DNA of 64,000 nt from an uncultured Lachnospiraceae bacterium (GTDB lineage Bacteria > Bacillota > Clostridia > Oscillospirales > CAG-272). A program made the position numbers and the translations under genes. Positions 1 to 64,000 of this stretch are shown here, one piece after another. The stretch is taken from contig CAZUWA010000001.1 of the NCBI GenBank assembly GCA_964623895.1, positions 24,829 through 88,828 on the forward strand. Direction: 5' to 3'. The notes beneath the pieces were generated by a model that saw nothing but the letters and a program-made list of their open reading frames with translations, did not search any database and was not told the DNA's origin. How positions within the stretch are numbered: the stretch's first letter is position 1; each line of letters begins with the position of its first letter.

Positions 1-56
1 AACATGTTTTGAAGGATGGTGCGGGAGAATTGTACGAAGTTATTTCGCAAGAATAA
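1..56 (+). CDS. 3' end of an upstream CDS (partial, ...HVLKDGAGELYEVISQE*); possibly the S4-domain YabO/HslR-like gene that precedes yabP in Bacillus-type synteny
   Basis: Open frame runs into the window start and stops at TAA 54-56. The identity is only a synteny guess. Confidence 0.3.
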   Translation, partial: HVLKDGAGELYEVISQE

Positions 57-104
57 ATTCTGCCTTTCGGACATACATTGATAAAAAAAGTCCGGAGGAA
101 TCAG

Positions 105-377
105 ATGAATAAGCAACCGACGATCAAAGAGAGCAACCTGACTCTTATAAGCAGAGAAAAACTTGCTGTCAGTGGTGTAGAAGATGTTCTTTCTTTTGAC
201 GAGAAAGGCGCAACCTTGCGTACTTCTCTCGGAGAACTCAATATCGATGGGGATGATATTCGCATCGGAGATATTTCAATCGAGCAAGGGACTCTTTCTC
301 TCACGGGAAAGGTAAACGGCATTTATTATACCGTACCGACTGCCAAAAAACGCAAGGGCTTGTTTGGGAGAAACTGA
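105..377 (+). CDS. yabP: Sporulation protein YabP
   Basis: The track ORF 78-377 starts at TTG. The ATG at 105 has GGAGG 6 nt upstream. The sequence (LTLISREKLAVSGVEDVLSFDE...LTGKVNGIYY) is typical of the YabP family, and a yabQ-like gene follows with a TGATG overlap. Confidence 0.85.
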   Translation: MNKQPTIKESNLTLISREKLAVSGVEDVLSFDEKGATLRTSLGELNIDGDDIRIGDISIEQGTLSLTGKVNGIYYTVPTAKKRKGLFGRN

Positions 378-871
378 TGTTTGTTCTGGAACAAGGCAAA
401 CTGATAGAATACTGCTTGCGCGCAGGATTGCTCGGTGTCCTATTTGCACTCGGTTATCTTTTGCTCGGCTTTCAAAGGATTCTCTTTGCATGCTTTCCAA
501 AAGCACTGAATCTGATTTTGCAAGCGGTGGCGGATCTGTTCTTTTGGGGTGTGATTGCCTTTTCAGACATGTTGATGGTATACAGTGCGAATCGCGGTAG
601 AATTCGCATTTTGGCTTTACTTGTGCAACTTTTCTGTTTTTTGATCTGCTATCTGCCGCTCAAAAAGCCGATACGGCGGGTAGAGACGGCTGTGATTGGT
701 TGGATCAGCAGAGTTTTTATTTATCCGATTGTTTCGTTTATAAAAAAGGGCATTACAGAACAGCGTATTCGTTGGTATAATCGAAGGATTGATAAACGGA
801 TGCAAAAAGATGGCGAAATGCTGATCAATGAAATAAAGGAAATATTAGACGATAAAAAGGAGCGGATATGA
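377..871 (+). CDS. yabQ: Spore cortex biosynthesis membrane protein YabQ
   Basis: Polytopic hydrophobic 164-aa protein, translationally coupled to yabP (TGATG) and to the following divIC-like gene (ATGA). Position matches the yabP-yabQ-divIC synteny. Confidence 0.7.
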   Translation: MFVLEQGKLIEYCLRAGLLGVLFALGYLLLGFQRILFACFPKALNLILQAVADLFFWGVIAFSDMLMVYSANRGRIRILALLVQLFCFLICYLPLKKPIRRVETAVIGWISRVFIYPIVSFIKKGITEQRIRWYNRRIDKRMQKDGEMLINEIKEILDDKKERI

Positions 872-1146
872 AAAATTTCGGACTGTTTTTAAAAGCGGTC
901 ACAGTGGTCATTGTAGCAGTATGTTTCGTTTCGATCATCTCCCTCAGACAAACGCAAAATGAACTGACCAAGCAAAAGCAAGATTTAGAGAAACGAGTCT
1001 TCGAAGCGGAGGAAGAGGTTGCAGAGCTGCGCTATAAATTGAGTCTTCCGTACAATGACGATTACGCCGCAAAAGTAGCAAGGGAACAACTAAAGTATTA
1101 TTTTCCGGACGAGATCATTTTCAAGAATGCCGCGCATGATGAGTGA
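868..1146 (+). CDS. divIC: Septum formation initiator family protein (DivIC/FtsB-like)
   Basis: 92 aa with an N-terminal TM helix, a coiled coil (QNELTKQKQDLEKRVFEAEEEVAELR) and the C-terminal motif AREQLKYYFPDEIIF typical of FtsB/DivIC. Confidence 0.75.
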   Translation: MKNFGLFLKAVTVVIVAVCFVSIISLRQTQNELTKQKQDLEKRVFEAEEEVAELRYKLSLPYNDDYAAKVAREQLKYYFPDEIIFKNAAHDE

Positions 1147-2098
1147 TATTTCAGAAAACGCATTCAGCGTGACGATCGAACAACAATATATCGGAAAAAC
1201 GGTAAAATACTACCTTTTTGAAGTAATGAAACTGTCAAGGCGGCAGGTCATTCTTTTAAAAAAGAAGGAACGCGGCATTCTTTTGGACGGTCAGCCGGTG
1301 TTTGTTTCGGCAGTGTTGAAAGAGAGAAGCATACTGACTTTGGCACTTGAAGACGAGGAGAGCGGTGAAAATATTCTGCCTATCGATCTGCCGATGGATA
1401 TCCTTTACGAGGACGAGCACATTATCGCCTTGAATAAACAGGCGGGTATACCGACACATCCGTCGTTTCATCATTACACAGATACCCTTGCAAATGCCCT
1501 CGCATATTACTTTGAGAAGAAGGATCGACCATTTGTCTTCAGAGCCGTGAACAGACTTGACCGCGACACAAGTGGTGTCGTATTGGTAGCAAAAAATAAG
1601 CGAGTTGCAGCGGTATTAACAAGGCAAATGGAGACAAGAGCGATCGAAAAGAGTTATCTTGCCCTGATTGAAGGTACGCTGAAAGAAAAAGAAGGCAGGA
1701 TCGAGCGGAATATCTTGCGTGTATCGGAGAGTATTATGCTTCGCCGTACAGACGATACCGAGGGGGAATATGCGCTGACGTTGTATCGCGTGCTTGAACA
1801 AAAAAACAACTACACATTGGTAGAAGCCTTTCCGAAGACCGGCAGAACGCATCAACTGCGTGTCCATTTTTCTTCCGTCGGACATCCCATTGTCGGGGAT
1901 ACCATGTACGGAACAGCTTCTCCGATGATCAAGCGGCAGGCACTGCATGCACATACTCTCACCTTCACACATCCGATATTGGGGAACAAAATGACTATTA
2001 TCGCTCCCCTTCCGACCGATATTTGCAGTATACTCAAGGAGAATGAATTTGAAAACCCACCTCTCACAAAAAGCGGCACAGACACGGCTGTGGATTAA
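1127..2098 (+). CDS. RluA-family 23S rRNA/tRNA pseudouridine synthase with N-terminal S4-like domain
   Basis: Catalytic motif VNRLDRDTSGVVLVAK and C-terminal GRTHQLRVH. 323 aa. Confidence 0.9.
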   Translation: MPRMMSDISENAFSVTIEQQYIGKTVKYYLFEVMKLSRRQVILLKKKERGILLDGQPVFVSAVLKERSILTLALEDEESGENILPIDLPMDILYEDEHIIALNKQAGIPTHPSFHHYTDTLANALAYYFEKKDRPFVFRAVNRLDRDTSGVVLVAKNKRVAAVLTRQMETRAIEKSYLALIEGTLKEKEGRIERNILRVSESIMLRRTDDTEGEYALTLYRVLEQKNNYTLVEAFPKTGRTHQLRVHFSSVGHPIVGDTMYGTASPMIKRQALHAHTLTFTHPILGNKMTIIAPLPTDICSILKENEFENPPLTKSGTDTAVD

Positions 2099-3206
2099 AG
2101 AAAATATATCCCCGGCGGCGATTATTTTGTTGCCGATTGCGCTTGTTTCGGGCGTGATCCATTTGATCAGCATTTTTTCTGAAAGTTTTGCTGATTTCTT
2201 CAATTTCACCATTGCCGGCGTTTATCGCTTAATAACAGCCAAACTAACGGGTATTTATCCGGGTTCTATAGGGGAAATGATCACCATTTTAGCCCCGGTG
2301 TTTGCCATTATATTAGTGATATTTGTTTTTTATCACGCACAGAAGGAGCATTACAGACTGCTTTACAGGACACTTTCCGGTGTTTTTGCCGTGCTTCTCT
2401 TCCTGTATTCATCCTTTGTTTTTACGCTCGGTACAGGTTATCATACCACAGAATTGGATGAACGACTGGGACTTACACGTACGGAACTTTCCGCTGCACA
2501 GCTAAAAGAAGTGTCACTATGGTTGGCAGAGAAGGTCAATGAATATATCGAAGATGTCGATTACATCGACGAGTCGTTCTCGGTGATGCCGTACAGTTTC
2601 AAGGAAATGAATGAAAAACTGTGCGTTGCCTACAAAAAGGCGGCTGAAAAATACGATTTCATCATGGGGTATTCCTCTGTCGTCAAGCCGGTCATGTCAA
2701 GCAAGTTTTTAAGCAAAGCGGGTATGCTTGGAATGTATAATTATTATACAGGTGAGACGAATGTCAATGTTGATTACTACGACTACAACCTCGTTTTCAC
2801 CACTGCTCATGAGATGTCGCATCAAAGAGGAATTTCAAGAGAAGATGAAGCAAACTTTATGGCGTTCTTGGTTTGCCTTGAAAGCGATGATCCATATATC
2901 AACTATTGCGGCTATCTCAGCATGTTTGAATATATGCTCAATCCGCTTTACAGTTCGCTTGCAGCTATCGAAGATATCGCAAGTTACAGCCGAGTCCTTG
3001 CTGCCCTTGACGAACGTGCACGGAATGATATCGGGATGTCGAACAAAAAAACAGAAGAGCAGCAAGGAACAGTATCAAATGTCTTCAACAAAGTCAATGA
3101 TACCTACATCAAATTCAATGGCGACAAGGACGGCACCAAAAGTTACGGTTTGGTGGCAGAACTGACAACGGCTGCTTATTACGCAAATTATTTTCAATCA
3201 CAATAA
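2043..3206 (+). CDS. DUF3810-like membrane protein with zincin HExxH motif
   Basis: N-terminal TM helices and a C-terminal domain with the AHEMSHQRGISREDEANF motif. The start is uncertain: it overlaps the upstream gene by 56 nt, and the SD is only 1 nt from the ATG. Confidence 0.7.
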   Translation: MNLKTHLSQKAAQTRLWIKENISPAAIILLPIALVSGVIHLISIFSESFADFFNFTIAGVYRLITAKLTGIYPGSIGEMITILAPVFAIILVIFVFYHAQKEHYRLLYRTLSGVFAVLLFLYSSFVFTLGTGYHTTELDERLGLTRTELSAAQLKEVSLWLAEKVNEYIEDVDYIDESFSVMPYSFKEMNEKLCVAYKKAAEKYDFIMGYSSVVKPVMSSKFLSKAGMLGMYNYYTGETNVNVDYYDYNLVFTTAHEMSHQRGISREDEANFMAFLVCLESDDPYINYCGYLSMFEYMLNPLYSSLAAIEDIASYSRVLAALDERARNDIGMSNKKTEEQQGTVSNVFNKVNDTYIKFNGDKDGTKSYGLVAELTTAAYYANYFQSQ

Positions 3207-3243
3207 TAAACGCGGAAAAAACGCGAGTAAAGGATGGTAAGAA

Positions 3244-5136
3244 ATGTCAAAAAAGACGGACTATGCCAAATATCTCTTCCACAGAGGAGAGAACTTTGCA
3301 TCTTATGAGTTTATGGGGGCGCATCGTGGCAAAGGCGGGGAAGTGACCTTTAGGGTTTGGGCACCGCATGCATACCGTGTATCGATCGTTTCCGAAACGG
3401 TGGGATGGGATGATGGTGTTCAGATGAAAAAACTATCTTCGGAAGGCATTTTTGAACTGACTTTAGAAAAAGAACAAGCGCCCGAATGGATGCGGTATAA
3501 ATATCGTATAGAGTCGGCGGCGGGTGTACATTTGAAGGCTGATCCGTACGCTTTCCACAGTGAAACGCTTGAAAAAAATGCTTCTGTCCTTTTTACCTCT
3601 CGGTACAAAATGAAGGACGACAAATGGATGGCAGAGCGGAAAAGGAAGGCGGAAAGTAAGTCTTTCTACCCTTATCCGCTAAATATCTATGAGGTGCATT
3701 TGGCATCCTTTTTGACCAAAGACGGTGCATCCAATACTGATGGTGAACACTATTTAAACTATAGAGAGATCGCGAAAAAACTATGCGCCTATGTCAAAAA
3801 AATGGGCTACACGCACATTGAACTTCTGCCGATCACCGAATACCCGTATGATGGCTCGTGGGGCTATCAGGTTACCGGGTATTATGCGCCCACTTCGAGG
3901 TTCGGGACGCCTGACGATTTCAAATTTTTTGTCGATCATTTTCATCAAAATGGTATCGGCGTGATTCTTGACTGGGTTCCGGCACATTTTCCGAAGGATG
4001 AGCACGGTCTCTTTGAATTTGACGGCGGACCATTATACGAATACGATCAGCCTGCCCGCATGGAACAACCTTCTTGGGGTACCAGATGTTTTGATGTTGC
4101 AAGGAATGAAGTGCGTTGCTTTTTGATCTCTTCCGCCATGTATTGGTTGAGAGAGTTTCACATTGACGGTTTGCGGATCGACGCCGTTGCCGCGATGCTC
4201 TATCTTGATTATGACCGCAAGCCCGGCGAATGGACCCCGAACATCTACGGCGGTAATATCAACTTGGAATCGGTAGAGTTTTTCAAGAGACTGAATAATA
4301 CGGTGCACGGGGAATATCCCGATGTGCTGACGATTGCGGAAGAATCCACTGCTTTCCTGAACGTTACAGGTTCTGTCAATGATGACGGACTCGGTTTTTC
4401 GATGAAGTGGAATATGGGTTGGGCAAATGACCTATTCCGCTATGTTGCCTGCGATCCGCTTTGGCGTAAGGAACAGCATTCAGCGTTAAATTTTCCGATT
4501 ATGTATGCCTATTCTGAAAAGTATGTACTGCCGGTTTCACACGATGAAGTTGTGCATGGCAAAAAGTCATTGATCGATAAGATGTTCGGCGATTATGAGA
4601 TGAAGTTTCAGGGCATTCGAATCTTTCTTCTCTTCCAGATGACCTTCCCCGGCAAGAAATTGTTGTTTATGGGCTCGGAGTACGGGCAGTTCAGGGAATG
4701 GGATTTTGAAAATCAACTTGAATGGTTTATGTTAGATTATCCCAAGCATCAAGAGTTGCAGGATTATACAAGAAAACTTAATAAATTTTACTTAAAACAC
4801 CCAACGCTTTACGAAGAAGACTTTCGCCCTGAAGGTTTCAGGTGGATCTATCCCGATATGGCAAACGAAAATGTGGTGGCATATACCCGCTTTGACAGCG
4901 AGGGGAGAAAAAGCCATGTGTTGATCAATTTCTCAGGCAGAGAGCATGGAAAACTGATTTTGGAACTTCCGGAGGAAGGTACTTATAAGGTGATCTTCAC
5001 TTCAGAACCAATACCTGCTGTCGGCAAAACATTGCTTGGCAGAAGATATAAAACAGCGGCAAAAGACAATAAAATATTTATCCGTTTGACGGTGCCGGCA
5101 CTGACGGGTGTCATTATCGAAAAGACGGAAAATTAA
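3244..5136 (+). CDS. glgB: 1,4-alpha-glucan branching enzyme
   Basis: GH13 signatures [21 protein letters not shown] and IAEEST. 630 aa, first gene of the glycogen operon. Confidence 0.95.
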
Positions 5137-5147
5137 GGAGGACGAAC

Positions 5148-6350
5148 ATGTTCAGCAAAAAAGAGTGTGTAGCAATGCTTTTGGCAGGTGGACAGGGTAG
5201 TAGACTTTATGCACTGACAGAAACCACCGCAAAACCGGCAGTCCCATTTGGCGGAAAGTACAGGATCATCGACTTTCCCCTTTCAAACTGTGTCAATTCA
5301 GGCATAGATACTGTTGGTGTTCTGACACAGTATCAGCCACTTGCGCTCAACGAGTACATCGGTAACGGTCAACCATGGGACCTTGACCGTACCTCAGGCG
5401 GTGTAATGGTTCTGCCTCCCTATCAAGGCAAGGACGGCGCAGACTGGTATAAGGGCACAGCCAACGCCATCTATCAGAATCTCAATTTTATCAACCGCTA
5501 TGATCCCGATTATGTACTCATTCTTTCGGGTGATCATATCTATAGTATGGACTATCATGCCATGCTTGATTATCACAAGTCCCATGAGGCAGACTGTACC
5601 ATTGCCGTGATCGACGTTCCGCTATCAGAAGCTTCTCGGTTTGGTATCATGTATACCGATGAGAACGAGCGCATCACTGAATTTGCGGAAAAGCCCAAAA
5701 ATCCGAAATCCACGAAAGCTTCGATGGGCATTTACATTTTTGGTAAGAAGATCCTTGAAAAATTTTTAAAGGAAGATGCAAAAAATCCTAATTCGGACAA
5801 CGACTTCGGCAAAAATATCATTCCTGCCATGCTTGCTTCCGGTGCAAAGATGTATGCATACCGGTTCAAAGGTTATTGGAAGGATGTCGGAACGATTGAT
5901 AGCCTTTGGGAAGCAAATATGGATTTGCTTGGCAATGAACCGGTATTCAATATCAATGATAGAAATCACCGCATCTATTCAAGAAGTGAGGCACGTCAGC
6001 CGCAGTATATTGGTGAGAATGCAAGGGTCGAGAATGCGCTTATCAGCGAAGGATGTGAAATTTACGGTGCGGTGATCAACAGTATTCTTTTCCAAGGAGT
6101 ATATGTTGCTCCGGGCGCAGTCATCAAGGACAGTGTCGTATTCTCAGATTGTGCGATTGAAGAGGGCGCAAGGGTATCCTATGCGATGCTCGACCATGAT
6201 GTCACTGTCAAAACGGGCGCAACCGTTGGCAGGGAACGTGCAGACGGCGTGAAGATTGCAGTGCTCGGCGCAGGGTATACCGTTTGTGAAAAGACCGTAG
6301 TAGAAGAAGGCGCGATGATCTATCCGACCATCGGAACGGATGAAGAATAA
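5148..6350 (+). CDS. glgC: Glucose-1-phosphate adenylyltransferase catalytic subunit
   Basis: N-terminal [13 protein letters not shown] nucleotide-binding motif, a left-handed beta-helix C-terminus, and AAGGAGG as RBS. Confidence 0.95.
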
Positions 6351-6368
6351 TTTAGGGAGGACATAACC

Positions 6369-7502
6369 ATGACAGAAGGTATTATTTTTGCGAATCTTCA
6401 CGATGATGTGATTCCTGAACTTACGAGAATGCGCACGATGGCATCCCTGCCATTTGGTTGCAGATACAGACTGATCGATTTCCCTCTTTCCACTATGGTG
6501 AATTGCGGCATTCAGAATGTTTACATTATGACACAGAAAAACTATCAGTCGTTGACCGATCATCTCGGTTCCGGCAAGGACTGGGATCTTGCCAGAAGAA
6601 CGGGAGGATTGAAGATTATGTCTCCTTATATCACCGCATATAACGGTGGTAGCGGAGTGGCTCGTCTTAATTCCAGACTGGAGGCGCTCAAGTCTATCTC
6701 CGGGGCGGTCTTTGGAATGACTTCCGAATATGTTGTGTTGGCGGATTGTGACGGCATTTGTAATATCAACCTCAGCGATATGATCGCACAGCATGAAAAG
6801 ACCGGCGCAGACATCACCATAGCGGTCAAGAGTATGAATGTTACCCCTGAGCGTGCGGAGCGTTCGGTGTTGATCAAGTCGGATGAAGAAGGCAAGATCA
6901 CCGAAGCGTTGGTTCGTCCTTCAAGGATCGCCGGCAATTATGATGTGAACATTAATATTTGGGTGGTATCGAGAAGATATTTGCAGTCGATGGTGCATGA
7001 AGGAATGGCTAAAAATCTTACAAGCATGACCAGAGACATTTTGCAAAAGAATATCGGCTTTGCCAACTACCGTATATACCGGTATGACGGATATTACGCA
7101 AGCTTTACTTCTCTGCAGGATTATTATGCCACTTCGATGGGACTTATTGAAAGCACGGCGGATCGCGATTCTATTTTTAAGATCAAGAATCGTCCGATCA
7201 TCACCAAAGTTCGTAATTCCACGCCGACTAAGTATGCAGATGATGCAGTCGTGAAGAATTCGATGATTGCAGACGGTTGTGTGATCGAAGGAACAGTCGA
7301 AAATTCCATTTTGTTCCGTGGGGTGAAGATCGGCAAGCATACTGTTGTCAAGAATTCGGTCTTGTTTCAAAACACGTATACGGGAGAGCACGTATCGTTA
7401 AACTGTGTGATCACGGATAAGGATGTTGTCATACGTGATTTCAGAAATCTTTCCGGATATGAGACCATGCCTTTTTGCATCGGCAAAGGGAAGATGGTGT
7501 GA
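6369..7502 (+). CDS. glgD: Glucose-1-phosphate adenylyltransferase regulatory subunit GlgD
   Basis: GlgC paralog lacking the GGxGxRL motif (IFANLHDD...). It sits directly after glgC, as in Firmicutes. Confidence 0.9.
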   Translation: MTEGIIFANLHDDVIPELTRMRTMASLPFGCRYRLIDFPLSTMVNCGIQNVYIMTQKNYQSLTDHLGSGKDWDLARRTGGLKIMSPYITAYNGGSGVARLNSRLEALKSISGAVFGMTSEYVVLADCDGICNINLSDMIAQHEKTGADITIAVKSMNVTPERAERSVLIKSDEEGKITEALVRPSRIAGNYDVNINIWVVSRRYLQSMVHEGMAKNLTSMTRDILQKNIGFANYRIYRYDGYYASFTSLQDYYATSMGLIESTADRDSIFKIKNRPIITKVRNSTPTKYADDAVVKNSMIADGCVIEGTVENSILFRGVKIGKHTVVKNSVLFQNTYTGEHVSLNCVITDKDVVIRDFRNLSGYETMPFCIGKGKMV

Positions 7503-7541
7503 GTAGGACGGCATAAAAGCATAGAAGGGGTGTAAATAAAT

Positions 7542-8963
7542 ATGAAAAAAATATTGTTTGTGGCTTCTGAAGCAAATCCATTTGCAGGCACGGGAGGATT
7601 GGGCGATGTGATGGGATCTCTCCCGGAAGCGATCGCGGCAACGGACAAGGAAGCGGATGTCAGAGTGATCATTCCGCTTTATGGCATTGTGAAAGAGGAA
7701 TATCGTCGACAGATGACCTTTCTTGAAAGCTTTGCCGTTCAACTTTCTTGGAGACGCCAGCACTGCGGAGTGTTTGAGTTAAAGAAAAATAGGGTAACTT
7801 ATTATTTCATTGACAATGAATACTATTTTAAGCGTAGCAGCATATACGGAAACTATGATGACGGGGAACGCTATGCATTCTTTTGTAAAGCGGTCCTTGA
7901 CAGCATGTGCAGATTTGGCTTTATTCCCGATATTTTGCATGCAAACGACTGGCAGGCTGCCCTTTCGGTGATCTACGCCAAGAAATTGTATCCTGCTTTT
8001 GCCGGCACGAAAGCGATCTATACCATTCACAATATCGAATATCAGGGAATATGTGGTAAGGAGATCTTAGGAGATGTTTTTGATCTTCCGCCGTATCTTT
8101 GGGATCTTGTGTCTTACGACGGATGCATCAACCTCACAAAAGGCGCAATGGTTTGTGCAGACAAGGTGACGACCGTTTCCGAAAAGTATTCTGAGGAGAT
8201 CAAAGACCCCTATTTTGCCCATCGTTTGCAGAGTGCGGTCAATCTTTGTTCCTACAAACTTTCAGGCGTTGTGAACGGTATTGATTACACTGTCTTCGAT
8301 CCCAAAAAGGATAAGGACATCCCCTCGAACTTTTCAAAGACCAATATGAAGAATAAAGCGATCTGCAAGAATGAACTGCAAAAGTTGTTTGGATTGCCTG
8401 AATCGCCCTCCACACCGATCGTTGCTATGGTATCAAGACTTGCATCTCACAAGGGCTTTGATCTCGTGCGATATGTGATGGAGGATCTGATGCAGAGAGA
8501 TCTTCAATTCGTACTTCTTGGAACAGGCGAAGGAGAACTGGAAGTGTTTTTCGAAAATGTTGCCAAGAGATATCCGCATAAATGCAGTGTAATGCTTGCA
8601 TATAATAAAGGGGTAGCCAAAATGATCTACGCCGGCGCGGATATTTTCCTCATGCCCTCAAAAAGTGAACCGTGTGGGTTGGCGCAGATGATGGCATGTC
8701 GATATGGTACCGTTCCGGTAGTGCATGCAGTCGGCGGACTTTATGATACCATTGAAGCGTTCAACCCGGAAACAAAAAAGGGTAATGGTATCAATTTTCA
8801 ATCATACAATGCCGGCGATATGCTTGATGCCATCGACAGAACACTTGCGCTTTACGGGGATGAGAAACTATGGAAAAAACTGACCTATAATGCAATGAGC
8901 AGTGATTTTTCTTGGAAGCACTCCGCAGAATGCTATATCGCGCTGTATAACTCCATACAATAA
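7542..8963 (+). CDS. glgA: Glycogen synthase (ADP-glucose type, GT5)
   Basis: N-terminal FVASEANPFAGTGGLGDV motif and GT-B C-terminal half (PSKSEPCGLAQM). Confidence 0.95.
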   Translation: MKKILFVASEANPFAGTGGLGDVMGSLPEAIAATDKEADVRVIIPLYGIVKEEYRRQMTFLESFAVQLSWRRQHCGVFELKKNRVTYYFIDNEYYFKRSSIYGNYDDGERYAFFCKAVLDSMCRFGFIPDILHANDWQAALSVIYAKKLYPAFAGTKAIYTIHNIEYQGICGKEILGDVFDLPPYLWDLVSYDGCINLTKGAMVCADKVTTVSEKYSEEIKDPYFAHRLQSAVNLCSYKLSGVVNGIDYTVFDPKKDKDIPSNFSKTNMKNKAICKNELQKLFGLPESPSTPIVAMVSRLASHKGFDLVRYVMEDLMQRDLQFVLLGTGEGELEVFFENVAKRYPHKCSVMLAYNKGVAKMIYAGADIFLMPSKSEPCGLAQMMACRYGTVPVVHAVGGLYDTIEAFNPETKKGNGINFQSYNAGDMLDAIDRTLALYGDEKLWKKLTYNAMSSDFSWKHSAECYIALYNSIQ

Positions 8964-8993
8964 CACTTTTTTAAGGACGGATTTATAAAATAC

Positions 8994-11414
8994 ATGAGTA
9001 CACAAACTGTAAAAGAATTGAAGACCGCTATTGCGGGCAAACTTGCCAGATACTATAATGTCACAATGGCAGAGGCTGGAAAGGAACAATATTTCGGCGC
9101 TCTGCAACTGGTCATCAGGGACATTCTTTCAGAAAAGAGAGCGGAATTCAAGGCAGACATCAAAGCACAAAAGTCGAAGCGTGTCTACTATCTTTGCATT
9201 GAATTTTTGATCGGCAGACAACTGAAGAACAATATCATGAACCTTGGTATCGAAAAGGAGATCCGTTCCATCTTAGAGGAGCGTGGACTTGATTTCGACA
9301 ATGTCTGCGAAATGGAAGCCGATCCGGGTCTTGGAAACGGGGGACTGGGCAGACTGGCAGCTTGCTTTTTAGACGCACTCACTACCGGGGACTACTCTGC
9401 AACGGGATGTTCCATTCTGTACGATTACGGTATGTTCAAGCAAAAGATCGTCGACGGAGAGCAGGTCGAACTGCCTGACATTTGGTTGCCGAGTTTTACG
9501 CCGTCATTGATCACCAGAAGCGATAAGGCGGTGACCGTGCGTTTCGGCGGAAAAATTAGTGAAGATTGGAAAGACGGAAGATTGACGATCGTCCACACCG
9601 ATTATGAGGAAGTGCAGGCGATCCCGTATGACATCCTGATCTCCGGTTACGACTGTAAAGCGGTCAACACCTTGAGATTGTATAAGGCAAGAGATACGAG
9701 AACTTTCAATATGAATCTTTTTTCGCAAGGGGAATATGTCAAGGCGATTCAAGAGTCTTCCAACGCGGAGATTATTTCCAAGGTCTTGTACCCGGCAGAT
9801 AATCATACCGAAGGCAAACTGCTTCGCCTTACGCAACAGTATTTCTTGGTTTCCGCATCTCTTCAGAATATCATTTCAGATCATCTGCGCAGATACGGCA
9901 GTATGGCGGAATTTTCTTCGAAGGTTGCTATCCACATCAATGATACTCATCCGGCATTGGTCATTCCGGAACTGATGCGTATTCTCCTCGACCAGTACAA
10001 CTATTCTTGGGAAGATGCATGGGGGATCGTTACAGAGACGACCAGTTATACCAACCACACGGTATTACCGGAAGCACTGGAATGTTGGAATGAGGATCTC
10101 TTCAAACTGCGATTGCCAAGACTTCATACCATCATTTGCGAGATCAACCGCCGCTTCTGCACAGAGCTTTGGAATGCATATCCGGGCGACTGGGATCGAA
10201 TTTCGAGAATGTCTTTGATCTGTAACAATTCCGTACGCATGGCAAATCTTTCTGTTGTCGGTTCGCACACTATCAATGGTGTATCGGCTCTTCATTCCGA
10301 AATTTTGAAAAAAACCATCTTCAAAGATTTTTACAAGCACACGCCGAAAAAATTCACTAATGTAACCAACGGTATTGCACACAGAAGATGGCTCTGCTAC
10401 TCTAATCCGGGTTTGTCTGCGCTTCTTGATGAGACGATCGGCACAGATTACCGAAAACACCCTGAGAAACTGTCTGAGTTCAGAAAGTATAAGAATGACG
10501 GCACAGTTTTAAAGCGACTTGAGAGCATTAAAAGAGAAAACAAACTCCGTTTTTCAGAGTATTGCAAAGAAAAGACCGGTGTCTTGCTTGATCCCGATTC
10601 GTTGTTTGATGTACAGATCAAGCGAATGCATGAATATAAGCGTCAACTCTTAAACTGCCTACGTATTGTATATCTTTACGATCTTCTTCTTGAAAATCCC
10701 GATCTTGAAATGCAGCCGCAGACCTTTATTTTCGGTGCAAAGGCGGCGCCCGGCTACAGAATGGCAAAGCAGATCATCAAATTGATTTGGAATTTGGCAA
10801 AGGACATCGAAAAGAATCCCAAGATTGCCTCCAAACTGCGCGTGGTGTTCATGGAGGATTATAATGTTTCAATGGCAGAAGTTCTCATTCCTGCTGTTGA
10901 GATCAGCGAGCAGATTTCCCTTGCAGGTAAGGAAGCCAGCGGTACAGGTAATATGAAACAGATGATCAATGGTGCATTGACCGTCGGTACTTACGATGGC
11001 GCCAATGTCGAAATGGCGGCAACAGTTGGTATGGACAATATTTATATCTTCGGTCTACGCAACAATGAGGTTGAAGATATTTGGAAAAGAGGCTACAGTG
11101 CTTCCGAATACTACAATGCAAGTCTGGCGATCCGTCGTACCATTCAGAGAATGAGTCAGGGCTTTAATGGGGTATCCTTCCAGGATATGGTCAGTTATTT
11201 ATTGATGGCACCCGGGGTGGCAGATCCGTATATGTGTCTTGCAGACTTTGACGACTATTGCGCTATCCACAATGTTGCTTTGATGGATTACCAAAATCAT
11301 ACCAAATGGAACAGGATGTCTCTTGAAAACATTGCAGGCGCGGGCTTCTTCGCTGCTGACAGAAGTATCGAAGAGTACGCACAGAAGATTTGGGGATTAT
11401 CCAAAGTAAAATAA
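8994..11414 (+). CDS. glgP: Glycogen/maltodextrin phosphorylase (GT35)
   Basis: 806 aa with the PLP-lysine motif EASGTGNMKQMINGA and GNGGLGRLAACFLD. Confidence 0.95.
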   Translation: MSTQTVKELKTAIAGKLARYYNVTMAEAGKEQYFGALQLVIRDILSEKRAEFKADIKAQKSKRVYYLCIEFLIGRQLKNNIMNLGIEKEIRSILEERGLDFDNVCEMEADPGLGNGGLGRLAACFLDALTTGDYSATGCSILYDYGMFKQKIVDGEQVELPDIWLPSFTPSLITRSDKAVTVRFGGKISEDWKDGRLTIVHTDYEEVQAIPYDILISGYDCKAVNTLRLYKARDTRTFNMNLFSQGEYVKAIQESSNAEIISKVLYPADNHTEGKLLRLTQQYFLVSASLQNIISDHLRRYGSMAEFSSKVAIHINDTHPALVIPELMRILLDQYNYSWEDAWGIVTETTSYTNHTVLPEALECWNEDLFKLRLPRLHTIICEINRRFCTELWNAYPGDWDRISRMSLICNNSVRMANLSVVGSHTINGVSALHSEILKKTIFKDFYKHTPKKFTNVTNGIAHRRWLCYSNPGLSALLDETIGTDYRKHPEKLSEFRKYKNDGTVLKRLESIKRENKLRFSEYCKEKTGVLLDPDSLFDVQIKRMHEYKRQLLNCLRIVYLYDLLLENPDLEMQPQTFIFGAKAAPGYRMAKQIIKLIWNLAKDIEKNPKIASKLRVVFMEDYNVSMAEVLIPAVEISEQISLAGKEASGTGNMKQMINGALTVGTYDGANVEMAATVGMDNIYIFGLRNNEVEDIWKRGYSASEYYNASLAIRRTIQRMSQGFNGVSFQDMVSYLLMAPGVADPYMCLADFDDYCAIHNVALMDYQNHTKWNRMSLENIAGAGFFAADRSIEEYAQKIWGLSKVK

Positions 11415-13300
11415 TGACTTTTGAACTTTATTTTGAAGATTGCGTTCGGGTGGTGTGCAGTGCCACCCGAACGAAACATGCAGAGTTGTTTTCTGCTTTT
11501 GAATACGGTGAGGTGCTGACCTATCGTATGTATCTTGCACCTGAGCTGATGGTAAATGAGGCAACACTTTCTTTATTTCGGGATGATGACGGCGCAACAC
11601 TGACGATTCCGGGACAAAAAGAGGGGGATGGATTTACTTTTACTGTTGAAAGTGATCAGATCTGTCTTTCCGGTAGAAATGGCGGATTGTTCTATTATTG
11701 CTTTCATTTAGACAATAAAGTGCTTTCTCAGAATGAATTCGGCGAAGGATACTATCTCTCCGATACCGAAGAAGGCTGCAGTAAGTTTCAACTGTCAGTG
11801 TACCGTCCGGGAAGCAATAGACAGCTTGGTTATGAAGGCGGTATCATGTACCAAATTTTCCCCGATCGCTTTTGCCGTTCGGAGAATCGCTTTACAAAAG
11901 ATGGTGCCGTAATCGAAGAAGATTGGTACGGTGATATTAGGGAATATCCCTTGACACCCGGCGCACCGGTGAAAAACAATCATTTTTTCGGCGGAGACTT
12001 ATATGGTATTGCTGAAAAACTCGATTATCTCAAAGAACTCGGAGTGACGCTTATTTATCTCAATCCGATTTTTAAAGCGGCATCCAATCACCGTTATGAC
12101 ACCGGCGATTATGAACAGGTAGATGAATTGCTCGGTGGCAATGCGGCATTACAGTTTTTGATCGACCGCGCCAAAGAAAAAGGAATCGGGATCATTCTCG
12201 ATGGCGTGTTCAACCATACGGGAGATGACAGCAAGTATTTCAACAAGTATGGCAGATACCCAACGCTTGGTGCTTATCAGTCAAAAGATTCCCCCTATTA
12301 TGATTGGTATTTTTTCAAAAACTATCCGGATAGTTATGAGTGTTGGTGGGGCATTACCATTCAGCCGAAAATGAACGGAAAGAATGAAAAATATCTTGCG
12401 TATTTTGCCGGAGAAGATGGGATCATTTCGAGATATCTTAAAATGGGGATTGCGGGTTGGAGATTGGATGTGGCGGATGAGCTTCCTGACGAAGCACTGA
12501 ATGCAATCAAATCTGCCGCAGAATATGTTGACGGCAAAGGATTGGTGTACGGAGAGGTTTGGGAGGATGCTTCCAATAAAATCTCTTATTCAGTGCGCCG
12601 TCATTATTTTACAGGCGGACAGTTGACTGCAACCATGAATTATCCTCTGAAAAATGCCATTATCGGTTACCTCACAGAGGGAGATGCCGAATTTATCTTC
12701 TATACAATGAAGACTATCTACAGCCACTACCCGAAATCTGCATCCGATTTGGCAATGAATATTCTGTCAACGCACGATACCGAACGCATTCTCACCGTTC
12801 TTGCCGGTTCTCCGCAAACTGCAGCATCCCCTGACATATTGGCGCATGCCGTCTTGACGGCAGAAGAGCGTGCATCAGCGATCAAAAAGATCAAGATTGC
12901 GGCATTGCTTCAGATGACACTTCCCGGTATTCCTTGTATCTATTATGGGGACGAGATCGGAATGGAAGGCTACCATGATCCCTTTAACCGCAAACCTTAT
13001 CCATGGGGAAGAGAAGATGAACAGATCCTTTCTTATTACAAAACACTTACATCGTTTCGCAAACAATGTAAGATGTTGGCAGATGCCTATTACAGGGGGA
13101 TCTCTGCAAAGAACGGAGTGTACATTTTCGAACGATTCAATGATAAAGGCGAGATTTTGAAGGTCATTGCAAATCTTTCGGATCATTGTTATTTAGAACG
13201 GTTTCAAGGAAAAATGTTGCTTTGTCCTGCAATGACAGAGATCACAGACGGTATCGCCGTGGCTCAGAACACTGCCGTTGCGCTTTACAGAAAGCAATAA
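11414..13300 (+). CDS. GH13 alpha-amylase-family enzyme (neopullulanase/cyclomaltodextrinase-like) with N-terminal beta domain
   Basis: Conserved regions DGVFNHTG, GWRLDVADE, YGEVWE and LSTHDTER. I chose the ATG at 11414, which overlaps the glgP stop (TAATG), over the track start at 11390. Confidence 0.85.
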   Translation: MTFELYFEDCVRVVCSATRTKHAELFSAFEYGEVLTYRMYLAPELMVNEATLSLFRDDDGATLTIPGQKEGDGFTFTVESDQICLSGRNGGLFYYCFHLDNKVLSQNEFGEGYYLSDTEEGCSKFQLSVYRPGSNRQLGYEGGIMYQIFPDRFCRSENRFTKDGAVIEEDWYGDIREYPLTPGAPVKNNHFFGGDLYGIAEKLDYLKELGVTLIYLNPIFKAASNHRYDTGDYEQVDELLGGNAALQFLIDRAKEKGIGIILDGVFNHTGDDSKYFNKYGRYPTLGAYQSKDSPYYDWYFFKNYPDSYECWWGITIQPKMNGKNEKYLAYFAGEDGIISRYLKMGIAGWRLDVADELPDEALNAIKSAAEYVDGKGLVYGEVWEDASNKISYSVRRHYFTGGQLTATMNYPLKNAIIGYLTEGDAEFIFYTMKTIYSHYPKSASDLAMNILSTHDTERILTVLAGSPQTAASPDILAHAVLTAEERASAIKKIKIAALLQMTLPGIPCIYYGDEIGMEGYHDPFNRKPYPWGREDEQILSYYKTLTSFRKQCKMLADAYYRGISAKNGVYIFERFNDKGEILKVIANLSDHCYLERFQGKMLLCPAMTEITDGIAVAQNTAVALYRKQ

Positions 13301-13336
13301 AAAACTGTAAAAAACTTGATGCTTTTTACAGTTTTC
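13301..13336 (+). terminator. Rho-independent terminator of the glycogen operon
   Basis: Stem CTGTAAAAA/TTTTTACAG (13305-13313/13323-13331) with A/T extension, followed by TTTT. Confidence 0.7.
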
Positions 13337-13440
13337 TCAAAGAAGGTGGCGATGCCGCCTTTTTTGATCATGTTTTTTGATGTTGGTAATTTTGCGGAAA
13401 TATCGGTGTAAACGGAAATGGTTGAACACCGAGATAGAAT

Positions 13441-13484
13441 TCAAAAGGGTGTTAAAAAGGTCAAAAACAACTTTTTAACACCCT
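13441..13484 (-). terminator. Terminator downstream of the 13499-14134 gene (bidirectional shape)
   Basis: 14-bp stem AGGGTGTTAAAAAG/CTTTTTAACACCCT flanked by A and T runs. Confidence 0.7.
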
Positions 13485-13498
13485 CTTTATTTGTTTGG

Positions 13499-14134
13499 TT
13501 ATCTTCTCATTTCCTTGACAACAGTGGTAGCTTTGTTATAGTATTTAAATGCAGCAAGTGTCTTATTACTGCCCTCAAAGATTACCACACCTTGCTTGCT
13601 GTCCTCTTTGTTGTAGATGCAGTAGTATGCCTGATCGGTGTTGGGAGTGGAGAGAATATTGACAGTGTTTTCCGGACCGATCGCATCTGCCTTCATCTTT
13701 CCTTCTCCTTCATAGGGAGCGGTTTCGACGATCGAATGCATCTTGGTTTGTACAAGCAGTTTGTCGGATTGATTACCATAGATCTCGGTGCAGATCAATT
13801 CTGCATTTTCAATGGCATAGGAATACTCAATGTCAACAAATTTGTGCGTTTTCTGCCAAATAAAAACACCGAGCAAGGAGGAGAGCGCAAGCGATGCCAT
13901 AAATCCGATCGCTCCAGCATCGAAAAGACCGGTGATGAGTGTAACCAATACAATTACAAAGATAATGCTTCCGAAAAAAGCGAAATAATAGCCGATCTGT
14001 TGGGTACGGTATTTGCCTTCCGATGCTTTTTTAACGGTATATTCCGCCACATTTACCTGTTTGAAGCTGTCGTCATTTCCACTTGATGTGGAGTTGGAAT
14101 TTCTGCCGAGAGCGCTAACGATTTTCTTTGCCAT
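13499..14134 (-). CDS. Hypothetical membrane protein (two central TM helices, soluble C-terminal domain)
   Basis: The track ORF starts at a TTG that lies inside the RBS. The ATG at 14134 (MAKKIVSALG) follows AAAGGAAAA. I recognised no enzymatic motif. Confidence 0.6.
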   Translation of the reverse strand: MAKKIVSALGRNSNSTSSGNDDSFKQVNVAEYTVKKASEGKYRTQQIGYYFAFFGSIIFVIVLVTLITGLFDAGAIGFMASLALSSLLGVFIWQKTHKFVDIEYSYAIENAELICTEIYGNQSDKLLVQTKMHSIVETAPYEGEGKMKADAIGPENTVNILSTPNTDQAYYCIYNKEDSKQGVVIFEGSNKTLAAFKYYNKATTVVKEMRR

Positions 14135-14218
14135 GATAATACATTTTCCTTTCAATAATAATGATCTTAAACATCACCGTATATTATACATGAAAATGGA
14201 AATTTTTGCAAGCCTTTT

Positions 14219-14896
14219 TCAGTTTTTCTTTCTTTTTTTGAAAAATTTATACCCAAAAAGTAAAATGATTAGGAATAGGATGATAAGAAGGATCTGAAGA
14301 TAGGTAAAGTAAACGGATTCGACGAAAGAATCGGATAAGTGGTTTTCGGCTGCGTACTTTGCGGCGAGTGGATTGTCCGAAACATCAAAGAGGGTTCGTT
14401 CGCAACCTTTAAAGGCTTCATACCCGATCTTTGTGATCTCTTTGCCCAGTTTTAATTTGAAAATGCGTGGGCAGTCGCGGAAAGCAGCATCCCCGATCGA
14501 CAAAACCGAATCATTTAACGAGACGGAACAAAGAAGAGAACATCCCTCGAATGCGCTTTCACCGATCAAAACCTTGCCGCCTTTTTCAAAGGTAATGCTA
14601 TTCAAATTGGGGCAGTCGGCAAAAGCGTATGCGCCGATTATTTCAAGTGAGGAGGGAAAGGTGACCTTCCGTAAACGCTCGTTTTTATAGAATGCGCTGT
14701 CGGCTATCGCAATGATAGGTTGACCGTCCAATTCCTTCGGAATGACCAGCTCTCTTGCCAAGACCGAGCTTCCGGTAATGATAATGCCGTCATCTGTTTG
14801 TTCATATTGAAAATCCGATCTGTCGGAATCGTTTGTGCAGGCGACGACCGAGAAGATGAGGAAGAGCGCCAAAAAAGCAGTTATGATTTTTTTCAT
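14219..14896 (-). CDS. BspA-type leucine-rich-repeat surface lipoprotein with C-terminal TM anchor
   Basis: Signal peptide plus lipobox (FSVVAC). Repeats of the pattern IGxxAFxxCxxLxxV/I. C-terminal hydrophobic helix followed by KKRKKN. Confidence 0.7.
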   Translation of the reverse strand: MKKIITAFLALFLIFSVVACTNDSDRSDFQYEQTDDGIIITGSSVLARELVIPKELDGQPIIAIADSAFYKNERLRKVTFPSSLEIIGAYAFADCPNLNSITFEKGGKVLIGESAFEGCSLLCSVSLNDSVLSIGDAAFRDCPRIFKLKLGKEITKIGYEAFKGCERTLFDVSDNPLAAKYAAENHLSDSFVESVYFTYLQILLIILFLIILLFGYKFFKKRKKN

Positions 14897-15057
14897 AAAT
14901 ACACACCTAAGAATTAGTATTTTTAGACAATGAAGCGAAAAATGTTTTCTTGCAAGGCAAGAGACTGCATCATTATACCATATTTTTTTACCATTGTAAA
15001 GTGAAAAATGCAGTACATTTTGGCTATACTAACAAAAAGTAAAAAACAAGGTGCGAT

Positions 15058-16440
15058 ATGAATGAATATTTAAAAAAAACGGAAGAAATGGACGCCGGCA
15101 TGCACAATGGCGTTAGTTATGATACCGTCAAGCGTGAGATCACGCTTGAAAACGGAAAAAACGCGGCGGTATACTGTGTGAATGGGTGTGTTGACAGTGA
15201 ACTTATTGAAAAATTGATAAGAACAATCCTCGACGGTCAACCGCCAGAAAAACTTCCTTTTGCCGATATGTCTGTAAAAATGAGTGCAAAAGAGGCATTG
15301 ATCGATGTATATACCGGCAATGCTATTGTCATTTTTGAAGGAACGAGCGGTTTTGTCTCGGTGGATGTGAAAGCAATGCCGCTTCGGAGTATTGAAGAAC
15401 CTTCGAAAGAAAAGGTGTTGCGCGGTGCAAAGGATGGCTTTGTAGAGAGTATCGTGCAGAATTCCGCGCTCATTCGTCGCAGGATCAGAGATTCAAAACT
15501 GATTTTCAAGAGGCTTTCTGTCGGAAAAAGCAGTGTGACCGATGTGGCTATCTGCTATATGGAGGATCGGGCAGACAGTCGATTTGTGAATAAATTGATC
15601 TCGGAAATTGACAGTATTGACATTGGCGCGCTCAATATGGGGCAGGAGAGTCTCGCAGAACTGATGATCAAAAAGAAAAAATACAATCCTTTTCCAAAAA
15701 TTCGCTATACCGAGCGACCGGATGCGGCGGCTGCAATGTTGATGGAGGGAAGTGTGATCGTTCTTTGTGACAATTATCCTGCCGCGATGATCCTGCCGAC
15801 ATCGTTTCTCGATTTTTTGCAAAACACTGATGACTTCTATTTTCCCCCGGCGATCGGTGGGTATCTGAAGGTGGTCAGAAACGTTGTGTACCTGTTTTCC
15901 ATCATTTTGACACCGGTATGGTTTTGTCTGCAACAGTATGCGGATATCATTCCCGAACCGCTTTCTTTTCTGATTTATAAAGGAGAAAGTTTTTTGCCGC
16001 TTCTTTTTCAGATCTTATTGGTAGAACTTGCGGTCGACGGATTAAAGTTGGCATCACTCAATACCCCCGATACCCTTTCTAATTCCTTAAGCGTTATCAG
16101 TGCTCTGATCCTCGGTGATTTTGCAATAGAGGTGGGATGGATCTCCGAGCAGGTGATCTTATATATGGCTTTTGTTGCCATTGCAAACTTTGCCCAGCCC
16201 AGTTATGAATTATCTTATGCTTTCAAATTTATGAGAATGATCACATTGCTCCTGATCGCTCTCTTTGGAATTTATGGGTTGGCAGTCGGAGTGATCTTTA
16301 CGATCACGACAATTGTCACAAACGGTTCTTATCTTTCGGGCAAAGGATATCTTTATCCATTGATCCCGTTCAACGGAAAAGCTTTATTCAAACTTTTGTA
16401 CCGTGTCAGTACGGAAAAAGATAAAAGTTTAAAAAAATAA
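15058..16440 (+). CDS. Spore germination protein, GerA/SpoVAF family (A subunit-like)
   Basis: 460 aa with a soluble N-terminal domain (VRGAKDGFVESIVQNSALIRRRI) and a C-terminal multi-TM region, as in GerAA/SpoVAF. Confidence 0.8.
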   Translation: MNEYLKKTEEMDAGMHNGVSYDTVKREITLENGKNAAVYCVNGCVDSELIEKLIRTILDGQPPEKLPFADMSVKMSAKEALIDVYTGNAIVIFEGTSGFVSVDVKAMPLRSIEEPSKEKVLRGAKDGFVESIVQNSALIRRRIRDSKLIFKRLSVGKSSVTDVAICYMEDRADSRFVNKLISEIDSIDIGALNMGQESLAELMIKKKKYNPFPKIRYTERPDAAAAMLMEGSVIVLCDNYPAAMILPTSFLDFLQNTDDFYFPPAIGGYLKVVRNVVYLFSIILTPVWFCLQQYADIIPEPLSFLIYKGESFLPLLFQILLVELAVDGLKLASLNTPDTLSNSLSVISALILGDFAIEVGWISEQVILYMAFVAIANFAQPSYELSYAFKFMRMITLLLIALFGIYGLAVGVIFTITTIVTNGSYLSGKGYLYPLIPFNGKALFKLLYRVSTEKDKSLKK

Positions 16441-16524
16441 ATTTGACATTCAATACGTCTTGTGATATAATAAAATGGAATTTTGCAAGACGCAGAATTT
16501 TGTGTAAACTTATAAGAATTGTAG

Positions 16525-18141
16525 GTGATTTTTTTGAAAAGAACAGTAATCGGTCTTCTTTGCATTGCGGTTCTTTTGGTGTCTGTTTTTTCGTTTGCAT
16601 CTTGTGTAAATGAAAATGAAAAGGAAGAATTGTATACGGCACTTTCCGAACTTCTGCCGGCAGAAGGCTATACGACGGCATCCTATAAAGTGTATATTGA
16701 TGCATATAACAATGCCAAGCAGGTCTATCTTAATGAAGAAGCAACGGGTCTGGAGGTCGACACTGCTTTAAAGACCTTGAACAGTGCCAAAGGTTCGCTT
16801 GTGAAGACGGCGGATTTCTCTCAGTTGAAACTGGCAATAGAAGCGCATGAGAGCATTATCGCCGCTTCCTACACTTCGGAAAGTTACGGAACGTATCTTT
16901 CGGCGTATAATATTGCACTGGCAGTTTATCAGGATGATTCCTCAAGCCAAAATGAGATCAATTCGGCGGTCACGTCTTTGAACAATGCCATTCGCGCACT
17001 GGTGAAGATCCCGGACAGTTCCTCGTTACAGCAGTTGCTTCAAAACAAGGTGTCTTCCGATGGATACACCACGGCTTCCTACCGACTCTATGAGGAAGCC
17101 TACAGCAATGCACTGCAACTGATCCAAGATGAGAATGCGGCAAAAGAAGAGCTGTTGCTTGCGGAAAACCTTTTAAGGCAGACACAAAACGCGTTGATGA
17201 AAAAAGGCGACACAACACCATTAACGACGGTCATGCGAGAGATCGAGCAGCAATATCTTGCGACGGACAAATCGGGTAGAGAACCGAAGGACTATTATAC
17301 GGCGAGCAGTTATGCCGCATTTATGGTCGTTTACAATGAATGTAAGACCATTGAAGCCACTTCCGACGCCTCCGATAACGAGATCGTATTGCTTGGCGAA
17401 AATCTCGTCAATGCGGCTGAGAAACTTGTCTCGATTAAAGGATTGCTCGAACGTATTGATATGTTCGCCGTGTATGCGGCACAGAGCCATTATTATACTG
17501 TCGAAAGTTATGAAAATTTTGCGGCGGCAGTATCCGAAGCGATCAATATCGCAAAGGCAAGCAATCCGACTTTTGACCAAGTTAAAGCAGCAGAGGACAA
17601 AATTGATGATGCACTGACCAAATTGGAACGTCGAGAATTGATTCCCGACCATCAGACAAATAAGACTTTTACTAATAAAGAGATTAAAGTTGGCAATTCC
17701 TCCGTTTCTTTTGAAGACTATATGACGGATTATGCCGCATTTTTCGAAAAGGTCACGACCGATAATTTGATCTTTGCTTACTATACCGAAGGTGATGTGG
17801 CATATATTCATTATGCAAATGCGGATATTGTGATGCGAGATCAATATATCAAGATGAGTTATAGTGGCGGTGCAACCGTTTCAGCTGAAAGCATTTTTGC
17901 GGCATCCTTCGGAGGCATCTCTTTTGACAAGAGTGAATTTGATTTCTCTGCAGAAGAAAATTTCGGTACGCCTACCGAATACAGCAAGCGTACCGAGATT
18001 GTTATGGGTATGGAAAACAGCATTGCGACAATCGTCTATTCTGCACAAGACGGAAGCAAGATGACTATCGAATATAACACTATCTATAATTTTATTATCT
18101 CTATTGAGTTGGTCAACGGCGGCGCGGACGTCTTAGCGTGA
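16525..18141 (+). CDS. Lipoprotein with five FIVAR-like helical repeats and a C-terminal beta-rich domain
   Basis: Lipobox SFASC. Five repeats of about 45 aa beginning YT(T/S)xSY...(N/E)..L. The start may be TTG 16534 instead of GTG 16525. Confidence 0.7.
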   Translation: MIFLKRTVIGLLCIAVLLVSVFSFASCVNENEKEELYTALSELLPAEGYTTASYKVYIDAYNNAKQVYLNEEATGLEVDTALKTLNSAKGSLVKTADFSQLKLAIEAHESIIAASYTSESYGTYLSAYNIALAVYQDDSSSQNEINSAVTSLNNAIRALVKIPDSSSLQQLLQNKVSSDGYTTASYRLYEEAYSNALQLIQDENAAKEELLLAENLLRQTQNALMKKGDTTPLTTVMREIEQQYLATDKSGREPKDYYTASSYAAFMVVYNECKTIEATSDASDNEIVLLGENLVNAAEKLVSIKGLLERIDMFAVYAAQSHYYTVESYENFAAAVSEAINIAKASNPTFDQVKAAEDKIDDALTKLERRELIPDHQTNKTFTNKEIKVGNSSVSFEDYMTDYAAFFEKVTTDNLIFAYYTEGDVAYIHYANADIVMRDQYIKMSYSGGATVSAESIFAASFGGISFDKSEFDFSAEENFGTPTEYSKRTEIVMGMENSIATIVYSAQDGSKMTIEYNTIYNFIISIELVNGGADVLA

Positions 18142-19604
18142 TTTGAAGAAAGTTCCGGTTCCATATTAAAGACATCCTCAATGCATTCCAAAACATGGGA
18201 AGCGATCATCGAACGCTTTCCATGTTTTTTTGCGGCAAAATCGCCTGCGGCACCATGAATAAAGCATCCGGCAACAGCGGCATCAAGAGAAGACATGCCG
18301 CCTGCCATAAGAGCTGAAATAATCCCCGAAAGGACATCTCCGCATCCGGCGGTAGACATTCCGTTGTTACCGGAAAGATTGATATAAGAGACCGTGCCGT
18401 CTGTGATCACAGTATGTGCGTCCTTTAAAAGAACGACCGCACCTGTCATTTTTGCGAGTTTTTTGGCGGCAAGAATGGGGGAAGCGAGAATGCTATCGAT
18501 TGAAACGCCGAGCAGGCGCGCAGCCTCACCGGGATGTGGCGTCAATAAGATCTTTCCTTTGTAGTTTTCGATAAGCGAGGTTCCCACTGTCAGATTTAAT
18601 CCGTCGGCATCAAGTAACAGCGGTAAGGCGCAGTTTTCAAGGATGGTGCGCACGATCTTTTGTGCTTGTGCACTTTTGCCTATTCCCGGACCGAGCAATA
18701 CGGCAGAACAGTGCTCTGTCGCTCCTAAAAAATAATCCGGCGGTGTTTTTTTGTCGTAACTGTATAAGACCGCTTCCGGCAAAAGCGTTTGGCAGATGAT
18801 CCTGTTTTCCTCCGGCGTTACGATCTTTACAAGACCGACGCCGGAGAAATATCCGGCTTTTCCCGCAAGATAGGAAGCGCCTGCCATGTTTTTGCAACCT
18901 GTAATGGTAACAAGTGTGCCGTAACTACCTTTGTTACTTCGGACAAAGCGCTTAGGTAAGATCGGTAAACTTTCGACTGCCGCAAAGGATGTGTAAGGCG
19001 GATAACTCAGTCCAATGTCCAAAAGAACGACTTTTCCGCAGTATTCGGTGGCAGGATACGCAAAGTGTGCTGGTTTATAGCACCCGAGCGCCAAGGTTGT
19101 GTCTGCTTTGAATGTGTGCGGATCGGCTTCGCCGGTGTCGGCAGAAACACCGCTTGGAAGGTCTGCGGAGATACGATGGGAGGGAAGCCCTGAAAGAACA
19201 TCAAAGAGAGAACGGTATGCATCAGGCAGTGTGCCGTGAAAGGAGGATCCGAAGACGCAGTCTATAATGATGTCGTATTTTTTCGACTGTTTTATTGACG
19301 AGACGGTGGCAATACCATCTGAAAAGAAAGCGTTTGCTTTGGTGGATGGAGGATCATCAATGGAAAAAACATCAATCTGATAGTTTTTTTGTATTTGAAT
19401 GCGTTTTGCAAGGGCATAGCCGTCTGCGCCGTTGTTTCCGCTTCCGCATAGGATCAGGATCGAAGAATTGACCGAAAAATGGGAAAGCAGGTAGCGTTCG
19501 ATGCTCTCAGCTGCGTTTTCAATCATTTTTTCAAAGGACAGACCGCTTTTTGAAAGTGCCGCTTCGTGCGCTTTGATCTCGGAAGAAGTGTAGCACGCGA
19601 TCAT
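18084..19604 (-). CDS. nnr: Bifunctional NAD(P)H-hydrate repair enzyme (epimerase + ADP-dependent dehydratase)
   Basis: N-terminal YjeF_N domain (CGSGNNGADGYALA) and a C-terminal carbohydrate-kinase-like domain (GCGDVLSGII). ATGA coupling to the upstream gene. Confidence 0.9.
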   Translation of the reverse strand: MIACYTSSEIKAHEAALSKSGLSFEKMIENAAESIERYLLSHFSVNSSILILCGSGNNGADGYALAKRIQIQKNYQIDVFSIDDPPSTKANAFFSDGIATVSSIKQSKKYDIIIDCVFGSSFHGTLPDAYRSLFDVLSGLPSHRISADLPSGVSADTGEADPHTFKADTTLALGCYKPAHFAYPATEYCGKVVLLDIGLSYPPYTSFAAVESLPILPKRFVRSNKGSYGTLVTITGCKNMAGASYLAGKAGYFSGVGLVKIVTPEENRIICQTLLPEAVLYSYDKKTPPDYFLGATEHCSAVLLGPGIGKSAQAQKIVRTILENCALPLLLDADGLNLTVGTSLIENYKGKILLTPHPGEAARLLGVSIDSILASPILAAKKLAKMTGAVVLLKDAHTVITDGTVSYINLSGNNGMSTAGCGDVLSGIISALMAGGMSSLDAAVAGCFIHGAAGDFAAKKHGKRSMIASHVLECIEDVFNMEPELSSNHAKTSAPPLTNSIEIIKL

Positions 19605-20770
19605 TGTAATGTATCTCCTTGCAAGAGTTTGTTTAGATATGGATCAACTTTCAAAAACGTCGCAGCAGCCTGATACTCTGCGAGTGCGGCCGCTTTTTTT
19701 TCTTCAGACACATGTCCCTTGACGGCGCGGATCATAATGTTTTTCGGCGTTTCCTCGGGGTCGATGAGTTCAATTGCAGTGACACGGTATCCCTCTGCTT
19801 CTAAGCGCTTACAACGCAGAGCATCTGTCAGAGCATCGCACATTTTCTGACGGAACATCGAATGCTCGCTGACAAAAGACAGTTCCGAGCAGTCGAGCTG
19901 TTTCATCATTTCATGATGACAGCAGGGGGTAGAAAGTATGACATCTGCATCCAAACGAACTGCATTTGAGAGAACGATATCGGTGGCAATATCGCAGGCA
20001 TGCAGAGAAATGACCAAATGGATTTTTTCCTTCGGGTCAAAATCAAAGATGTTTCCGCATTCAAACAGCATGCCGTCAAAATCGAGTTCTTTGGCGGTTT
20101 CTTTGCAGAAATCAATGACATCTTTTTTAAGATCCACCCCATACATGATCACTATTCGTCCTTTGAGAACTGTCAGATAGTAATAGACTGCAAAGGTGAG
20201 ATAACTTTTTCCGCAACAAAGATCACAAACACGAAGGGGACCTTCTTTAGGAAGAGCGCCATATATGTCGTCGAGTATCTCTACAAAGCGGTTGATCTGT
20301 TTGAATTTTGAACGTTTTTTGTCGTAGATCTCACCACTTTCCGAGCAAACACCGAGCTTTGAAAGAAAACCGGCAGATTTGATCGGATCAAGAAGATAAT
20401 GCCGTTCTTTGTTGTTCGCTGTCGCTTTGGCAGTGGGTGCGAAAGAGTGATTGATGCGGTCGTTGATGTGTACCTTTCCGTTTTTGGAAATGAGGATTTC
20501 ACATTCACCGCCGGTGGTAAAGAGGTTGATCTGTCGGTATTCAGAAAGCAGAATATCCAATCGCTCGATGCCCGGATCTTCCGGAAGATTGATCTGTCGC
20601 GCTTTGCCATCGGTATAGAAGGACTCAAGTTGTAAATAGCGGATGCCTCTGATCTCTACAATACGTCCTTGACTCTTTTTGATCTCTTTTGATCTTGGGC
20701 GACTGAATATGATCTTATTGACGATTTTTTCTGTCAGTGCTTCTCGGATTATTTTTACTGCTTCTTTCAT
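19601..20770 (-). CDS. Class I SAM-dependent methyltransferase with N-terminal uncharacterised domain
   Basis: Motif I-like VCDLCCGKSYLT, and VISLHACDIATD typical of the Methyltransf_32-type family. I chose the ATG at 20770 (GGGAGA RBS) over the track start at 20854. Confidence 0.75.
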   Translation of the reverse strand: MKEAVKIIREALTEKIVNKIIFSRPRSKEIKKSQGRIVEIRGIRYLQLESFYTDGKARQINLPEDPGIERLDILLSEYRQINLFTTGGECEILISKNGKVHINDRINHSFAPTAKATANNKERHYLLDPIKSAGFLSKLGVCSESGEIYDKKRSKFKQINRFVEILDDIYGALPKEGPLRVCDLCCGKSYLTFAVYYYLTVLKGRIVIMYGVDLKKDVIDFCKETAKELDFDGMLFECGNIFDFDPKEKIHLVISLHACDIATDIVLSNAVRLDADVILSTPCCHHEMMKQLDCSELSFVSEHSMFRQKMCDALTDALRCKRLEAEGYRVTAIELIDPEETPKNIMIRAVKGHVSEEKKAAALAEYQAAATFLKVDPYLNKLLQGDTLQ

Positions 20771-20954
20771 GACTATTTCTCCCGCTAAAGTGATCTTTTG
20801 ATCGATATTACTTTGATATACGTTTAGTGTAGCAGAAATGGCACTTTTTTTCAATGATTTTTCAAAAAAATTGCAAATTTTTGGATTTTCACTTGAAACT
20901 CACGAAAAAAACAAGTATAATATTGTCATAACAAAGAAAAAGGACGGTCAAAAA

Positions 20955-21875
20955 ATGGCTTTGAAAGCAAGGGGAAGAGTGATTGCGTCGGAGGGGGGAT
21001 TATATTTGATCTATACCGATAGCGGCGAACGGATCTCTTGTAAGCCGCGCGGACGGTTTCGCTACGAAAAGATGCGGCTGCTTGTCGGAGACATCGTAAC
21101 TCTCGGACGAGATGACGGCGGAAACTATGTGATCGATGATATCGGGGCGCGAAAAAATGCCCTCTTGCGTCCCCCGATGGCAAACTTAGATACTATGTAT
21201 ATCGTCACTGCGGCGGCAAGCCCTACCCCGATCTTTTTGAACATTGACAAGTTGACGTCGATAGCCGAGCAGAACAAGATCTCTGTTTCAATCGTGGTTA
21301 CCAAGAGCGATCTGAATGCCGATATGGCTGAAGAACTTGCTACGACCTACGGTAAGGCGGGATATAAAGTATATGTGACGGGTCTTGACGAAACGGAAGC
21401 GGCAGATTGTCTGCGTTCTGATATGATCCGTGAGGAGAAAGGAAAGATCTCAACTCTTGCAGGGGCATCCGGCGTCGGAAAATCGACATTGCTCAATCGT
21501 CTTTTCCCGACACTTAAGAGGCAAACAGGTGAGGTTAGTCGCAAGATCGGCAGAGGTCGTCATACGACGCGTTCGGTCAATCTTTTTCCGACGGCTGAAC
21601 TTTGTGGGGAAGGAGAAGGCTTTTTTGCCGATACTCCCGGCTTTTCGATGTTGAATTTCGAGAATTATGATTTTTTTGATGTGGAGGCTCTCCCGTTTAA
21701 CTTTCCGGAGTTTTTACCTTATCTAGGGCACTGCAAATACACGAAATGTACTCACTGCAAGGAAGAAGGCTGTCTCATTTTAGAGGAGGTTCAGAAAGGC
21801 AATATCGCAAAGACGAGACATAAGAGTTATTGTCTGCTGTACGATCAGTTAAAGAAAAAACATAAATGGGATTAA
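20955..21875 (+). CDS. rsgA: Ribosome small-subunit-dependent GTPase A
   Basis: Circularly permuted GTPase motifs (VVTKSDL ... GASGVGKSTLLNRL) and a C-terminal zinc knuckle CKYTKCTHCKEEGC. Internal ATG chosen at 20955. Confidence 0.9.
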   Translation: MALKARGRVIASEGGLYLIYTDSGERISCKPRGRFRYEKMRLLVGDIVTLGRDDGGNYVIDDIGARKNALLRPPMANLDTMYIVTAAASPTPIFLNIDKLTSIAEQNKISVSIVVTKSDLNADMAEELATTYGKAGYKVYVTGLDETEAADCLRSDMIREEKGKISTLAGASGVGKSTLLNRLFPTLKRQTGEVSRKIGRGRHTTRSVNLFPTAELCGEGEGFFADTPGFSMLNFENYDFFDVEALPFNFPEFLPYLGHCKYTKCTHCKEEGCLILEEVQKGNIAKTRHKSYCLLYDQLKKKHKWD

Positions 21876-21932
21876 ACCGTCACGATTTCCGTTTTTCCTG
21901 CATACAATGTAGCAGGAAATTAAAGGAGAGAG

Positions 21933-22022
21933 ATGGTTATGCGGATACTTGTGATGAAACCGCCGAAGATCTTTCTTCCGATCATTCGGAAGTGTTTCGG
22001 GATCGGCAAGGCAGTTCAATAA
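21933..22022 (+). CDS. spoVM: SpoVM-like small amphipathic sporulation peptide (29 aa, MVMRILVMKPPKIFLPIIRKCFGIGKAVQ); not in the ORF track
   Basis: AAAGGAGAGAG RBS sits directly upstream and its own terminator lies downstream. The sequence pattern resembles B. subtilis SpoVM (MKFYTIKLPKFLGGIVRAMLGSFRKD). It is located downstream of rsgA, as in the Bacillus cpgA...spoVM region. Confidence 0.6.
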   Translation: MVMRILVMKPPKIFLPIIRKCFGIGKAVQ

Positions 22023-22037
22023 AAAGGATCGTTAAAA

Positions 22038-22066
22038 AGAAGTGCAATGACGGCACTTCTTTTTTT
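22038..22066 (+). terminator. Rho-independent terminator after the spoVM-like ORF
   Basis: Stem AGAAGTGC/GCACTTCT with a 7-nt loop, followed by TTTTTT. Confidence 0.75.
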
Positions 22067-22094
22067 ACCGATTATTTGAAAGGGAGGTGTTTTT

Positions 22095-22469
22095 TTGGCA
22101 GAAGGAACAGGAAAATTACAAGTGGTGACTTTCACCGGTTTTCGGATCTTTCCGCTTGCCGAAGTGACGGTACAGATCAGAAGTGAAGAAGGGGAGAACA
22201 GTCGGATCTTGGCGGTGCGTAGGACCGATGCATCCGGAAAGAGTCCGCTTATCGATCTGCCGGTCAAAGGCATTTCTGATGATCCTTTTGTGCCAAACAG
22301 CGATCTTTATACCGTAGAAACATATAAAAAAGGTTTCCAAGCGGTAATTCTGCACGGCGTAAAGGTATTTGATGGGGTAACGACAGTACAAAACATAAAC
22401 ATGGTTGCCTTACCTGAACCTTTTGGAGGAGAATTGACGGAATATGACCAAGAGCAGGTGCTATCCTGA
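22095..22469 (+). CDS. Small beta-sandwich protein (carboxypeptidase-regulatory-like fold suspected)
   Basis: TTG start behind AAGGGAGGTG. The 124-aa sequence alternates beta-strand patterns. The function call is weak. Confidence 0.45.
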   Translation: MAEGTGKLQVVTFTGFRIFPLAEVTVQIRSEEGENSRILAVRRTDASGKSPLIDLPVKGISDDPFVPNSDLYTVETYKKGFQAVILHGVKVFDGVTTVQNINMVALPEPFGGELTEYDQEQVLS

Positions 22470-22481
22470 GGGAGGAAAAAG

Positions 22482-23894
22482 ATGGCAGAACTTGTTTTAC
22501 CAACCATTCCGGTGCAGATCGTTGTGCATTTGGGTACGGAAGGCTCGGAAGCGCCCAATATCAGCGTTGGTTTTTTGGATTACATCGCCAATGTTGCTTC
22601 GAACGAGATCTATCCGACTTGGCCGGAAAGTGCGATCGTTGCCAATGTCATTGCACAGGCGTCTTTTGCCCTCAATCGGGTATATACCGAATTTTACAGG
22701 AGCAAGGGTTATGATTATGATATCACTTCTTCTCCTGCTTCCGACCAGACCTATGATCCGACGGGCAGCGTTTTTGAGAATGTCAGAGAGATCGCGGGAA
22801 GATATTTTAACAGTTACATCCGCAGGGTAGGATCGGTCGAACCGCTTTATGCTCTTTACTGCGACGGAAATGTCACGCAATGTGCAGGACTTTCTCAGTA
22901 TGGCTCACGCGATCTCGCGGAGCAGGGATTTGAAGCGGTGGAGATCTTACGGTACTATTATGGGGATGATATTGAATTGGTGACCGACGTTCCGGTCGCC
23001 ACGGAGGAAGTGGAGATTGCCTTGCCTTTGGATCTCGGCTCTGTCGGAAACAGCGTTTTTGATGTTCAGCATCGTCTGAATCGCATTTCGGTGAATTACC
23101 CTGCGATTCCGAAAATTCCCGTGGAGGATGGTATTTTCGGTGAAGAAACGGCACGCTCGGTTCGTGAATTTCAAAAGATCTTCAACTTGCCGCAGACGGG
23201 GATTGTCGATGACGCCACGTGGTATCAGATCAGGGGAATTTTCAATGCCGTGAAAAAGTTGAACGAACTCTTTTCCGAAGGTCTGACTTTTGAGGATGTT
23301 TCATTACAGTATCCCGAATATCTATCGGAAGGGGATAGCGGTGTTTATGTCAGCATCATTCAGTATTATCTCAATTTCGTAAGCGCCTTTACGACCGATT
23401 TTACTGACATTCCGATCAACGGCGTTTATGATGGCGCAACTGTCGAGCAGGTGAAAAATTTCCAGATCTACGCCGGGCTCGTGCCGACCGGCATTATGGA
23501 TGTCGATACATGGAACGTGCTTTTTGATATCTATATCGGCATTGTTGAAAATCTTCCTGAGAATGCTGATGAAGGTGCAGCGCGCCCATTTCCCGGCATT
23601 ACTTTGCGATTCGGCAACAGTGGGGATGATGTTCTTCTTCTACAACAGTATATCAATACGCTTGCCGAATTTTATGACACTGTGCCTCAGATTAGTGAGG
23701 ACGGAATTTTCGGAAGCGAGACAAGGGATGCTGTCTATGCCGTTCAATCGCTTTTTGATCTGACGTTGGACGGCGCAGTAGATGCCATTACATGGGCGGT
23801 CATTGCCGATGAGTATGAAACAATCAGAAAGGGACTTCTTGAAAACGAGGATCAGTTTCCGGGGTATCTTATAGAGAGAGGAGAAGGACAATGA
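22482..23894 (+). CDS. SpoIID/LytB-like domain protein with three PG_binding_1 repeats (possible cortex/cell-wall lytic enzyme, SleC-like architecture)
   Basis: The N-terminal domain ends in LSQYGSRDLAEQGFEAVEILRYYYGDDIEL, a SpoIID-type tail. It is followed by three repeats of the pattern G..V..LQ..L...DG.FG..T..AV..FQ...L..TG..D..TW. Confidence 0.75.
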   Translation: MAELVLPTIPVQIVVHLGTEGSEAPNISVGFLDYIANVASNEIYPTWPESAIVANVIAQASFALNRVYTEFYRSKGYDYDITSSPASDQTYDPTGSVFENVREIAGRYFNSYIRRVGSVEPLYALYCDGNVTQCAGLSQYGSRDLAEQGFEAVEILRYYYGDDIELVTDVPVATEEVEIALPLDLGSVGNSVFDVQHRLNRISVNYPAIPKIPVEDGIFGEETARSVREFQKIFNLPQTGIVDDATWYQIRGIFNAVKKLNELFSEGLTFEDVSLQYPEYLSEGDSGVYVSIIQYYLNFVSAFTTDFTDIPINGVYDGATVEQVKNFQIYAGLVPTGIMDVDTWNVLFDIYIGIVENLPENADEGAARPFPGITLRFGNSGDDVLLLQQYINTLAEFYDTVPQISEDGIFGSETRDAVYAVQSLFDLTLDGAVDAITWAVIADEYETIRKGLLENEDQFPGYLIERGEGQ

Positions 23895-24397
23895 ACAATT
23901 ATCCGGTTGAAAGTGTGCAGCGATGGTTGCGGATCATTGAAAGTGGCGGGCAGCCGATTCCGAGAATTTTGGTTGACGGTGTATATGATCGACAAACGGA
24001 AGAAGCAGTGCGTATCTTTCAAGGTATCAACGGTCTACCCTCGACCGGGACGGTGGATTTTGACACATGGAATCTGCTGCGCACAGTCAGCAGAGAAATA
24101 GAGGAGCAGAACAATGAAAGTGCGCCTATTTATCCGTTTGAATACGCTCTCAAAGACGGAAAGGCGGTAAAGGGAGACCGTTTTTATCTCATTTACATTA
24201 TACAGGTGATGATCGACAGTATTGTTGTAAGCTACAACATTCCCCCACAACCGATCACGGGATTATATGACGATCAAACGGAGCAAAACATCAGCAGATT
24301 GCAGGGAATATGGAATATTCCCGTCACCGGAGAAACGGATAAACAAACATGGAATTATTTGGCGGAAGCATATAACGTCAATATGAACAAAGAATGA
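23891..24397 (+). CDS. Peptidoglycan-binding domain protein (two PG_binding_1 repeats)
   Basis: ATGA-coupled to the preceding gene. Repeats VDGVYDRQTEEAVRIFQGINGLPSTGTVDFDTWNLL and ITGLYDDQTEQNISRLQGIWNIPVTGETDKQTWNYL. Confidence 0.7.
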   Translation: MNNYPVESVQRWLRIIESGGQPIPRILVDGVYDRQTEEAVRIFQGINGLPSTGTVDFDTWNLLRTVSREIEEQNNESAPIYPFEYALKDGKAVKGDRFYLIYIIQVMIDSIVVSYNIPPQPITGLYDDQTEQNISRLQGIWNIPVTGETDKQTWNYLAEAYNVNMNKE

Positions 24398-24447
24398 ATT
24401 GAAAATGTGGCATGTTGACAAAAATCTGTTAAAAAAGCAAAATTGCC

Positions 24448-24476
24448 TTGACAAATTAAAAATCATCTTGTAAAAT
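24448..24476 (+). promoter_or_regulatory. Sigma-A-type promoter upstream of the LamG-GDPD gene
   Basis: TTGACA (24448-24453), a 17-nt spacer, then TAAAAT (24471-24476). Confidence 0.5.
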
Positions 24477-24589
24477 GTGTTCAGATGGTTTTCACAAAAT
24501 AAACATGAACACCGATATCCGAAAAATGGGACTGTTGCTGTTGCAGTAGTCCTATTTTAGGAAATAATCAAGTGAAAGGATGTAATACG

Positions 24590-27481
24590 ATGTTTATTAA
24601 GAGAATGCTTTGCTTTTTTATGGCAGCCCTGTTTATTTTCCCATTGCTCATGGTCGGAGGCTATGCCGAGGAATACAAGATCAGCGAGACCGGACTTGTG
24701 GCGTGGTATGATGCTGCCAAAAACGCAGGAGACAAATACGATCCCGATGCAACCGTATGGACAGACTTAAAGGGAGACAACGATATTTCCGTTGCGAAGA
24801 CAGAAACCAATTATTTTACCGAAAGTGCTTACCACCTTTCAAATGCATCGTATAATTTCCCGAAGGCGATCTTGGATGTGATCAACGGGGAGGAATTTAC
24901 TGTCGAAATTAAACTCGGTCAAATCGAAAAGACCGGTTCATCTTTTACGACGCTGATCAACAGCGATGGAAATGACAATTTTGCGCTCTTCATTCGAACT
25001 TCCGGAGACTATTTAGAATTTAAAGCCTCTTCCAACTCGAGACCAAAATATACAGGTGGAACAGCGTATTTTGAAGAATCTACCGTAGCGGTGACCTTTT
25101 CAATGTCCCAAAAGGTCTGCTCTGTGTATGTGGACGGTGTCGCCATCGGTTCTGTCAATATAACAAAAACGGTTGGTGCGGCAGGAAATTTGTTCTTTGG
25201 ACACACCGGAAGTACTAAGGCTCATACGGCAAATTATGAAGGCTTTCGCTTCTATAACCGTGCGTTGACTTCCGATGAGGTTGCAACCAATGCGAAAGCG
25301 GACGGCAATTATGATTTTGACTATGTTGCTCCAAAGGAGTTTGTGAATGTCGGACAGAAAAAGACCAACATTGCCGGCGGCATTGCTTTTGTGGAAGAGA
25401 TCCTCACGATGGATCAGGCACAAACGTTTTTAGGCAGAGAGAATATGCCGGCAGTGGCGATCATCTATGTCAACAAAGATCTGCTCTTGACCGATGATAA
25501 AGGCACGCTCTTGGGCGGCTCGCTTGCGGATTTGATGGCGATGTCCGATAATACTGTTATTCCTGCTTACTATGTTAAAGATGATACCACAGTGACGGCA
25601 TTGCTGGACTATTTGAAGAAAGAAGGTTATGAGGACTTTTATATTATGTCCGACAAACCCGACTTGGTGAAGGCGGCACGTGCGGAAATGACGATCGCGC
25701 GCGGAATCCTTGATTTGACAGCGCAATATGCAGACAAGACAGAGCTTGATAAGGAAGATCTCATAGCGATCAGAAAATTGGTCTTTTCAAATGACTGCAA
25801 GATTGCTGTATTGCCGCAATCTGTTGCTAACAAAGAAGATATCGGCACACTTTGCAAATGGCAGGTTACTCCTTGGGTGAAGGCAGACAAAGGATTGACC
25901 GGAAAGGTCGATGCATTGAGTTTGTTGCTCTCTTCTGCGTATGGCATTATTTCCGATAACACCGAACTGTTGACTACTGTCGCAACGAATACTCTGGTCA
26001 ATGGAACGCTTGCAAGAACACCGGTGATCATCGGGCATAGAGGTCTTGGAGGCATTACGACAGATGCGCCGGAAAACACTTTAAAAAGTGCGATCTTGGC
26101 TTATAATGCCGGTGCAAACGCTGTTGAATTCGATATATATATCACGAAGGACGGTAAAGTCGTTGCCAACCATAACTCAACGACGAATAAAATGGCAAAT
26201 ATTTCGGATGACAAATCCGTGTCTGTATCCATTGAAAACAGCAATTATGCCCAGCTCAAGCGGTATTACTATACCGGGTATTTCCTCAAAGATGAAAATG
26301 GAGAATTTATTCTCGATGAAAACGGGGAAAAGCAGGTTGACAAAACAATGAGTGTCGATCTGCTTGAAGATTACCTGAAGTATTTCAAGGGTAAAGACAT
26401 TCAGTTGGTGATTGAGATCAAAAGTACTCAGAAAGATCGGATTGTCAAAGCTGTAAAGACATTGATCGATCAGTACGAAATGTACGATCAGGTGAATATC
26501 ATCGCTTTTGGAAGAACCAATGCATTTGAGTCATTGCGTGAACTGTATCCGGAAATGAACATCGGCTATCTGACAGACAGCACCAATGCCAATAGTGACA
26601 GCAATAAAGCGATTCAAGCTGCGCTTTCTGAAATTCAAAAGTACAATATGACGTATAATCCTTCAAAGAAGGGATATACATCTGCCTTCGTGCGTGCTGC
26701 GACTTACAGAGGGGTTACCACGTGGCCTTGGACATTCTATAACGACAGTGAGATTTATCAATACATCACCTACGGACACGCAGGTATCACTACTGACTAC
26801 TCTACGATGATCACCGATTTTGTGCGTGATTTAAAGGCAACTTCTCCGGAAAATTGTGCGTCGGGCAGCAGTTTTGAAATTACCGTCAGCAAAATGACAT
26901 ATGGCAGAGAAGATATCATTGGTCTTGATGAGAATACCGAGATCATTCTCGTCGGTGGGGAAGAACTGGTCGATAAGCTCGATGGCAACAAGATCACACT
27001 GCGTGATGGTGCAGAGGGAACGCTTTATTACATGGTCTCTTACAAACAGACGATGAATAAAGATTACAACTACACGATCTATACCCAGCCGATCGCTGTC
27101 AATGTCGGCGGCACAGTTGCCGAAGGAGTCATCGTGACGGGATATGAAGGATATGTCACCGAAAATGAAGTAGAACTGTTCATCCGTTTTTCAGTGAGTT
27201 CGATTGGTAAAAAGATTTCTTTGACGGTCGGAGAAAAGACGGAAGAACTTACGGTTACAGAAAAAGGTGTGTCTGTGAAACTTGCAAAGACGGCACTGAA
27301 TGAAAGGATTACCATTCGCTTCGGTGAAGAGACTATAGTTGAGTATTCGCTGAATGATTATTTGACCGCGGTAAGTGCTCTTGAAAGTGCCACCACCGAG
27401 CAAAAAGCCGTTGCAAACGCGCTGTTGAATGGTGTGAATTACGGACAGTATCTCACGACAGTTAAAAAAGAAGAGGAGTAA
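24590..27481 (+). CDS. Secreted multidomain protein: LamG/concanavalin-like domain + glycerophosphodiester phosphodiesterase (GDPD) domain + C-terminal Ig-like region
   Basis: Signal peptide from the ATG at 24590. LamG-like N-terminus (FFGHTGS...FRFYNRALTSDEV). GDPD motifs IIGHRGL, APENTL, VEFDIYITKDGKVVANHN. Confidence 0.8.
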   Translation: MFIKRMLCFFMAALFIFPLLMVGGYAEEYKISETGLVAWYDAAKNAGDKYDPDATVWTDLKGDNDISVAKTETNYFTESAYHLSNASYNFPKAILDVINGEEFTVEIKLGQIEKTGSSFTTLINSDGNDNFALFIRTSGDYLEFKASSNSRPKYTGGTAYFEESTVAVTFSMSQKVCSVYVDGVAIGSVNITKTVGAAGNLFFGHTGSTKAHTANYEGFRFYNRALTSDEVATNAKADGNYDFDYVAPKEFVNVGQKKTNIAGGIAFVEEILTMDQAQTFLGRENMPAVAIIYVNKDLLLTDDKGTLLGGSLADLMAMSDNTVIPAYYVKDDTTVTALLDYLKKEGYEDFYIMSDKPDLVKAARAEMTIARGILDLTAQYADKTELDKEDLIAIRKLVFSNDCKIAVLPQSVANKEDIGTLCKWQVTPWVKADKGLTGKVDALSLLLSSAYGIISDNTELLTTVATNTLVNGTLARTPVIIGHRGLGGITTDAPENTLKSAILAYNAGANAVEFDIYITKDGKVVANHNSTTNKMANISDDKSVSVSIENSNYAQLKRYYYTGYFLKDENGEFILDENGEKQVDKTMSVDLLEDYLKYFKGKDIQLVIEIKSTQKDRIVKAVKTLIDQYEMYDQVNIIAFGRTNAFESLRELYPEMNIGYLTDSTNANSDSNKAIQAALSEIQKYNMTYNPSKKGYTSAFVRAATYRGVTTWPWTFYNDSEIYQYITYGHAGITTDYSTMITDFVRDLKATSPENCASGSSFEITVSKMTYGREDIIGLDENTEIILVGGEELVDKLDGNKITLRDGAEGTLYYMVSYKQTMNKDYNYTIYTQPIAVNVGGTVAEGVIVTGYEGYVTENEVELFIRFSVSSIGKKISLTVGEKTEELTVTEKGVSVKLAKTALNERITIRFGEETIVEYSLNDYLTAVSALESATTEQKAVANALLNGVNYGQYLTTVKKEEE

Positions 27482-27535
27482 TAACGCTTTTTGCTTCATC
27501 TGCGGATAGATGGATCACAACTGCATTTGAATAAC

Positions 27536-28969
27536 ATGAAAAAGTTTTTAGCAATCGTGTTTGTCGCGCTCTTGCTGTTGTCTGCATCGGCGTGTCAAGT
27601 GTCCAAAACCGAACCGCCTGTGGGAGGAGCGACTTATTCGGAAGTCGCTTCCTCCGAAACAGGTATAAATTACAGTTATCAAGCGCGTTTTTTCATGATC
27701 AATGACAATCACGGCGCATTTACCTCCTCCAATGACAGCACAGGCGTAGAGCGGATTGATACCCTTTTGACGATGCTTGAAAACGCCAACGGCGATTATA
27801 TCAAGATTGCCAACGGCGACCTGTTACAGGGCAGTTATGTCAGCAATAGCCTGCGCGGAAGACCGATGATCGAAGCATTAAATGAAATGAATTTCACTTG
27901 CTTTGTGATCGGTAATCATGAATTTGACTGGGGCATTGAGGAAATCGCTAAGTATGCGGATGGCATTCTTGACAATGGGGAAGCGGAATTTCCTTTTCTT
28001 GGTGCAAACATTGTCTATAAAGAGAGTGGCAAGCGCCCTGAGTGGATCGAGCCGTATACGATCGTTGAGCAAAACGGTCTTAAAGTCGGCATCATCGGGG
28101 TGATCGGCGATCGCCTTGAAAGCAGTATTTTATCTACAAAGGTCGAGGATTATGAATTCCTTCCGTATACTTCGATGGTTGGTGAATATGCCGCAGAGTT
28201 GCGAGAAGCCGGCTGTGATTCCGTTGTACTTGCCACGCATGAATATGAGCAGGGAACCAACAATACTATTGCGACTCTGTCCGACATTCAAGCGATCGAC
28301 GCTATCTTTTGTGCACACACGCACCAGAAGATCAATGATCAAGTGGCTCGTTCCGATGGCTACTTGATCCCTGTTTTGCAGAATTATGGCAACGGAGGCA
28401 CTGCTTCTGAACTTATTCTTGATTACAGCAGTGATAATTACCCGGTTGTTACTTCCAGACAATATAACATCCGTTCTTATGATTTAAGTGTTGAGATGAC
28501 GCAGAGCGTTATTGAGCGCTATAGAGAAGCAATCAAAAGTTCGGAGGAAATTATTACAGAGTTGCCGAATCCGCTCAGTAAATCCGAACTTGGTGTGCTT
28601 GCTTGCGATAGTATGAAATTTGAGTTTTCTGTTGACATCGGGGCGATCAACATAGCCGGTGTCCGTGCGACGATTGATCATACATCGGTGACGGCGGCGG
28701 ATCTTTACAAGGTCTTTCCGTTCGATAACTATATCGTTTTGGTTACCATCAGTGGGGAGCAGATCAAAGAATTGTATACAAGAAGCGGTAGCTTCTTGTA
28801 TTTCAACAGTGATTTTGATCCTTCCGATTTTTCGGACAAGGATGAGTATACTGTTGCTGTTGTTGACTATGTGTTTGAGTCTCCTTACTATACATACGTT
28901 TTCGATGGCAGCAATTATCAGTATACCGCGCAGCATTTGCGTGAACTGATGATTGAACATTTTTCCTAA
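27536..28969 (+). CDS. Bifunctional metallophosphatase/5'-nucleotidase lipoprotein
   Basis: Lipobox LSASAC from the ATG at 27536. Calcineurin-like motifs NDNHG, GDLLQG, GNHEFD, ATHEY, and a C-terminal 5'-nucleotidase domain. Confidence 0.85.
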   Translation: MKKFLAIVFVALLLLSASACQVSKTEPPVGGATYSEVASSETGINYSYQARFFMINDNHGAFTSSNDSTGVERIDTLLTMLENANGDYIKIANGDLLQGSYVSNSLRGRPMIEALNEMNFTCFVIGNHEFDWGIEEIAKYADGILDNGEAEFPFLGANIVYKESGKRPEWIEPYTIVEQNGLKVGIIGVIGDRLESSILSTKVEDYEFLPYTSMVGEYAAELREAGCDSVVLATHEYEQGTNNTIATLSDIQAIDAIFCAHTHQKINDQVARSDGYLIPVLQNYGNGGTASELILDYSSDNYPVVTSRQYNIRSYDLSVEMTQSVIERYREAIKSSEEIITELPNPLSKSELGVLACDSMKFEFSVDIGAINIAGVRATIDHTSVTAADLYKVFPFDNYIVLVTISGEQIKELYTRSGSFLYFNSDFDPSDFSDKDEYTVAVVDYVFESPYYTYVFDGSNYQYTAQHLRELMIEHFS

Positions 28970-29035
28970 GAATAAAGGAGAAAAACATCTACAAGATCAT
29001 ATTTGTTGATGTGTGATATGATTTCCAACAGAAAA

Positions 29036-29072
29036 ATGCCACGGCGTTGTTGCCGTGGCATCAGCTTTTTTT
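29036..29072 (+). terminator. Rho-independent terminator after the 5'-nucleotidase gene
   Basis: Stem ATGCCACGGC/GCCGTGGCAT followed, after 4 nt, by TTTTTTT. Confidence 0.75.
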
Positions 29073-29100
29073 GTTTAGAAAAACTGCTTTGTTGACAGTC

Positions 29101-29127
29101 AAAAGCACCGCAACGTGCGGTGCTTTT
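29101..29127. terminator. Bidirectional hairpin terminator in the convergent gap
   Basis: AAAAGCACCGCA-acg-TGCGGTGCTTTT, a perfect 12-bp stem including its A/T arms. Confidence 0.6.
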
Positions 29128-29147
29128 GAGCGTAAACGAATCTTCTA

Positions 29148-29732
29148 TTATATTGTTTTCATGTGGTATTTGAATTCCGTTATCCTTGTGCAAAGTGCCT
29201 CGGCATCAGCGCGGTCATGTGTGACAAGGAGAAAGGTTTTTCCTATTAAAAAGTCCTTTATAGGCGTGAAAAGCATCTTTTTACTTTCCTCGTCCAATCC
29301 TTTGAACGGTTCATCGAAGAGGTAGATCTCTCCATTAAGCGCGAGCGCACGTGCGATGACAGCGCGTTGCGCCATGCCGCCGGAGAGCTCGCTTGGGTAT
29401 TTTTTTGAATGTTCCTTCAAGCCAAACGTTATTAGCAATTCCATTGCGCGTGCTGTTGCGTGTTTTTCCTGAATGACTGCGGCGACGTTTTCAAGGACGG
29501 TAAAGGTGGGTAACAATCGTGGTTCTTGAAAAAGATATACAACTTCGCCGTTGACTTCTACTGTTCCGCTGTCAGGTTCTTCCAACCCTGCGATCAAACG
29601 AAGCAAAGTGGTTTTGCCACATCCGGAAGGGGCAATGATTCCCAAGCGCTCACAGGGGGCGACGTGCATTGAAAGTCCGTTTATGACCATCTGTGTATCG
29701 TATGATTTTTTTATATTCTTTAAAATGATCAT
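29148..29732 (-). CDS. ABC transporter ATP-binding protein (short, NitT/TauT-type)
   Basis: Walker [10 protein letters not shown], signature LSGGMAQR, Walker B IYLFDEPF. Only 194 aa. Confidence 0.85.
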
Positions 29733-30499
29733 TTTCGATACTTTCTCCTTTCATATAGCCAAAAACAACCTTCCATCAATTTTTCCAGTGTATAACTGCC
29801 GGTAACGACTAGCACGGTCCATGCGATCAGTTCGCTTGTCAGAAGATTTTCCTTTGAAAATTGCATATTTCCGCCTATGGTGTTCTTGATCCGTCCCAAC
29901 ACCTCAGCCGCAACACCGGCCTTGAAAGCCAGACCGAGCGCGGTGAGCATTGCCGTTTTGAAAAAGGGATAGACCTGCGGAATGATCAGATATTTGATTT
30001 TCTTTAAAAAAGAAAATCGGTAGCAATTTGCCATTTCGTAAAGTCCGACATCTTTACTTTTAAACCCGGCTTCTGTGTTTGCCCAGATGATCGGCAGGAC
30101 GATCAACACCGTGAGAATGCTCGGCATAGCATCGATCCCTCCCGACACTCGATAGAGGAGCATCATGAGGATCAGCACTACAGATGCGACTGGGGTAGCC
30201 TTGATTATTGACAAAAAAGGTGAAAAGAAGATGTGAAGAACCTCGACCTTTGCTGTCAATGCCGCAAGCCCGACACCGAAAAGAACGCCAACGAGATAGC
30301 CGGTTAAAATGTTGCGGAAGGTCGCAAAAATGCTCTTCCACAGCCCACCGCTCCTTGAAATATCAAAAAAAGCTTTGAGCGTTTCGATGGGTGTAGGCAA
30401 TATCCAACTTTCACCGATCAGTTCTGCGGCAATCCACCAGATCGCTATCCAAAGAGCGACTGATAGGGCAGTTAGTAGCGTTTTCACACTTCTTTTCAC
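29729..30499 (-). CDS. ABC transporter permease (NitT/TauT family)
   Basis: Six-TM BPD_transp_1-like protein, ATGA-coupled to the ATPase. Confidence 0.85.
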
Positions 30500-30515
30500 A
30501 GTTTAGTTCTCTCTT

Positions 30516-31565
30516 TTATTTGTTGTAGTAGAAATCATCTCCCGGCAGTTTGCCGCCGATAGATTTTGGATCGAGACCGAAAAGCACTTCAAGTGTGCCT
30601 GCCATGGCATTCTTCATCTGTTCGCCCTCATAGCAAATGAGATTGCTTTTGGTGATGGCAACTTTTGCAATCGGCGCTTTGGCAATGATTCCTGCATCGA
30701 CTACGGCTTGTGCCGCCTCATCGTCTGCCTTTTTGATGAATTCAACGGATGTTCTGTATTCGGTGAGGAATGCATCCAAGGCGTCTTTGTGCTCTTGAGC
30801 AAATATTTTGGTCGCAACCACACAGCCTTGTGTCAGTTCACAGTCAGCAACACGATTCCACTCTTCTGTCATGTCGAGTGCGTATCTGACATTTTCCACT
30901 GTTTTGCTGACAACAGTTGCTCTCGGTTCGGGAAGCATCACGATGCAGGAAGGATTTGACGCGATCTTGGCTGAAACTTCTTCTGCGGAGGCGCTGTATT
31001 CCACCGTCACATCACTGCCGACGGTCAGTCCATTCTCCTTCAAGACATATTCCAAAATATACTGTGGCGTGGAGCCCTCGCCGGTGGTGTAGATCGTCTT
31101 ACCTTTAAGGTCTGTAATGCTCTTGACGGTTTCGCCGTTTACTTCCAAAACGTAGAGTACACCGAGGGTGTTAAGGGCAACTAATTCGACATCGACGTCA
31201 GGCATATTGTAGAGTTTTGCTGCCACATTGACGGGAAGCGCCGCCAGGTCGTAAATGCCGGTTTTCAAACCTGCGATGACCTGTGTGGGATCGGATTTGA
31301 CATCGATGGTATAGTTGTTGACGGTCGCTTTGGCATTGTTGTCGACGATCAACTTGGAGGCACCAAGACCGGTTGAACCGGAAAGCAGTGCCAATTTTAC
31401 ATCTTCTCCTTCAAAGGAAGGCTCGGTGGAACTTTTACTTTCGGTAGGCGTTACGGAAGCGCCGACGCTCGGCTCAGCGCCTTCGGTCGTGATAAAATTT
31501 TTGGCGCAGCCTGTTGTCGCAAGGAGCATCAACACAGCCAAAACAAATGCAAGTGTTTTTTTCAT
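30516..31565 (-). CDS. ABC transporter substrate-binding lipoprotein (NMT1/THI5-like class)
   Basis: Lipobox ATTGC, an S/T/E-rich linker, then a periplasmic-binding fold. ATGA-coupled to the upstream regulator. Confidence 0.8.
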   Translation of the reverse strand: MKKTLAFVLAVLMLLATTGCAKNFITTEGAEPSVGASVTPTESKSSTEPSFEGEDVKLALLSGSTGLGASKLIVDNNAKATVNNYTIDVKSDPTQVIAGLKTGIYDLAALPVNVAAKLYNMPDVDVELVALNTLGVLYVLEVNGETVKSITDLKGKTIYTTGEGSTPQYILEYVLKENGLTVGSDVTVEYSASAEEVSAKIASNPSCIVMLPEPRATVVSKTVENVRYALDMTEEWNRVADCELTQGCVVATKIFAQEHKDALDAFLTEYRTSVEFIKKADDEAAQAVVDAGIIAKAPIAKVAITKSNLICYEGEQMKNAMAGTLEVLFGLDPKSIGGKLPGDDFYYNK

Positions 31566-32221
31566 GATTTCATTCCTCTTTCTTCTGTAAGAACGACTTG
31601 ATTGCCGTTCTTTTCGATTTTTTTCTCTTCAATCAACTTTTCAAATGCACGATAGAGACTTGCTCTTCCGATCCCCAAACGTGAGGCAAGGGATGCCATC
31701 CGACAGGGAAGGATGCGCACACCGTTTTCTTCCGGCAGTTTTTTTAGAAAGGTATAGACCTTTTCTTCGGCGGTCGGCGCGGTATAGAAGCGAATACGTT
31801 CGTTTAAAAAGCGGATCTTTTCCGACTGCACCGAAATAACATTGCGTGCTAAGTGAGGTTCGGTTTTCATCAGCTCTCCGAACAGCGTTTCAGGAATCCA
31901 AAATACCGTTGTTTTGCTTAGTGCGTGAATGTTGGTTTCAAATCGTTCTCCTTCTGCAAACAGAGAGGAAAAACCGAAAACAGCACCGGGGAGCAGTCGA
32001 TTGAGAGTGACCTTATCTGCTTTTTGTCCCGCACCGATTTGCAACCGTCCTTCATACAGGATACCGAGTGCTCCGCCGTCATATGCAACGCGATCTCCCT
32101 TTTCATATTGCTTTTTCAAAAAAGCGGGAGAAGTGAGAAGCAGTGACGGTAGATCTTGCGTACATCCGTCAAAAAGTGGGAGTTTTGCAAGAAATTCTTT
32201 CTCCAAATGGATATTCGCCAT
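31562..32221 (-). CDS. Crp/Fnr family transcriptional regulator
   Basis: N-terminal cNMP-binding-like beta roll and C-terminal HTH (RMASLASRLGIGRASLYRAFEKL). Confidence 0.85.
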   Translation of the reverse strand: MANIHLEKEFLAKLPLFDGCTQDLPSLLLTSPAFLKKQYEKGDRVAYDGGALGILYEGRLQIGAGQKADKVTLNRLLPGAVFGFSSLFAEGERFETNIHALSKTTVFWIPETLFGELMKTEPHLARNVISVQSEKIRFLNERIRFYTAPTAEEKVYTFLKKLPEENGVRILPCRMASLASRLGIGRASLYRAFEKLIEEKKIEKNGNQVVLTEERGMKS

Positions 32222-32338
32222 ATCTTACCTCTGAAAAGTGTTTCATTTGAGACGGTTTTATTATACACAAAGAAAAAAGAATGTCAAGAACTTTTTGAAA
32301 TTTCTTTGTGAGAAGTTCATATTTTTTGCAAAGAAAAC

Positions 32339-32367
32339 TTGAAAAATCATAAAATGTATGGTATACT
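32339..32367 (+). promoter_or_regulatory. Sigma-A-type promoter with extended -10 for the ANL/ECF-S/DUF1015 operon
   Basis: TTGAAA (32339-32344), a 17-nt spacer, then TATACT (32362-32367), preceded by TGg. Confidence 0.5.
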
Positions 32368-32406
32368 GTAATCGTATATGAAAATTTATAAGAAAGGATC
32401 GACGAT

Positions 32407-34065
32407 ATGGCTATACTTCCGCTACCGAAAAAGAAGCAAGCGCTATATGAAGTGACGCCCTTCAGCTCTTTCAGAGAGATGTTGGAGATCGCGAGAACAG
32501 AAGCAGGCGATACTATTGCTATTAAATATAAGGAAAAATCCATCAGACGAGATGTGACATACAATGAACTGGTCAACCGGGTGGATGTGCTAGGCACGGC
32601 ACTTGCAGACCTTGAAGGAGGATTGGGGCATGTTGCGATCCTTGGCGAAAACAGTTTTCGCTGGATATCCGTTTATCTGACCGTGCTTTGTTCGGATGGT
32701 GCGGTGATTCCCATGGACAGCGAACTGCCTTTTTCCGAGATAATCAATATTTTGAATCACAGTGATACCACGACTGTTTTCTTTGACAAGACGTTTTTGG
32801 AGTATTTTAAAGAAAACAAAGCACTTCTTCCGAATGTTAAAAATTATGTGTGTCTAAATCTAAGAGCTTCTGAGGCGGAGGATGGTATCCTCTCCTATGA
32901 TGCTCTTGTAGAAAAGGGTGCGGCGGCACTCAGTGAGGGCGATGAGCGGTTCTTGCATACCAGAGCTGCCGGTGGGGTATTGAAGATGTTGATCTACCAC
33001 AGCGGCAGTTTGGACGGACTCTGTGCGGTAATGCTCACGCAGGATAATCTGATCAATGAGGTTAAGAGCATTTTAGCGTTGACTCCTTTTTATAAGAGGA
33101 CTCTTTCTGTTGTTCCGTATTACAAATCTATGGAACTTGTCACCTGTCTTCTTTCCTCCTTTCACAGTCATGCGACGGTTTGCATCGGTGATGGCTATAA
33201 GCAATTCCAGAAGAATTTATTGGAATATCAGCCGGATTATCTTTTTTTGCCCCCGCTTTATGTTGAGAGCATTCATAAGAAACTGATTACTACTATTGAG
33301 AAGCAGGGTCGCCTTGAAACCTTCGAAACGCTGATCAAGACCAGTGCGGCAATGCGCAAAGTCGGCATTGACAGAACAAAGCAGTTCTTCTCTGCTATTC
33401 ATGAAATGGCAGGCGGAAAACTGGAAGCGGTATATGTGACCGGTGCTTTTGTGAATCCCGAATCTATTCGTTTTTTTGATGATATCGGCTTCCCGGTTTT
33501 GTCGAGTTACGGCATGGCGGAATGCTCCTCACTGATTGCTATTGGTAGAGAACAGAAGAAGGATTTGCATTCTGTCGGTGTCATTCTGCCTTGTGTGCAG
33601 GTGAAGATTGCAGACCCGGATGAAGAAGGTATCGGTGAGATCTGCATTCGCGGTGAAAGCACCACGATGGGTTACTATAAAAATCCGGGCAAAACGGCAG
33701 AGCGTTTCGAATTGGCAGGATGGTTCCGCACGGGTGACACCGGAAAGATCACGGCTGACGGCAGGCTGTATATAGACGAGATCAACCCGGAAAAAATGAT
33801 TTTCAAAAGTGGCAGAACGGTGTTGAAGGCGGAAATCGAAGGATACCTTGAGACGTTGCCCGGCATTGAGACGGCGGCTGTCTACACAGGAAAGAATGCT
33901 GACGGTGTCGAATTGCTCATTGAGGCGGATATCGTTTTAAATGACGAGTTGTCCGATCTTGATAAGAACGCACGTGTGGCGGCTGTTAAAGAAAAGATCG
34001 ATCGATTAAACAACACATTGCCGGCATATAAGAGAGTCAGCAAAGTCCATATCAAAAAGAGGTAG
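32407..34065 (+). CDS. AMP-binding (ANL superfamily) acyl-CoA-synthetase-like enzyme with degenerate A3 motif
   Basis: Motifs SSYGMAECS (A5) and GWFRTGDTG (A7) are present. The A3 P-loop reads LIYHSGSLDGLCAVMLTQDN instead of YTSGTTGxPKGV. Confidence 0.8.
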   Translation: MAILPLPKKKQALYEVTPFSSFREMLEIARTEAGDTIAIKYKEKSIRRDVTYNELVNRVDVLGTALADLEGGLGHVAILGENSFRWISVYLTVLCSDGAVIPMDSELPFSEIINILNHSDTTTVFFDKTFLEYFKENKALLPNVKNYVCLNLRASEAEDGILSYDALVEKGAAALSEGDERFLHTRAAGGVLKMLIYHSGSLDGLCAVMLTQDNLINEVKSILALTPFYKRTLSVVPYYKSMELVTCLLSSFHSHATVCIGDGYKQFQKNLLEYQPDYLFLPPLYVESIHKKLITTIEKQGRLETFETLIKTSAAMRKVGIDRTKQFFSAIHEMAGGKLEAVYVTGAFVNPESIRFFDDIGFPVLSSYGMAECSSLIAIGREQKKDLHSVGVILPCVQVKIADPDEEGIGEICIRGESTTMGYYKNPGKTAERFELAGWFRTGDTGKITADGRLYIDEINPEKMIFKSGRTVLKAEIEGYLETLPGIETAAVYTGKNADGVELLIEADIVLNDELSDLDKNARVAAVKEKIDRLNNTLPAYKRVSKVHIKKR

Positions 34066-34071
34066 GATGCT

Positions 34072-34686
34072 ATGGTAAGAATTAAGCAAGATCGTTGCTC
34101 TATCGTAAAACTGGTTGAGCTTGCCGTTTTAACGGCGATTGTGTTGGTTTTGCAATTGGGCGGATTTGTACTTCGTCTACCGTTTCTTGCCACGCCGGTC
34201 AGTTTGGTTCTGATTCCCATCGTACTTGGTGCAATTCTGACAGGTCCGATCGGCGGTGCTTGGCTTGGCTTGGTTTTTGGTTTAGAAACGCTGTTCGTAT
34301 GCGGTGTGATGGGAACGGATCTTTTCACAGCTACCCTCTTTCAAGCGCATCCCGTGCTTACTTCGGTTACCTGTATCGGTAAAGGTGTTCTTGCAGGGTT
34401 GGTGGCAGGGCTTTGCTATCGTGCGTTTGAGAAAAAGAATCGTTATGCGGCGGTGTTTACCGCCGCTGCCGTTGCGCCTGTTGTCAACACCAGCTTCTTT
34501 ATTCTTTGCGGACTGTTGATGCGAGATACCATTGCCCAAAACTTCCTTGAGCAGGGCAGTACCGTGATTTATTTCTTGGTGATCGGCTGTGCGGGATTCA
34601 ATTTTATCTTTGAGTTTTTGGTCAACATGATCTTTACTCCTGCCATTCACAGATTGATCTTATTGCTCAGCAAGAATAAAGCATGA
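34072..34686 (+). CDS. ECF transporter S component (substrate-capture subunit), substrate unknown
   Basis: 204 aa with about 6 TM helices and an N-terminus (LVELAVLTAIVLVLQ) typical of ECF S components. It starts 6 nt after the upstream gene. Confidence 0.65.
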   Translation: MVRIKQDRCSIVKLVELAVLTAIVLVLQLGGFVLRLPFLATPVSLVLIPIVLGAILTGPIGGAWLGLVFGLETLFVCGVMGTDLFTATLFQAHPVLTSVTCIGKGVLAGLVAGLCYRAFEKKNRYAAVFTAAAVAPVVNTSFFILCGLLMRDTIAQNFLEQGSTVIYFLVIGCAGFNFIFEFLVNMIFTPAIHRLILLLSKNKA

Positions 34687-34708
34687 TCTGTACATGGAGG
34701 TGATTCAG

Positions 34709-35911
34709 ATGAACAGGCAAGTATTTTTCTCTGCGGACATTCTTTTGCCGAAGAGAGAGTATGAAAAGTGGGCAGTTGTTGCGTGCGACCAATTTACCTC
34801 GGAAGAACGATATTGGACATCAGTTGATGCCTTGGTTGGGGAAGCGCCTTCGGCTCTGCGGCTGATCTTGCCGGAGATATACCTTGAAAAAGAAGGCGTG
34901 GAGGAGCGCATTGCAACCATTCAGAGCAATATGGAACATTATCTTGCCTCGGATATTTTTACGGAAGAGCGGGGAATGATCTATCTTGAGCGTACCATGC
35001 CCGACGGTTCTATTCGTCACGGAGTGGTTGGTGCGATCGATCTTTCCGATTACGACTTCCGGGCGGAGAGTCATTCGCTCATTCGTGCCACTGAAGAAAC
35101 AGCGATCGAACGCATTCCGCCTCGTTTGAGGGTTAGAGAAGGGGCTGCGTTAGAACTTCCGCACATTCTTTTGTTGATCGATGATCCGGAGAATACCGTG
35201 ATAGCACCGCTGACTGCTGAAAAAGAAGATCTTCGCAGGGTGTATGACTTTGAATTGATGATGCACAGCGGACACCTGACGGGATATTGTCTTGGGAAAG
35301 CACATCAGCGTACATTATCCGCTGCGTTAGAAGCGCTGGCAGAGAAAGCGGAAGACGGTCTGCTTTTCGTTGTGGGGGATGGTAATCATTCGCTTGCGAC
35401 TGCCAAAGCGGCATCTGAGACGAGCGACAGTCCTCTTGCAAAACGAGCATTGGTCGAGATCGTCAATATCCACGATCCTGCCATTCGCTTTGAGCCGATA
35501 TACCGCGCGCTGTTCGGTGTGGATGAAGAAGCACTCTTCTCTGCATTTCTTGCCGCGATGGGCGGAGAATATGAAGGTGAAGATGGGCAGGATTTTGATC
35601 TCGTCGGCAGTGGGATCACGCGCACGGTGCGCGTCAAGCCTAGGGCAAAATTGCCGGTCGGAACCCTGCAACCCTTTTTGGATGACTATCTAAACCATCA
35701 TCCGGAAGTCAGAATCGACTATATCCATGGCGAGGAAACACTCTTTGACCTTTGTGGGAAAGCGGGTGTTGCGGGTTTTATTTTCAAAGGAATGGAAAAA
35801 AATGAGTTGTTTGAAGCGGTACGTGTAGACGGCTCGTTGCCCAGAAAAACTTTTTCAATGGGGCATGCATTTGAAAAACGCTTCTATATGGAAGCGCGAA
35901 GAATAAAATAA
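34709..35911 (+). CDS. DUF1015 domain-containing protein
   Basis: Size and motifs (VVACDQFTSE, VVGDGNHSLATAK, LPRKTFSMGHA) match my memory of the DUF1015 family. I chose the ATG at 34709, behind GGAGGTGA. Confidence 0.75.
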   Translation: MNRQVFFSADILLPKREYEKWAVVACDQFTSEERYWTSVDALVGEAPSALRLILPEIYLEKEGVEERIATIQSNMEHYLASDIFTEERGMIYLERTMPDGSIRHGVVGAIDLSDYDFRAESHSLIRATEETAIERIPPRLRVREGAALELPHILLLIDDPENTVIAPLTAEKEDLRRVYDFELMMHSGHLTGYCLGKAHQRTLSAALEALAEKAEDGLLFVVGDGNHSLATAKAASETSDSPLAKRALVEIVNIHDPAIRFEPIYRALFGVDEEALFSAFLAAMGGEYEGEDGQDFDLVGSGITRTVRVKPRAKLPVGTLQPFLDDYLNHHPEVRIDYIHGEETLFDLCGKAGVAGFIFKGMEKNELFEAVRVDGSLPRKTFSMGHAFEKRFYMEARRIK

Positions 35912-35932
35912 AGAATGAAAGGAATTATTATT

Positions 35933-36274
35933 ATGAAAAAAGCACTCAGAATCTTAGCACTTGCGATGGTATTGGCAACACTGTCTTTGACACTGCTTTC
36001 TTGCGCTCCGACTTTGTCCGGAACATATGCGGCGGAAGGTATTCTCTCCGAAGGTTCATTCGCTTTCAATGGAAGCAAAGTCACCTACACATCGAAGTTG
36101 CTTGGCAAAGCTCAAAGCTATGAAGGCAAATATTCGATCAATGAAGATGCAGGCACCATTACTTTCACCTTTGATGATGAAGATTGTCCGTTTGAAAACG
36201 GTAGCTACGATTTTACTCAGGATAAGGAGGCGGATACCGTAAAGATCGGTCTGGTGACCTATACTAAGCAGTGA
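35933..36274 (+). CDS. Small lipoprotein of unknown function
   Basis: Signal peptide plus lipobox LLSC from the ATG at 35933. Confidence 0.6.
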   Translation: MKKALRILALAMVLATLSLTLLSCAPTLSGTYAAEGILSEGSFAFNGSKVTYTSKLLGKAQSYEGKYSINEDAGTITFTFDDEDCPFENGSYDFTQDKEADTVKIGLVTYTKQ

Positions 36275-36282
36275 TCCGACAG

Positions 36283-36319
36283 AAAGTCACCGCGAGCAAA
36301 TGCGCTTGCGGTGACTTTT
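36283..36319 (+). terminator. Rho-independent terminator
   Basis: Stem GTCACCGCGAGC/GCTTGCGGTGAC (one mismatch) with A and T arms. It overlaps the track start of the argG ORF, which argues for the later argG start. Confidence 0.7.
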
Positions 36320-36362
36320 GAAAAAATATTCACGAAATCCAATAAAAATTCAGAAATACCAC

Positions 36363-36391
36363 TTGACAAATGGGCGAATAAGTGATATTAT
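36363..36391 (+). promoter_or_regulatory. Near-consensus sigma-A promoter of argG-argH
   Basis: TTGACA (36363-36368), a 17-nt spacer, then TATTAT (36386-36391), with TG at the extended -10 position. Confidence 0.65.
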
Positions 36392-36418
36392 ACTCGTTGT
36401 TATGAATGAATATGCAAT
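36381..36418 (+). promoter_or_regulatory. Candidate tandem ARG boxes (ArgR/AhrC operator)
   Basis: TATGAATGAATATGCAAT (36401-36418) matches TNTGAATWWWWATTCANW with 2 mismatches. A weaker box, AGTGATATTATACTCGTT (36381-36398), lies 2 bp upstream and overlaps the -10. Confidence 0.4.
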
Positions 36419-36425
36419 AAGGGGT

Positions 36426-37670
36426 ATGGCTATGAAAAAACTCGATCCGAAAAATATCAAAAAGGTTGTTTTAGCTTATTCGGGAGGATTGGATACTTCC
36501 ATCATCATCCCGTGGTTGAAGGAAAATTACAATAATTGCGAGGTTATCTGTGTCTCCGGAAATGTCGGTCAGGCAAGTGAGCTTGAAGGGTTAGAAGAGA
36601 AGGCATTAAAGACCGGCGCGTCCAAACTGTATGTTGAGGATCTGACCGAGGACTTCCTCAAGGAATGTGTTTTCCCCTGTGTGCAGGCAGGTGCACTCTA
36701 TGAAGGATATATGCTTGGAACGGCTTTTGCAAGACCGTTTATTGCTAAGCGGGTAGCAGAGATCGCGTTGGCAGAAGGTGCGGATGCCATCTGTCACGGT
36801 TGCACCGGCAAGGGCAATGATCAGGTTCGTTTTGAGCTTGGCATCAAGGCATTTGCACCCGATATGCCGATCATCGCGCCTTGGAGAGAATGGACGATCA
36901 AGTCCCGTGAAGAGGAGATCGATTATGCTGAGGCACACAACATTCCGCTGAAGATCAGCAGAGAGACCAACTATTCGAAAGATAAGAATATTTGGCACCT
37001 TTCTCATGAGGGCATGGATCTTGAAGATCCGGCAAATGAGCCGCAATACAATAAATCGGGCTTCCTTGAGATGGGGGTTTCTCCCGAACAGGCACCGGAC
37101 AAACCTACCTATATCACCATTCATTTTGAACAGGGGGTACCGACTGCTATCGACGGCAAGGAGATGAACGCAACCAATATCGTTCTTACCCTCAACAAAC
37201 TCGGCGGTGAGAATGGTATCGGGCTTTATGATGTGGTGGAAAATCGTTTGGTTGGAATGAAGAGCAGAGGTCTTTACGAGACTCCGGGCGGAGCAATCTT
37301 ATATCATGCGCATGAGGTCCTTGAAACCATCTGTTCTGATAAGGAAACGCAACATTACAAGGCACTTGTGGCGCAGAAATTGGCAGAGAATGTTTATAAC
37401 GCGTTGTGGTACACTCCGCTGACTGAGGCGATCTTGGCATTCGTCAAGAGCACGCAAAAGTATGTCACGGGCGATGTCAAGTTGAAACTCTATAAGGGCA
37501 ATATCATCAATGCCGGTGTGACATCCCCCTATTCTCTGTATGATCCGGAGATCGCGACATTTGATGAGGATGATGTGTATGATCAGTCGGATGCCGCAGG
37601 GTTTATCAATCTGTACGGATTGCCCACCAAAGTCTATGCCAAGATGAAGGTAAAGAACGGAATTCAATAA
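36426..37670 (+). CDS. argG: Argininosuccinate synthase
   Basis: [12 protein letters not shown]-pyrophosphatase motif. The start is ATG 36426 or 36432; the track start at 36318 lies inside the upstream terminator and promoter. Confidence 0.95.
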
Positions 37671-37771
37671 TGAAAGAACAAGGTCGAAGCAGGTAAAAAC
37701 CCGCTTCGCCCTTTGAACGTTTTATAGAAACTGAATATTTATGTTAAAAATGTTCAATGCGAGGTATATTT

Positions 37772-39157
37772 ATGCAAAAATTGTGGGTGGGAAGGACCGC
37801 CGGTGCGCTTTCAAAGGAGGCCGATGATTTCAATTCTTCCATTGCAGTGGATCAAAAGATGTATAGGCAGGATATTGAAGGCTCGATCGCGCATGCCGCG
37901 ATGTTGGAGTTTTGCGGTATCTTGTCTACAGAAGCCGTCGCTGAGATCACTGCGGGGTTGAAGGGCATTTTAGCCGATCTTGAGAGCGGAAAATTGGAGA
38001 TCGATCCTGAAGCAGAGGACATTCACATGTTTATAGAAGCGGAGTTGACCGCGCGAATCGGAGAATACGGAAAAAAACTGCACACTGCGCGTTCGCGGAA
38101 CGATCAGGTTGCACTTGATCTGCGGATATACTTGCGCGATGAATGTGCCGTTGTTAAAAAGCAGATCTTGGATCTGATCACTGCAATTATAAAGCAGGCG
38201 AAAGAAAATGAAACAGTCATTATGCCGGGTTACACCCATCTTCAGCGTGCACAGCCGATCTTGTTTGCGCATCAGTTGCTTGCCTATGTCGAAATGCTGA
38301 AGCGGGACTACGGCAGGATCGAAGATGCTGTCAAGCGGATGAACTATTCGCCGCTCGGCAGTTGTGCACTTGCCGGAACGACATATCCTACTGACCGAGA
38401 GTATACAGCGAAATTGCTTTCCTTTGATGGGGTAACTGCAAATAGTATTGACGGTGTTTCTGACCGTGATTTTTGTGTGGAACTGCTGTCGGCTTTCTCA
38501 ATTTTGATGATGCATCTTTCTCGCTTTTCGGAGGAAATCATCCTTTGGTCTTCCTTTGAATTCGGCTTTGTGAGACTTGATGATGCTTTTACAACCGGAT
38601 CAAGCATTATGCCGCAAAAGAAAAATTCCGATATGGCGGAATTGGTTAGAGGAAAGACCGGAAGAGTCTACGGAGACTTGATTGCTACCTTGACAATGTT
38701 AAAGGGGTTGCCTTTGGCATACAATAAGGATATGCAAGAGGACAAGGAGAGCATTTTCGATGCGCTTATAACCGTACAAAAATGTTTGACAGTTTTTGCT
38801 CCGATGGTGGAAACGATGAAGGTCAACAGAGAACAGATGCTGAAAGCAGCAAAGAGCGGATATATAAATGCCACCGATCTTGCGGACTATCTGACGAAAA
38901 AAGGGATGTCCTTCCGCAGTGCATACAAGATTGTCGGAAAGATTGTTGGGGACTGTGTGGAAGAGGGCAAGGTGCTCGAAGATCTTTCGCTTTCGGAATA
39001 TAAAAAACACAGTGAGATTTTCGAGGAAGACCTTTATGAGGCGATCGATCTGAAAACCTGCGTTGAAAAACGGATCTCGGAAGGTGGGACGGGTTTTGAT
39101 TCGGTCAAAAAGCAAATAGAACAGGCAGAAGCGTTTTTAAAGAGGAACTATGTATAA
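37772..39157 (+). CDS. argH: Argininosuccinate lyase
   Basis: Fumarate-lyase signature GSSIMPQKKNSD. MQKLWVGR start at 37772. Confidence 0.95.
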   Translation: MQKLWVGRTAGALSKEADDFNSSIAVDQKMYRQDIEGSIAHAAMLEFCGILSTEAVAEITAGLKGILADLESGKLEIDPEAEDIHMFIEAELTARIGEYGKKLHTARSRNDQVALDLRIYLRDECAVVKKQILDLITAIIKQAKENETVIMPGYTHLQRAQPILFAHQLLAYVEMLKRDYGRIEDAVKRMNYSPLGSCALAGTTYPTDREYTAKLLSFDGVTANSIDGVSDRDFCVELLSAFSILMMHLSRFSEEIILWSSFEFGFVRLDDAFTTGSSIMPQKKNSDMAELVRGKTGRVYGDLIATLTMLKGLPLAYNKDMQEDKESIFDALITVQKCLTVFAPMVETMKVNREQMLKAAKSGYINATDLADYLTKKGMSFRSAYKIVGKIVGDCVEEGKVLEDLSLSEYKKHSEIFEEDLYEAIDLKTCVEKRISEGGTGFDSVKKQIEQAEAFLKRNYV

Positions 39158-39992
39158 AATTGTATCAAAAAAAGAATTGAATCCAACTGTGACTATGATG
39201 GATATTGAAGCACCTTATGTTGCCGCAAAGGCAGAGCCGGGGCAATTTATTATTTTGCGTGTCGATGATGACGGGGAGCGCATCCCACTGACCATTGCGG
39301 GATATGACCGTGCGGCGGGTACGGTGAAGATCATTTTTCAGATCGTCGGTGCGACGACAAACCTTCTGAACCACAAAAAAGAAGGAGAATATATCAAGGA
39401 CTTTGTCGGCCCTCTTGGGAAGGCGACAGAAACGGACGGAATTCATAGGGTCTGTATCGTCGGTGGCGGTGTCGGTTGCGCGATCGCTTTGCCAATCGCA
39501 CAAAAACTGCATGAACAGGGATGTGAAGTTCATTCGGTCATTGGGTTTCGAAACAAGGATCTGGTAATCTTGCAAGAGGATTTTGCGGCTTGTTCCGATC
39601 GACTTGTCGTAATGACGGACGACGGTTCATGCGGCAGAAAAGGAGTGGTGACACTTCCGCTTGCCGAAGCGATTGAAGCGGGAGAAGATTATGACGAAGT
39701 AATCGCCATTGGACCGCTTGTCATGATGAAATTTGTGGTTGCCACTACCAAGCCGCACGGGATTAAGACGGTCGTTTCAATGAACCCGATTATGATCGAC
39801 GGTACCGGAATGTGCGGCGGTTGCAGACTGACAGTCGGTGGACAAACGAAATTTGCCTGCGTAGATGGACCGGACTTTGACGGGTTTGAGGTCGATTTCG
39901 ACGAAGCCATGGAGAGAGGCAGCATCTACCGCGATTTTGAGAAGCATGCATATGAAGAGAGCTGCAATCTCTTCAAGAAGGAGGATCTGTAA
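39150..39992 (+). CDS. Sulfide/dihydroorotate dehydrogenase-like FAD/NAD-binding protein (NfnA-like small subunit)
   Basis: FNR-like fold with a C-terminal 2Fe-2S Cys cluster (GMCGGCRLTVGGQTKFACVDGP). It overlaps the argH stop. Confidence 0.85.
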   Translation: MYKIVSKKELNPTVTMMDIEAPYVAAKAEPGQFIILRVDDDGERIPLTIAGYDRAAGTVKIIFQIVGATTNLLNHKKEGEYIKDFVGPLGKATETDGIHRVCIVGGGVGCAIALPIAQKLHEQGCEVHSVIGFRNKDLVILQEDFAACSDRLVVMTDDGSCGRKGVVTLPLAEAIEAGEDYDEVIAIGPLVMMKFVVATTKPHGIKTVVSMNPIMIDGTGMCGGCRLTVGGQTKFACVDGPDFDGFEVDFDEAMERGSIYRDFEKHAYEESCNLFKKEDL

Positions 39993-39993
39993 A

Positions 39994-41406
39994 ATGGCAA
40001 ACATGTCTTTGAAAAAGAATCCGATGCCTTCACAAGAACCTCTTGTAAGAGCGCACAATTTTAAAGAAGTCGCGCTCGGGTATGGTGAAGAGACAGCCCT
40101 TGACGAGGCGGCAAGATGCTTAAACTGTAAGAATATGCCATGTGTCTCCGGATGTCCTGTAAAGGTACATATTCCCGCATTTATTGAACGAGTTAAGGAA
40201 GGAGATTTTGAGGGAGCATATCAGATCATTTCAAAAAGCTCCAGTCTTCCGGCAGTCTGTGGCAGAGTTTGTCCGCAGGAGAGCCAGTGCGAGAGCAAAT
40301 GCGTCAGAGGTATCAAGGGTGAGCCGGTCGGTATTGGGCGACTTGAACGTTTTGTAGCGGATTGGCACAATGCACACGACAGTGATAAGATCGCGGTACC
40401 TGCCCCGAACGGTCACAAGGTGGCTGTTGTCGGTTCAGGTCCTTCCGGGTTGACCTGCGCGGGTGATCTTGCAAAAAAAGGTTATGAGGTTACTGTTTTT
40501 GAGGCATTACATCTTGCGGGCGGGGTATTGGTATATGGTATTCCCGAATTTAGATTGCCCAAGGCGATCGTAGAAAAAGAGGTCGACACTTTAAAAAAAT
40601 TAGGTGTGAAGATCGAGACGAATATGGTCATCGGCAAGACACTGACCGTCGATGAACTGTTTGAACTTGGCTATCAGGCTGTTTTCATCGGTTCGGGAGC
40701 AGGGTTGCCGAAGTTTATGGGCATTCCCGGTGAATCGCTCAAGGGCGTATATTCCGCAAATGAATTTTTGACGAGATCAAACTTGATGAAAGCCTATAAG
40801 GAAGATAGTACTACCCCCATATTGAAAGCGAAAAATGTGGCAGTTGTGGGTGGTGGCAATGTGGCGATGGATGCTGCGCGAACAGCTCTTAGACTGGGTG
40901 CAGAGCATGTATATATCGTATATCGCCGTTCTCTCGAAGAACTTCCCGCAAGGAAGGAAGAGGTGGAGCATGCGATGGAAGAGGGTATTGAATTTAAGTT
41001 GCTCAATAACCCCACCGAAGTTCTTGGTTATCATAATCCCGAGGATAAACGCGATCCGAAGAACGGCAGTGTCGTCGGCTTGAAGTGCATCCAAATGCAA
41101 CTCGGTGAGCCGGACGCTTCCGGCAGGCGCCGTCCGATCGAAATTCCCGGTTCGGAATTTGTGTTGGATGTTGATTGTGTTATTATTTCGATCGGAACTG
41201 CTCCCAATCCTCTCATCAAGAGTACCACTGCGGGATTGGAGACCAACAAGCACGGAGGAATCATCGTCACCGAAGAAACGGGCGAGACCTCTAAAGAAAA
41301 TGTTTATGCCGGCGGAGACGCCGTTACAGGCGCAGCAACGGTCATTCTTGCGATGGGTGCGGGCAAAACCGCTGCGGCGGCAATCGATCAAAAATTGATG
41401 GGCTAA
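39994..41406 (+). CDS. NADPH-dependent glutamate-synthase-beta-like oxidoreductase (NfnB/GltD-like)
   Basis: 4Fe-4S motif CLNCKNMPCVSGCPV and dinucleotide motifs VVGSGPSGLTCAGDLA and VVGGGNVAMDAAR. The ATG at 39994 lies 1 nt after the NfnA-like stop. Confidence 0.9.
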   Translation: MANMSLKKNPMPSQEPLVRAHNFKEVALGYGEETALDEAARCLNCKNMPCVSGCPVKVHIPAFIERVKEGDFEGAYQIISKSSSLPAVCGRVCPQESQCESKCVRGIKGEPVGIGRLERFVADWHNAHDSDKIAVPAPNGHKVAVVGSGPSGLTCAGDLAKKGYEVTVFEALHLAGGVLVYGIPEFRLPKAIVEKEVDTLKKLGVKIETNMVIGKTLTVDELFELGYQAVFIGSGAGLPKFMGIPGESLKGVYSANEFLTRSNLMKAYKEDSTTPILKAKNVAVVGGGNVAMDAARTALRLGAEHVYIVYRRSLEELPARKEEVEHAMEEGIEFKLLNNPTEVLGYHNPEDKRDPKNGSVVGLKCIQMQLGEPDASGRRRPIEIPGSEFVLDVDCVIISIGTAPNPLIKSTTAGLETNKHGGIIVTEETGETSKENVYAGGDAVTGAATVILAMGAGKTAAAAIDQKLMG

Positions 41407-41414
41407 GTGCAAAA

Positions 41415-41445
41415 GGACGCAACGCAAACGGTTGCGCCCTTTTTT
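41415..41445 (+). terminator. Rho-independent terminator after the Nfn-like pair
   Basis: Stem GGACGCAAC/GTTGCGCCC with a 7-nt loop, followed by TTTTTT. Confidence 0.8.
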
Positions 41446-41449
41446 GTTC

Positions 41450-41819
41450 AATTTTTAAACCTTTGTAACCATTGGCGGCCATAGCATTGCCTGCGCAAAA
41501 CCGTTGATTGCCCACAAAATGGCCATTAAGGGAAGTGAAAATGCATAGCAGGGGAAGAGAAGATTGATCACGCTTACAAATGATCAATCCCATAAAAATG
41601 AGGTTTTCTGGTATGATCTTGTTATCGATTCTGCTGTTGATGATCTGCCCGAGCCCGTAGGATATCGGCATAGATACAAGAATGATCGCGGGTAAATCCG
41701 GTAGAATCCGATACTGCTACAATGATCGCGCCGAAATTGATTCGCGTAACATAGCTTGCAAAACAGATATAAGCAAGTAGCCACGCCAAGCGACTCCCGT
41801 TGATAACAGATTTTTTCAT
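41450..41819 (-). pseudogene. Frameshifted, 3'-truncated remnant of an MFS transporter gene
   Basis: An MFS-like N-terminus (MKKSVINGSRLAWLLAYICFASYVTRINFGAIIVAVSDSTGFTR) from the ATG at 41819 continues in another frame (AIILVSMPISYGLGQIINSRIDNKIIPENLIFMGLI) after a shift near 41690-41700. It then decays into the nfnB terminator. Only about 115 of an expected 400 or so codons remain. Confidence 0.6.
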
Positions 41820-41902
41820 AGCGCATTCCTTCTTTCCTTGACCAAAAATTATAACACTATGAAGAAAATTTATCAAGTTTTTTATCTGAAGCAAAACAGG
41901 GA

Positions 41903-41931
41903 TTGACAATCCGAAAAAAATGTGTTATTGT
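41903..41931 (+). promoter_or_regulatory. Sigma-A-type promoter
   Basis: TTGACA (41903-41908), a 17-nt spacer, then TATTGT (41926-41931). Confidence 0.5.
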
Positions 41932-41959
41932 AAGGAAAAAGTGAGAGAAGGAAGTTTTT

Positions 41960-42403
41960 ATGAATGCACATATGAGCAAGCCGCTGTTTTACATTCTTTC
42001 CTTTACATGGGGACTGCCGATGAACTTGATTGGAATAGCAGTGGCAGTTTATTTGCTCCTTACGGGACACCATGCAAAGCGGTGGAATTACTGCTTTTAT
42101 TTTGAAGTCGGCGAGGGCTGGGGCGGCACGGAATTGGGTGTATTCTTTTTGGTCAACAAAAATCCAAGCGCACATATTAAAGATCACGAACACGGACACG
42201 GTATTCAGAACTGTTATTTCGGACCGCTTATGTTGCCGATCATTTCGATCCCGTCTTTTTTGCGCTACTGGTACAGGGAACTGCGCTATCACCGCAGGGG
42301 AAAGAACCCACCTGTGGCATATGATTCGATTTGGTTCGAAGGTTCTGCGACAAGGCTTGGAAGGGAATTGAGCAATTGGTTGCATGGAGAAAATAATTGT
42401 TGA
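41960..42403 (+). CDS. Small membrane protein with HExxH motif (putative zincin-like)
   Basis: 147 aa with two or three hydrophobic helices and the motif KDHEHGHGIQ between them. GAAGGAAG RBS. Confidence 0.6.
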   Translation: MNAHMSKPLFYILSFTWGLPMNLIGIAVAVYLLLTGHHAKRWNYCFYFEVGEGWGGTELGVFFLVNKNPSAHIKDHEHGHGIQNCYFGPLMLPIISIPSFLRYWYRELRYHRRGKNPPVAYDSIWFEGSATRLGRELSNWLHGENNC

Positions 42404-42456
42404 CAATCGCTAAGATCTGTGCTACAATATGCGAAAACGTAAAGGTGGTATCTTTA

Positions 42457-43134
42457 ATGGAGTATGAGATCAAGGGTGGGTCATTTCCGGTTGTTGTTTG
42501 TCAACTTTCAAACGGCGAAAAGATGATCACTGAGCGTGGTTCGATGGTTTGGATGACTCCCAACTTGCAAATGGAAACAAAGGGTGGCGGTGTTGGCAAG
42601 ATGTTCTCCAGAATGGTTTCTGGAGAGAGCATTTTTCAGAATATATATACTGCCCAAGGTAATGCTATGATCGCGTTTGGTTCAAGTTTTCCCGGACGGA
42701 TCAAAGTCCTTGAGATCGCGCCCGGTAAAGAAATGATCTTGCAGAAATCTTCTTTCTTAGCGGCAGAAGCAGGGGTGGAATTGTCTGTGCATTTCAACAA
42801 GAAATTAGGTGCAGGTTTGTTTGGCGGGGAAGGTTTTATCATGCAAAAACTTACCGGAAACGGCATTGCTTTTGCGGAGATCGATGGGGAATTGATCGAA
42901 TACGAACTGCAACCCGGACAGAGGATCATTGTCAGTAGCGGCAATGTTGCAGGCTTTACCTTTGGTGTGCAAATGGACATCACAATGGTTTCGGGCATGA
43001 AAAACAAACTGTTCGGTGGGGAAGGATTCTTTCAAACCGTTCTTACAGGTCCCGGAAGAGTGTGGCTTCAGACAATGCCGATTGTGTCGGTCGCGACTGC
43101 CATTAGCCCGTATATTCCATCCGGAAATGATTAA
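42457..43134 (+). CDS. AIM24/TIGR00266 (DUF124) family protein
   Basis: MEYEIKGGSFPVVVCQLSNGEKMITERGSMVWM... and the repeated GGEGF motifs characteristic of the family. The ATG at 42457 follows AAGGTGG. Confidence 0.8.
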   Translation: MEYEIKGGSFPVVVCQLSNGEKMITERGSMVWMTPNLQMETKGGGVGKMFSRMVSGESIFQNIYTAQGNAMIAFGSSFPGRIKVLEIAPGKEMILQKSSFLAAEAGVELSVHFNKKLGAGLFGGEGFIMQKLTGNGIAFAEIDGELIEYELQPGQRIIVSSGNVAGFTFGVQMDITMVSGMKNKLFGGEGFFQTVLTGPGRVWLQTMPIVSVATAISPYIPSGND

Positions 43135-43150
43135 ACAGCGTTGACTCTAC

Positions 43151-43182
43151 TACCGACTGCCTGCGCGCGGTCGGTATTTTTT
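43151..43182 (+). terminator. Rho-independent terminator
   Basis: Stem TACCGAC/GTCGGTA followed by TTTTTT. Confidence 0.7.
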
Positions 43183-43192
43183 GGTGATAAAA

Positions 43193-44785
43193 ATGAAGAG
43201 AAAAGGGATTAAACGTACCGTTTTGACGATTTTTTGTCTATCCTGCATTGCAGGTGTCATAACGGGTATGTTGATATTTTTGTTTAAAGCGGCATCTTCT
43301 GTCGTTATTGACTTTTCAGGCAAGTTGTATGCCTTTGTGCGTGCGGATATCAATTGGCTTCCGCTTTTTCTTGTAGGTGCTACTGTTGTCGGTCTTTGCT
43401 CTGCGCTGATTCTTCAAAAAGCAAAAGATTGTCGCGGAGGCGGTATCCCAACAGCAGTGGCATCTGTTCGCGCACTCATTCCCATGCGATGGGTAGAGGG
43501 GATATTCGGTGTGTTTTTTGCCGCGATGCTTACTTATCTTGGCGGTGTGCCGCTCGGTAATGAAGGACCGAGTGTTCAGATGGGCACGGCGGTTGGCAAA
43601 GGGACGGCATACCTCATCGGTAAAAAGGGCAGAGCGTATGAACGCTACACCATGACCGGTGGTGCGTGCGCCGGCTTTGCCACGGCAACAGGTGCGCCGT
43701 TGACCGGCATTATTTTTGCACTTGAAGAGGTGCACCGTCGTTTTTCGCCGACCATCTTTTTGGCGGCGGCAACTTCTGTTTTGACGGGGAGCGTCACACA
43801 AGACCTGCTTGCACGCATTTTTTCTGTTGATGTTTCGATGTTTTCCTTTGACTTTTCCGGTAAATTGGCGATCAAAGAACTTCCGCTTGCCGCGTTGGTC
43901 GGTATCCTTTGCGCGTGCGCGGCTTTAGCTTTTACCCTACTTTACCAACGCATTCGTCGTATTGTGAATCGACTTCTCAAAAGGATATCATTTGTGCCGT
44001 TGGTAGCGCTGATATTTGCCGTATGCGCGTTGCTTGGTTTTTTTTCCTCTGATTTAATTGGCTCAGGGCACGCTTTAATACACAGAATTCTTTCAAATGA
44101 AACGGTATGGTACATTTTGATCTTTGTCTTTATTCTGCGCGCGATCAGCGTGATCACCGGCAATACCGCTGGGATTACCGGCGGAGTTTTTCTGCCGATT
44201 CTCACATTCGGTGCAATTCTTGGCGCAATTTTGGGAGAAGTTGCATTGACGTTTGGCTTGGTCAGTGCCGAAGGCTATCCGGTTTTGATCGCGGCTTCGA
44301 TGGCTACATTTCTTGCAGTTGCATCACGCACACCGATCACTGCAGTCGCATTTTCTGCGGAAGTGCTCTGCGGAGTAGAAAACGTACTTCCTGTTGCTAT
44401 TTCGGTGGCAGTCGGATATATGGTTGCGGAAATAAGTGGGATCACGTCCTTCAACGATGTTATCATTGAAAGCAAGGTGGAAGCGGAGCATGAAGGCAAA
44501 ATGCCGTTGATCGTTGATACCCATATGACGGTCTGCAACGGTTGCTTTGCGGAAGGGCAGGAAATCAGAGATATTCTTTGGCCGCCGACCTGTACCGTTC
44601 TATCTGTGGTGCATTTTGACAAAACAGCCGGCTCGGCGCTTGCTGTGGGGGATATACTGCATATTCACTATGCGTCATATGAACCGGAGGAAACGCTAGA
44701 TGTACTATACGGTATCCTTGGCGAGCAGGAAGAGATGCGGACAAAAACGCATATCGGCGGTGAAAATCATACCGTACCGGATTAA
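43193..44785 (+). CDS. ClC-family chloride channel/H+-Cl- exchanger with C-terminal TrkA-C-like domain
   Basis: Selectivity motifs CRGGGIP, GNEGPSVQMG and GVFLP. About 10 or more TM helices. Confidence 0.9.
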   Translation: MKRKGIKRTVLTIFCLSCIAGVITGMLIFLFKAASSVVIDFSGKLYAFVRADINWLPLFLVGATVVGLCSALILQKAKDCRGGGIPTAVASVRALIPMRWVEGIFGVFFAAMLTYLGGVPLGNEGPSVQMGTAVGKGTAYLIGKKGRAYERYTMTGGACAGFATATGAPLTGIIFALEEVHRRFSPTIFLAAATSVLTGSVTQDLLARIFSVDVSMFSFDFSGKLAIKELPLAALVGILCACAALAFTLLYQRIRRIVNRLLKRISFVPLVALIFAVCALLGFFSSDLIGSGHALIHRILSNETVWYILIFVFILRAISVITGNTAGITGGVFLPILTFGAILGAILGEVALTFGLVSAEGYPVLIAASMATFLAVASRTPITAVAFSAEVLCGVENVLPVAISVAVGYMVAEISGITSFNDVIIESKVEAEHEGKMPLIVDTHMTVCNGCFAEGQEIRDILWPPTCTVLSVVHFDKTAGSALAVGDILHIHYASYEPEETLDVLYGILGEQEEMRTKTHIGGENHTVPD

Positions 44786-44807
44786 GAAAGTGATCAATTT
44801 TCATTTG

Positions 44808-44847
44808 AAAACCCACCTCCCGAACATGCGAATGGGAGGTGGGTTTT
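44808..44847. terminator. Bidirectional terminator between convergent genes
   Basis: AAAACCCACCTCCC ... GGGAGGTGGGTTTT, a perfect 14-bp stem including its A/T arms. Confidence 0.8.
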
Positions 44848-44854
44848 GAGGTTC

Positions 44855-45643
44855 TTAAGATAATAACGCTTTATCGTTGAGTGCTTCTCCGTTTTCCGAG
44901 AATTTTTTGATCAAGAACTCAACGGTCAGGTTTTTCTTTTCCTCGCCAGATATATCGTAAATGATCCTACCGTTGTTCATCATGATCAACCTGTTTCCGT
45001 GTTTGATGGCATCTTGCATGTTGTGTGTGATCATGAGTGTCGTCAGGTTGTTTTCGGTAACGATCCGATCTGTGATCTCCAACACTTTTGCTGCGGTCTT
45101 GGGATCAAGCGCTGCAGTATGCTCATCGAGAAGTAACAGCTTTGGGTGATTCATAGAAGCCATCAGTAGAGTCAATGCCTGCCGTTGACCGCCGGAAAGA
45201 AGTCCGACTTTGCTCGTGAGGCGTGTTTCCAGTCCCAACCCCAACTGTTTGAGTAATTCAGCATATTCTGCACGTTCTTTTTTGGTAATACCCCACGCCA
45301 ACCCTCTGAATTTGCCACGGCGTTTTGCAAGTGCCAAGTTTTCATCGATCTGCATGTCTGCGGCAGTACCAAGCATTGGATCTTGGAACACCCGCCCCAA
45401 AAATTTTGCTCTCTTGTATTCCGGCTTGGCGGTGATATCAATGCCGTCAACCAAAATCTTTCCACTGTCGATCGACCAAACGCCTGCGATCGCATTAAGC
45501 ATGGTCGATTTTCCTGCACCGTTTCCTCCGATGACGGTGACAAAATCGCCGTCATTCAAAGTAAGCGAAAGGTCTGAAAGAGCGAGCTTCTCATTGATCG
45601 TACCGGGGTTAAAGGTTTTGGTGATATTTTTTAATTCAAGCAT
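44855..45643 (-). CDS. ABC transporter ATP-binding protein
   Basis: Walker A GGNGAGKST, signature LSGGQRQ, Walker B LLLLDEHTAALD. Confidence 0.9.
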   Translation of the reverse strand: MLELKNITKTFNPGTINEKLALSDLSLTLNDGDFVTVIGGNGAGKSTMLNAIAGVWSIDSGKILVDGIDITAKPEYKRAKFLGRVFQDPMLGTAADMQIDENLALAKRRGKFRGLAWGITKKERAEYAELLKQLGLGLETRLTSKVGLLSGGQRQALTLLMASMNHPKLLLLDEHTAALDPKTAAKVLEITDRIVTENNLTTLMITHNMQDAIKHGNRLIMMNNGRIIYDISGEEKKNLTVEFLIKKFSENGEALNDKALLS

Positions 45644-46535
45644 CCTGTTTTACCTCCAGCTGTTTTTTCTTTTTGAAATATTTGCTCTTGAGATAAGGAA
45701 TTGCCAAGAAGATCGCCACAACAAGTGCGGAGAACATCTTCAAAAGGTCCGGGTCCAGTCCAAGACTGATGATGACTTGATAGATAACATAGTAGATGAT
45801 ACCGCCTGCCAGTACGCTGATCAGACGGATGGCGAAATTGCGGCTGATTTTTGAGAAGAAGGCATCGCCGATGATGACTGCGGCAAGTCCGATGACGATC
45901 GCGCCTCTACCCATGTTGATGTCAGCAAAACCCTGGTATTGACAGAGCAGTGCACCGGAAAGTGCAACAATGCCGTTTGACAGAGCAATGCCGATCACCT
46001 TATTCATCCCGGTATTGATGCCCTGCGCGCGACTCATTGCGGCATTGCAGCCTGTTGAACGAATCGAACAACCGCGTTCAGTGCCGAAGAACCAATAAAG
46101 AAAAGCGATTAAAATGATGGAAAAAACAGCAATGACACCGATCGACTGATACACCTTCATAGAAGAGAGCAGAACCGTAAAATTGCGAGAAGATACCGGA
46201 ATATTCGCTTTGCCCATGATCTTTAAATTGGCAGACCACAGCATCAACTGCGTTAAAATACCGGAAAGAATGGGTGGAATGCCCAAAATTGTATGAAAAA
46301 GTCCTGTTATCAAGCCGCAAATAATGCCTGCCAGTGTTGCAAGCAAAATGGCAAGGTACACATTGACTCCGGATGTCAATAGCACTGCACATACAGCGGC
46401 ACCGGTACAGATAGAACCGTCTACGGTAAGATCGGCAACATCAAGGATCTTGAAGGTGATGTACACCCCGATCGCCATAATGCCCCAGATCAGCCCTTGT
46501 GCGACAGCACCGGGCAAAGCGTTGAGTAAACTCAT
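45636..46535 (-). CDS. ABC transporter permease
   Basis: Polytopic 299-aa protein that overlaps the ATPase start by 8 nt. Confidence 0.85.
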   Translation of the reverse strand: MSLLNALPGAVAQGLIWGIMAIGVYITFKILDVADLTVDGSICTGAAVCAVLLTSGVNVYLAILLATLAGIICGLITGLFHTILGIPPILSGILTQLMLWSANLKIMGKANIPVSSRNFTVLLSSMKVYQSIGVIAVFSIILIAFLYWFFGTERGCSIRSTGCNAAMSRAQGINTGMNKVIGIALSNGIVALSGALLCQYQGFADINMGRGAIVIGLAAVIIGDAFFSKISRNFAIRLISVLAGGIIYYVIYQVIISLGLDPDLLKMFSALVVAIFLAIPYLKSKYFKKKKQLEVKQDA

Positions 46536-46608
46536 TTGTCGTTTCCTTTCTAATATACAGAGAGGGAGCAGTGCCCCTTTATGAACAGAGCACCGCTCTC
46601 AATCTCTT

Positions 46609-47571
46609 TTACTTTTCAATAGCAGTGTAACCTTCGGGAACGAGAATGCCCAATTCTTCGCACATTTCTGCATTGTACAGTTTGGTGGCAGTGGCGTAAC
46701 CGATTGGCATTTCCTCAATCTTTGCTTCGCCCTTTAAGATCTTTGCAGCCATCTCGCCGGTAGCATAACCGAGGTCATAGTAACTAATGGATAGAGTTGC
46801 AATGCCGCAACCGGTGCAGATGCCCTGTTCGCCTGCGATCAGCGGAATCTTCGCCTTGCGCACTTCGTTACCGATGGTCTCAGCGCAAGTTGCCGCGGTG
46901 TTATCGGTGGGAACATAAAGTGCATCGGAATTTGCAACTGCCGCGGCGGCGATTGTTGCAATATCGTTCGAGTCGGAGAAGGGATATTCGGTTACAGTCA
47001 GACCTTTTTCTTTGAGATAGTTCTTGACGGCATTGACCTGATATTTGGAGTTTGGTTCACTGGAGCAGTAAATGATACCGATTTTCTTAGCGGTCGGAAC
47101 GAGGTCAATGATCATCTGTGCCTGTTCATCGAGCGGAGCAAGGTCGGAAGTACCGGAAACATTTCCGCCGACAGTGCCATTGAAGTCGCTGATATTGAGT
47201 GCGACACCATATTCGGTAATGGATGTACCAAGGATCGGAATGCTGTCTGTTGCATTGTAAGCAGCTTGCAGGGCAGCGGTCGCATTTGCCATGATCAGAT
47301 CATGCTTTTTTGAAACAAAACTGGTGCAGATGGTCGTGCACAGTGCAGGATCGTTGGAAGCGTTCTGGTCGTCGAATTCCACATTTTCTTCGCCAAGAAT
47401 GTCCTTAAGTGCTTGTTTGAAACCTTCCGTTGCCTGATCAAGGGCAGGGTGTTGAACGAGTTGGCAAATGCCGACGGTGTAGACCTTTTTCTTTTCGGTG
47501 CAAGAGGTAAACGTGCTTACTGCTGTCAGCAACGTGATGCAGGCAAGGATCAAACTAATTGTTCTTTTCAC
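46609..47571 (-). CDS. ABC transporter substrate-binding lipoprotein (ABC_sub_bind / PF04392-like class)
   Basis: GTG start behind AAGGAG and lipobox FTSC. The sequence VYTVGICQLVQHPALDQATEGFKQAL...DDQNASND is typical of this family. Confidence 0.8.
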   Translation of the reverse strand: MKRTISLILACITLLTAVSTFTSCTEKKKVYTVGICQLVQHPALDQATEGFKQALKDILGEENVEFDDQNASNDPALCTTICTSFVSKKHDLIMANATAALQAAYNATDSIPILGTSITEYGVALNISDFNGTVGGNVSGTSDLAPLDEQAQMIIDLVPTAKKIGIIYCSSEPNSKYQVNAVKNYLKEKGLTVTEYPFSDSNDIATIAAAAVANSDALYVPTDNTAATCAETIGNEVRKAKIPLIAGEQGICTGCGIATLSISYYDLGYATGEMAAKILKGEAKIEEMPIGYATATKLYNAEMCEELGILVPEGYTAIEK

Positions 47572-47640
47572 GGTGATTTACTCCTTTTATGAATAAAATA
47601 AAATGAAATTTATATTGACCGCCTTCGAAAGACGGAGAAT

Positions 47641-47911
47641 AACAAAAAGTCTCTGTGCACTCATTACAAGCGCACAGAGACGACGATGATCGGCGTGTTA
47701 CCACTCTGCTTTACGGCTTTTTTACAAAAACCGCCTTATCGGGCAAAATTGTCCGCGCTTTAACGGGCGCACCGGCGAAAGGACTTTCTTCCTTCGCGGC
47801 TTGCGGAGTGTAATTCATTTCTTCTTCTCCGGCAGGTCACACCGACCCCTGCCTCTCTTTGGGAGGTAGCAAAGAAACTACTGCGTTCCGTTCATTGCTT
47901 TTAAAAATATT
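47641..47911 (-). promoter_or_regulatory. T-box riboswitch leader (tRNA-sensing transcription attenuator) controlling the ABC importer
   Basis: Read on the minus strand, the leader carries the AGTA-type element CAGTAG, an AG bulge AGAGAG, the distal loop GGTGTGA and a specifier region GAAUUACAC. It also has the T-box sequence AGAGTGGTAACACG (47692-47710) and the terminator GTCTCTGTGC...GCACAGAGAC + TTTTTG (47641-47682). Confidence 0.85.
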
Positions 47912-47917
47912 GATATT

Positions 47918-47946
47918 ATTCTAACATGCCGAAACACATTTGTCAA
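47918..47946 (-). promoter_or_regulatory. Sigma-A promoter of the T-box leader
   Basis: On the minus strand: TTGACA (47946-47941), a 17-nt spacer, then TAGAAT (47923-47918). Confidence 0.65.
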
Positions 47947-48165
47947 TAGGTATTTGAATGTTTTTTGAAATTTTAAAAACATTTTGATTTGCAAAAGGAT
48001 AGTTTTTCTAAGGTGAATACTACAGATGCGACATTTTGTGTCGGCATACGGAATGTTGCCGGGGCAAAAGTGATCCGTTTTTGTTTGATCTATCTAAAGA
48101 ATAGCGACACGATTGCAATACAGTTAAAAAGTTTTGTAAAAAAGGGTAATTACTATTGCATTTTT

Positions 48166-48194
48166 TCAGAGAATATGTTATACTGACTCTGTAA
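48166..48194 (+). promoter_or_regulatory. Sigma-A promoter with extended -10 for the PqqD-peptidase-BY-kinase operon
   Basis: TTGCAT (48166-48171), a 17-nt spacer, then TATACT (48189-48194), preceded by TGt. Confidence 0.55.
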
Positions 48195-48262
48195 TGAGCT
48201 TTGCAATGCAAAATTCATGATCACAATTTGTGCCGTTGAAAGACGGTGGGATGGAGATGACG

Positions 48263-48529
48263 ATGAAGGTCAAAAGCGGATTTGTTGTTCATACTGTCGG
48301 CGGTGAAACGGTTGCAGTCGCTTCGGGAGAACTTGCAATGGAGTTTAACGGAATGGTTAAATTGAAAGGAACGGGTGCGTTCCTTTTTGAGCTTCTTCAG
48401 AATGATATCACCGAAGAGGAGCTTGTGACAAGGTTGGCTGAGGAATACATCGTGGATGTTGCAATCGCAAAACGAGATGTGCGCGCGTTCTTGGCGAGCC
48501 TTGAAAATGCAGGATTGATCGAGCAATGA
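48263..48529 (+). CDS. PqqD-family protein (RiPP recognition element-like peptide chaperone)
   Basis: The C-terminal pattern KLKGTGAFLFELLQNDITEEELVTRLAEEYIVDVAIAKRDVRAFLASLENAGLIE is the PqqD/RRE winged-helix signature. The start is ambiguous (48251, 48257 or 48263). Confidence 0.8.
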   Translation: MKVKSGFVVHTVGGETVAVASGELAMEFNGMVKLKGTGAFLFELLQNDITEEELVTRLAEEYIVDVAIAKRDVRAFLASLENAGLIEQ

Positions 48530-48984
48530 ACAGATCGGTGTCTTTTGAAGACAAAAGGACTTTTCTTTCAAAGAATGGTTTTTACCTCTCCACACCGGAA
48601 GGGAACAGTATGTTTCCTTTTGTAAAAGGACGCAAGGATTCGGTCGTGATACTGCCTGTTAAAAAAGAAATACGGCGTCTTGACGCTATTCTTTATGAAC
48701 GGGCGGACGGAAACCATGTTTTGCATCGTGTTATTGGCAGGGATGGCGATTGCTATATTGTACGGGGGGACAACTGTTATTACAAAGAGTTTGTGATACC
48801 CGAACAGATCATCGGTGTCCTTTCGAAAGTCTACAGAAACGGAAAAAAAGAAAAAGACGTGAATGGACGTGCGTATCGCTTTGCCGTTATGGTTTGGAAC
48901 ATTCTCTATCCGTTTCGTTTTGTTGGACATGCCGTTTTGCAGATCCTTCGGCGGCTTAAACGATTTTTGATTGGAAAAAAATAA
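48526..48984 (+). CDS. S24/S26-family peptidase with Sec11/SipW-type (S26B-like) Ser-His-Asp layout
   Basis: GNSMFP (Ser), VLHRVIG (His) and IVRGDNCYY (GDN box). There is a C-terminal hydrophobic helix and no N-terminal TM. ATGA-coupled to the PqqD gene. Confidence 0.75.
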   Translation: MNRSVSFEDKRTFLSKNGFYLSTPEGNSMFPFVKGRKDSVVILPVKKEIRRLDAILYERADGNHVLHRVIGRDGDCYIVRGDNCYYKEFVIPEQIIGVLSKVYRNGKKEKDVNGRAYRFAVMVWNILYPFRFVGHAVLQILRRLKRFLIGKK

Positions 48985-48985
48985 G

Positions 48986-49969
48986 ATGAAAATCAGAAAT
49001 AAAAGAAAACTGTTTATTATTTTTGCCGTTCTTGCTATGGTTTTGGCTATTGCGGGAACATCGATCCTTGTGGTATTAAGAACAAATCGTATGGAGGCAG
49101 AACGCCAACAATTGGCAGAACGCATCGAGTTGGCTAAAAGCTACGAAGAGAGGATCGAGGAGGATGAGAAAAAAATAACGGCTTTGGATGTTCGGAAGAG
49201 GGAGATTGAGAAAATCGGTTGCTCGATGATGTCTTTCCTCTTTATGCAGTGTTCCGATAACTTGTATAACGAAGCGTATCAGTATATGACGCTTTGGAAA
49301 GCGACCGGCTTTTTCACGGTCGGGAAAGAGGAATACCCCGGAAAGGAAGGGTGTATAACCGTAGAGCAATATACGAAGCTGTGTGACGCAGGTTGGGTTC
49401 CAGTTGTTTCGGCGTCCGAGGAGCAACTGACAGAACAGTATCTCTCGGAAATGGACATGCTGTTTCAAGGACTGGGCGAAAAACCGAAGGCGATCGCATT
49501 CGGCAGAAGAAAAATTTTGGCAGAGGAGGCGGAGTTGGTCGTATCGAAAGGATATGAGATTGTATTCTATGATGCGCAGAGATCACCTGAATTTTCCGAA
49601 AAAGCCACGGAGATCGGACTTCAGTATATCCCCTTTTACTACTCTAGCAGAAAAACGTATGTCGGTACTGCCATCTCAGATTATATTAAGAAAGGCGGAA
49701 GCGCTGTTTTGGCAGTCGGGCATGTCACGGTGCAGGTGTCGACAGAATTAGAAGATCGTGATCAATTGTTGTCGTCGCTTAAGCAGAGTGTCTGCGATTT
49801 GGCACAAAACTACAATTACTATACCGATTCTTCATTGTTTATGGAAGAGACGATACAGAAAAACACGGTTGTTAAGGACGAACTGATTGAGATCAAGGAG
49901 CAAGAGTCTTTGCTCAGAGACGAAATCTCCGCACTCAGAAAAGAAATCAACAGTATATATCAAAAGTGA
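48986..49969 (+). CDS. Membrane-anchored coiled-coil protein with degenerate polysaccharide-deacetylase (NodB)-like core
   Basis: N-terminal TM helix with flanking coiled coils. The core segment SFLFMQCSDNLYNEAYQYMTLWKATGFFTV aligns by eye to the NodB motif-1 region (LTFDDG...ATFFV), but the DD pair is lost. Confidence 0.5.
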   Translation: MKIRNKRKLFIIFAVLAMVLAIAGTSILVVLRTNRMEAERQQLAERIELAKSYEERIEEDEKKITALDVRKREIEKIGCSMMSFLFMQCSDNLYNEAYQYMTLWKATGFFTVGKEEYPGKEGCITVEQYTKLCDAGWVPVVSASEEQLTEQYLSEMDMLFQGLGEKPKAIAFGRRKILAEEAELVVSKGYEIVFYDAQRSPEFSEKATEIGLQYIPFYYSSRKTYVGTAISDYIKKGGSAVLAVGHVTVQVSTELEDRDQLLSSLKQSVCDLAQNYNYYTDSSLFMEETIQKNTVVKDELIEIKEQESLLRDEISALRKEINSIYQK

Positions 49970-49988
49970 GAAAGGAAACACAAATATT

Positions 49989-50732
49989 ATGGATAACAAG
50001 GAAAACGCAACCACAGAAATCAGTTTGATCATGCTGCTTCAAGTACTGAAAAAGAGCGTCGTTTGGGTGCTGTTGGGAGCAGTCCTTTTTGGTTGCGCGG
50101 CAGCGCTGTTCGGCATGTTTGCAATCGAAGATCAATACAGCAGTTCTATCACCTATATGATCGGAGACGGCGCAACAACCACCAATTCCGATTTAAGCGC
50201 TATGAGTAACCATCTTGAACGTTATAAAGTGATACTCACCTCCAACAAAGTCATCAAAGAGGTCGTGATGAATTCGATCATTGATGACGGCGATATTGAT
50301 TTTGCTGTCGCTCAAATGTCCGCAGCAACGGACTTTAGCGGAACATCTGCCGGTGTGTTTGAGATCACTGTTACATACAGCGATCCTTCGGTCTCTTATG
50401 CAATGATCACCAGTTACAGGAATCTGATTGACAAGATCGTCGAAGATAATGATCTGCCATTCCCCGTGACCTTGGTCGATGCACCGAATGCACCTGCGAA
50501 AGCGCCTTCCAACAACGGAAGAACTTTGAAATACGGCGCGATCGGATTTGTTCTCGGTGCTTTGATCGTCTATGGCATTTCCTTACTGATCGCTATAAAT
50601 GATTCCAAGATCCATGATGAGCAAGAGATTAAGGATGTGCTCAATCTGCCGGTTCTCGGATCAATTCCTCGGTTTTCCGCTGTTACATCTGCAAACAACG
50701 CTGTCAAACCGGACAATAAAAATATGAGGTGA
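49989..50732 (+). CDS. Wzz/CpsC/YveK-type chain-length-determinant / BY-kinase transmembrane modulator
   Basis: ISLIMLLQVLKKSVVWVLLGAVLF N-terminal TM, an extracellular domain, and a second TM near the C-terminus (GAIGFVLGALIVYGISLLI). Confidence 0.85.
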   Translation: MDNKENATTEISLIMLLQVLKKSVVWVLLGAVLFGCAAALFGMFAIEDQYSSSITYMIGDGATTTNSDLSAMSNHLERYKVILTSNKVIKEVVMNSIIDDGDIDFAVAQMSAATDFSGTSAGVFEITVTYSDPSVSYAMITSYRNLIDKIVEDNDLPFPVTLVDAPNAPAKAPSNNGRTLKYGAIGFVLGALIVYGISLLIAINDSKIHDEQEIKDVLNLPVLGSIPRFSAVTSANNAVKPDNKNMR

Positions 50733-50740
50733 GAAGAGAG

Positions 50741-51493
50741 ATGAGCATTTTTAATAAAAACAAAAAGAAAAAACATCGCACTGCCGATTCTTATAAGGGA
50801 AAACTGCTTTGCAATGATACACCTTTTGCCGTTTCCGAGGCGTATAATACTCTTCGTACCAACTTAATGTACACCTGTGTAAATGAAAAATGTCCGGTAT
50901 TCGGCATAGTCAGTGCGCTCTCCGAATCCGGAAAAAGTCTCACTTCTGCAAATCTTGCAATCGCATTTTCGAGAATGAATAAAAAAGTGCTTTTGATTGA
51001 TGCAGATATGAGAAAGCCGGTACAACATAAGTGCTTTGATTTGCAAACCAACATTGGGCTTTCTGAAGTTCTTTCCGGTCAGACAAAATTTGAAGATGTC
51101 ATTGTGCATCCGCAAAAATATCCCGCCCTGTCTCTACTTCCTTCCGGCAAGATCCCGCCGAATCCGCAGGAATTGCTCGCTTCCGCGAAAACGGCAGAAT
51201 TCTTTAAATGGGCGAAGGAACGGTATGATGTTATCATTGTTGACCTGCCCCCTATAGGTGTTGTTTCCGATGCCACGATCCTTTCAAGTGTGATCAGCGG
51301 ATACTTGATGGTCATTTTGCAGGATGTTACGGAAGTGGCGCATGCTAAGCATAGTTACGAGACACTTGAGCGGATGAACTGCAAAGTGATCGGTTCGATT
51401 CTCAACGGTGTCGATATGAAGACAAGCAGGTATTACAAAGGTCATGGAAGCGGCTCCTATTATCGGAGTTATTACGACTATAAGGAAGAATAA
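50741..51493 (+). CDS. CpsD/CapB-family protein-tyrosine kinase (BY-kinase catalytic subunit)
   Basis: Walker A SALSESGKS, A' LLIDADMRKP, Walker B VIIVDLPP, and a C-terminal Tyr cluster YYKGHGSGSYYRSYYDY. Confidence 0.9.
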   Translation: MSIFNKNKKKKHRTADSYKGKLLCNDTPFAVSEAYNTLRTNLMYTCVNEKCPVFGIVSALSESGKSLTSANLAIAFSRMNKKVLLIDADMRKPVQHKCFDLQTNIGLSEVLSGQTKFEDVIVHPQKYPALSLLPSGKIPPNPQELLASAKTAEFFKWAKERYDVIIVDLPPIGVVSDATILSSVISGYLMVILQDVTEVAHAKHSYETLERMNCKVIGSILNGVDMKTSRYYKGHGSGSYYRSYYDYKEE

Positions 51494-52194
51494 TGATCGA
51501 AAGAGTGGATTTTCATTGTCATATTCTCCCAAAAGCAGATCATGGCAGTGATAGTGTAGAACAATCTCTTGAACAATTGGTGTTACTAAAGAATGCCGGT
51601 GTCATGCAGGCAGTGGCGACCCCTCACTTTTATCCACAGATGCTCTCGGTGGAAGATTTTTTGAGACGACGCACTGACTGCGCTGAGGCGTTGGCAAATG
51701 CGTTGCCGGAGGATGCGCCGACTGTTTATCTTGGCGCGGAGGTATTATTTTGCCCCGGAATGGAAGAGATGACGGGACTTCAGCGGCTTTGCATTGAAGG
51801 GACAAATGTTCTGCTTCTCGAAATGCCGCTTATGCCACTGAACGACAGCACTTTTGAGGCTTTTGAACGTTTTGTGTTGCGAAGAGATGATCTACGGATC
51901 GTTTTGGCGCATATTGATCGATATGACAGAGATGATGTCGCGGATCTGATGGAGCAACCTGTTTTTGCGCAGATCAATGCGCACGCACTTGAGGGCAGAC
52001 GTATGCGAAAATGGCTTTCTTCGTATATTGGTGCGGAACGTGTCGTTGCGTTTGCGACCGATCTGCATGGCGCGGACAAGAAGCGGATCAAAGGTTACCT
52101 GAAGGGGCTTTCCCGTCTTGATACAGAAGTGGAAGAGCGAATCTGTCATTTTTCAAGATCGTTACTTAAAAACGCGCGTCCGCTCACAAAATAA
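51493..52194 (+). CDS. PHP-family protein-tyrosine phosphatase (CpsB/YwqE-like)
   Basis: N-terminal DFHCHILPKADHGSDS metal-binding motif. TAATG-coupled to the kinase gene. Confidence 0.85.
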   Translation: MIERVDFHCHILPKADHGSDSVEQSLEQLVLLKNAGVMQAVATPHFYPQMLSVEDFLRRRTDCAEALANALPEDAPTVYLGAEVLFCPGMEEMTGLQRLCIEGTNVLLLEMPLMPLNDSTFEAFERFVLRRDDLRIVLAHIDRYDRDDVADLMEQPVFAQINAHALEGRRMRKWLSSYIGAERVVAFATDLHGADKKRIKGYLKGLSRLDTEVEERICHFSRSLLKNARPLTK

Positions 52195-52201
52195 TGAACA
52201 A

Positions 52202-52236
52202 AAAAGTCGGTGTACCATTCGGCGCACTGACTTTTG
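52202..52236 (+). terminator. Rho-independent terminator (first of a tandem pair)
   Basis: Stem AAAAGTCGGTG/CACTGACTTTT with one G-U pair. Confidence 0.65.
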
Positions 52237-52243
52237 TAATTGA

Positions 52244-52290
52244 GGATATCCAAAAAGTCGGTTAGACGATTTTGGATATCCTATTTTTAT
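52244..52290 (+). terminator. Rho-independent terminator (second of a tandem pair)
   Basis: Perfect 12-bp stem GGATATCCAAAA/TTTTGGATATCC followed by TATTTTTAT. Confidence 0.7.
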
Positions 52291-52441
52291 TTGAACCAAG
52301 ACATTGATTTCAGAAGTCAAAAAACTTCAAATTGGTTTTTGCCCTATTTTTATGTTTAGCTTGTTAGTTCCGTTACAAAGGGCGGTGAAGTCAAAATACA
52401 AGGCTTTTAGTTGTTTTCTTGCTGCACAGTTTGACAGGAAA

Positions 52442-52942
52442 CTACTTCTCTCTCTTTAAAATCAGTGTTGTTGGAATGCCAAGTAGTGCTCCGGTGAAGA
52501 CGCCAATCGGTATGAGAATGATCAGAGATGATGCCAACATCGGCGTGGAAAGCATCAAAACTGCAACGGCTATCTGTGCCAGATTGTGTGCCACCGCGCC
52601 TCCGATTGAAAGAACAATCGGATGAAAGCCAAACTTTTTTAAAAGAAACATGACAAGGAACGAAGCGATCCCTCCGGCGATACTATAAAAAATTGCCGTT
52701 GGATTGGGGACAAACAGAAGCGTTACCAACAAAATCCGTATTATGCTGACAGCAAATGCAATCAAAGGATGGCAGAAATAGAGAGAAAGCAGGATCGCCG
52801 CATTTGCCAGTCCCAATTTGACGCCTTGTATCGGCAGAAAGTCGAGAATGGGAAGAACTGCGTCGATGTATCCGAGGATTATGGCAAACGCCGCAAGCAT
52901 TGAAGCGGTGGCAAGCGAACGGTTTGTTCTATCATTTTTCAT
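52442..52942 (-). CDS. Gx transporter family protein (Hpre_diP_synt_I / PF07456-like membrane protein)
   Basis: 166 aa with 5 TM helices. The N-terminus ASMLAAFAIILGYIDAVLP...GVKLGLANAAILLSLY is typical of the family. Confidence 0.8.
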   Translation of the reverse strand: MKNDRTNRSLATASMLAAFAIILGYIDAVLPILDFLPIQGVKLGLANAAILLSLYFCHPLIAFAVSIIRILLVTLLFVPNPTAIFYSIAGGIASFLVMFLLKKFGFHPIVLSIGGAVAHNLAQIAVAVLMLSTPMLASSLIILIPIGVFTGALLGIPTTLILKREK

Positions 52943-52953
52943 AGCGATACCTT

Positions 52954-54462
52954 TTATTCAATGGTAACGGTCAGGCGGTGCGGAAGACATACTAAGACCG
53001 CAGGCAAACTCATGCTGTTAATCGGCTTTGATTTTGCACACCATTCATTTGGACAGTCTGCGGCATAGATATATACTTGCCCGTCACAAATCGCAATGAT
53101 ATTGTAGTCTTTTTCTTTCCCAACACGATAGATCTGATCTTCTGCGAGGGAAAGGCGGCAAATTTCCTCACCATTCTGTCTAATGACCGCTTCCGGTGCT
53201 TCGTGCGTCTCTAAGATGCCGGAAAAGGCGATCACAAGAAAGCAGATGATCAAGATTGCTCCGCTTCCGACAAAGAAGACGATATCTTTTTTTCCAAAGT
53301 GCATTTTGGGGGCAGAAGGGACGTTTGGCTGATCTTGCGTATTTTTCTGCTTTTTGGGGATGTTACGATAAAGATATAGCGCAATCACGACCGCAAGAAG
53401 GAGAAGTAAAAAGAGGAAAACTGCGCGATCATTGCCGCTTTCATTCGCAGTAGCAAATCCGTCCGTCATTGAATACTCTCCGTTTTCTTTGACAAAGAGT
53501 GCTTCGCCTCCCGTGATCTTCAGAATTTCCTTTCCTTCTTCTTCACCGAGCACAAATAGTGCGGTCGAAAGAGCATCTGCAAGTGCGGCGCTATTTTGCA
53601 GTACCGTCACCGATGCGAGACTGTTTTCTACGGGTTTGAGCGTTTCGGGGGAGATGATGTGATGATAATTCTTTCCTTCATACCAAAAGCTACGTTGATC
53701 GCTTCCGCTTGTCACAAGTGCACCGTCTGAAATATAAGCAGACGGGAGCGAAAGAGAAGAATCGGTCGGATCGGCAACGCCTACAAGAAAGGGAAGCCCT
53801 GTTTGTGGATCGTTGCCCTTGGCGTAGATGTTGCCGCCAAGATCTAAAAGATAGTTTTCACAGCCATTTTCCGCTAACAGGATGGCGATACGGTCTGCGG
53901 CATAACCCTTTGCAAAAGCGCCGAGGTCGATTGATGCGGCAGAATCATTTAGATATATCGTTTTTGAAAGGCGGTTGAGTTTAAGTGCTGAAGGATCAAT
54001 ATGCTGTCCCGCTTCCATTAAAAGTTCTGTCTGCGGCAAAACACCTTCTTCGGTAGCTTTTTTCCAAAGTTTTGTGACTGCGCCCATGGTCGGTGAAAAT
54101 GCACCGTTTGTCAGTTCCGAGATCTCAAGTGCAAGAGAAAGAATTGTGAAAAGTTCTTCATCCGCACGCACCGGCGAAATGCCGGCGGCAGCATTGATCG
54201 CATAAATGCCTTGGTCGCTTTTCTCTTCATATCCGTCAAAAAGAGCATCAAGTCGTGTGAGTTCTTCTTTCACCAAAAGCGAAACTGCCGAGAACTCTCC
54301 GACAGTTTCAAAAGCACCGTAAAAGGTACATACGGTATCAAAAAGGTCAATGTAACTTTCGTTATAGAGCGTCATGTTCTTTTTTTGACAGCCGGAAAGG
54401 CAAGGGAGAAGAAAGGAAATTGCCAACAAAAATGAACCGGCATGTAAAAGAAATCGCTTCAT
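52954..54462 (-). CDS. apbE: FAD:protein FMN transferase (ApbE) lipoprotein fused via two TM helices to a C-terminal NusG_II (DUF1312) domain
   Basis: Lipobox LSGC. ApbE motifs GAFAKGYAADRI, LDLGGNIYAKG and VTSGSDQRSF. Two TM helices follow, then a tail of about 80 aa (IRQNGEEICRLSL...VCLPHRLTVTIE) like standalone NusG_II proteins. Confidence 0.85.
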   Translation of the reverse strand: MKRFLLHAGSFLLAISFLLPCLSGCQKKNMTLYNESYIDLFDTVCTFYGAFETVGEFSAVSLLVKEELTRLDALFDGYEEKSDQGIYAINAAAGISPVRADEELFTILSLALEISELTNGAFSPTMGAVTKLWKKATEEGVLPQTELLMEAGQHIDPSALKLNRLSKTIYLNDSAASIDLGAFAKGYAADRIAILLAENGCENYLLDLGGNIYAKGNDPQTGLPFLVGVADPTDSSLSLPSAYISDGALVTSGSDQRSFWYEGKNYHHIISPETLKPVENSLASVTVLQNSAALADALSTALFVLGEEEGKEILKITGGEALFVKENGEYSMTDGFATANESGNDRAVFLFLLLLLAVVIALYLYRNIPKKQKNTQDQPNVPSAPKMHFGKKDIVFFVGSGAILIICFLVIAFSGILETHEAPEAVIRQNGEEICRLSLAEDQIYRVGKEKDYNIIAICDGQVYIYAADCPNEWCAKSKPINSMSLPAVLVCLPHRLTVTIE

Positions 54463-55247
54463 TTCTTACCTCTCGGACAACAGTCGTTTACGCAGTTTCT
54501 GCACTGCAAATTGCGATTTGTTTCTTCAAGAAAGTATTCGGGGTGTCTGTAAAATGCGATCTCATGACGCGCAAATCCGATAAATGCGACAAGAATGATC
54601 GGTGCGGAGAAGGCCGTTGCAGGAGATAAAAAAAGGGGTGTCACGATCATGATGCTGTCCCAACAATAAATGCGACAGGTCGTGCAACAACGGTTTTTAT
54701 TGACGAGATTACGAAACAGACACCAATGACGAATGAAAAAAATATCCGTAACATAGAAAAATATCGTGATGACGAGCAGTTCCGGCGTTCCGACATTTGC
54801 AAGCCAATGACCGATTGAGTCCGGTAGGAAATCCCATTTTTCGGGATGGATGCAAGTCGTACGGATAAGGATATAGGGAATAATATAGGTCGACATACAT
54901 ACCACATATGCAATAAATGCCCGCAGTGCCTGAAAACGCATAAAGCGGATTCGCTTTTTCTGCGGTTCCCGTCCGGTAGGAAGATAGCTAACGGCATGAC
55001 TTTTTTTCATTCCAATGCAGTCGAAACTCTTGGGAAAAAGGCGAAGAATGAAGTCTGCCATGAAAAAAAGCCAAGTAACCACCAAGATAGGGGATTTCAA
55101 GAAGGCGAAGCGATCATGTTCATCAAAAAAATCAAGCGCTTCCCGCTTTAAACAATAAACCCCAAAGACTGCAAGTGCCAAAACGCTGCGGAGGACCAAA
55201 CGTACCAACGTAACTTTGTTGTGTGAATAATGCTTTGCTAACTTCAT
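54459..55247 (-). CDS. Polytopic membrane protein with Cys-rich motifs, unknown function
   Basis: 262 aa with several TM helices and the Cys clusters NRCCTTCRIYCWD and LQCRNCVNDCCPRG. ATGA-coupled on both sides (plsC upstream, apbE downstream). Confidence 0.55.
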   Translation of the reverse strand: MKLAKHYSHNKVTLVRLVLRSVLALAVFGVYCLKREALDFFDEHDRFAFLKSPILVVTWLFFMADFILRLFPKSFDCIGMKKSHAVSYLPTGREPQKKRIRFMRFQALRAFIAYVVCMSTYIIPYILIRTTCIHPEKWDFLPDSIGHWLANVGTPELLVITIFFYVTDIFFIRHWCLFRNLVNKNRCCTTCRIYCWDSIMIVTPLFLSPATAFSAPIILVAFIGFARHEIAFYRHPEYFLEETNRNLQCRNCVNDCCPRGKK

Positions 55248-56047
55248 TGAGTTTTTTCAACCATTTCCTTTGCAATTCTTGATAACGTACGGCTACGCAC
55301 GGAAGCAACCGTTTCTTGATCGATGATACCTGCAAGCCTTAAATTCACAGTTGTGGTGCGTTTGAAAAAGTTTTTGTGAATTTGTGTTGTGCCATCGATC
55401 GTGAGGACAACAATGGGTACTTTTGCCTTCTTTGCAATCAAAAAGACACCATCTTTGAAGGGAAGCAATTCTCCCGTCTTACTTCTTGTGCCCTCCGGGT
55501 AAACGCCTACGCTCATACCGTTATTCAGCCGGTCAACGGCGCTGTAAACCGCGTTCAAAGCTTCCTTTGAATCGAGACGGTCGATCTTAATGTATCCTGC
55601 TTTGTTGATGAACGGACCTGCGATCGGAATCTTAAAATTCCCTTCTTTTGAAATGAAGCAGAGAGGTCTCTCTTTTAAATGAACCGCCAACACCATCGGA
55701 TCAAAGTTTGAGAGATGGTTACACACAAAGAGACACGGTCCTTTTGGCAGAGCGCCAACATCAAATCCCTTTGTTCTGACACCTGCAAAACGATTGATGA
55801 TATCAATGGTAGCCACAGTCAAATAGATATAGATTTTATGCGGCTTTTTTGGAGAAGGGGCGTGTTTGATGCACAGACTCCAGAGAAAAGCGAGGATAAA
55901 ATGGAGAGAAAATATCGTGAAAGCAGAGGCGAGGTAGAGGGGAATCAACCACACGAGTGAGAAAATACCTCCAAAACCGATGACACACAGGTAGAGTAAG
56001 ATAGCGAGAACACTAGCCAATATCCGGTAGAAATAAAACAAAAACAT
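55244..56047 (-). CDS. plsC: 1-acyl-sn-glycerol-3-phosphate acyltransferase family protein
   Basis: N-terminal TM helices, the HX4D motif CNHLSNFDP, and VYPEGTRS. Confidence 0.85.
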   Translation of the reverse strand: MFLFYFYRILASVLAILLYLCVIGFGGIFSLVWLIPLYLASAFTIFSLHFILAFLWSLCIKHAPSPKKPHKIYIYLTVATIDIINRFAGVRTKGFDVGALPKGPCLFVCNHLSNFDPMVLAVHLKERPLCFISKEGNFKIPIAGPFINKAGYIKIDRLDSKEALNAVYSAVDRLNNGMSVGVYPEGTRSKTGELLPFKDGVFLIAKKAKVPIVVLTIDGTTQIHKNFFKRTTTVNLRLAGIIDQETVASVRSRTLSRIAKEMVEKTQ

Positions 56048-56050
56048 AGA

Positions 56051-56965
56051 TCACTTTGCGAGTTTTGCAGGAACGGCGAATCGAACGGCTGCCGGTGCGA
56101 TCTCAATGTCAAATTCTTCACTGCCGATGATCTCGCCATCAAGAGATAATTGAAATTTAGGAGTTGCTTTAACATGTACCTTCTTTACTTGGCGGTAGAC
56201 AAGGATTTTTTCGAATTTCTCCATATCAAGGTGCAAGCCCTTTGTGTAAGGACCGAGTAAAGAGACGAATTTGAAGTGTGACATGACCTTGATAACGCAG
56301 ACTTCCAAGAGTCCGTCGTCGTTGCGTCCCTTCGGCGCGCACTTATATTGACCGCCCACATATCTGCCGTTTGCAACAGAGCAGAGAAGTAGTTTTTTGG
56401 GGCAGATAACCTCTTTATCATCAACAGTGATCGTGCATTTGGTTGCCATTTGTGTAAAGAGTGCGACCACAACGCCAATGGTGTAAGCCTTTGAACCGAA
56501 CTTGCTCTTAAGAGCATTTCCGACTTTTGCGACCTTGGTATCAAAGCCGAAGTTTGTAACATTGATGGAATAGCGGTTGCCCACCTTCATCAGATCGATC
56601 GATGTTTCTTTGCCGGCAATGAGAGAGGGTAAATCAAGAAAATCTTCCTTAGTCCCGTAATATTTTATGTAATCGTTACCGCTTCCGCAGGCATAAACTG
56701 TCATGGAGGCATTTTTGTTTTCATTGTAAGCAAGACCATTTGCGACTTCGCATACCGTTCCGTCACCGCCGCAGGCATAAAAGCGGACTTCTTCATTAGG
56801 ATGGTTTTCAAGATATTTTTTTACAAAAACAGTGGCATCTCCGATGGCAGTCGTCAGATAGACCTGATAATCGATCGGGGGGGCAAGCGCCTGCAGTTTT
56901 GCTTCCAATTCTTTTTGCAAGACACCATCTCCTGCCTTCGGATTGACAATAAAGAGATGTTTCAT
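56051..56965 (-). CDS. Diacylglycerol-kinase-family lipid kinase (YegS/BmrU-like)
   Basis: NPKAG start and the ACGGDGTVCEVANGL motif. Confidence 0.85.
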   Translation of the reverse strand: MKHLFIVNPKAGDGVLQKELEAKLQALAPPIDYQVYLTTAIGDATVFVKKYLENHPNEEVRFYACGGDGTVCEVANGLAYNENKNASMTVYACGSGNDYIKYYGTKEDFLDLPSLIAGKETSIDLMKVGNRYSINVTNFGFDTKVAKVGNALKSKFGSKAYTIGVVVALFTQMATKCTITVDDKEVICPKKLLLCSVANGRYVGGQYKCAPKGRNDDGLLEVCVIKVMSHFKFVSLLGPYTKGLHLDMEKFEKILVYRQVKKVHVKATPKFQLSLDGEIIGSEEFDIEIAPAAVRFAVPAKLAK

Positions 56966-57062
56966 AATCTTTGGACCTTTCGTAAATATTTTGCCTTACA
57001 GATTCTACATTACAGTATAAAACAAGAATATGAACCGAATATGAATAATTGTGTTTTTTGCG

Positions 57063-58196
57063 TTATTTTGTCACAAATTGTATGTTTAAGACGACAATTT
57101 CGTTCGCCGTTCCAATGCGAAGCGGTGGCCCCCAATAACCAACGCCGGCGGTCGTGACGGCATGACCGCCGTGTTGCTGTTGATGTCCGTAGGAAAATTT
57201 TGACATGAGCTTTGACGCAATATTGCCGGGAAAAGTCTGACCGTTGTGGGTGTGCCCGCATAGCACAAGATCTGCGCCTGATTTCAAAAGATGTGCTGCA
57301 TCTGCCGGGTTATGGTCTAAAACAATGATCGGCTTTTTATGAGATCCATCCAAAATCTCTTCCGCAGTTTTGCGTGCGGCATATTTTGAAAGCGTACCTT
57401 CATGTCGATCTCGTCTGCCATAAAGAGTAAAGAGAGGTAGTTCCAGTCTCTCGTCGGCAAGAAGAGTGATGCCTGCTTTTTGATAGAACAGAGCAGTACG
57501 CGGATCGTCAATGCCATAACTGTCATGATTTCCGCGACAGAAATAGATCGGATATTTTTCAGAAATGGCAGAAAGCGCCTCAATTGCCGTTTCTTCCTCT
57601 TTGATTTCATCGTAATCGTTGTCAAACAGGTCACCTGCAACGAAGACTGCGTCCGCGTTTTCTTTGATTACTGCATCGCGCAGTCGGTAAAGAAGTCCCT
57701 TGGTTGTAAAATAACCGAGATGTAGATCGGAAAATAAAACAGCGTGGTAACTGCCGGGACAGTTGGAAGGTATGTCGATATGATATTCTATTCTTCGGAG
57801 CTTCCTGGCATTCAGTCCGCCGTATATCCTCAAAACGATCAGCGCCAATAGTGTGGCGACTATCATGAGAGTGAAATTGATGGTAAAAAGACCTGTCAGG
57901 TAACTGAAATAGCAGACTACGGCATCAAGAAGCAGGAGGATCAAAAGATAGAGATAACTTCCGATGATCGTTTCTGCCAAGCGGTGCAAAATCCTTCTGA
58001 TCTTTTTTCCCGGAAGCATACCGGAAAGTGGAAAGAGCAGTGTGGGACATAAAGTCAAGATCGTCAACAACACTGCATGCCACACTGTAAAAGCACCGTT
58101 TGAGGAGAGATAAAATCCGCCTGCGGTAAACGCAAGCACCAAGATGCCGAGTGGAATGATGAGGACCTTTTTGATATCTTTGGATGTTTTTTGCAC
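57063..58196 (-). CDS. Membrane-anchored metallophosphoesterase (YkuE-like)
   Basis: Four N-terminal TM helices. Motifs SDLHLG, AGDLFDND, GNHD and CGHTHNGQ. GTG start behind AAGGAGG. Confidence 0.85.
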   Translation of the reverse strand: MQKTSKDIKKVLIIPLGILVLAFTAGGFYLSSNGAFTVWHAVLLTILTLCPTLLFPLSGMLPGKKIRRILHRLAETIIGSYLYLLILLLLDAVVCYFSYLTGLFTINFTLMIVATLLALIVLRIYGGLNARKLRRIEYHIDIPSNCPGSYHAVLFSDLHLGYFTTKGLLYRLRDAVIKENADAVFVAGDLFDNDYDEIKEEETAIEALSAISEKYPIYFCRGNHDSYGIDDPRTALFYQKAGITLLADERLELPLFTLYGRRDRHEGTLSKYAARKTAEEILDGSHKKPIIVLDHNPADAAHLLKSGADLVLCGHTHNGQTFPGNIASKLMSKFSYGHQQQHGGHAVTTAGVGYWGPPLRIGTANEIVVLNIQFVTK

Positions 58197-58244
58197 AGTA
58201 ACATCCTCCTTTCTTATATAGAGAACGATTATATGAATGTAAGC

Positions 58245-58282
58245 AAAATGCCGTAGCGCGTGGTGGCGGGCTACGGCATTTT
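58245..58282 (-). terminator. Strong hairpin with U-run located 5' of the metallophosphoesterase gene (leader attenuator or relic terminator)
   Basis: AAAATGCCGTAGC ... GCTACGGCATTTT, a 13-bp stem including its A/T arms. It lies 49 nt upstream of the GTG start. Confidence 0.5.
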
Positions 58283-58688
58283 CATGTCAGAAGGTTTTTA
58301 CTTATGTGCTCGTCAGTACACTGCGGCAGATTGTTTTTGGATGTAACGACAGAGCAACCGTTATGACTACAGTATATTTGTGCCCACAATGGTGCATGCC
58401 GTTTGTGATGTAAATATACTTGCCGGAAGCATAACTGTGGTTGTGCGCGCCGACAGAGTAAAAGGCGGTGTCGGCATTTGCAGGATAGTTAAATATAAAT
58501 ACAAGCAGTCGAAAATATGACAGTTTCTTTTAATTATTATATCATAACCTAATCCCCTGTGTGTGAATAAACTATGAACTTTCGCATTTTCGCTATATTT
58601 CTGTGGAAAACCAAGGAAAAGTCGGTCACACAACGCGATACGGCTCTGCTAAAATAGCATTGCAGATGAAAGAGAGGAGGAAGATACG

Positions 58689-58949
58689 GTGGCATCCGGA
58701 AAAAAAGGTTTTACAAGAGAGCATGTCTTGGAGCGTTTATGGCGCATTGCCGAGGACGCGCGCAAAGCGACTTGGGTGGAAAAAACGGACAAAAACGGAG
58801 AAACTGCGGTGGAATATGACACCAAATGTGCTTCAATCGAGCTTAAGGCGATCGAGTTCGCGGTGAAGTTGTCTGGGTTGTCCGAGCAGAGCGTTGCAGA
58901 GACCGTTACAGTCAGTCTTGGGGATGACGTCAAAGAATTGGCGATCTGA
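58689..58949 (+). CDS. Terminase small-subunit-like protein lacking the N-terminal HTH (86 aa)
   Basis: GTG start behind GGAGG. FTREHVLERLWRIAEDA...ASIELKAIEFAVKLSGL resembles the C-terminal oligomerisation half of Terminase_2-type TerS. Confidence 0.4.
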   Translation: MASGKKGFTREHVLERLWRIAEDARKATWVEKTDKNGETAVEYDTKCASIELKAIEFAVKLSGLSEQSVAETVTVSLGDDVKELAI

Positions 58950-59050
58950 GTATGCCCTGATAAAACCGCAAAAGCAAAAGGAATAATTCTTTGGACGGAT
59001 CATTTTCATCTGCGATCTGTCCGAAAGGAAAAGAAAAAGGAGGAAGGATC

Positions 59051-59230
59051 ATGATTCAACTGATCTATAACGAGTGGGGCATTGATGAAAACGCACAGCC
59101 CGTCAAGCTGCAGGTCTATCTTGCCGGTGTCAATGACACATTGCCAAAGGAGGCTTCGGTTGGCAGTAGGGTGATCTTTGATGACGGCAGCAAGGCTTTG
59201 ATGACTCCCTCCGGTTGGCAAAAGGGGTGA
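59051..59230 (+). CDS. Small hypothetical phage protein (59 aa)
   Basis: ATG behind AAAGGAGGAAGG. It occupies the slot where a large terminase is expected. Confidence 0.4.
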   Translation: MIQLIYNEWGIDENAQPVKLQVYLAGVNDTLPKEASVGSRVIFDDGSKALMTPSGWQKG

Positions 59231-59234
59231 GGAT

Positions 59235-61148
59235 TTGAAGTGGCTTGACAGACTGAAAAAAGTATCCGTGAAGGAAAAAACGATGTCTGAGATTGTCAAA
59301 CTTCCGAAGTTCGACGGAGATGGTTCGGACGGTATGCCGGGCAGTGATGATGAAGGAAGACCGTTTTACGGTGAGGATCTTGTTAAGACAGTTAAAATGG
59401 AGGCAGACCGCAGAAGGAACGAGCGGCTTCCTTATGAATTGCAGTGGCGACTGAACCGTAATTTTTTGGCAGGCAATCAGCATTGTGACATTGACGTGCG
59501 AAAGATGACGGTGGAAAACTATCGTCCGCCATACGATTACATGTCTGAGGAGATCTTCAACAAGATCGCACCGATCATGGAAAGTCGGATGGCACAGTTT
59601 AAAAGTGTCAGTTACGACATGGAAGCTGTTCCCGAAACGACCGGTTATGAAGATGTGCAGCAGGCGGCAGTCGCCGGCGCACTGATTGTCGGAAGGATTG
59701 GCAGAAATGCATTCAAAAAAGAACTGAACCGTGCGATGGGACTTTGCGAGACAGACGGAACGACTTTTTTTCTTTGTTGGTGGGACAAGGAGAAAGGTGA
59801 GCCTGTTGATACGGTACTGTCGTCCTTTGAGATCCTACCGGCGGATCTGACGGAAGAAAGCGTTGAAGGGCAGAGTTCGATCATCATCGAGCAGGTAAAA
59901 AGTCCGGAAGAGATCTTCACGCTGTATGGCGTGAAGGTCCGAGGGGAAAAAGTTCATAGTTATGCAAGTCTCTCCACTGCCGGCGCGGGTGGGTTTGGCT
60001 ACCGTTCTGGGACGGCACTTTTTACTCCCGTCGAACGAGAAAATTGCGTTGTTTTGCGGAACTATCTTGAAAAGCCGAGTGGAAAATATCCACAGGGTAG
60101 GATGGTCATTACGGCAGGAGATACGTTGATCTACAGTGGCATATTGCCTTATGAGGAGTATCCGTTGGTTTCGATGAAAGCGATGTATGTCACCGGTCAA
60201 TTCTTTGGCAGAAGTGTCATTGAAACGATGATTCCTCTTCAGAGAAGTTACAATGGTATCAAGAACCGCATCAACGATTACATCAATCGTTCCGCTTGTG
60301 GGCAGATACTGATTGAGGAAGGATCAGTCGATGCTGATGACATCACCGAGCGAGGATTGGAGCCCGGTGCATCGGTTATTTACGCAAGAGGTGCTACGCC
60401 TCCGAAATTGATGGAAGAGCCCACCCTCAGTGCGCTGGCTGAGACGCAGTGTGCACAATTGGTTTCCGATATGGAATATGCTGCAGGGGTCTCTGCGCTG
60501 TCTGCAAACGGCATTCTGCCGAACGGTGTCAACTCGGGAACAGCAATCGGAAGACTGCAAAACATTGATAGCGTCAGACTGTCTCTGTACACAGAAAACT
60601 ATCGGGCAGCATTACTGTGCCTTGCGGAGAAGTGGATCACGCTCTACCGAAATTATTTAAGCGAAGAGCGGGCAGTGCGATTGGTCGGGAATGGCGCAAG
60701 AGGTGCAGTGGCATTGTTCACCGGGCGTACCCTGAAGTATGGTGTTTTGCGCTTTTTGACGGAAAATGAACTGAAAGTCAAAGAAGATGAACAGCGAGAA
60801 CGCTATTTGGAGGCTTTAAAATTGGGGCTATTTTCTGAAGAAGATGGCAGTATTTCGGCAGAGAACAAACGCTTTGCCGTGAAAAAATTGCTTGGTACAG
60901 ACAAATCCCCCCCTAGCGAAGCGGATCTTCAGCATCAAAATGCACAAAATGAGAACATTGATTTTGAACTGGGCGAAGTATTACGGATTGAACCGCTCGA
61001 TGACCATGTCTTGCATCTAACGGAGCATCGTCTCTATGTATTGGAAGACAGTTTCAGAGAACGAATGAAGAAAGATCCGCATTGGGCGGAACCGATGTTA
61101 GAGCACATCAAGGAGCATGAATCACTGCTCAAGGAGGAGAAAAAATGA
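59235..61148 (+). CDS. Phage portal protein
   Basis: 637 aa with an N-terminus (MKWLDRL...) and WRLNRNFLAGNQ typical of portals, an acidic/His C-terminal region, and a position before scaffold and capsid. The alternative start is ATG 59283. Confidence 0.75.
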   Translation: MKWLDRLKKVSVKEKTMSEIVKLPKFDGDGSDGMPGSDDEGRPFYGEDLVKTVKMEADRRRNERLPYELQWRLNRNFLAGNQHCDIDVRKMTVENYRPPYDYMSEEIFNKIAPIMESRMAQFKSVSYDMEAVPETTGYEDVQQAAVAGALIVGRIGRNAFKKELNRAMGLCETDGTTFFLCWWDKEKGEPVDTVLSSFEILPADLTEESVEGQSSIIIEQVKSPEEIFTLYGVKVRGEKVHSYASLSTAGAGGFGYRSGTALFTPVERENCVVLRNYLEKPSGKYPQGRMVITAGDTLIYSGILPYEEYPLVSMKAMYVTGQFFGRSVIETMIPLQRSYNGIKNRINDYINRSACGQILIEEGSVDADDITERGLEPGASVIYARGATPPKLMEEPTLSALAETQCAQLVSDMEYAAGVSALSANGILPNGVNSGTAIGRLQNIDSVRLSLYTENYRAALLCLAEKWITLYRNYLSEERAVRLVGNGARGAVALFTGRTLKYGVLRFLTENELKVKEDEQRERYLEALKLGLFSEEDGSISAENKRFAVKKLLGTDKSPPSEADLQHQNAQNENIDFELGEVLRIEPLDDHVLHLTEHRLYVLEDSFRERMKKDPHWAEPMLEHIKEHESLLKEEKK

Positions 61149-61555
61149 CAGAAGAAAAGGAAATGATAGACTCAACGAAAGAAAAGAGTTACGAAGAACT
61201 GGTGCGCGAATTGGAAGAGACCAAGCGCTTGTTCGCGATCGAAAAGGAAAAACAACAAGGCTATGCTGTTTTGGAAAAACTCATTGGTTCGAGAAATGAT
61301 CCGACATTCGGCGAAGCGGTTAAAATAGCGGAAAGCGAAGCCATGCAGACGTTTCCTGCGGAAGAACGGTACCGCAAAAGTTTGCTGATGTGTTATGGAG
61401 AGAAATATTTTTCCGCGAGAGAACAGCAAAAGCAAACACCGCAGATGCCACCGGTATTTGCCCGTTCCTCCGGCGCGGGACAAGCGGAGGTTATGAAAAA
61501 ACCTACCGATTTCAAGACGGCACGAGAAAATTCATTCAGATACCTAAAAAAATAA
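61145..61555 (+). CDS. Phage scaffolding-like protein
   Basis: 136-aa charged, helical protein between portal and capsid, ATGA-coupled to the portal gene. Confidence 0.5.
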   Translation: MTEEKEMIDSTKEKSYEELVRELEETKRLFAIEKEKQQGYAVLEKLIGSRNDPTFGEAVKIAESEAMQTFPAEERYRKSLLMCYGEKYFSAREQQKQTPQMPPVFARSSGAGQAEVMKKPTDFKTARENSFRYLKK

Positions 61556-61579
61556 CAGAAAGAAAAGGAGAATAAAATC

Positions 61580-62812
61580 ATGTCTACAAATTTAAACACC
61601 ATTTCCGATATTTTGAAGGAGCAGTATCTTCCTGCTTTGCAAAATCAGATTACGACCGCACCGTCTCCTTTTATGGAGATGATCAAAAAAGTACCGCTGA
61701 CTACCGGTGGGAAGATCACAGCGGTTGCACCTTTCGGTATTAACGGCGGCTTTGGTTTTGGCAGTGACGGCAACAATACACCTGCATCCGGCACTCGAAA
61801 ATACAAGCGTTTCGAGGTTGAGCCGGTGGATATGTATGTCGATATCCGCATTACCGATAAGACTGTCAAACTGGCTAACGAGGAGGGGGCTTTGATCTCT
61901 GCGTTGGAGGACGAAGTGATGGGATCTTATGAATCCGCCAAGTGGAATGTCTCCAGAGCCTTGTTTGGGGATGGTTCCGGTAAATTGTGTGCGCTGACTG
62001 CGGCATCGGTAAATAACACATCCGATTCGACCGTAACTCTAACGGTTGATGAATGTGCAAATCTCATTGAAGGGTTGACGGTGGATGTATACAGTTATTC
62101 GTCTGCGACTGTCGAAGCAACTCTTTCTGCCAACAATGCAGGTTATCGCATTGCGGCAATTGACAGAGAGAACAAAAAGGTGGTCTTGGAAGGTTTGGGC
62201 GCTACCGCAACAGTCAAAAATACCGAAAAGAACGACTACGGATTTCTTTGTGTTCAAGGATCTTACAACAAGGAACTGACGGGTCTGAAGGCAATCTTCG
62301 ATGACAGTGTTACTGAAATTTACGGTTACGATAAGGCAACGCATGCTTTTGTCACACCGCTCAAGATGGATGCCGCACATGCGGTTTCAGATATGGTGAT
62401 TTATGATGCTGTCAAAAAATCTGCGGACTACAGAAACGGTAACATTGATCTTGTTATGCTGGGTGACAAAGCATTCCGCGCTTATCAGAACTATATGAGG
62501 GAAAATAATGTTACCATTTGTGAAAAAGCTGAGTTCGTGGGTGGCGCAACTGGTTATAAGGTGTTGGTAGGCAGCCGTACCGTTACGATCGTCAATGAAA
62601 AGATGATCCCGACAGATGAGGCATGGTGTGTAGACACCGGCGCATTTACCTTTGCTCATCTCGACTTTGACTTCTGCGATTACGGCTCTTCAGGAATTTT
62701 CCAACTCGTTCCCGGCACTTCTTACTACCGTGCGTTACTTGCTTCTTACGGCAACCTTATTTGTAAGAATCCCGGAAGTTGCGTGAAGATCATCAATTTT
62801 GCAGAAGCATAA
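61580..62812 (+). CDS. Phage major capsid protein
   Basis: 410 aa with a strong AAAGGAGAA RBS, positioned after the scaffold. The N-terminus ISDILKEQYLPALQNQ resembles coat proteins that use a separate scaffold. Confidence 0.7.
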   Translation: MSTNLNTISDILKEQYLPALQNQITTAPSPFMEMIKKVPLTTGGKITAVAPFGINGGFGFGSDGNNTPASGTRKYKRFEVEPVDMYVDIRITDKTVKLANEEGALISALEDEVMGSYESAKWNVSRALFGDGSGKLCALTAASVNNTSDSTVTLTVDECANLIEGLTVDVYSYSSATVEATLSANNAGYRIAAIDRENKKVVLEGLGATATVKNTEKNDYGFLCVQGSYNKELTGLKAIFDDSVTEIYGYDKATHAFVTPLKMDAAHAVSDMVIYDAVKKSADYRNGNIDLVMLGDKAFRAYQNYMRENNVTICEKAEFVGGATGYKVLVGSRTVTIVNEKMIPTDEAWCVDTGAFTFAHLDFDFCDYGSSGIFQLVPGTSYYRALLASYGNLICKNPGSCVKIINFAEA

Positions 62813-62871
62813 GAGAAAGGGGGGGCAAGATCTGTGGGTCTTGCGCCCCCAAAAAAAGAAAGGCAGGATGA

Positions 62872-63195
62872 ATGATGTTTACATTAAACAAATTATATGA
62901 ACAGATCAACGCGCTTTGTCCTATCGACAGGCAAACCTTTGACGCCTTCTTGCCGGATGCTGTTCTTGATCTTTGCTGTATTTGCGGAAGCAAGTATTTA
63001 AAAAAAGAAGAAGGAGCAGTAGCAACGGATTTTCCGATTAGAGAGGAATACTATACTGCACTTCTTTCCGTCATGCTGTACCTGATACGGGGAGATGTTG
63101 TAGACTGGGAACGTGCAATTGAGCGAGCAGAAGGTGCAAGAGATCAGATATGGAGGCAGAAGGCGGAGAAGAACCGAAACGGAGGAAAAAAGTGA
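62872..63195 (+). CDS. Hypothetical phage protein (possible head-tail connector/adaptor)
   Basis: 107 aa, in the position immediately after the capsid gene. Confidence 0.4.
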   Translation: MMFTLNKLYEQINALCPIDRQTFDAFLPDAVLDLCCICGSKYLKKEEGAVATDFPIREEYYTALLSVMLYLIRGDVVDWERAIERAEGARDQIWRQKAEKNRNGGKK

Positions 63196-63779
63196 AGAAA
63201 ACGATTGAAAATATAAATAACTACGTGGAAGATATTCTTGCCGATTATCCTTATTTTCCTGAACGCGCCAAGTCATTTTTGGCAGAAGAACTGACGGCAC
63301 TGCAATGCGGATATTTTGCTTTGTGCCCGGAGGTTGTTGCAATGGAACGGACGCTTCAATCCGATCTATCCCTTCCGCTTTCTTCACTTTCCACCGAAAC
63401 AGGGCGCCTTTTGAACTCGGAAGAGATCGTTGCGGTCTTCTTGGGGGGCAAAGAGCTTCCGAAAAGACAGGTTTTACAGTTTTATCGCTCGAATTTGCCG
63501 GGCTTCACCGTGGAAGAAGACAGGATCGTCTGCCGCGTAGAGGATCAGAGTTCCGATCTTACCATCCTTTTTGCCCAATGTCCAAAGGATATTACTTATT
63601 CTGCAGAAACAGGATATACAGGGGAGATCTGTATTTCAAAAACATACCTTCCGATAGTTTCGGCAAGACTCAGAGAACTAATCGCACGATTAAGTGGGGA
63701 AGAGGAAGATGCGGACCATTTTGCCGATTGCTATAACGCATGGCTGGTACGGCTGAAAGAAGAGAGAGGAGGCGGGTAA
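63192..63779 (+). CDS. Hypothetical phage protein
   Basis: GTG at 63192 overlaps the previous stop (GTGA) and sits behind GGAGG. The track start at 63150 is less likely. Confidence 0.45.
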   Translation: MKKTIENINNYVEDILADYPYFPERAKSFLAEELTALQCGYFALCPEVVAMERTLQSDLSLPLSSLSTETGRLLNSEEIVAVFLGGKELPKRQVLQFYRSNLPGFTVEEDRIVCRVEDQSSDLTILFAQCPKDITYSAETGYTGEICISKTYLPIVSARLRELIARLSGEEEDADHFADCYNAWLVRLKEERGGG

Positions 63780-64000
63780 TGATTTCGATCAAAAGAAGTG
63801 GGAACCGGGAGGAGCGCGTTCGGGTGTCCAAAAGCAGTTTTGTCGGTGTCGGCAAGGATGTCTGTCTTGATCAGATCAAAAATGCGGATGTTTCAGACGG
63901 ATATTTACGTGTTTGCAAGGCATGGAAGGCGCCGACATTTACCGTTCCATCCACCGTGTATGGAATCTTTTCAGCAAATGGCAGAATGATCGTCGCGGCA
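63779..64000 (+). CDS. Hypothetical phage protein, 5' partial (MISIKRSGNREERVRVSKSSFVGVGKDV...), runs off the window
   Basis: ATG overlaps the previous stop (TAATG). The frame stays open to the end of the window. It is not in the ORF track because no stop is reached. Confidence 0.4.
   Translation, partial: MISIKRSGNREERVRVSKSSFVGVGKDVCLDQIKNADVSDGYLRVCKAWKAPTFTVPSTVYGIFSANGRMIVAA

Follow-up and report, generated by a model that had tools for sequence, protein, structure and literature searches.

A T-box riboswitch with a probable tyrosine specifier upstream of a predicted tyrosine ABC importer in an uncultured Clostridia lineage

The importer operon and its leader

The window (the whole stretch of 64,000 nucleotides analyzed here) carries on its minus strand three contiguous genes for an ABC importer, consisting of a substrate-binding lipoprotein, a permease and an ATPase (Table 1). 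Their matches to PF04392, PF02653 and PF00005 bear out the PF04392-type importer that an earlier, sequence-only reading of this DNA had placed downstream of a T-box. The binding protein has a signal peptide, and its lipobox cysteine (Cys24) is invariant among relatives. A covariance-model scan confirmed that the T-box leader is real: the match to RF00230 spans model positions 1–219 of 219 and scores 104.2 bits (E = 6.4e-22), far above chance and above the gathering score of 93 bits. It is also the sole match in the 64 kb window when all Rfam families are scanned.

Table 1 Features of the T-box leader and the importer operon, listed in the direction of transcription.
Feature	Coordinates	Strand	Evidence or remark
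-35 hexamer TTGACA	47941..47946	-	promoter scan and motif check
Extended -10, TG-T-TAGAAT	47918..47926	-	promoter scan and motif check; 17-nt spacer to -35
T-box leader	47673..47904	-	full-length RF00230 match
Stem I	47799..47898	-	covariance-model alignment, RNAalifold, covariation
AGUA within CAGUAG, S-turn 5' half of specifier loop	47879..47882	-	covariance model and motif check
AG bulge AGAGAG	47853..47858	-	covariance model and motif check; AGAGA invariant in the 11-leader alignment
Distal loop GGUGUGA	47837..47843	-	covariance model and motif check
Specifier loop 3' side, GAA-U-UAC-A-C = GAAUUACAC	47808..47816	-	covariance model, alignment, motif check
Specifier codon UAC (Tyr), very probable	47810..47812	-	covariance model and related leaders; conserved purine A at 47809
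Stem II, CGAAGG...CCUUUCG	47776..47796	-	covariance model, RNAalifold, motif check
Stem IIA/B region, CCGGUGCGCCCGUUA	47761..47775	-	covariance model, RNAalifold, motif check
Stem III	47714..47735	-	covariance model, RNAalifold; helix covaries at 9/9 pairs among relatives
T-box sequence AGAGUGGUAACACG	47694..47707	-	covariance model and motif check; UGGU at 47703-47700
Antiterminator	47674..47709	-	helix A1, 7-nt bulge UGGUAAC, helix A2
Intrinsic terminator and UUUUU	47644..47681	-	terminator scan (15 pairs) and folding; 14-15 bp stem at 47681-47649
RBS AAGGAG	47581..47586	-	motif check
Substrate-binding lipoprotein, 320 aa	46609..47571	-	PF04392 (201.6 bits); GTG start at 47571
ABC permease, 299 aa	45636..46535	-	PF02653 (93.2 bits); profile match
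ABC ATPase, 262 aa	44855..45643	-	PF00005 (100.6 bits); overlaps permease gene by 8 nt

The promoter that precedes the leader matches the consensus at 11 of 12 positions. Motif coordinates checked directly place TAGAAT at 47923–47918 and a TG at 47926–47925, so that an extended -10 element is added to the TTGACA-17-TAGAAT promoter (47946–47918) recognized by the sequence-only reading. The other elements picked out in that reading were all recovered by the motif check, namely CAGTAG, AGAGAG and GGTGTGA in Stem I, the T-box sequence with its UGGU (AGAGUGGUAACACG, 47707–47694), and a strong terminator followed by the lipoprotein gene. Stem I comprises a GC/GC base helix plus the UGA of the K-turn region (both from the covariance-model alignment), a CGGA/UCCG helix, the specifier loop, a GUUUCU/AGAAAU helix, the AG bulge and the distal loop. 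In an alignment of 11 leaders, the AGAGA and GGUGNRA platform motifs are invariant or nearly so.

Antiterminator helix A1 is formed by GCAGAG/CUCUGU and helix A2 contains one C-U mismatch. Folded alone, the antiterminator reaches −8.9 kcal/mol and the terminator stem −24.3 kcal/mol. The 3' arm of the antiterminator is at the same time the 5' arm of the terminator, and the two structures are therefore mutually exclusive, with the terminator far more stable, as expected for a tRNA-dependent switch. A minimum-free-energy fold of the whole leader recovered the terminator, while the remainder was non-canonical and uninformative on the T-box architecture. Taken together, this is an ordinary, intact riboswitch leader with no novelty in mechanism or architecture.

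We scanned GTDB representative genomes and retrieved 80 loci whose binding proteins are 59–69% identical to that of the window. All are from Clostridia, for the most part uncultured members of the Oscillospiraceae, Ruminococcaceae, Lachnospiraceae and Acutalibacteraceae. When these 80 loci were scanned with Rfam, a T-box was found directly 5' of the binding-protein gene in ten of them, scoring above the gathering score in L002, L006, L010, L015, L019, L026 and L035, and below it in L024 (90 bits), L028 (81 bits) and L014 (73 bits). Metagenome contigs supplied two more leaders: L081 (NCBI assembly GCA_965354035.1; binding protein 72% identical), which is the closest leader-bearing relative, and L083, a near-identical strain. 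A T-box at this place is missing from most orthologues, among them the closest GTDB representatives L001, L003 and L004, and none was found at L082 either. The link between leader and transporter is thus lineage-restricted, and its patchy presence makes repeated gain or loss in this transporter family likely, as noted for other transporters by Wels et al. (PMC2494555).

Covariation in these related leaders supports the helices and strengthens the assignment of a minus-strand T-box, as the sequence-only reading had proposed when it named this comparison and the RF00230 scan as checks. In a MAFFT alignment of the window with its 10 GTDB relatives, RNAalifold, supplied with no structure, recovered Stem I (four helices), Stem II, Stem IIA, Stem III, antiterminator helix A2 and the terminator, with compensatory changes in 40 of 53 pairs. 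When the antiterminator structure was imposed on the same 11 leaders, 91.2% of cells could pair, compared with 34–51% when the 3' partners were slid by 1–3 columns, and both sides had changed in 36 of the 51 pairs. The observed pairing and covariation values were matched in 0 of 500 shuffles.

Predicted binding-protein specificity and tandem paralogues

The sequence-only reading had held that the leader predicts the substrate of the transporter, and the binding protein offers a separate view of this claim. Among solved structures it lies closest to CD0873 of Clostridioides difficile (6HNI; E = 1.6e-55, 40% identity over 288 aligned residues), whose closed crystal form contains tyrosine (Bradshaw et al., PMC6816091). 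In thermal shift assays of CD0873, tyrosine alone among 20 amino acids was stabilizing, with a Kd of 94 µM (PMC6816091). Two pocket residues account for the selectivity described there: Glu263 bonds the phenol OH of tyrosine and is replaced by Ala in both VC_1101, which binds Phe, and SP1069, which binds Trp, while Tyr279 excludes Trp and corresponds to Gln284 of SP1069, whose smaller side chain admits the indole (PMC6816091).

Residues E248 and Y264 of the window protein align without gaps with Glu263 and Tyr279 of CD0873 (chain residues E242 and Y258). At the same columns 3LFT has A220 and Q236, that is, Ala268 and Gln284. The offset between chain and paper numbering is 21 for CD0873 and 48 for 3LFT, and its agreement between the two residues within each protein confirms the residue mapping. 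None of the 80 orthologues departs from E248 or Y264. The binding protein therefore carries the Glu/Tyr pair of the tyrosine-specific CD0873, which agrees with the substrate that the leader predicts, and we consider it most likely that the operon imports tyrosine.

We also considered a leader that senses tRNA-Tyr in front of a transporter used mainly for Phe or Trp, or for more than one aromatic amino acid; the T-box would then be no guide to a single substrate. The family does include the Trp binder 3LFT and the Phe binder 3LKV, the TrpX equivalog NF041285 is the top NCBIfam model for the binding protein, and the tyrosine affinity of CD0873 by thermal shift is only moderate. The TrpX match, however, reaches 243 bits, well under the equivalog cutoff of 390, which makes the protein a TrpX paralogue and not TrpX itself; an identification as TrpX was rejected on this score and because Tyr264 and Glu248 stand in place of Gln and Ala. 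The window protein thus has Tyr in place of the residue that accommodates Trp in SP1069 and, like CD0873, Glu where the Phe and Trp binders both have Ala. Related leaders speak on both sides: L035 combines UUC at the codon position with a Glu-bearing binding protein, but in L026 the Phe-type leader precedes an Asp paralogue and the Tyr-type leader the Glu form. On balance, we regard a different or broader aromatic substrate as unlikely, and tyrosine as the preferred reading.

The L026 locus consists of two tandem units, each with a T-box and a binding-protein gene, followed by a permease and an ATPase gene after the second. Its two leaders are 93% identical, with UUC-A (Phe) before the first gene and UAC-A (Tyr) before the second. 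The protein of the Phe unit has Asp where that of the Tyr unit and CD0873 have Glu, and this Asp variant is found again in L017, L060 and L061, each time in the upstream member of a tandem pair. At L035 the leader reads UUC-C at the codon position and the binding protein retains Glu. A further arrangement is seen in L062 and L072, in which a divergent UGG T-box drives a gene for a distant PF04392 protein (~30% identical) that adjoins a Tyr-type gene without a T-box.

We tentatively suggest, as a possibility that falls short of even odds, that in this clade of gut and rumen Clostridia T-box leaders and PF04392 binding proteins co-diversify by tandem duplication, with one base change in the specifier (UAC to UUC) retuning the leader from tRNA-Tyr to tRNA-Phe and Glu to Asp at the phenol-binding position retuning the pocket. 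L026 is the clearest case, its paralogues sharing one permease and one ATPase. If this suggestion is correct, the window leader would belong, as its Tyr arm, to a small and evolvable module of sensor and receptor, and an uncharacterized Phe-specific subfamily would be made up of the Asp-type paralogues.

Register of the specifier codon and integrity of the leader

In the covariance-model alignment of the window, the specifier loop reads a-CGCAGUA on its 5' side and GAAUUACA-c on its 3' side. U-A-C occupies the three codon columns and A47809 the conserved-purine column, with a47886 and c47808 treated as insertions that flank the CGGA/UCCG helix. The sequence-only reading had arrived at the same codon by eye: GUUUCUU (47878–47872) is complementary to AAGAAAU (47823–47817) on the minus strand, and this pairing leaves GAA-U-UAC-A-C as the loop with UAC at 47812–47810. 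The cmscan columns by themselves were not accepted as fixing the codon, since placement within the specifier loop slips by one nucleotide in L024 and L026 (in L026 with a posterior of only ~0.5–0.6). The register consequently rests on the homologous alignment, the helix boundaries and L081.

In the MAFFT alignment, UAC-A occupies columns 102–105 in 10 of the 11 leaders (the window and 9 of its 10 relatives). In all, eleven related leaders from other Clostridia have UAC-A at the corresponding place in the loop. It directly abuts the A-U pair that closes the helix in L002, L006, L010, L014, L015, L026 and L028, so that the rule of codon, purine and helix gives an unambiguous UAC in these seven. 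Where these seven have the A-U pair, the leaders of the window, L019, L024 and L081 have an A-C or A-A mismatch, which accounts for the one extra nucleotide that follows UACA. L081 has an identical GAAUUACAC-UCCG loop, though the helix above the loop differs in sequence.

This extra nucleotide could also be taken to mean that the T-box is real and specifies threonine. In the window, C47808 stands unpaired after the conserved purine and before the CGGA/UCCG helix, and a strict rule that takes the three nucleotides before the last unpaired base yields ACA. L019 and L024 likewise have one extra unpaired nucleotide 3' of UACA, and the Rfam alignment of L024 puts A-C-A in the codon columns. Against this, a pyrimidine would follow ACA in the seven relatives in which UACA abuts the closing pair. 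The extra base lies opposite the 5'-strand A at the position of the A-U pair, forming an A-C or A-A mismatch with no shift in register, and the model's treatment of a47886 and c47808 as insertions leaves UAC-A in the codon and purine columns. A strong preference for C as the third base of specifier codons also counts against ACA, as does a binding protein from a family that binds aromatic amino acids, with the Tyr-specific Glu in its pocket. A threonine specifier is thus very improbable.

The UGGU of the 7-nt antiterminator bulge would pair with a tRNA ending in A73-CCA, which fits bacterial tRNA-Tyr; A73 is common to many tRNAs, and this pairing does not set Tyr apart from those. No tRNA gene lies in the 64 kb window, and no tRNA-Tyr was found in the 60 fetched loci that were scanned. 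With the covariance-model columns, 9 of the 10 related GTDB leaders and the CD0873-type Glu/Tyr pair in agreement, the earlier assignment of UAC followed by the conserved purine stands, and the specifier is very probably that for tyrosine.

The leader could also be a decaying or non-functional T-box remnant that has lost regulation, as its score exceeds the gathering threshold by only 11 bits and some deviations from consensus are present. The K-turn has the UGA of its 5' strand, but its 3' strand reads CAAGC compared with GAGC in the consensus and most relatives (AA for GA), helix A2 has its C-U mismatch, and most orthologues are without the leader, through loss or because they never acquired it. 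All functional modules are nevertheless present and in register, with the consensus promoter and the terminator intact, and the AA variant of the K-turn also occurs in L014 and L028. In L083, moreover, base changes in the terminator preserve its pairing by way of G-U or A-U pairs, a sign that the structure is under purifying selection. We consider a remnant even less probable than a threonine specifier. The weakest alternative, an AUG (Met) specifier at 47818–47816 that had been offered as a second reading of a triplet occurring near the specifier loop, can be dismissed, since A47818 and U47817 close the AGAAAU/GUUUCU helix as its final two pairs, G47816 is the G that starts the GAA S-turn, and relatives have GAGAA, GCGAA or UCGAA at the same positions.

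The UAC specifier and the Glu/Tyr pocket residues represent independent lines of evidence, one from the RNA and one from the protein, and both point to tyrosine.

Proposed regulation and comparison with known systems

Our preferred reading, which we hold with good though not complete confidence, is that of a class I (transcriptional) tRNA-Tyr T-box riboswitch in the leader of a three-gene tyrosine ABC importer. From the observed RNA architecture, covariation, codon position, protein family and specificity residues we infer tRNA binding, antitermination and tyrosine transport, which might proceed as follows. Transcription would start ~7 nt 3' of the extended -10 element. Stem I would capture tRNA-Tyr by pairing of UAC with the GUA anticodon, and the platform formed by the AG bulge and the distal loop would stack on the tRNA elbow. 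An uncharged tRNA could pair its free A73-CCA end with UGGU in the antiterminator bulge, and the weak antiterminator, stabilized in this way, would outcompete the terminator and allow RNA polymerase to read through into the operon. With charged tRNA-Tyr, the terminator would form and transcription would be expected to halt ~70 nt 5' of the RBS. As the operon is most likely a tyrosine importer, tyrosine starvation would induce its own uptake system.

In the genome set surveyed by Wels et al. in 2008, the only transporters under Tyr T-boxes were NhaC and NSS, and T-box-controlled ABC systems were found under Trp, His, Ile, Met, Asn and Asp (PMC2494555). We found no Tyr T-box before a PF04392 system in the accessible literature, though one may have been described earlier. 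The finding is ordinary in kind and useful for annotation, adding another PF04392 importer with a T-box leader. Regulatory codon and pocket residues agree on tyrosine for an otherwise unannotated importer of an uncultured gut/rumen Clostridia lineage, which supports annotation transfer across a clade of related PF04392 proteins and indicates that T-box specifiers are still a reliable guide to specificity within this family.

Among known systems, the trpXYZ operons of S. suis and S. pneumoniae share with the window the combination of PF04392, PF02653 and ATPase genes in identical order behind a T-box leader (PMC9382623). The statement in the sequence-only reading that T-box regulons had served to name trpXYZ is consistent with this literature, trpXYZ belonging to the same family; for hisXYZ, which that reading named beside it, PMC9413887 gives no Pfam family. 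For S. suis, a response of the trpXYZ T-box to amino-acid limitation was demonstrated experimentally, and its leader is much longer, at 461 nt (PMC9382623). The specifier there is UGG, in contrast to UAC in the window, and the binding protein has Ala and Gln where the window protein has Glu and Tyr.

The C. difficile CD0873–CD0875 importer (6HNI/6HNJ/6HNK) likewise uses a lipoprotein, in which both specificity residues are conserved. The list of T-box-controlled units in C. difficile does not include CD0873 (PMC11477304), whereas the window importer gene has a T-box. The adhesin role of CD0873 is unrelated to the window locus; the two proteins are 40% identical, and the window binder is predicted from its sequence.

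The closest parallel for the leader is that of B. subtilis tyrS, the founding Tyr T-box. Both leaders are transcriptional with a UAC specifier, and both possess a Stem I with AG bulge and distal loop, Stems II, IIA/B and III, and a competition between terminator and antiterminator. The UGGU in the antiterminator bulge of tyrS matches A73 of tRNA-Tyr, as known from the work of Grundy and Henkin, and the same UGGU is present in the window. The window leader differs from that of tyrS in having an extra unpaired nucleotide after the purine and a non-consensus 3' strand in the K-turn, and in that it precedes, and would control, an ABC importer operon instead of the tyrosyl-tRNA synthetase gene.

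Occurrence of the T-box among orthologues and leader details

Across the 80 orthologous loci from GTDB representative genomes, whose binding proteins are 59-69% identical to that of the window, the T-box is patchily distributed and occurs in only about 10. None was found in the closest representatives, L001, L003 and L004. Among the further relatives L081-L083, it is present in L083, a near-identical strain, and in L081 (72% identical protein), both on metagenome contigs, and absent from L082 (also 72% identical).

In the leader of the window, the 3' strand of the K-turn carries AA where the consensus has GA, a variant common to L014 and L028. Between the terminator U-run and the ribosome-binding site lies a further hairpin with no U-run 3' of its stem; L081 has a similar one in the same place, with a changed sequence.

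Genes and riboswitches in the flanks

The PqqD-like ORF and the 152-aa ORF overlapping it lie upstream of the leader and divergent from it. The latter has no Pfam match, and the pair may be RiPP-related. Downstream, the CLC-type chloride channel gene is convergent with the operon. The four riboswitches of other classes in the flanks of related loci (see table) have no relation to the transporter.

Coordinates of features in the window and in related loci (L numbers)
Feature	Location	Strand
7-bp hairpin CCGUCUU-UCG-AAGGCGG	window 47620-47636	minus
C-U mismatch in antiterminator helix A2	window 47683/47693	minus
K-turn 3' strand, CAAGC	window 47799-47804	minus
PqqD-like ORF (PF05402, 99 aa) and overlapping 152-aa ORF	window 48230-48984	+
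CLC-type chloride channel gene	window 43181-44785	+
Leader with UUC-C at specifier position	L035:3153-3383	
Tandem pair of T-box and PF04392 gene units	L026:1811-4472	
Asp-for-Glu binding-protein paralogue	L017:2228-3193	
Asp-for-Glu binding-protein paralogue	L060:2354-3322	
Asp-for-Glu binding-protein paralogue	L061:2421-3359	
T-box with UGG (Trp) specifier	L072:2737-2987	minus
T-box with UGG (Trp) specifier	L062:2722-2969	minus
ZMP/ZTP riboswitch	L027:1780-1859	
PreQ1-III riboswitch	L043:264-365	
Lysine riboswitch	L056:12-181	
Moco riboswitch	L079:7564-7701	

Specifier codons and binding-pocket residues in related loci

In L062 and L072, the UGG T-box is divergently oriented and drives a distant TrpX-like PF04392 paralogue (about 30% identical). 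This unit directly adjoins the Tyr-type binding-protein gene, which has no T-box of its own in either locus.

The leader of L035 has a Phe codon at the specifier position with a pyrimidine next to it on the 3' side, and despite this the binding protein retains the Tyr-type Glu/Tyr pair. The mismatch could reflect a specifier switch without a change of the pocket, a broader specificity or an assembly error.

Codon and pocket both differ between the two units of L026. The first comprises a UUC-A (Phe) T-box 5' of a PF04392 gene; the encoded protein carries Asp where CD0873, a tyrosine-binding protein of C. difficile, has Glu263. In the second, a UAC-A (Tyr) T-box stands in front of the gene for a Glu-type paralogue, and the permease and ATPase genes come after it. 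The two T-boxes are 93% identical. The arrangement resembles the outcome of a recent duplication in which the specifier was switched. The Asp-for-Glu variant recurs in L017, L060 and L061, again as a tandem paralogue upstream of the Tyr-type binding protein, where, unlike in L026, it lacks a T-box. The Asp variant may mark a Phe-preferring subfamily.

Follow-up and report, generated by a model that had tools for sequence, protein, structure and literature searches.

A close described counterpart of the locus analysed here is the FmnB/EetA/EetB module of Listeria monocytogenes, which works with FmnA and EcfA/A' (PMC9973259). In that scheme PF07456 is EetB and PF07009 (NusG_II) is EetA; Listeria EetB, the only one shown to bind and export FAD, is ECF-S-like and, like FmnA, needed for FmnB-dependent flavinylation, and since 2023 its assigned function has been the export of FAD to the ApbE enzyme FmnB (PMC9973259). 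EetA is the only component of FmnB/EetA/EetB with neither a phenotype nor a proposed role. eetB colocalises with eetA in 3,328 genomes, with apbE in 2,169 and with Rnf genes in 572 Clostridia genomes, and parts of the flavin-trafficking complex occur in one chain as published EetA-EetB (14 genomes), EetB-ECF-T and EetB-ECF-A fusions (PMC9973259). ApbE-associated systems have been described with their substrate in the apbE cluster, as FMN_bind, DUF2271 or DUF3570 proteins with a [S/T]GA[S/T] motif (PMC8238504), whereas the operon considered here is without one.

A sequence-only reading of this DNA had described ApbE, NusG_II and Gx-transporter genes as common neighbours without an assigned function. 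The lack of a function is outdated, given the identification of PF07456 as EetB and NusG_II as EetA (PMC9973259). The NCBI name for PF07456 is "Gx transporter".

Results

The window, by which we mean the whole 64-kb stretch that was analysed (64,000 nucleotides), carries on its minus strand six closely spaced genes, listed here from the upstream end:

57063..58196, minus strand: membrane metallophosphoesterase, 377 aa, four N-terminal TM segments (PF00149)
56051..56965, minus strand: YegS/DagK-type lipid kinase, 304 aa (DAGK_cat and YegS_C)
55244..56047, minus strand: PlsC-like acyltransferase, 267 aa, two N-terminal TM segments (PF01553, 99.5 bits)
54459..55247, minus strand: 262-aa polytopic membrane protein with seven invariant Cys, from an unnamed family defined by phmmer and profile searches
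52954..54462, minus strand: ApbE::EetA (NusG_II) fusion lipoprotein, 502 aa (Pfam ApbE and NusG_II)
52442..52942, minus strand: EetB-family protein (PF07456, Pfam), 166 aa, putative ECF-S-like FAD export subunit

Every ORF named by the sequence-only reading lies at its given coordinates on the minus strand, and its gene string holds as listed but reaches further upstream, to the lipid kinase and the metallophosphoesterase. The kinase scores 136.5 bits against TIGR00147 (cutoff 118.65), and the PlsC-like protein scores 94.7 bits against TIGR00530, under the cutoff of 102.95. From the kinase through the PF07456 gene, neighbouring genes overlap or lie at most 11 bp apart: the ATGA overlaps that had been proposed between plsC and the 262-aa gene and between the 262-aa gene and apbE are both seen directly in the sequence, and the PF07456 gene begins 11 bp 3' of the fusion gene. 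No terminator or promoter inside this stretch was convincing against shuffled expectation. The catalytic domain of the metallophosphoesterase follows the four TM segments and is predicted to be cytoplasmic from its K/R-rich N-terminus and post-TM4 segment.

The fusion protein contains the following parts:

54388..54462, minus strand: signal peptide with lipobox (LSGC, Cys25), from sequence and alignment to homologues
53458..54372, minus strand: ApbE (FAD:protein FMN transferase) domain, aa 31-335, extracytosolic (Pfam; pLDDT mostly 80-93)
53224..53433, minus strand: two-helix membrane hairpin, aa 344-366 and 391-413, with a K-rich disordered cytoplasmic loop (hydropathy, AF2, sequence)
52957..53205, minus strand: NusG_II/EetA beta domain, aa 420-502, extracytosolic (Pfam PF07009; AF2)

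Pfam ApbE (PF02424) matches residues 62-322 at 233.3 bits (cutoff 25.6; profile positions 15-265 of 266), and NusG_II (PF07009) matches residues 403-502 at 68.6 bits (cutoff 29.6; positions 5-104 of 107). Among PDB sequences, ApbE/Ftp/FmnB matches span 2e-38 to 1e-24, led by Ftp/ApbE 4xdt (2e-38) and including Listeria FmnB 7esa (5e-37), and a NusG_II-like entry, 4esn, matches at 5.8e-5. The AF2 model (pLDDT 77.5) places beta strands at 424-501 in the NusG_II/EetA domain and gives the K/R-rich loop between the helices a pLDDT below 50. The lipobox, which aligns with the LFSC/ACA lipobox position in six fusion homologues, the two TM helices and the K/R-rich loop between them agree with the earlier proposal that both soluble domains face outward. 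The segments GAFAKGYA, LDLGGN, YHHI and ADALST align with T. pallidum Ftp, and some of their residues are invariant among the fusions, the others being well conserved; they are candidate FAD/Mg2+-binding motifs. C470, C475, C492 and H495 of the NusG_II/EetA domain are likewise invariant among the fusions.

The C-terminal part of the fusion, by alignment, is a complete EetA including its own membrane helix: residues ~389-502 (~114 aa) match the full length of standalone EetA proteins from two relatives (L117 and L115), and the second helix (391-413) aligns with the N-terminal TM segment of standalone EetA. The architecture recurs in at least seven protein clusters of ~500 aa, the other six at 37-42% identity, with the hairpin kept and with invariant residues in both domains, and this recurrence strengthens the suggested ApbE/NusG_II partnership. 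By domain content, the fusion and the PF07456 protein together represent the known FmnB/EetA/EetB module in a fused form. An ApbE-EetA fusion is not mentioned in the main text of PMC9973259 or in the other literature searched.

The 166-aa protein matches PF07456 at 84.7 bits (cutoff 30; profile positions 1-144 of 147), and its sole match among PDB sequences is a weak one to the riboflavin ECF-S protein RibU (3p5n, E=0.006). Its gene adjoins the EetA part in 4 of 4 fusion relatives examined. No ECF-T or ECF-A gene was recognised among the annotated ORFs of the window, which holds one further ECF-S gene at 34072-34686. Genes for shared ECF modules usually lie at a different locus.

Gene orders in relatives place the fusion among unfused counterparts. 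In L117 (GCA_054291525.1), apbE, eetA and eetB are separate genes that follow one another as they do here; apbE and eetA lie 18 bp apart and, as in this operon, no substrate gene is nearby; relative to that triad, the fusion required loss of a stop codon and an additional TM segment. L115 has the unfused order rnfC-D-G-E-A/B-eetA-eetB-apbE, and its ApbE is the closest standalone homologue (45% identity across the ApbE part). Four other fusion lineages (L001, L083, L084 and L086) have the metallophosphoesterase gene, then the fusion, then the PF07456 gene, and are without the kinase, PlsC and the 262-aa protein; their metallophosphoesterase orthologues are 40-48% identical, and in L083 this gene overlaps the fusion gene by 4 bp. 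The five fusion lineages show long-range synteny, and in the lineage of the window the kinase, PlsC-like and 262-aa genes separate the fusion gene from the conserved metallophosphoesterase gene.

The earlier statement that the operon holds no flavinylation target motif stands: a motif scan found [ST]GA[ST] in none of its proteins. Across the window there are two matches only, in a 400-aa ORF at 5148-6350 and in argininosuccinate synthase, both apparently cytosolic. The sequence GSGA in the fusion was rejected as a flavinylation site, as it sits within TM helix 2 and does not match [ST]GA[ST]. We also rejected as target a conserved 800-aa protein encoded upstream in the relatives; it is secreted and C1-peptidase-like, has no homologue in the window and lacks the motif, which is absent from the relatives' Metallophos proteins as well.

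The two Cys clusters that had been pointed out in the 262-aa protein are both present:

54657..54722, minus strand: Cys cluster 1, aa 176-197, CLFRNLVNKNRCCTTCRIYCWD, predicted cytoplasmic loop; C176, C187, C188 and C191 invariant
54477..54503, minus strand: Cys cluster 2, aa 249-257, CRNCVNDCC, predicted cytoplasmic tail; C249, C252 and C257 invariant

The motif CCTTCRIYC occupies residues 187-195. The same seven Cys positions are invariant in alignments A1 and A3, whose 51 and 55 homologues share ~25-45% identity with the window protein, so the pattern is not a chance one; C195 and C256 are not conserved. Further invariant columns of A1 and A3, all present in the window protein, are D168, W196-D197, E229, P236-E237 and N244, and the family signature reads CPF-x8-CC-x2-CRI[YF]NWD ... 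HPERF ... C-x2-C-x4-C. A word-indexed homologue search retrieved only the query itself, so that exhaustive phmmer was needed to find the family: 292 representatives at E<=1e-3, the best homologue at 1e-63. A profile search extended this to 1,981 clusters, and the source names are "hypothetical protein" for all of the best 120 listed. Members come from anaerobic lineages and habitats; metagenome scans returned no close relatives, the full-length matches of the second scan reaching at most 32% identity.

The 262-aa protein has no Pfam match even at E<=10 and no NCBIfam match, its family profile found only noise among PDB sequences (nhTMEM16 at E 0.35), and its AF2 model (pLDDT 80.3) gave as best Foldseek match in the PDB only E 1.4 with TM 0.21. 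Pfam found no informative fused domains in family members of 337-422 aa. The 262-aa protein has its K/R excess in the N-terminus, loop 2, the Cys loop and the C-tail. By the positive-inside rule, both Cys clusters are therefore predicted to face the cytoplasm, opposite ApbE/NusG_II, and for the outer face neither a conserved Cys nor a conserved redox residue is predicted. The Cys are spaced as C-x10-CC-x2-C and C-x2-C-x4-C, and neither ferredoxin motifs (CxxCxxCxxxCP, CX3CP, Fer4 profile) nor haem-type His pairs were found. We predict that the seven invariant Cys may form a cytoplasm-facing metal site, holding Zn or Fe-S.

Family members were located in genomes with a trimmed alignment (A2), and their flanks were searched with tblastn and HMMs: 0 of 105 loci had ApbE, NusG_II, Gx or Metallophos near the family member. 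The suggestion that the Cys-rich protein is a redox or metal partner of ApbE is not supported, in view of this count, of the protein's absence from the four other fusion lineages and of topology, the Cys clusters being predicted cytoplasmic by the positive-inside rule and ApbE outside. Zero of 105 is a lack of association with ApbE/NusG_II genes, the observation on which the sequence-only reading had itself staked that proposal. Judged by these neighbourhoods, the 262-aa protein appears to be no part of the flavin module and to have no link with it outside this lineage.

Neighbour clustering of the family loci gave no dominant partner; the commonest neighbour is a HAD phosphatase at 8 loci, seven of which are closely interrelated, and many "operon-like" neighbours from simple ORF calling were spurious antisense ORFs. 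A DagK-like gene lies directly upstream of a family member in L078 and L062, GpsA stands beside one on the same strand in L007 and L039, a weak GpsA match in divergent orientation lies ~300 bp upstream in L074, and PlsC adjoins a member in the window and in L088. Such glycerolipid neighbours were seen at few loci, and some of these loci are interrelated.

Discussion

From the domain identities, the recurrence of the fusion, the gene orders and the missing co-occurrence documented above, we regard it as probable (roughly 0.7) that positions 52442-54462 encode an FmnB/EetA/EetB-type flavin module directed at Rnf and that the 262-aa protein belongs to a separate family. As in Listeria, the module would comprise the same three Pfam families, with ApbE as a lipoprotein, EetA as a TM helix followed by an outward beta domain and EetB as a small polytopic ECF-S-like protein; it differs in that ApbE and EetA form one chain, joined via an added TM helix (PMC9973259). 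Compared with the published EetA-EetB, EetB-ECF-T and EetB-ECF-A fusions, the difference is that the fusion partner here is ApbE. Because FmnA/ECF-T, Ndh2, PplA and DmkA/DmkB are absent from the operon neighbours and the other window genes, we do not consider this a flavin-based EET locus. The rnf-linked clostridial clusters, represented by L115, contain the same accessory genes and likely perform the same job, flavinylating RnfG/RnfD, but have them as eetA-eetB-apbE, whereas here apbE::eetA-eetB is fused and detached from rnf. The unfused relatives with rnfCDGEAB-eetA-eetB-apbE point to RnfG/RnfD, with genes at another place in the genome, as the most probable substrates.

In this module, EetB with ECF-T/A energising subunits encoded elsewhere would export FAD, and the lipid-anchored, outward ApbE domain would transfer FMN from FAD covalently onto a target Thr or Ser with release of AMP. 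Export and target are assumed from other organisms, because neither ECF-T/A genes nor a substrate lies within the 64-kb window. The two-helix hairpin would keep the EetA domain beside ApbE, and EetA may serve as an adaptor that holds ApbE close to the exporter and would thereby let FAD be passed on and not lost. That such a role is essential is unproven, as deleting eetA in Listeria caused no EET phenotype (PMC9973259). The fusion probably originated from the gene order apbE-eetA-eetB, with the added TM helix allowing EetA's own N-in helix to retain its orientation. The recurrent ApbE::EetA fusions and the published EetA-EetB fusions compose a Rosetta-stone chain, ApbE-EetA-EetB, and this chain yields the testable idea of a flavin transferase docked on an FAD exporter by EetA.

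Other readings of the same genes deserve weighing. ApbE::EetA/EetB might act mainly in extracytosolic FAD pyrophosphatase activity and flavin salvage together with the upstream metallophosphoesterase, not as a protein flavinylase, a role reportedly first proposed for Treponema Ftp. T. pallidum Ftp is the best PDB match of the fusion, no substrate gene lies nearby, and the metallophosphoesterase gene immediately precedes the fusion in 5 of 5 lineages by our count, with the 4-bp overlap in L083. That adjacency, however, counts as a single evolutionary event because the five lineages share long-range synteny; the catalytic domain of the metallophosphoesterase is predicted cytoplasmic, the same module is attached to rnf in close unfused relatives, and Listeria EetB is an exporter (PMC9973259), so we hold the salvage role unlikely. 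We think it unlikely, too, that the six genes are one unit joining membrane-lipid remodelling (kinase, PlsC, 262-aa protein and phosphoesterase) with envelope flavinylation. The tight kinase-to-Gx spacing and the lack of convincing internal terminators or promoters would suit such a unit, but the kinase, PlsC and the 262-aa protein are absent from the four sister lineages, the family's neighbourhoods are heterogeneous, and co-transcription alone does not demonstrate shared function.

The 262-aa protein might instead be a lineage-specific transmembrane electron conduit, leading from cytoplasmic Fe-S to an acceptor that the co-translated ApbE would flavinylate, and hence a new ApbE-associated electron-transfer system analogous to NapH-like or MsrQ-like ones. 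Membrane electron-transfer proteins of various kinds have been recruited to ApbE clusters (PMC8238504), and like the NapH-like/Fe-S membrane components described there the 262-aa protein is polytopic, with Cys clusters predicted to face the cytoplasm and a gene beside apbE. Its ATGA coupling to apbE, the same order likely present on the contig of its closest homologue (L088), and seven invariant Cys with an anaerobic distribution that suits an Fe-S protein fit this proposal. Unlike the NapH-like components, it has no ferredoxin-type motifs, Pfam match, flavinylated neighbour or family-wide apbE co-occurrence; haem-type His pairs and a conserved redox residue on the outer face are lacking, and so is a substrate in the operon or the window. 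With ApbE, EetA or EetB at 0 of 105 family loci and four fusion-bearing sister lineages without the protein, the co-occurrence data largely refute the conduit, which we regard as highly improbable. Equally improbable, to our minds, is that the protein represents an undescribed class of membrane metalloprotein whose gene, coupled in translation to plsC and apbE, was drawn into a unit tying membrane-lipid remodelling or transmembrane electron supply to extracytosolic flavinylation; this would amount to an ApbE-associated system of a new kind.

Setting the Cys-rich protein apart from flavinylation removes a false lead, and a seven-Cys family of ~2,000 clusters with no Pfam, NCBIfam, PDB or fold match merits a name and experiment. 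Its functional link, if any, is more likely to be with glycerolipid metabolism than with flavinylation. The nearest homologue, P0122 (46% identity), is encoded on a 1-kb contig (L088) between the tail of a PlsC gene and an ATGA-overlapped lipoprotein gene; the order plsC, 262-aa gene, lipoprotein gene is therefore shared with one relative or more and could have a function in this narrow lineage.

Gene organization

The minus strand of the window carries a head-to-tail string of six genes, the last two encoding the ApbE::NusG_II fusion and its Gx neighbor.

Genes of the string (window coordinates)
58196..57063, minus: membrane metallophosphoesterase, 377 aa, four N-terminal transmembrane (TM) helices and a calcineurin-like phosphoesterase domain
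56965..56051, minus: YegS/DagK-type lipid kinase (Pfam/NCBIfam)
56047..55244, minus: PlsC-like acyltransferase (Pfam/NCBIfam)
55247..54459, minus: 262-aa Cys-rich polytopic membrane protein, without Pfam or NCBIfam match
54462..52954, minus: ApbE::NusG_II fusion, 502 aa (ApbE residues 62-322, NusG_II residues 403-502)
52942..52442, minus: PF07456 (Gx transporter) protein, 166 aa (Pfam)

The sequence-only reading had described the stretch from plsC to the Gx gene, and its observation is confirmed: the fusion is real, the two ATGA overlaps (plsC/262-aa gene and 262-aa gene/apbE) are seen by direct reading of the sequence, and the two Cys strings of the 262-aa protein fall at residues 187-195 and 249-257. 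Gaps measure 3 bp between kinase and PlsC genes, 11 bp between fusion and Gx genes, and 97 bp between phosphoesterase and kinase genes, and promoter-like and terminator-like sites within it are no more numerous than expected from shuffled sequence.

A known flavinylation module with a new domain fusion

Among PDB sequences, the fusion matches solved ApbE/Ftp structures (4xdt, 2e-38; Listeria FmnB, 7esa, 5e-37), showing that it is an ApbE enzyme, with a match to the NusG_II-like structure 4esn in its C-terminal part; the sole match of the Gx protein is the riboflavin ECF-S subunit RibU (3p5n, E=0.006). Hydropathy and an AlphaFold model (mean pLDDT 77.5) give the following layout.

Layout of the fusion protein
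Signal helix and lipobox: LSGC, Cys25
Residues 31-332: ApbE domain, confident in the AlphaFold model
Residues 344-366: TM helix 1
Residues 367-390: inter-helix loop, disordered and lysine-rich
Residues 391-413: TM helix 2
Residues 424-501: beta domain

Since the lipoprotein N-terminus lies outside and the lysine-rich loop is internal, the two soluble domains should point outward, in agreement with the earlier proposal. Standalone NusG_II (EetA) proteins align over their whole length with residues ~389-502, their N-terminal 'MKK + TM' included; the fusion therefore consists of ApbE, one extra TM helix and an entire EetA, and it is this extra helix that lets the EetA part retain its N-in orientation. 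Within the EetA domain (52957-53205, minus), C470, C475, C492 and H495 are invariant among fusions, and standalone EetA also keeps the Cys of 'VCLP' and the counterparts of C470 and C475, suggesting a possible extracytosolic metal or disulfide site.

Another six clusters, about 500 aa long and 37-42% identical, have this architecture too and share invariant residues in both domains; one member, MBP3321678.1, is annotated merely 'FAD:protein FMN transferase'. Two close unfused relatives show the source of the fusion: locus L117 carries apbE-eetA-eetB in the order of the window, its apbE and eetA lying 18 bp apart, and L115, which encodes the closest standalone ApbE (45% identity), reads rnfC-rnfD-rnfG-rnfE-rnfA/B-eetA-eetB-apbE. 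PF07456 proteins are EetB, FAD-binding proteins related to ECF-S subunits (Rivera-Lugo et al., 2023; PMC9973259), and NusG_II (PF07009) carries the label EetA in Data Set S1 of that study, in which FAD export for the ApbE enzyme FmnB needs EetB together with the ECF-T-like FmnA and ECF ATPases. Across the 31,910 genomes surveyed there, eetB was colocalized with eetA in 3,328 and with apbE in 2,169, and with Rnf genes in 572 Clostridia genomes (PMC9973259). The earlier statement that this trio has no assigned function is thus out of date for EetB, given its FAD-export role, and stands for EetA, clean deletion of which in Listeria gave no EET phenotype (PMC9973259). EetA-EetB, EetB-ECF-T and EetB-ECF-A fusions have already been published; the main texts of the literature searched do not mention an ApbE-EetA fusion. 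The fusion and its Gx neighbor are a known module, newly arranged, of which the domain fusion is the new part.

EetB and ECF-T/A subunits encoded elsewhere would export FAD, as has been shown in Listeria, and the ApbE domain, anchored by its lipid and its helical hairpin, would transfer FMN onto RnfG/RnfD or another target. The tethered EetA domain may dock ApbE onto EetB so that FAD is handed over, a role we propose because EetA is found fused in two ways, to ApbE here and to EetB in the literature. An ECF transporter S component (PF12822) is encoded at 34072-34686 (+), between genes for an AMP-binding enzyme and a DUF1015 protein (block 32407-35911); the window showed neither ECF-T nor ECF-A genes, and the energizing module for this S component and for the EetB-like protein would therefore have to lie elsewhere.

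As reported from sequence alone, the flavinylation motif [ST]GA[ST] is absent from all operon proteins, and its only two matches in the 64-kb window fall in apparently cytosolic proteins (a 400-aa ORF at 5148-6350 and argininosuccinate synthase). The most economical reading is that the substrates would be RnfG/RnfD encoded elsewhere, because the module is joined to rnf in L115 and an rnf association is published for Clostridia. In four relatives' loci with the fusion, the operon is headed, upstream of the metallophosphoesterase gene, by a gene for a secreted protein of ~800 aa with a weak papain-like (Peptidase_C1) match (L001 4408-6813, L083 4384-6849, L084 4089-6659, L086 4403-6814); this product lacks [ST]GA[ST] and has no homologue in the window.

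The 262-aa protein as a bystander to flavinylation

The Cys-rich protein had been put forward as a redox or metal partner of ApbE, and a phylogenetic association of its family with ApbE/NusG_II genes had been set beforehand as the test. None was found: ApbE, NusG_II, Gx and a window-type phosphoesterase occur at 0 of 105 family loci (tblastn and HMMs built from the fusion clade), 64 of which have at least 3 kb on both flanks. In four other fusion lineages the fusion and Gx genes come straight after the metallophosphoesterase gene, with the kinase, PlsC and Cys-rich genes absent between them. Across the family, Lys plus Arg counts are high at the N-terminus and C-tail and in both loop 2 and the Cys loop, with a net value near zero for loops 1 and 3, a distribution that is predicted to place both Cys clusters in the cytoplasm, across the membrane from ApbE and EetA. 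The 262-aa protein is a bystander to flavinylation, and nothing supports a role for it in flavin chemistry.

There is one qualification: the protein most similar to it, P0122 (46% identity), is encoded on a 1-kb contig (L088), flanked by a PlsC C-terminus ('AGIIDADTVAS' versus 'AGIIDQETVAS' in the window) and by the start of an ATGA-overlapped lipoprotein ('MKRF...LPAC'), so the local gene order is common to the window and at least one relative. The metallophosphoesterase is conserved upstream, its catalytic domain is predicted to be cytoplasmic, and we give it no role in the module; the five lineages compared share long-range synteny from a phage-like block to capsule genes, and its adjacency therefore represents one evolutionary event.

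A large, unannotated seven-Cys membrane family

The 262-aa protein belongs to a real, large and unannotated membrane family. An exhaustive phmmer search returned 292 representatives at E<=1e-3 (200 at <=1e-10), and a profile search returned 1,981 clusters at 90% identity, the best 120 of which are all named 'hypothetical protein' in their source and carry no Pfam domain. The protein matches nothing in Pfam or NCBIfam even at E<=10, its family has no relative among PDB sequences, and its reasonably confident model (pLDDT 80.3, pTM 0.79) finds no PDB match by Foldseek (best E 1.4, TM <=0.21). In a species-representative genome collection, at least 600 stretches encode a relative with the signature CRI[YF]NWDxxM; the best 80 of these come from Oscillospiraceae, Lachnospiraceae, Dehalococcoidales, Smithella, Actinomycetota and others, and the family occupies anaerobic lineages and habitats. 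The family also has the signature NRCCxxCRI[YF]NWD...HPERF. Seven Cys (C176, C187, C188, C191, C249, C252, C257) are invariant, as are D168, W196-D197, E229, P236-E237 and N244; C195 and C256 within the originally noted clusters vary, and residues 198-234 form a helical hairpin by topology and model.

Seven invariant, predicted cytoplasmic Cys in anaerobic lineages and habitats point to a putative membrane-surface site for Zn or Fe-S. Gene neighborhoods are heterogeneous. Glycerolipid genes adjoin family members in a few loci: L078 and L062 have a DagK-like gene immediately upstream, L007 and L039 (closely related to one another) have GpsA directly upstream, L074 has a weak GpsA-like match (27% identity, divergent, ~300 bp upstream), and the window and L088 have PlsC. 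By rough estimate these are ~5 independent events against <1 expected by chance, a suggestive but weak link. We tentatively propose, with low confidence, that family members are metal-dependent membrane enzymes or regulators whose substrate lies in the lipid phase.

Flanking blocks

A phage head module, comprising a P22/SU10-type portal (59235-61148, +) and a major head protein (61580-62812, +), adjoins the metallophosphoesterase gene and is divergent from it. Genes for a portal, a 79-aa ORF, a SPOR-domain protein and a large terminase flank the orthologous operon in L001, L083, L084 and L086; the window lacks a terminase or SPOR gene between phosphoesterase and portal. The fusion proteins of these four loci are only 38-42% identical, yet the phage-like block is kept; such synteny makes a domesticated or remnant element seem likelier than a recent prophage. 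On the other side, three genes at 48230-49969 (+) lie directly 5' of Wzz, CpsD-like kinase and CpsB phosphatase genes (49887-52194); they encode a PqqD-like protein of 99 aa, a protein of 152 aa with a GNSMFP motif and one of 332 aa that has no Pfam match. This block also occurs in L001.

Follow-up and report, generated by a model that had tools for sequence, protein, structure and literature searches.

The region from position 58689 to 64000 of the window, the whole 64-kb stretch of DNA that was analysed, is the left 5.3 kb of a capsid-type cluster in which all genes point in the same direction. The best overall explanation, and in our judgement a probable one, is that it belongs to a podovirus-derived, chromosomally fixed GTA-type cluster that encodes a capsid and a short tail hub, and from which the large terminase gene, TerL, was lost in the window lineage. 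We are rather confident of the identity and history of the cluster taken by themselves, the GTA label being a prediction from architecture, synteny and selection. Continued function of the window copy with help in trans is plausible and, on balance, slightly doubtful.

Organization of the window cluster

The cluster opens with a TerS-like gene of 86 aa (58689–58949, + strand), followed on the same strand by genes for a conserved 59-aa protein (59051–59230), a P22/SU10-type portal (59235–61148), a scaffold-like protein of 136 aa (61145–61555), a podovirus major capsid protein of 410 aa (61580–62812) and two small proteins (62872–63195 and 63150–63779), and by the first 74 codons of a P22-gp10-like tail nozzle or hub gene (63779–64000), which runs off the window. 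These ORFs have the positions and order given in the initial annotation, and the coupled, co-directional junctions that it reported are present: the portal and scaffold-like genes overlap in ATGA, the genes for the 107-aa and 195-aa small proteins overlap in GTGA, and the latter overlaps the nozzle gene by 1 nt. Domain annotation likewise bears out its statement that the cluster directly contacts host genes, with no integrase, repressor or replication gene on the left side; nor were att repeats or a full tail and lysis set found there, or on either side of the cluster in relatives. The left neighbours, all on the opposite strand, are host genes for a metallophosphoesterase (57063–58196, − strand; Pfam Metallophos E 4e-17), which is the conserved left neighbour of the cluster, and for DAGK/YegS, an acyltransferase and ApbE. 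The intergenic region upstream of the cluster (58197–58688) has one sigma-70-like match at 58517–58545, and a promoter scan of this region gave no more matches than expected by chance.

On its own, the 86-aa TerS-like protein has a weak match to phrog_51 (E 0.07) and no sequence match in Pfam, NCBIfam or the PDB. Five of its six orthologues match PHROG 51 (small terminase; best E 7e-4), with the matches confined to its C-terminal portion (profile positions 148–224 of 261). The window protein, which is 59% identical to L004_87 and 46% to L005_82, is without an N-terminal DNA-binding domain. A distant cluster, L068, has a 102-aa protein with a weak Terminase_2 match in the TerS slot. The 59-aa protein matches no family in Pfam, PHROG or NCBIfam; its orthologues, 45–46% identical, lie directly after TerL in L010/L072 and L012.

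The portal ORF gives 637 aa from a TTG, or 621 aa from the ATG at 59283; the latter is likely the true start and yields the same protein as database entry P0001. It matches Pfam PF16510 P22_portal (E 2e-18), PF23899 SU10_portal (E 2e-13) and PHROG 156 (E 1e-28), and shares 43–55% identity with its counterparts in the syntenic clade described below. The capsid protein matches NCBIfam NF033394 capsid_maj_Podo with 124 bits against a curated cut-off of 80 (E 6e-36), as well as PHROG 14242 (E 6e-30); it is 57–72% identical across the clade, with a dN/dS of 0.03 relative to the sister lineage L073. Between the two, the 136-aa protein has no Pfam or PHROG match and is called scaffold-like from position and composition; it is 36% identical to L004_157, with a dN/dS of 0.14 relative to L073.

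For the 107-aa protein no family match was found, and connector-like, or head-completion, is a positional label; its orthologues, 26–39% identical, are found in the corresponding slot wherever clade members have sequence for it. The ORF that follows is 209 aa long as first read. Its real start is probably the GTG at 63192, giving 195 aa, compared with 196 aa in the gene call of relative L073. We label the product a putative head-to-tail adaptor solely because its gene immediately precedes that of the nozzle: sequence searches of PHROG, Pfam and the PDB gave no match, its orthologues are 23–31% identical, and a single-sequence structure model reached a pLDDT of only 38. The full-length nozzle, of 473 aa, was taken from L001 and P0121. 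Its AlphaFold model (pLDDT 88, pTM 0.88) retrieved in Foldseek searches of the PDB the Pa223 tail (9nwi_Y, E 3e-16) and P22 gp10 (8eap_D, E 4e-16), together with Sf6 gp8, VP1 and T7 gp12.

The cluster is fixed at one chromosomal site and diverges with its hosts

The same cluster, about 9.5 kb in length, occupies the same chromosomal site in six related species, represented by L004, L005 (with L006, L007 and L011), L009, L010, L012 and L072. In all six it lies to the right of the metallophosphoesterase gene, whose orthologues are 32–51% identical, with DAGK and/or acyltransferase genes beyond where these are covered; a Peptidase_C1/dockerin gene stands between metallophosphoesterase and cluster in four of them. 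The opposite flank is rpmA-prp (with rplU where the sequence reaches) in L004, L009, L010 and L072, and an ABC transporter in its place in L005. Contig L008 begins inside the cluster and carries the same genes from a SPOR-domain gene on. Two further chromosomally fixed relatives were seen, one in Christensenellaceae and one in a Ruminococcaceae MAG.

Gene order in the relatives is a TerS-like gene lacking a DNA-binding domain, TerL, one to three small variable ORFs, portal, scaffold-like gene, capsid, two small genes and nozzle, the cluster ending with an XhlA-like coiled-coil protein and/or a small, holin-like membrane protein. No integrase, replication or repressor/lysogeny domain was found in any relative cluster, and Pfam annotations and scans of the window, L004, L005, L009 and L010 revealed only head, nozzle and small genes between the host genes.

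Pairwise identities of portal and metallophosphoesterase are strongly correlated (r = 0.90; exhaustive Mantel p = 0.004), and both proteins place L005 as the outgroup and L009–L012 as the closest pair. The window copy is slightly more diverged than the host genes predict, with portal identities of 47–54% against 56%, and nozzle identities of 28–31% against 39%, for the comparable L004–L010 pair.

The initial annotation had suggested a decaying prophage without its left arm and TerL, in which case the region would derive from an ordinary integrated prophage of the P22-like or SU10-like kind. The head genes are indeed phage-derived: the portal is 34–39% identical, and the TerLs of the relatives 49–56% identical, to proteins of phages and prophages on contigs of about 50 kb. 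No portal in IMG/VR is more than 39% identical to that of the window, and its viral portal relatives there sit on contigs of 47–59 kb. This origin we nevertheless consider very improbable. A left arm is absent from every member of the clade, and both flanks are conserved host genes. In at least six species, whose portals are only 43–55% identical to that of the window, the same compact cluster is bounded by the same host genes, has no integrase, repressor or replication gene and diverges in step with the host. Independent decay to one and the same gene set throughout is not credible, and the strong purifying selection described below also speaks against this origin. An integrated temperate prophage was considered as a separate candidate and rejected because no integrase, att repeats, repressor or replication module, or full tail and lysis set, was found to the left of the window cluster or on either side of it in any relative; on the right, the window copy was covered as far as 260 bp past the nozzle.

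TerL was lost in the window lineage

Five relatives have sequence for the slot between the TerS-like gene and the portal, and each of them encodes there a TerL of 445–450 aa, whose start coincides with the TerS-like stop codon or is no more than 10 nt away from it. These TerLs match PHROG 979 (E 2e-45) and are 62–75% identical among themselves. In the window, as had been noted initially, this slot holds only the 59-aa ORF; tblastn with the TerLs of the relatives gave no match in the entire 64-kb window at E ≤ 1e-3, and neither an HMM search nor a shuffle test detected a significant TerL remnant at 58950–59050, the deletion site as located by comparison with the relatives. The same junction, from metallophosphoesterase through the 86-aa and 59-aa genes to the portal, is present in L067, an independent Logan assembly from sample SRR10277276 that is 99.4% identical to the window, and fully identical across 58950–59050; the absence of TerL is therefore not an assembly artefact. 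Since every relative covering the slot encodes its own TerL there, the window lineage lost it secondarily, by a clean deletion that is specific to this lineage and common to the two strains.

The variable SPOR-domain gene is also missing from the window lineage. Beyond 64000, where inspection had been recommended initially, L001 supplies the rest of the nozzle gene and a further 260 bp, in which the XhlA-like and holin-like genes are apparently absent. TerL loss and the apparent absence of these post-nozzle genes point towards decay.

A cluster lacking TerL could also be a capsid-forming satellite, similar to the capsid-forming PICIs, that uses the terminase and tails of a helper. Like such PICIs, which are small islands with their own capsid, portal and small terminase, the window has a small cluster with its own capsid and TerS-like genes, no TerL and no tail fibres. 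Phage satellites are mobile and carry integrase, replication and regulatory genes. None of these is present here: no member of the family has an integrase, a replication/primase or a regulatory module, and the locus is fixed and diverges with its host. As each relative covering the slot has its own TerL, a helper terminase is not the strategy of the family, and we give the satellite reading very little weight. The initial suggestion of a satellite or GTA-like element thus holds in its GTA-like part, given the fixed site in at least six species and the lack of mobility genes, and fails as regards terminase borrowing as a design. A capsid-forming PICI was rejected, as integrase, replication/primase and helper-responsive regulator are absent from the window and from the complete relatives.

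Purifying selection on the intact remaining genes

Between the window and L001/L067 there are 33 coding changes, 22 synonymous and 11 non-synonymous, corresponding to a dN/dS of about 0.14 (binomial p = 7e-8 against neutrality). There are no frameshifts; the sole coding indel, 3 nt in the 107-aa gene between the window and L001, is in frame. In comparison with the sister lineage L073, dS is 0.60 and dN/dS is 0.10, and all eight remaining ORFs are full length relative to their orthologues. The remaining genes of the window cluster are thus intact and under purifying selection, as the initial annotation had argued from intact RBSs, uninterrupted long ORFs and coupled starts.

The same GTA-type element could, in the window, be a dead copy that lost TerL so recently that disabling mutations have yet to accumulate. 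Packaging is known to require TerL in every tailed phage and GTA, and none is encoded in the 64 kb. A second loss is suggested by the small genes of the relatives that are not seen in the 260 bp downstream of the L001 nozzle. L067 and the window differ at nine positions in 58267–58557, all upstream of 58558, whereas the 236 non-coding bases beside the junction show no differences between strains, compared with 3% just upstream; recent recombination may thus have spread the deletion allele, and the low dN/dS would then date from before the loss of TerL. Partial loss of a GTA locus is known, operon II of Faecalibacterium not being detected in 7 of 12 strains (PMC12946183). Against a dead copy stand the two deletion-bearing strains themselves, which differ at 33 coding positions with the dN/dS and in-frame indel given above, the full length of all eight ORFs, and the intact TerS-like gene, useless as it is without TerL. 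We regard a dead copy as a serious possibility, but an unlikely one.

Selection that still acts on the genes for capsid, portal and nozzle, and on the one in the adaptor position, with TerL and apparently the lysis-type genes gone, could also mean that the capsid module was repurposed without DNA packaging, to form protein-only particles or to provide structural genes for another element. We know of no precedent for a capsid with portal and nozzle that works without a terminase, and retention of the TerS-like gene points to packaging and against repurposing, which we therefore consider improbable.

Relationship to known systems

In its architecture the cluster is comparable to FpGTA of Faecalibacterium prausnitzii, whose operon I comprises ten ORFs in 10.5 kb, including those for a TerS that lacks the DNA-binding domain, for TerL, portal and capsid protein, and for a nozzle assigned to PDB 8eap, and which makes particles of about 40 nm carrying 8.4–8.9 kb of host DNA (Nat Commun 2026;17:2046, PMC12946183). 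Compared by gene order and annotation, its arrangement TerS-TerL-portal-x-capsid-x-x-nozzle matches that of the relatives and, except for TerL, that of the window, and its nozzle leads to the same PDB entry, 8eap. Like the family described here, which is known from its genes, FpGTA operon I is a compact chromosomal operon of about 10 kb in gut Clostridia, podovirus-like and without replication or integration genes. It differs from the window copy in possessing TerL, in host lineage and in chromosomal site; its capsid is annotated as N4-gp56 family, whereas that of the window matches capsid_maj_Podo, and its portal-capsid spacer is annotated as Prp, whereas the 136-aa spacer of the window has no Prp match. 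Faecalibacterium is not represented among the best 120 capsid or portal matches, and a search of the related genera Gemmiger and Subdoligranulum for FpGTA homologues found none even there (PMC12946183). The window cluster is probably a member of a separate syntenic family of GTA-type clusters in uncultured Clostridia.

P22-like and SU10-like podoviruses and uncultured gut phages of about 50–58 kb share with the window the PF16510/PF23899 portal, the podovirus capsid, the gp10-type nozzle and the TerS-TerL-portal-scaffold-capsid order, but have genomes of 40–60 kb with replication, lysis, tail-fibre and often lysogeny genes, and portals at most 39% identical to that of the window. GTAs of the RcGTA type, from Alphaproteobacteria, are siphovirus-like, with an HK97-type head and long-tail genes. 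The window cluster resembles them in its phage origin, its head and packaging genes, its vertical inheritance at a fixed position, the lack of replication and integration genes, a TerS lacking a DNA-binding domain and accessory genes that may lie elsewhere (established knowledge and PMC12946183); it is unrelated in sequence, its portal, capsid and nozzle are of podovirus type, and TerL is absent from the window copy.

Discussion

A GTA is recognized by genes for phage structure and packaging that are not accompanied by replication, integration or lysogeny genes, and by a fixed locus with vertical inheritance and purifying selection, and both are found here. A large terminase of its own, a further such feature, is lacking in the window, and each of the five relatives with sequence for the slot encodes one. 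GTA particles also carry random fragments of host DNA and transfer them, a property addressed for FpGTA by long-read sequencing of particle DNA or transfer assays (PMC12946183). If the relatives work as FpGTA and RcGTA do, their TerS-like protein and TerL would drive fragments of host DNA through the portal and into capsids, which would be closed by adaptor and nozzle and freed by lysis; fibre and lysis functions may reside at a second locus. In the window lineage, capsid proteins would still be made and packaging of DNA by the cluster itself would be impossible, so that it would need a terminase from another part of the genome, such as a related prophage or a second locus.

GTA-like packaging of host DNA is common in gut Oscillospiraceae, Ruminococcaceae and Christensenellaceae, the responsible cluster having been named only for Faecalibacterium (PMC12946183). 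The window family and the clusters of the Christensenellaceae and the Ruminococcaceae MAG are candidate loci for such particle-DNA data. A bolder reading, which we consider less likely than not, is that the window holds a GTA-type cluster kept by selection without its own terminase and probably without lysis genes, either as the structural half of a split system with its motor encoded at another place or as a packaging-free capsid, and that this cluster and its fixed relatives may underlie the packaging seen in Oscillospiraceae and Christensenellaceae. The copy without TerL is a natural knock-out. If its capsid genes are truly still under selection, either GTA functions can be divided between loci or the capsid serves a different purpose; if they are not, this copy would record the first step of GTA decay.

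Results

The ORFs that the initial annotation had placed at window positions 58689–64000 (+ strand), where the cluster is cut by the window end, were recovered there in an ORF check of the window. The 637-aa product is a portal of the P22/SU10 type (Pfam PF16510, E 2e-18, and PF23899, E 2e-13; PHROG 156, E 1e-28), and the 410-aa product belongs to the major capsid proteins of podoviruses (PHROG 14242, E 6e-30; NCBIfam capsid_maj_Podo, E 6e-36, exceeding the cut-off). The ORF truncated at the window end encodes 473 aa in full, as seen in a contig of a second, ~99% identical strain (L001) and in the database protein P0121. Its AlphaFold model (pLDDT 88, pTM 0.88) resembles the tail hubs or nozzles of podoviruses: Pa223 (9nwi_Y, E 3e-16), P22 gp10 (8eap_D, E 4e-16), Sf6 gp8, VP1 and T7 gp12.

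Taken alone, the 86-aa protein of the window has a weak likeness to small terminases (phrog_51, E 0.07). Five of its six orthologues match the same profile, with a best E of 7e-4 and always over its C-terminal third; because the matches are so confined, the 86-aa protein looks like a TerS core that lacks the DNA-binding domain. None of the 136-, 107- and 209/195-aa proteins matches a family, and their scaffold, connector and adaptor names are putative, being taken from position alone. For the 209/195-aa protein, zero matches were obtained in Pfam, PHROG, NCBIfam and PDB sequences, and a single-sequence structure model was uninformative (pLDDT 38). A promoter and terminator scan of the cluster region gave nothing above chance.

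To the left of the cluster, on the opposite strand, lie genes for a metallophosphoesterase, a DAGK/YegS-type lipid kinase, an acyltransferase and ApbE. A candidate second phage-like locus at 14–29 kb of the window was rejected, its ORFs being host genes (GerA, RsgA, SpoIID/PG-binding, GDPD and others). Window positions 15058–16440 and 22482–24397 encode a GerA spore-germination protein and two adjacent proteins with repeated PG_binding_1 domains, one of them with a weak SpoIID match, from which the host appears to be a spore former within the Clostridia. An Rfam scan of the window returned only a T-box leader (47673–47904, − strand; RF00230, 104 bits), which is upstream of the minus-strand gene at 46609–47571.

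A portal search returned 158 homologues, among which only the window's own protein exceeded 55% identity; the contexts of the loci were drawn from three sources: a gene index, a set of one genome per species, and metagenomes. The portals of six related species (L004; L005, grouped with L006, L007 and L011; L008; L009; L010, grouped with L072; and L012) are 43–55% identical to that of the window, and all six share one co-directional cluster. It begins with a TerS-like gene (82–88 aa), followed by TerL (445–450 aa; PHROG 979, E 2e-45) and one to three small or variable ORFs, among them a homologue of the 59-aa protein (L010, L012) and a SPOR-domain protein (L004, L008, L009, L010, L012). Then come, in order, the portal, the scaffold-like protein, the capsid protein, proteins of ~105 and ~205 aa and a ~480-aa nozzle, after which comes an XhlA-like coiled-coil protein, an ~83-aa membrane protein or both. 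The whole cluster occupies 9.7 kb in L010 and in L072.

The site is also shared. The metallophosphoesterase gene forms the left flank in all contigs that reach it (all but L008); where the sequence extends further, DAGK, the acyltransferase or both follow on that side. The right flank is rpmA–prp in L004, L009, L010 and L072 (with rplU beyond in L004) and an ABC transporter instead in L005. Between the metallophosphoesterase gene and the cluster, four species encode an 810–850-aa protein that has a Peptidase_C1 segment and, at its C terminus, a dockerin (L005:5585–8038, L009:4670–7099, L010:3089–5635 and L012:2157–4595); this gene is missing in the window and in L004. In L004 only, a ~4.7-kb insertion (L004:16400–21050) separates the cluster from rpmA and carries DUF772/DDE transposase fragments, an ECF-type sigma factor and four ORFs of unknown function.

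Integrase, repressor and replication domains were absent across the related loci. Pairwise identities of the portals correlate with those of the host metallophosphoesterases (r = 0.90; exhaustive Mantel p = 0.004), and both protein sets have L005 as outgroup and L009–L012 as the closest pair. No portal in IMG/VR was >39% identical to that of the window, and the viral relatives there are on 47–59-kb contigs. A metagenome scan with the nozzle gave no match, and one with the capsid protein found just the L010 species again. Exact-match look-ups of the 209-aa protein and of the database proteins P0001 and P0121 retrieved no record. The conserved site, the absence of mobility genes and a divergence that tracks the host together indicate a domesticated cluster inherited vertically. 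By the same evidence the locus is not a recent prophage, and it is not a mobile satellite either.

The absence of TerL from the slot between the TerS-like gene and the portal was borne out, since tblastn with the TerLs of the relatives found nothing in the 64-kb window. TerL is in this slot in all five relatives that cover the position (62–75% identity among themselves), the window's 86-aa protein is 59% identical to its L004 counterpart, and its 59-aa protein is 45–46% identical to the proteins located after TerL in L010 and L012. By parsimony, the window lineage has lost TerL secondarily. A possible N-terminal remnant of TerL directly after the 86-aa gene, 'ALIKPQKQKE*FF', was not upheld: the TerL profile HMM scored it negatively, and local DNA alignments were no better than shuffles (p 0.04–0.5). 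We therefore treat the deletion as clean. An independent Logan assembly (L067, from SRR10277276) is 99.4% identical to the window over 3264 bases and has the same metallophosphoesterase–86–59–portal order, with zero differences in the junction. The deletion is real and common to two strains.

The remaining genes are under purifying selection. Between the window and the second strain (L067 and L001) there are 33 coding differences in the cluster, of which 22 are synonymous and 11 non-synonymous. This gives a dN/dS of about 0.14 and departs from neutrality (binomial p = 7e-8); in the capsid gene all six differences are synonymous. The single coding indel is of 3 nt and in frame, and two 1-nt indels fall in an intergenic spacer. 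Against the sister lineage L073 from ENA ERZ28810921, whose capsid protein is 95% identical (dS 0.60), the overall dN/dS is 0.10 and that of the capsid protein 0.03. The distance to the outgroup L005 gave no support for relaxed selection on the window copy, as it is not raised (portal 43% identity, as compared with 43–47% for the others; capsid protein 57%, as compared with 55–56%).

Divergence from L067 is uneven around the junction. Across window positions 58197–59392, nine differences fall in 58267–58557, and after 58557 there is one difference, in the 86-aa gene, over the next 835 bases, a stretch that contains the deletion junction; the 236 non-coding bases around the junction are identical. 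This pattern is possibly a recent recombination tract, through which the deletion allele could have spread. If it did spread recently, the low dN/dS dates from when TerL was still present.

Just past the window end, L001:4650–4910 has a strong terminator hairpin after the nozzle gene (GGGTATGTAAAAAAC...GTTTTTTACATACCC, then a T-run), and the ~200 bp left after it contain no XhlA-like 90-aa or holin-like 83-aa ORF. One or both of these genes follow the nozzle in every relative covered there, which hints at further gene loss.

Discussion

We conclude that the locus is a GTA-type podovirus head/nozzle cluster with a secondarily lost terminase; the GTA function of the family is proposed by analogy. 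A full-text literature search returned one directly relevant paper (Nat Commun 2026;17:2046, PMC12946183), in which GTA-like packaging of host DNA is reported to be common in gut Ruminococcaceae, Oscillospiraceae and Christensenellaceae. Operon I of FpGTA, the gene transfer agent of Faecalibacterium, has ten ORFs in 10.5 kb and encodes a TerS that lacks the DNA-binding domain, TerL, a portal, a protein annotated as Prp, a capsid protein of the 'N4-gp56 family' and a nozzle annotated with PDB 8eap; a second operon 125 kb away encodes fibres, a receptor-binding protein, a holin and an endolysin, and the particles are ~40 nm across with 8.4–8.9 kb of DNA (PMC12946183).

Compared by description, our cluster resembles FpGTA operon I in architecture, in the kind of TerS and in the nozzle fold. 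It differs in the family name of the capsid protein (capsid_maj_Podo here, N4-gp56 there) and in the spacer between portal and capsid genes, which is Prp-annotated in FpGTA. No Faecalibacterium was found among the 120 matches listed of 3322 in a profile search with the capsid proteins, nor among the matches listed in the portal search. Since the architecture is shared but these names differ, and the comparison is one of descriptions, we call the cluster FpGTA-I-like in its working, which would resemble that of operon I; it may or may not belong to the same family. The clusters of L004, L009, L010 and L072 adjoin an rplU–prp–rpmA operon, in which prp codes for the ribosomal-processing protease, and FpGTA operon I carries its Prp-annotated protein between portal and capsid.

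For the copy that lacks TerL, we tentatively favour the reading that it would still make capsids, relying on a terminase from another locus. That the copy is instead a recently disabled relic we rank lower and think rather unlikely, although the possible recent spread of the deletion and the missing post-nozzle genes would fit a relic.

Two further compact clusters lie at other host sites. The one in a Ruminococcaceae MAG (L068:5557–16545; also L069 and L070) has yabP–yabQ–divIC...barstar genes on one side and an efflux ABC transporter on the other. Its products are a TerS-like protein of 102 aa (weak Terminase_2 match), TerL, a portal, a capsid protein that shares 50% identity with that of the window, proteins of 615 and 444 aa and, at the end, Peptidase_M23 and a 75-aa holin-like protein. 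In Christensenellaceae (L031–L061; for example L039:6591–18168), a related compact cluster is syntenic in at least 10 species. Host genes for IleS, a CNNM transporter, a methyltransferase and a pseudouridine synthase adjoin it at one end, and those for MurG and a hydrolase at the other end. The cluster encodes an HTH/sigma-r4-like protein of 160–190 aa, TerL, a ~100-aa protein, a portal, a ~230-aa protein, a capsid protein, small ORFs, a ~500-aa protein and a DUF7934 protein. These two clusters may account for the GTA-like packaging that was reported for their families; for Christensenellaceae, to which no cluster has so far been assigned, the one described here is a candidate locus for that packaging.
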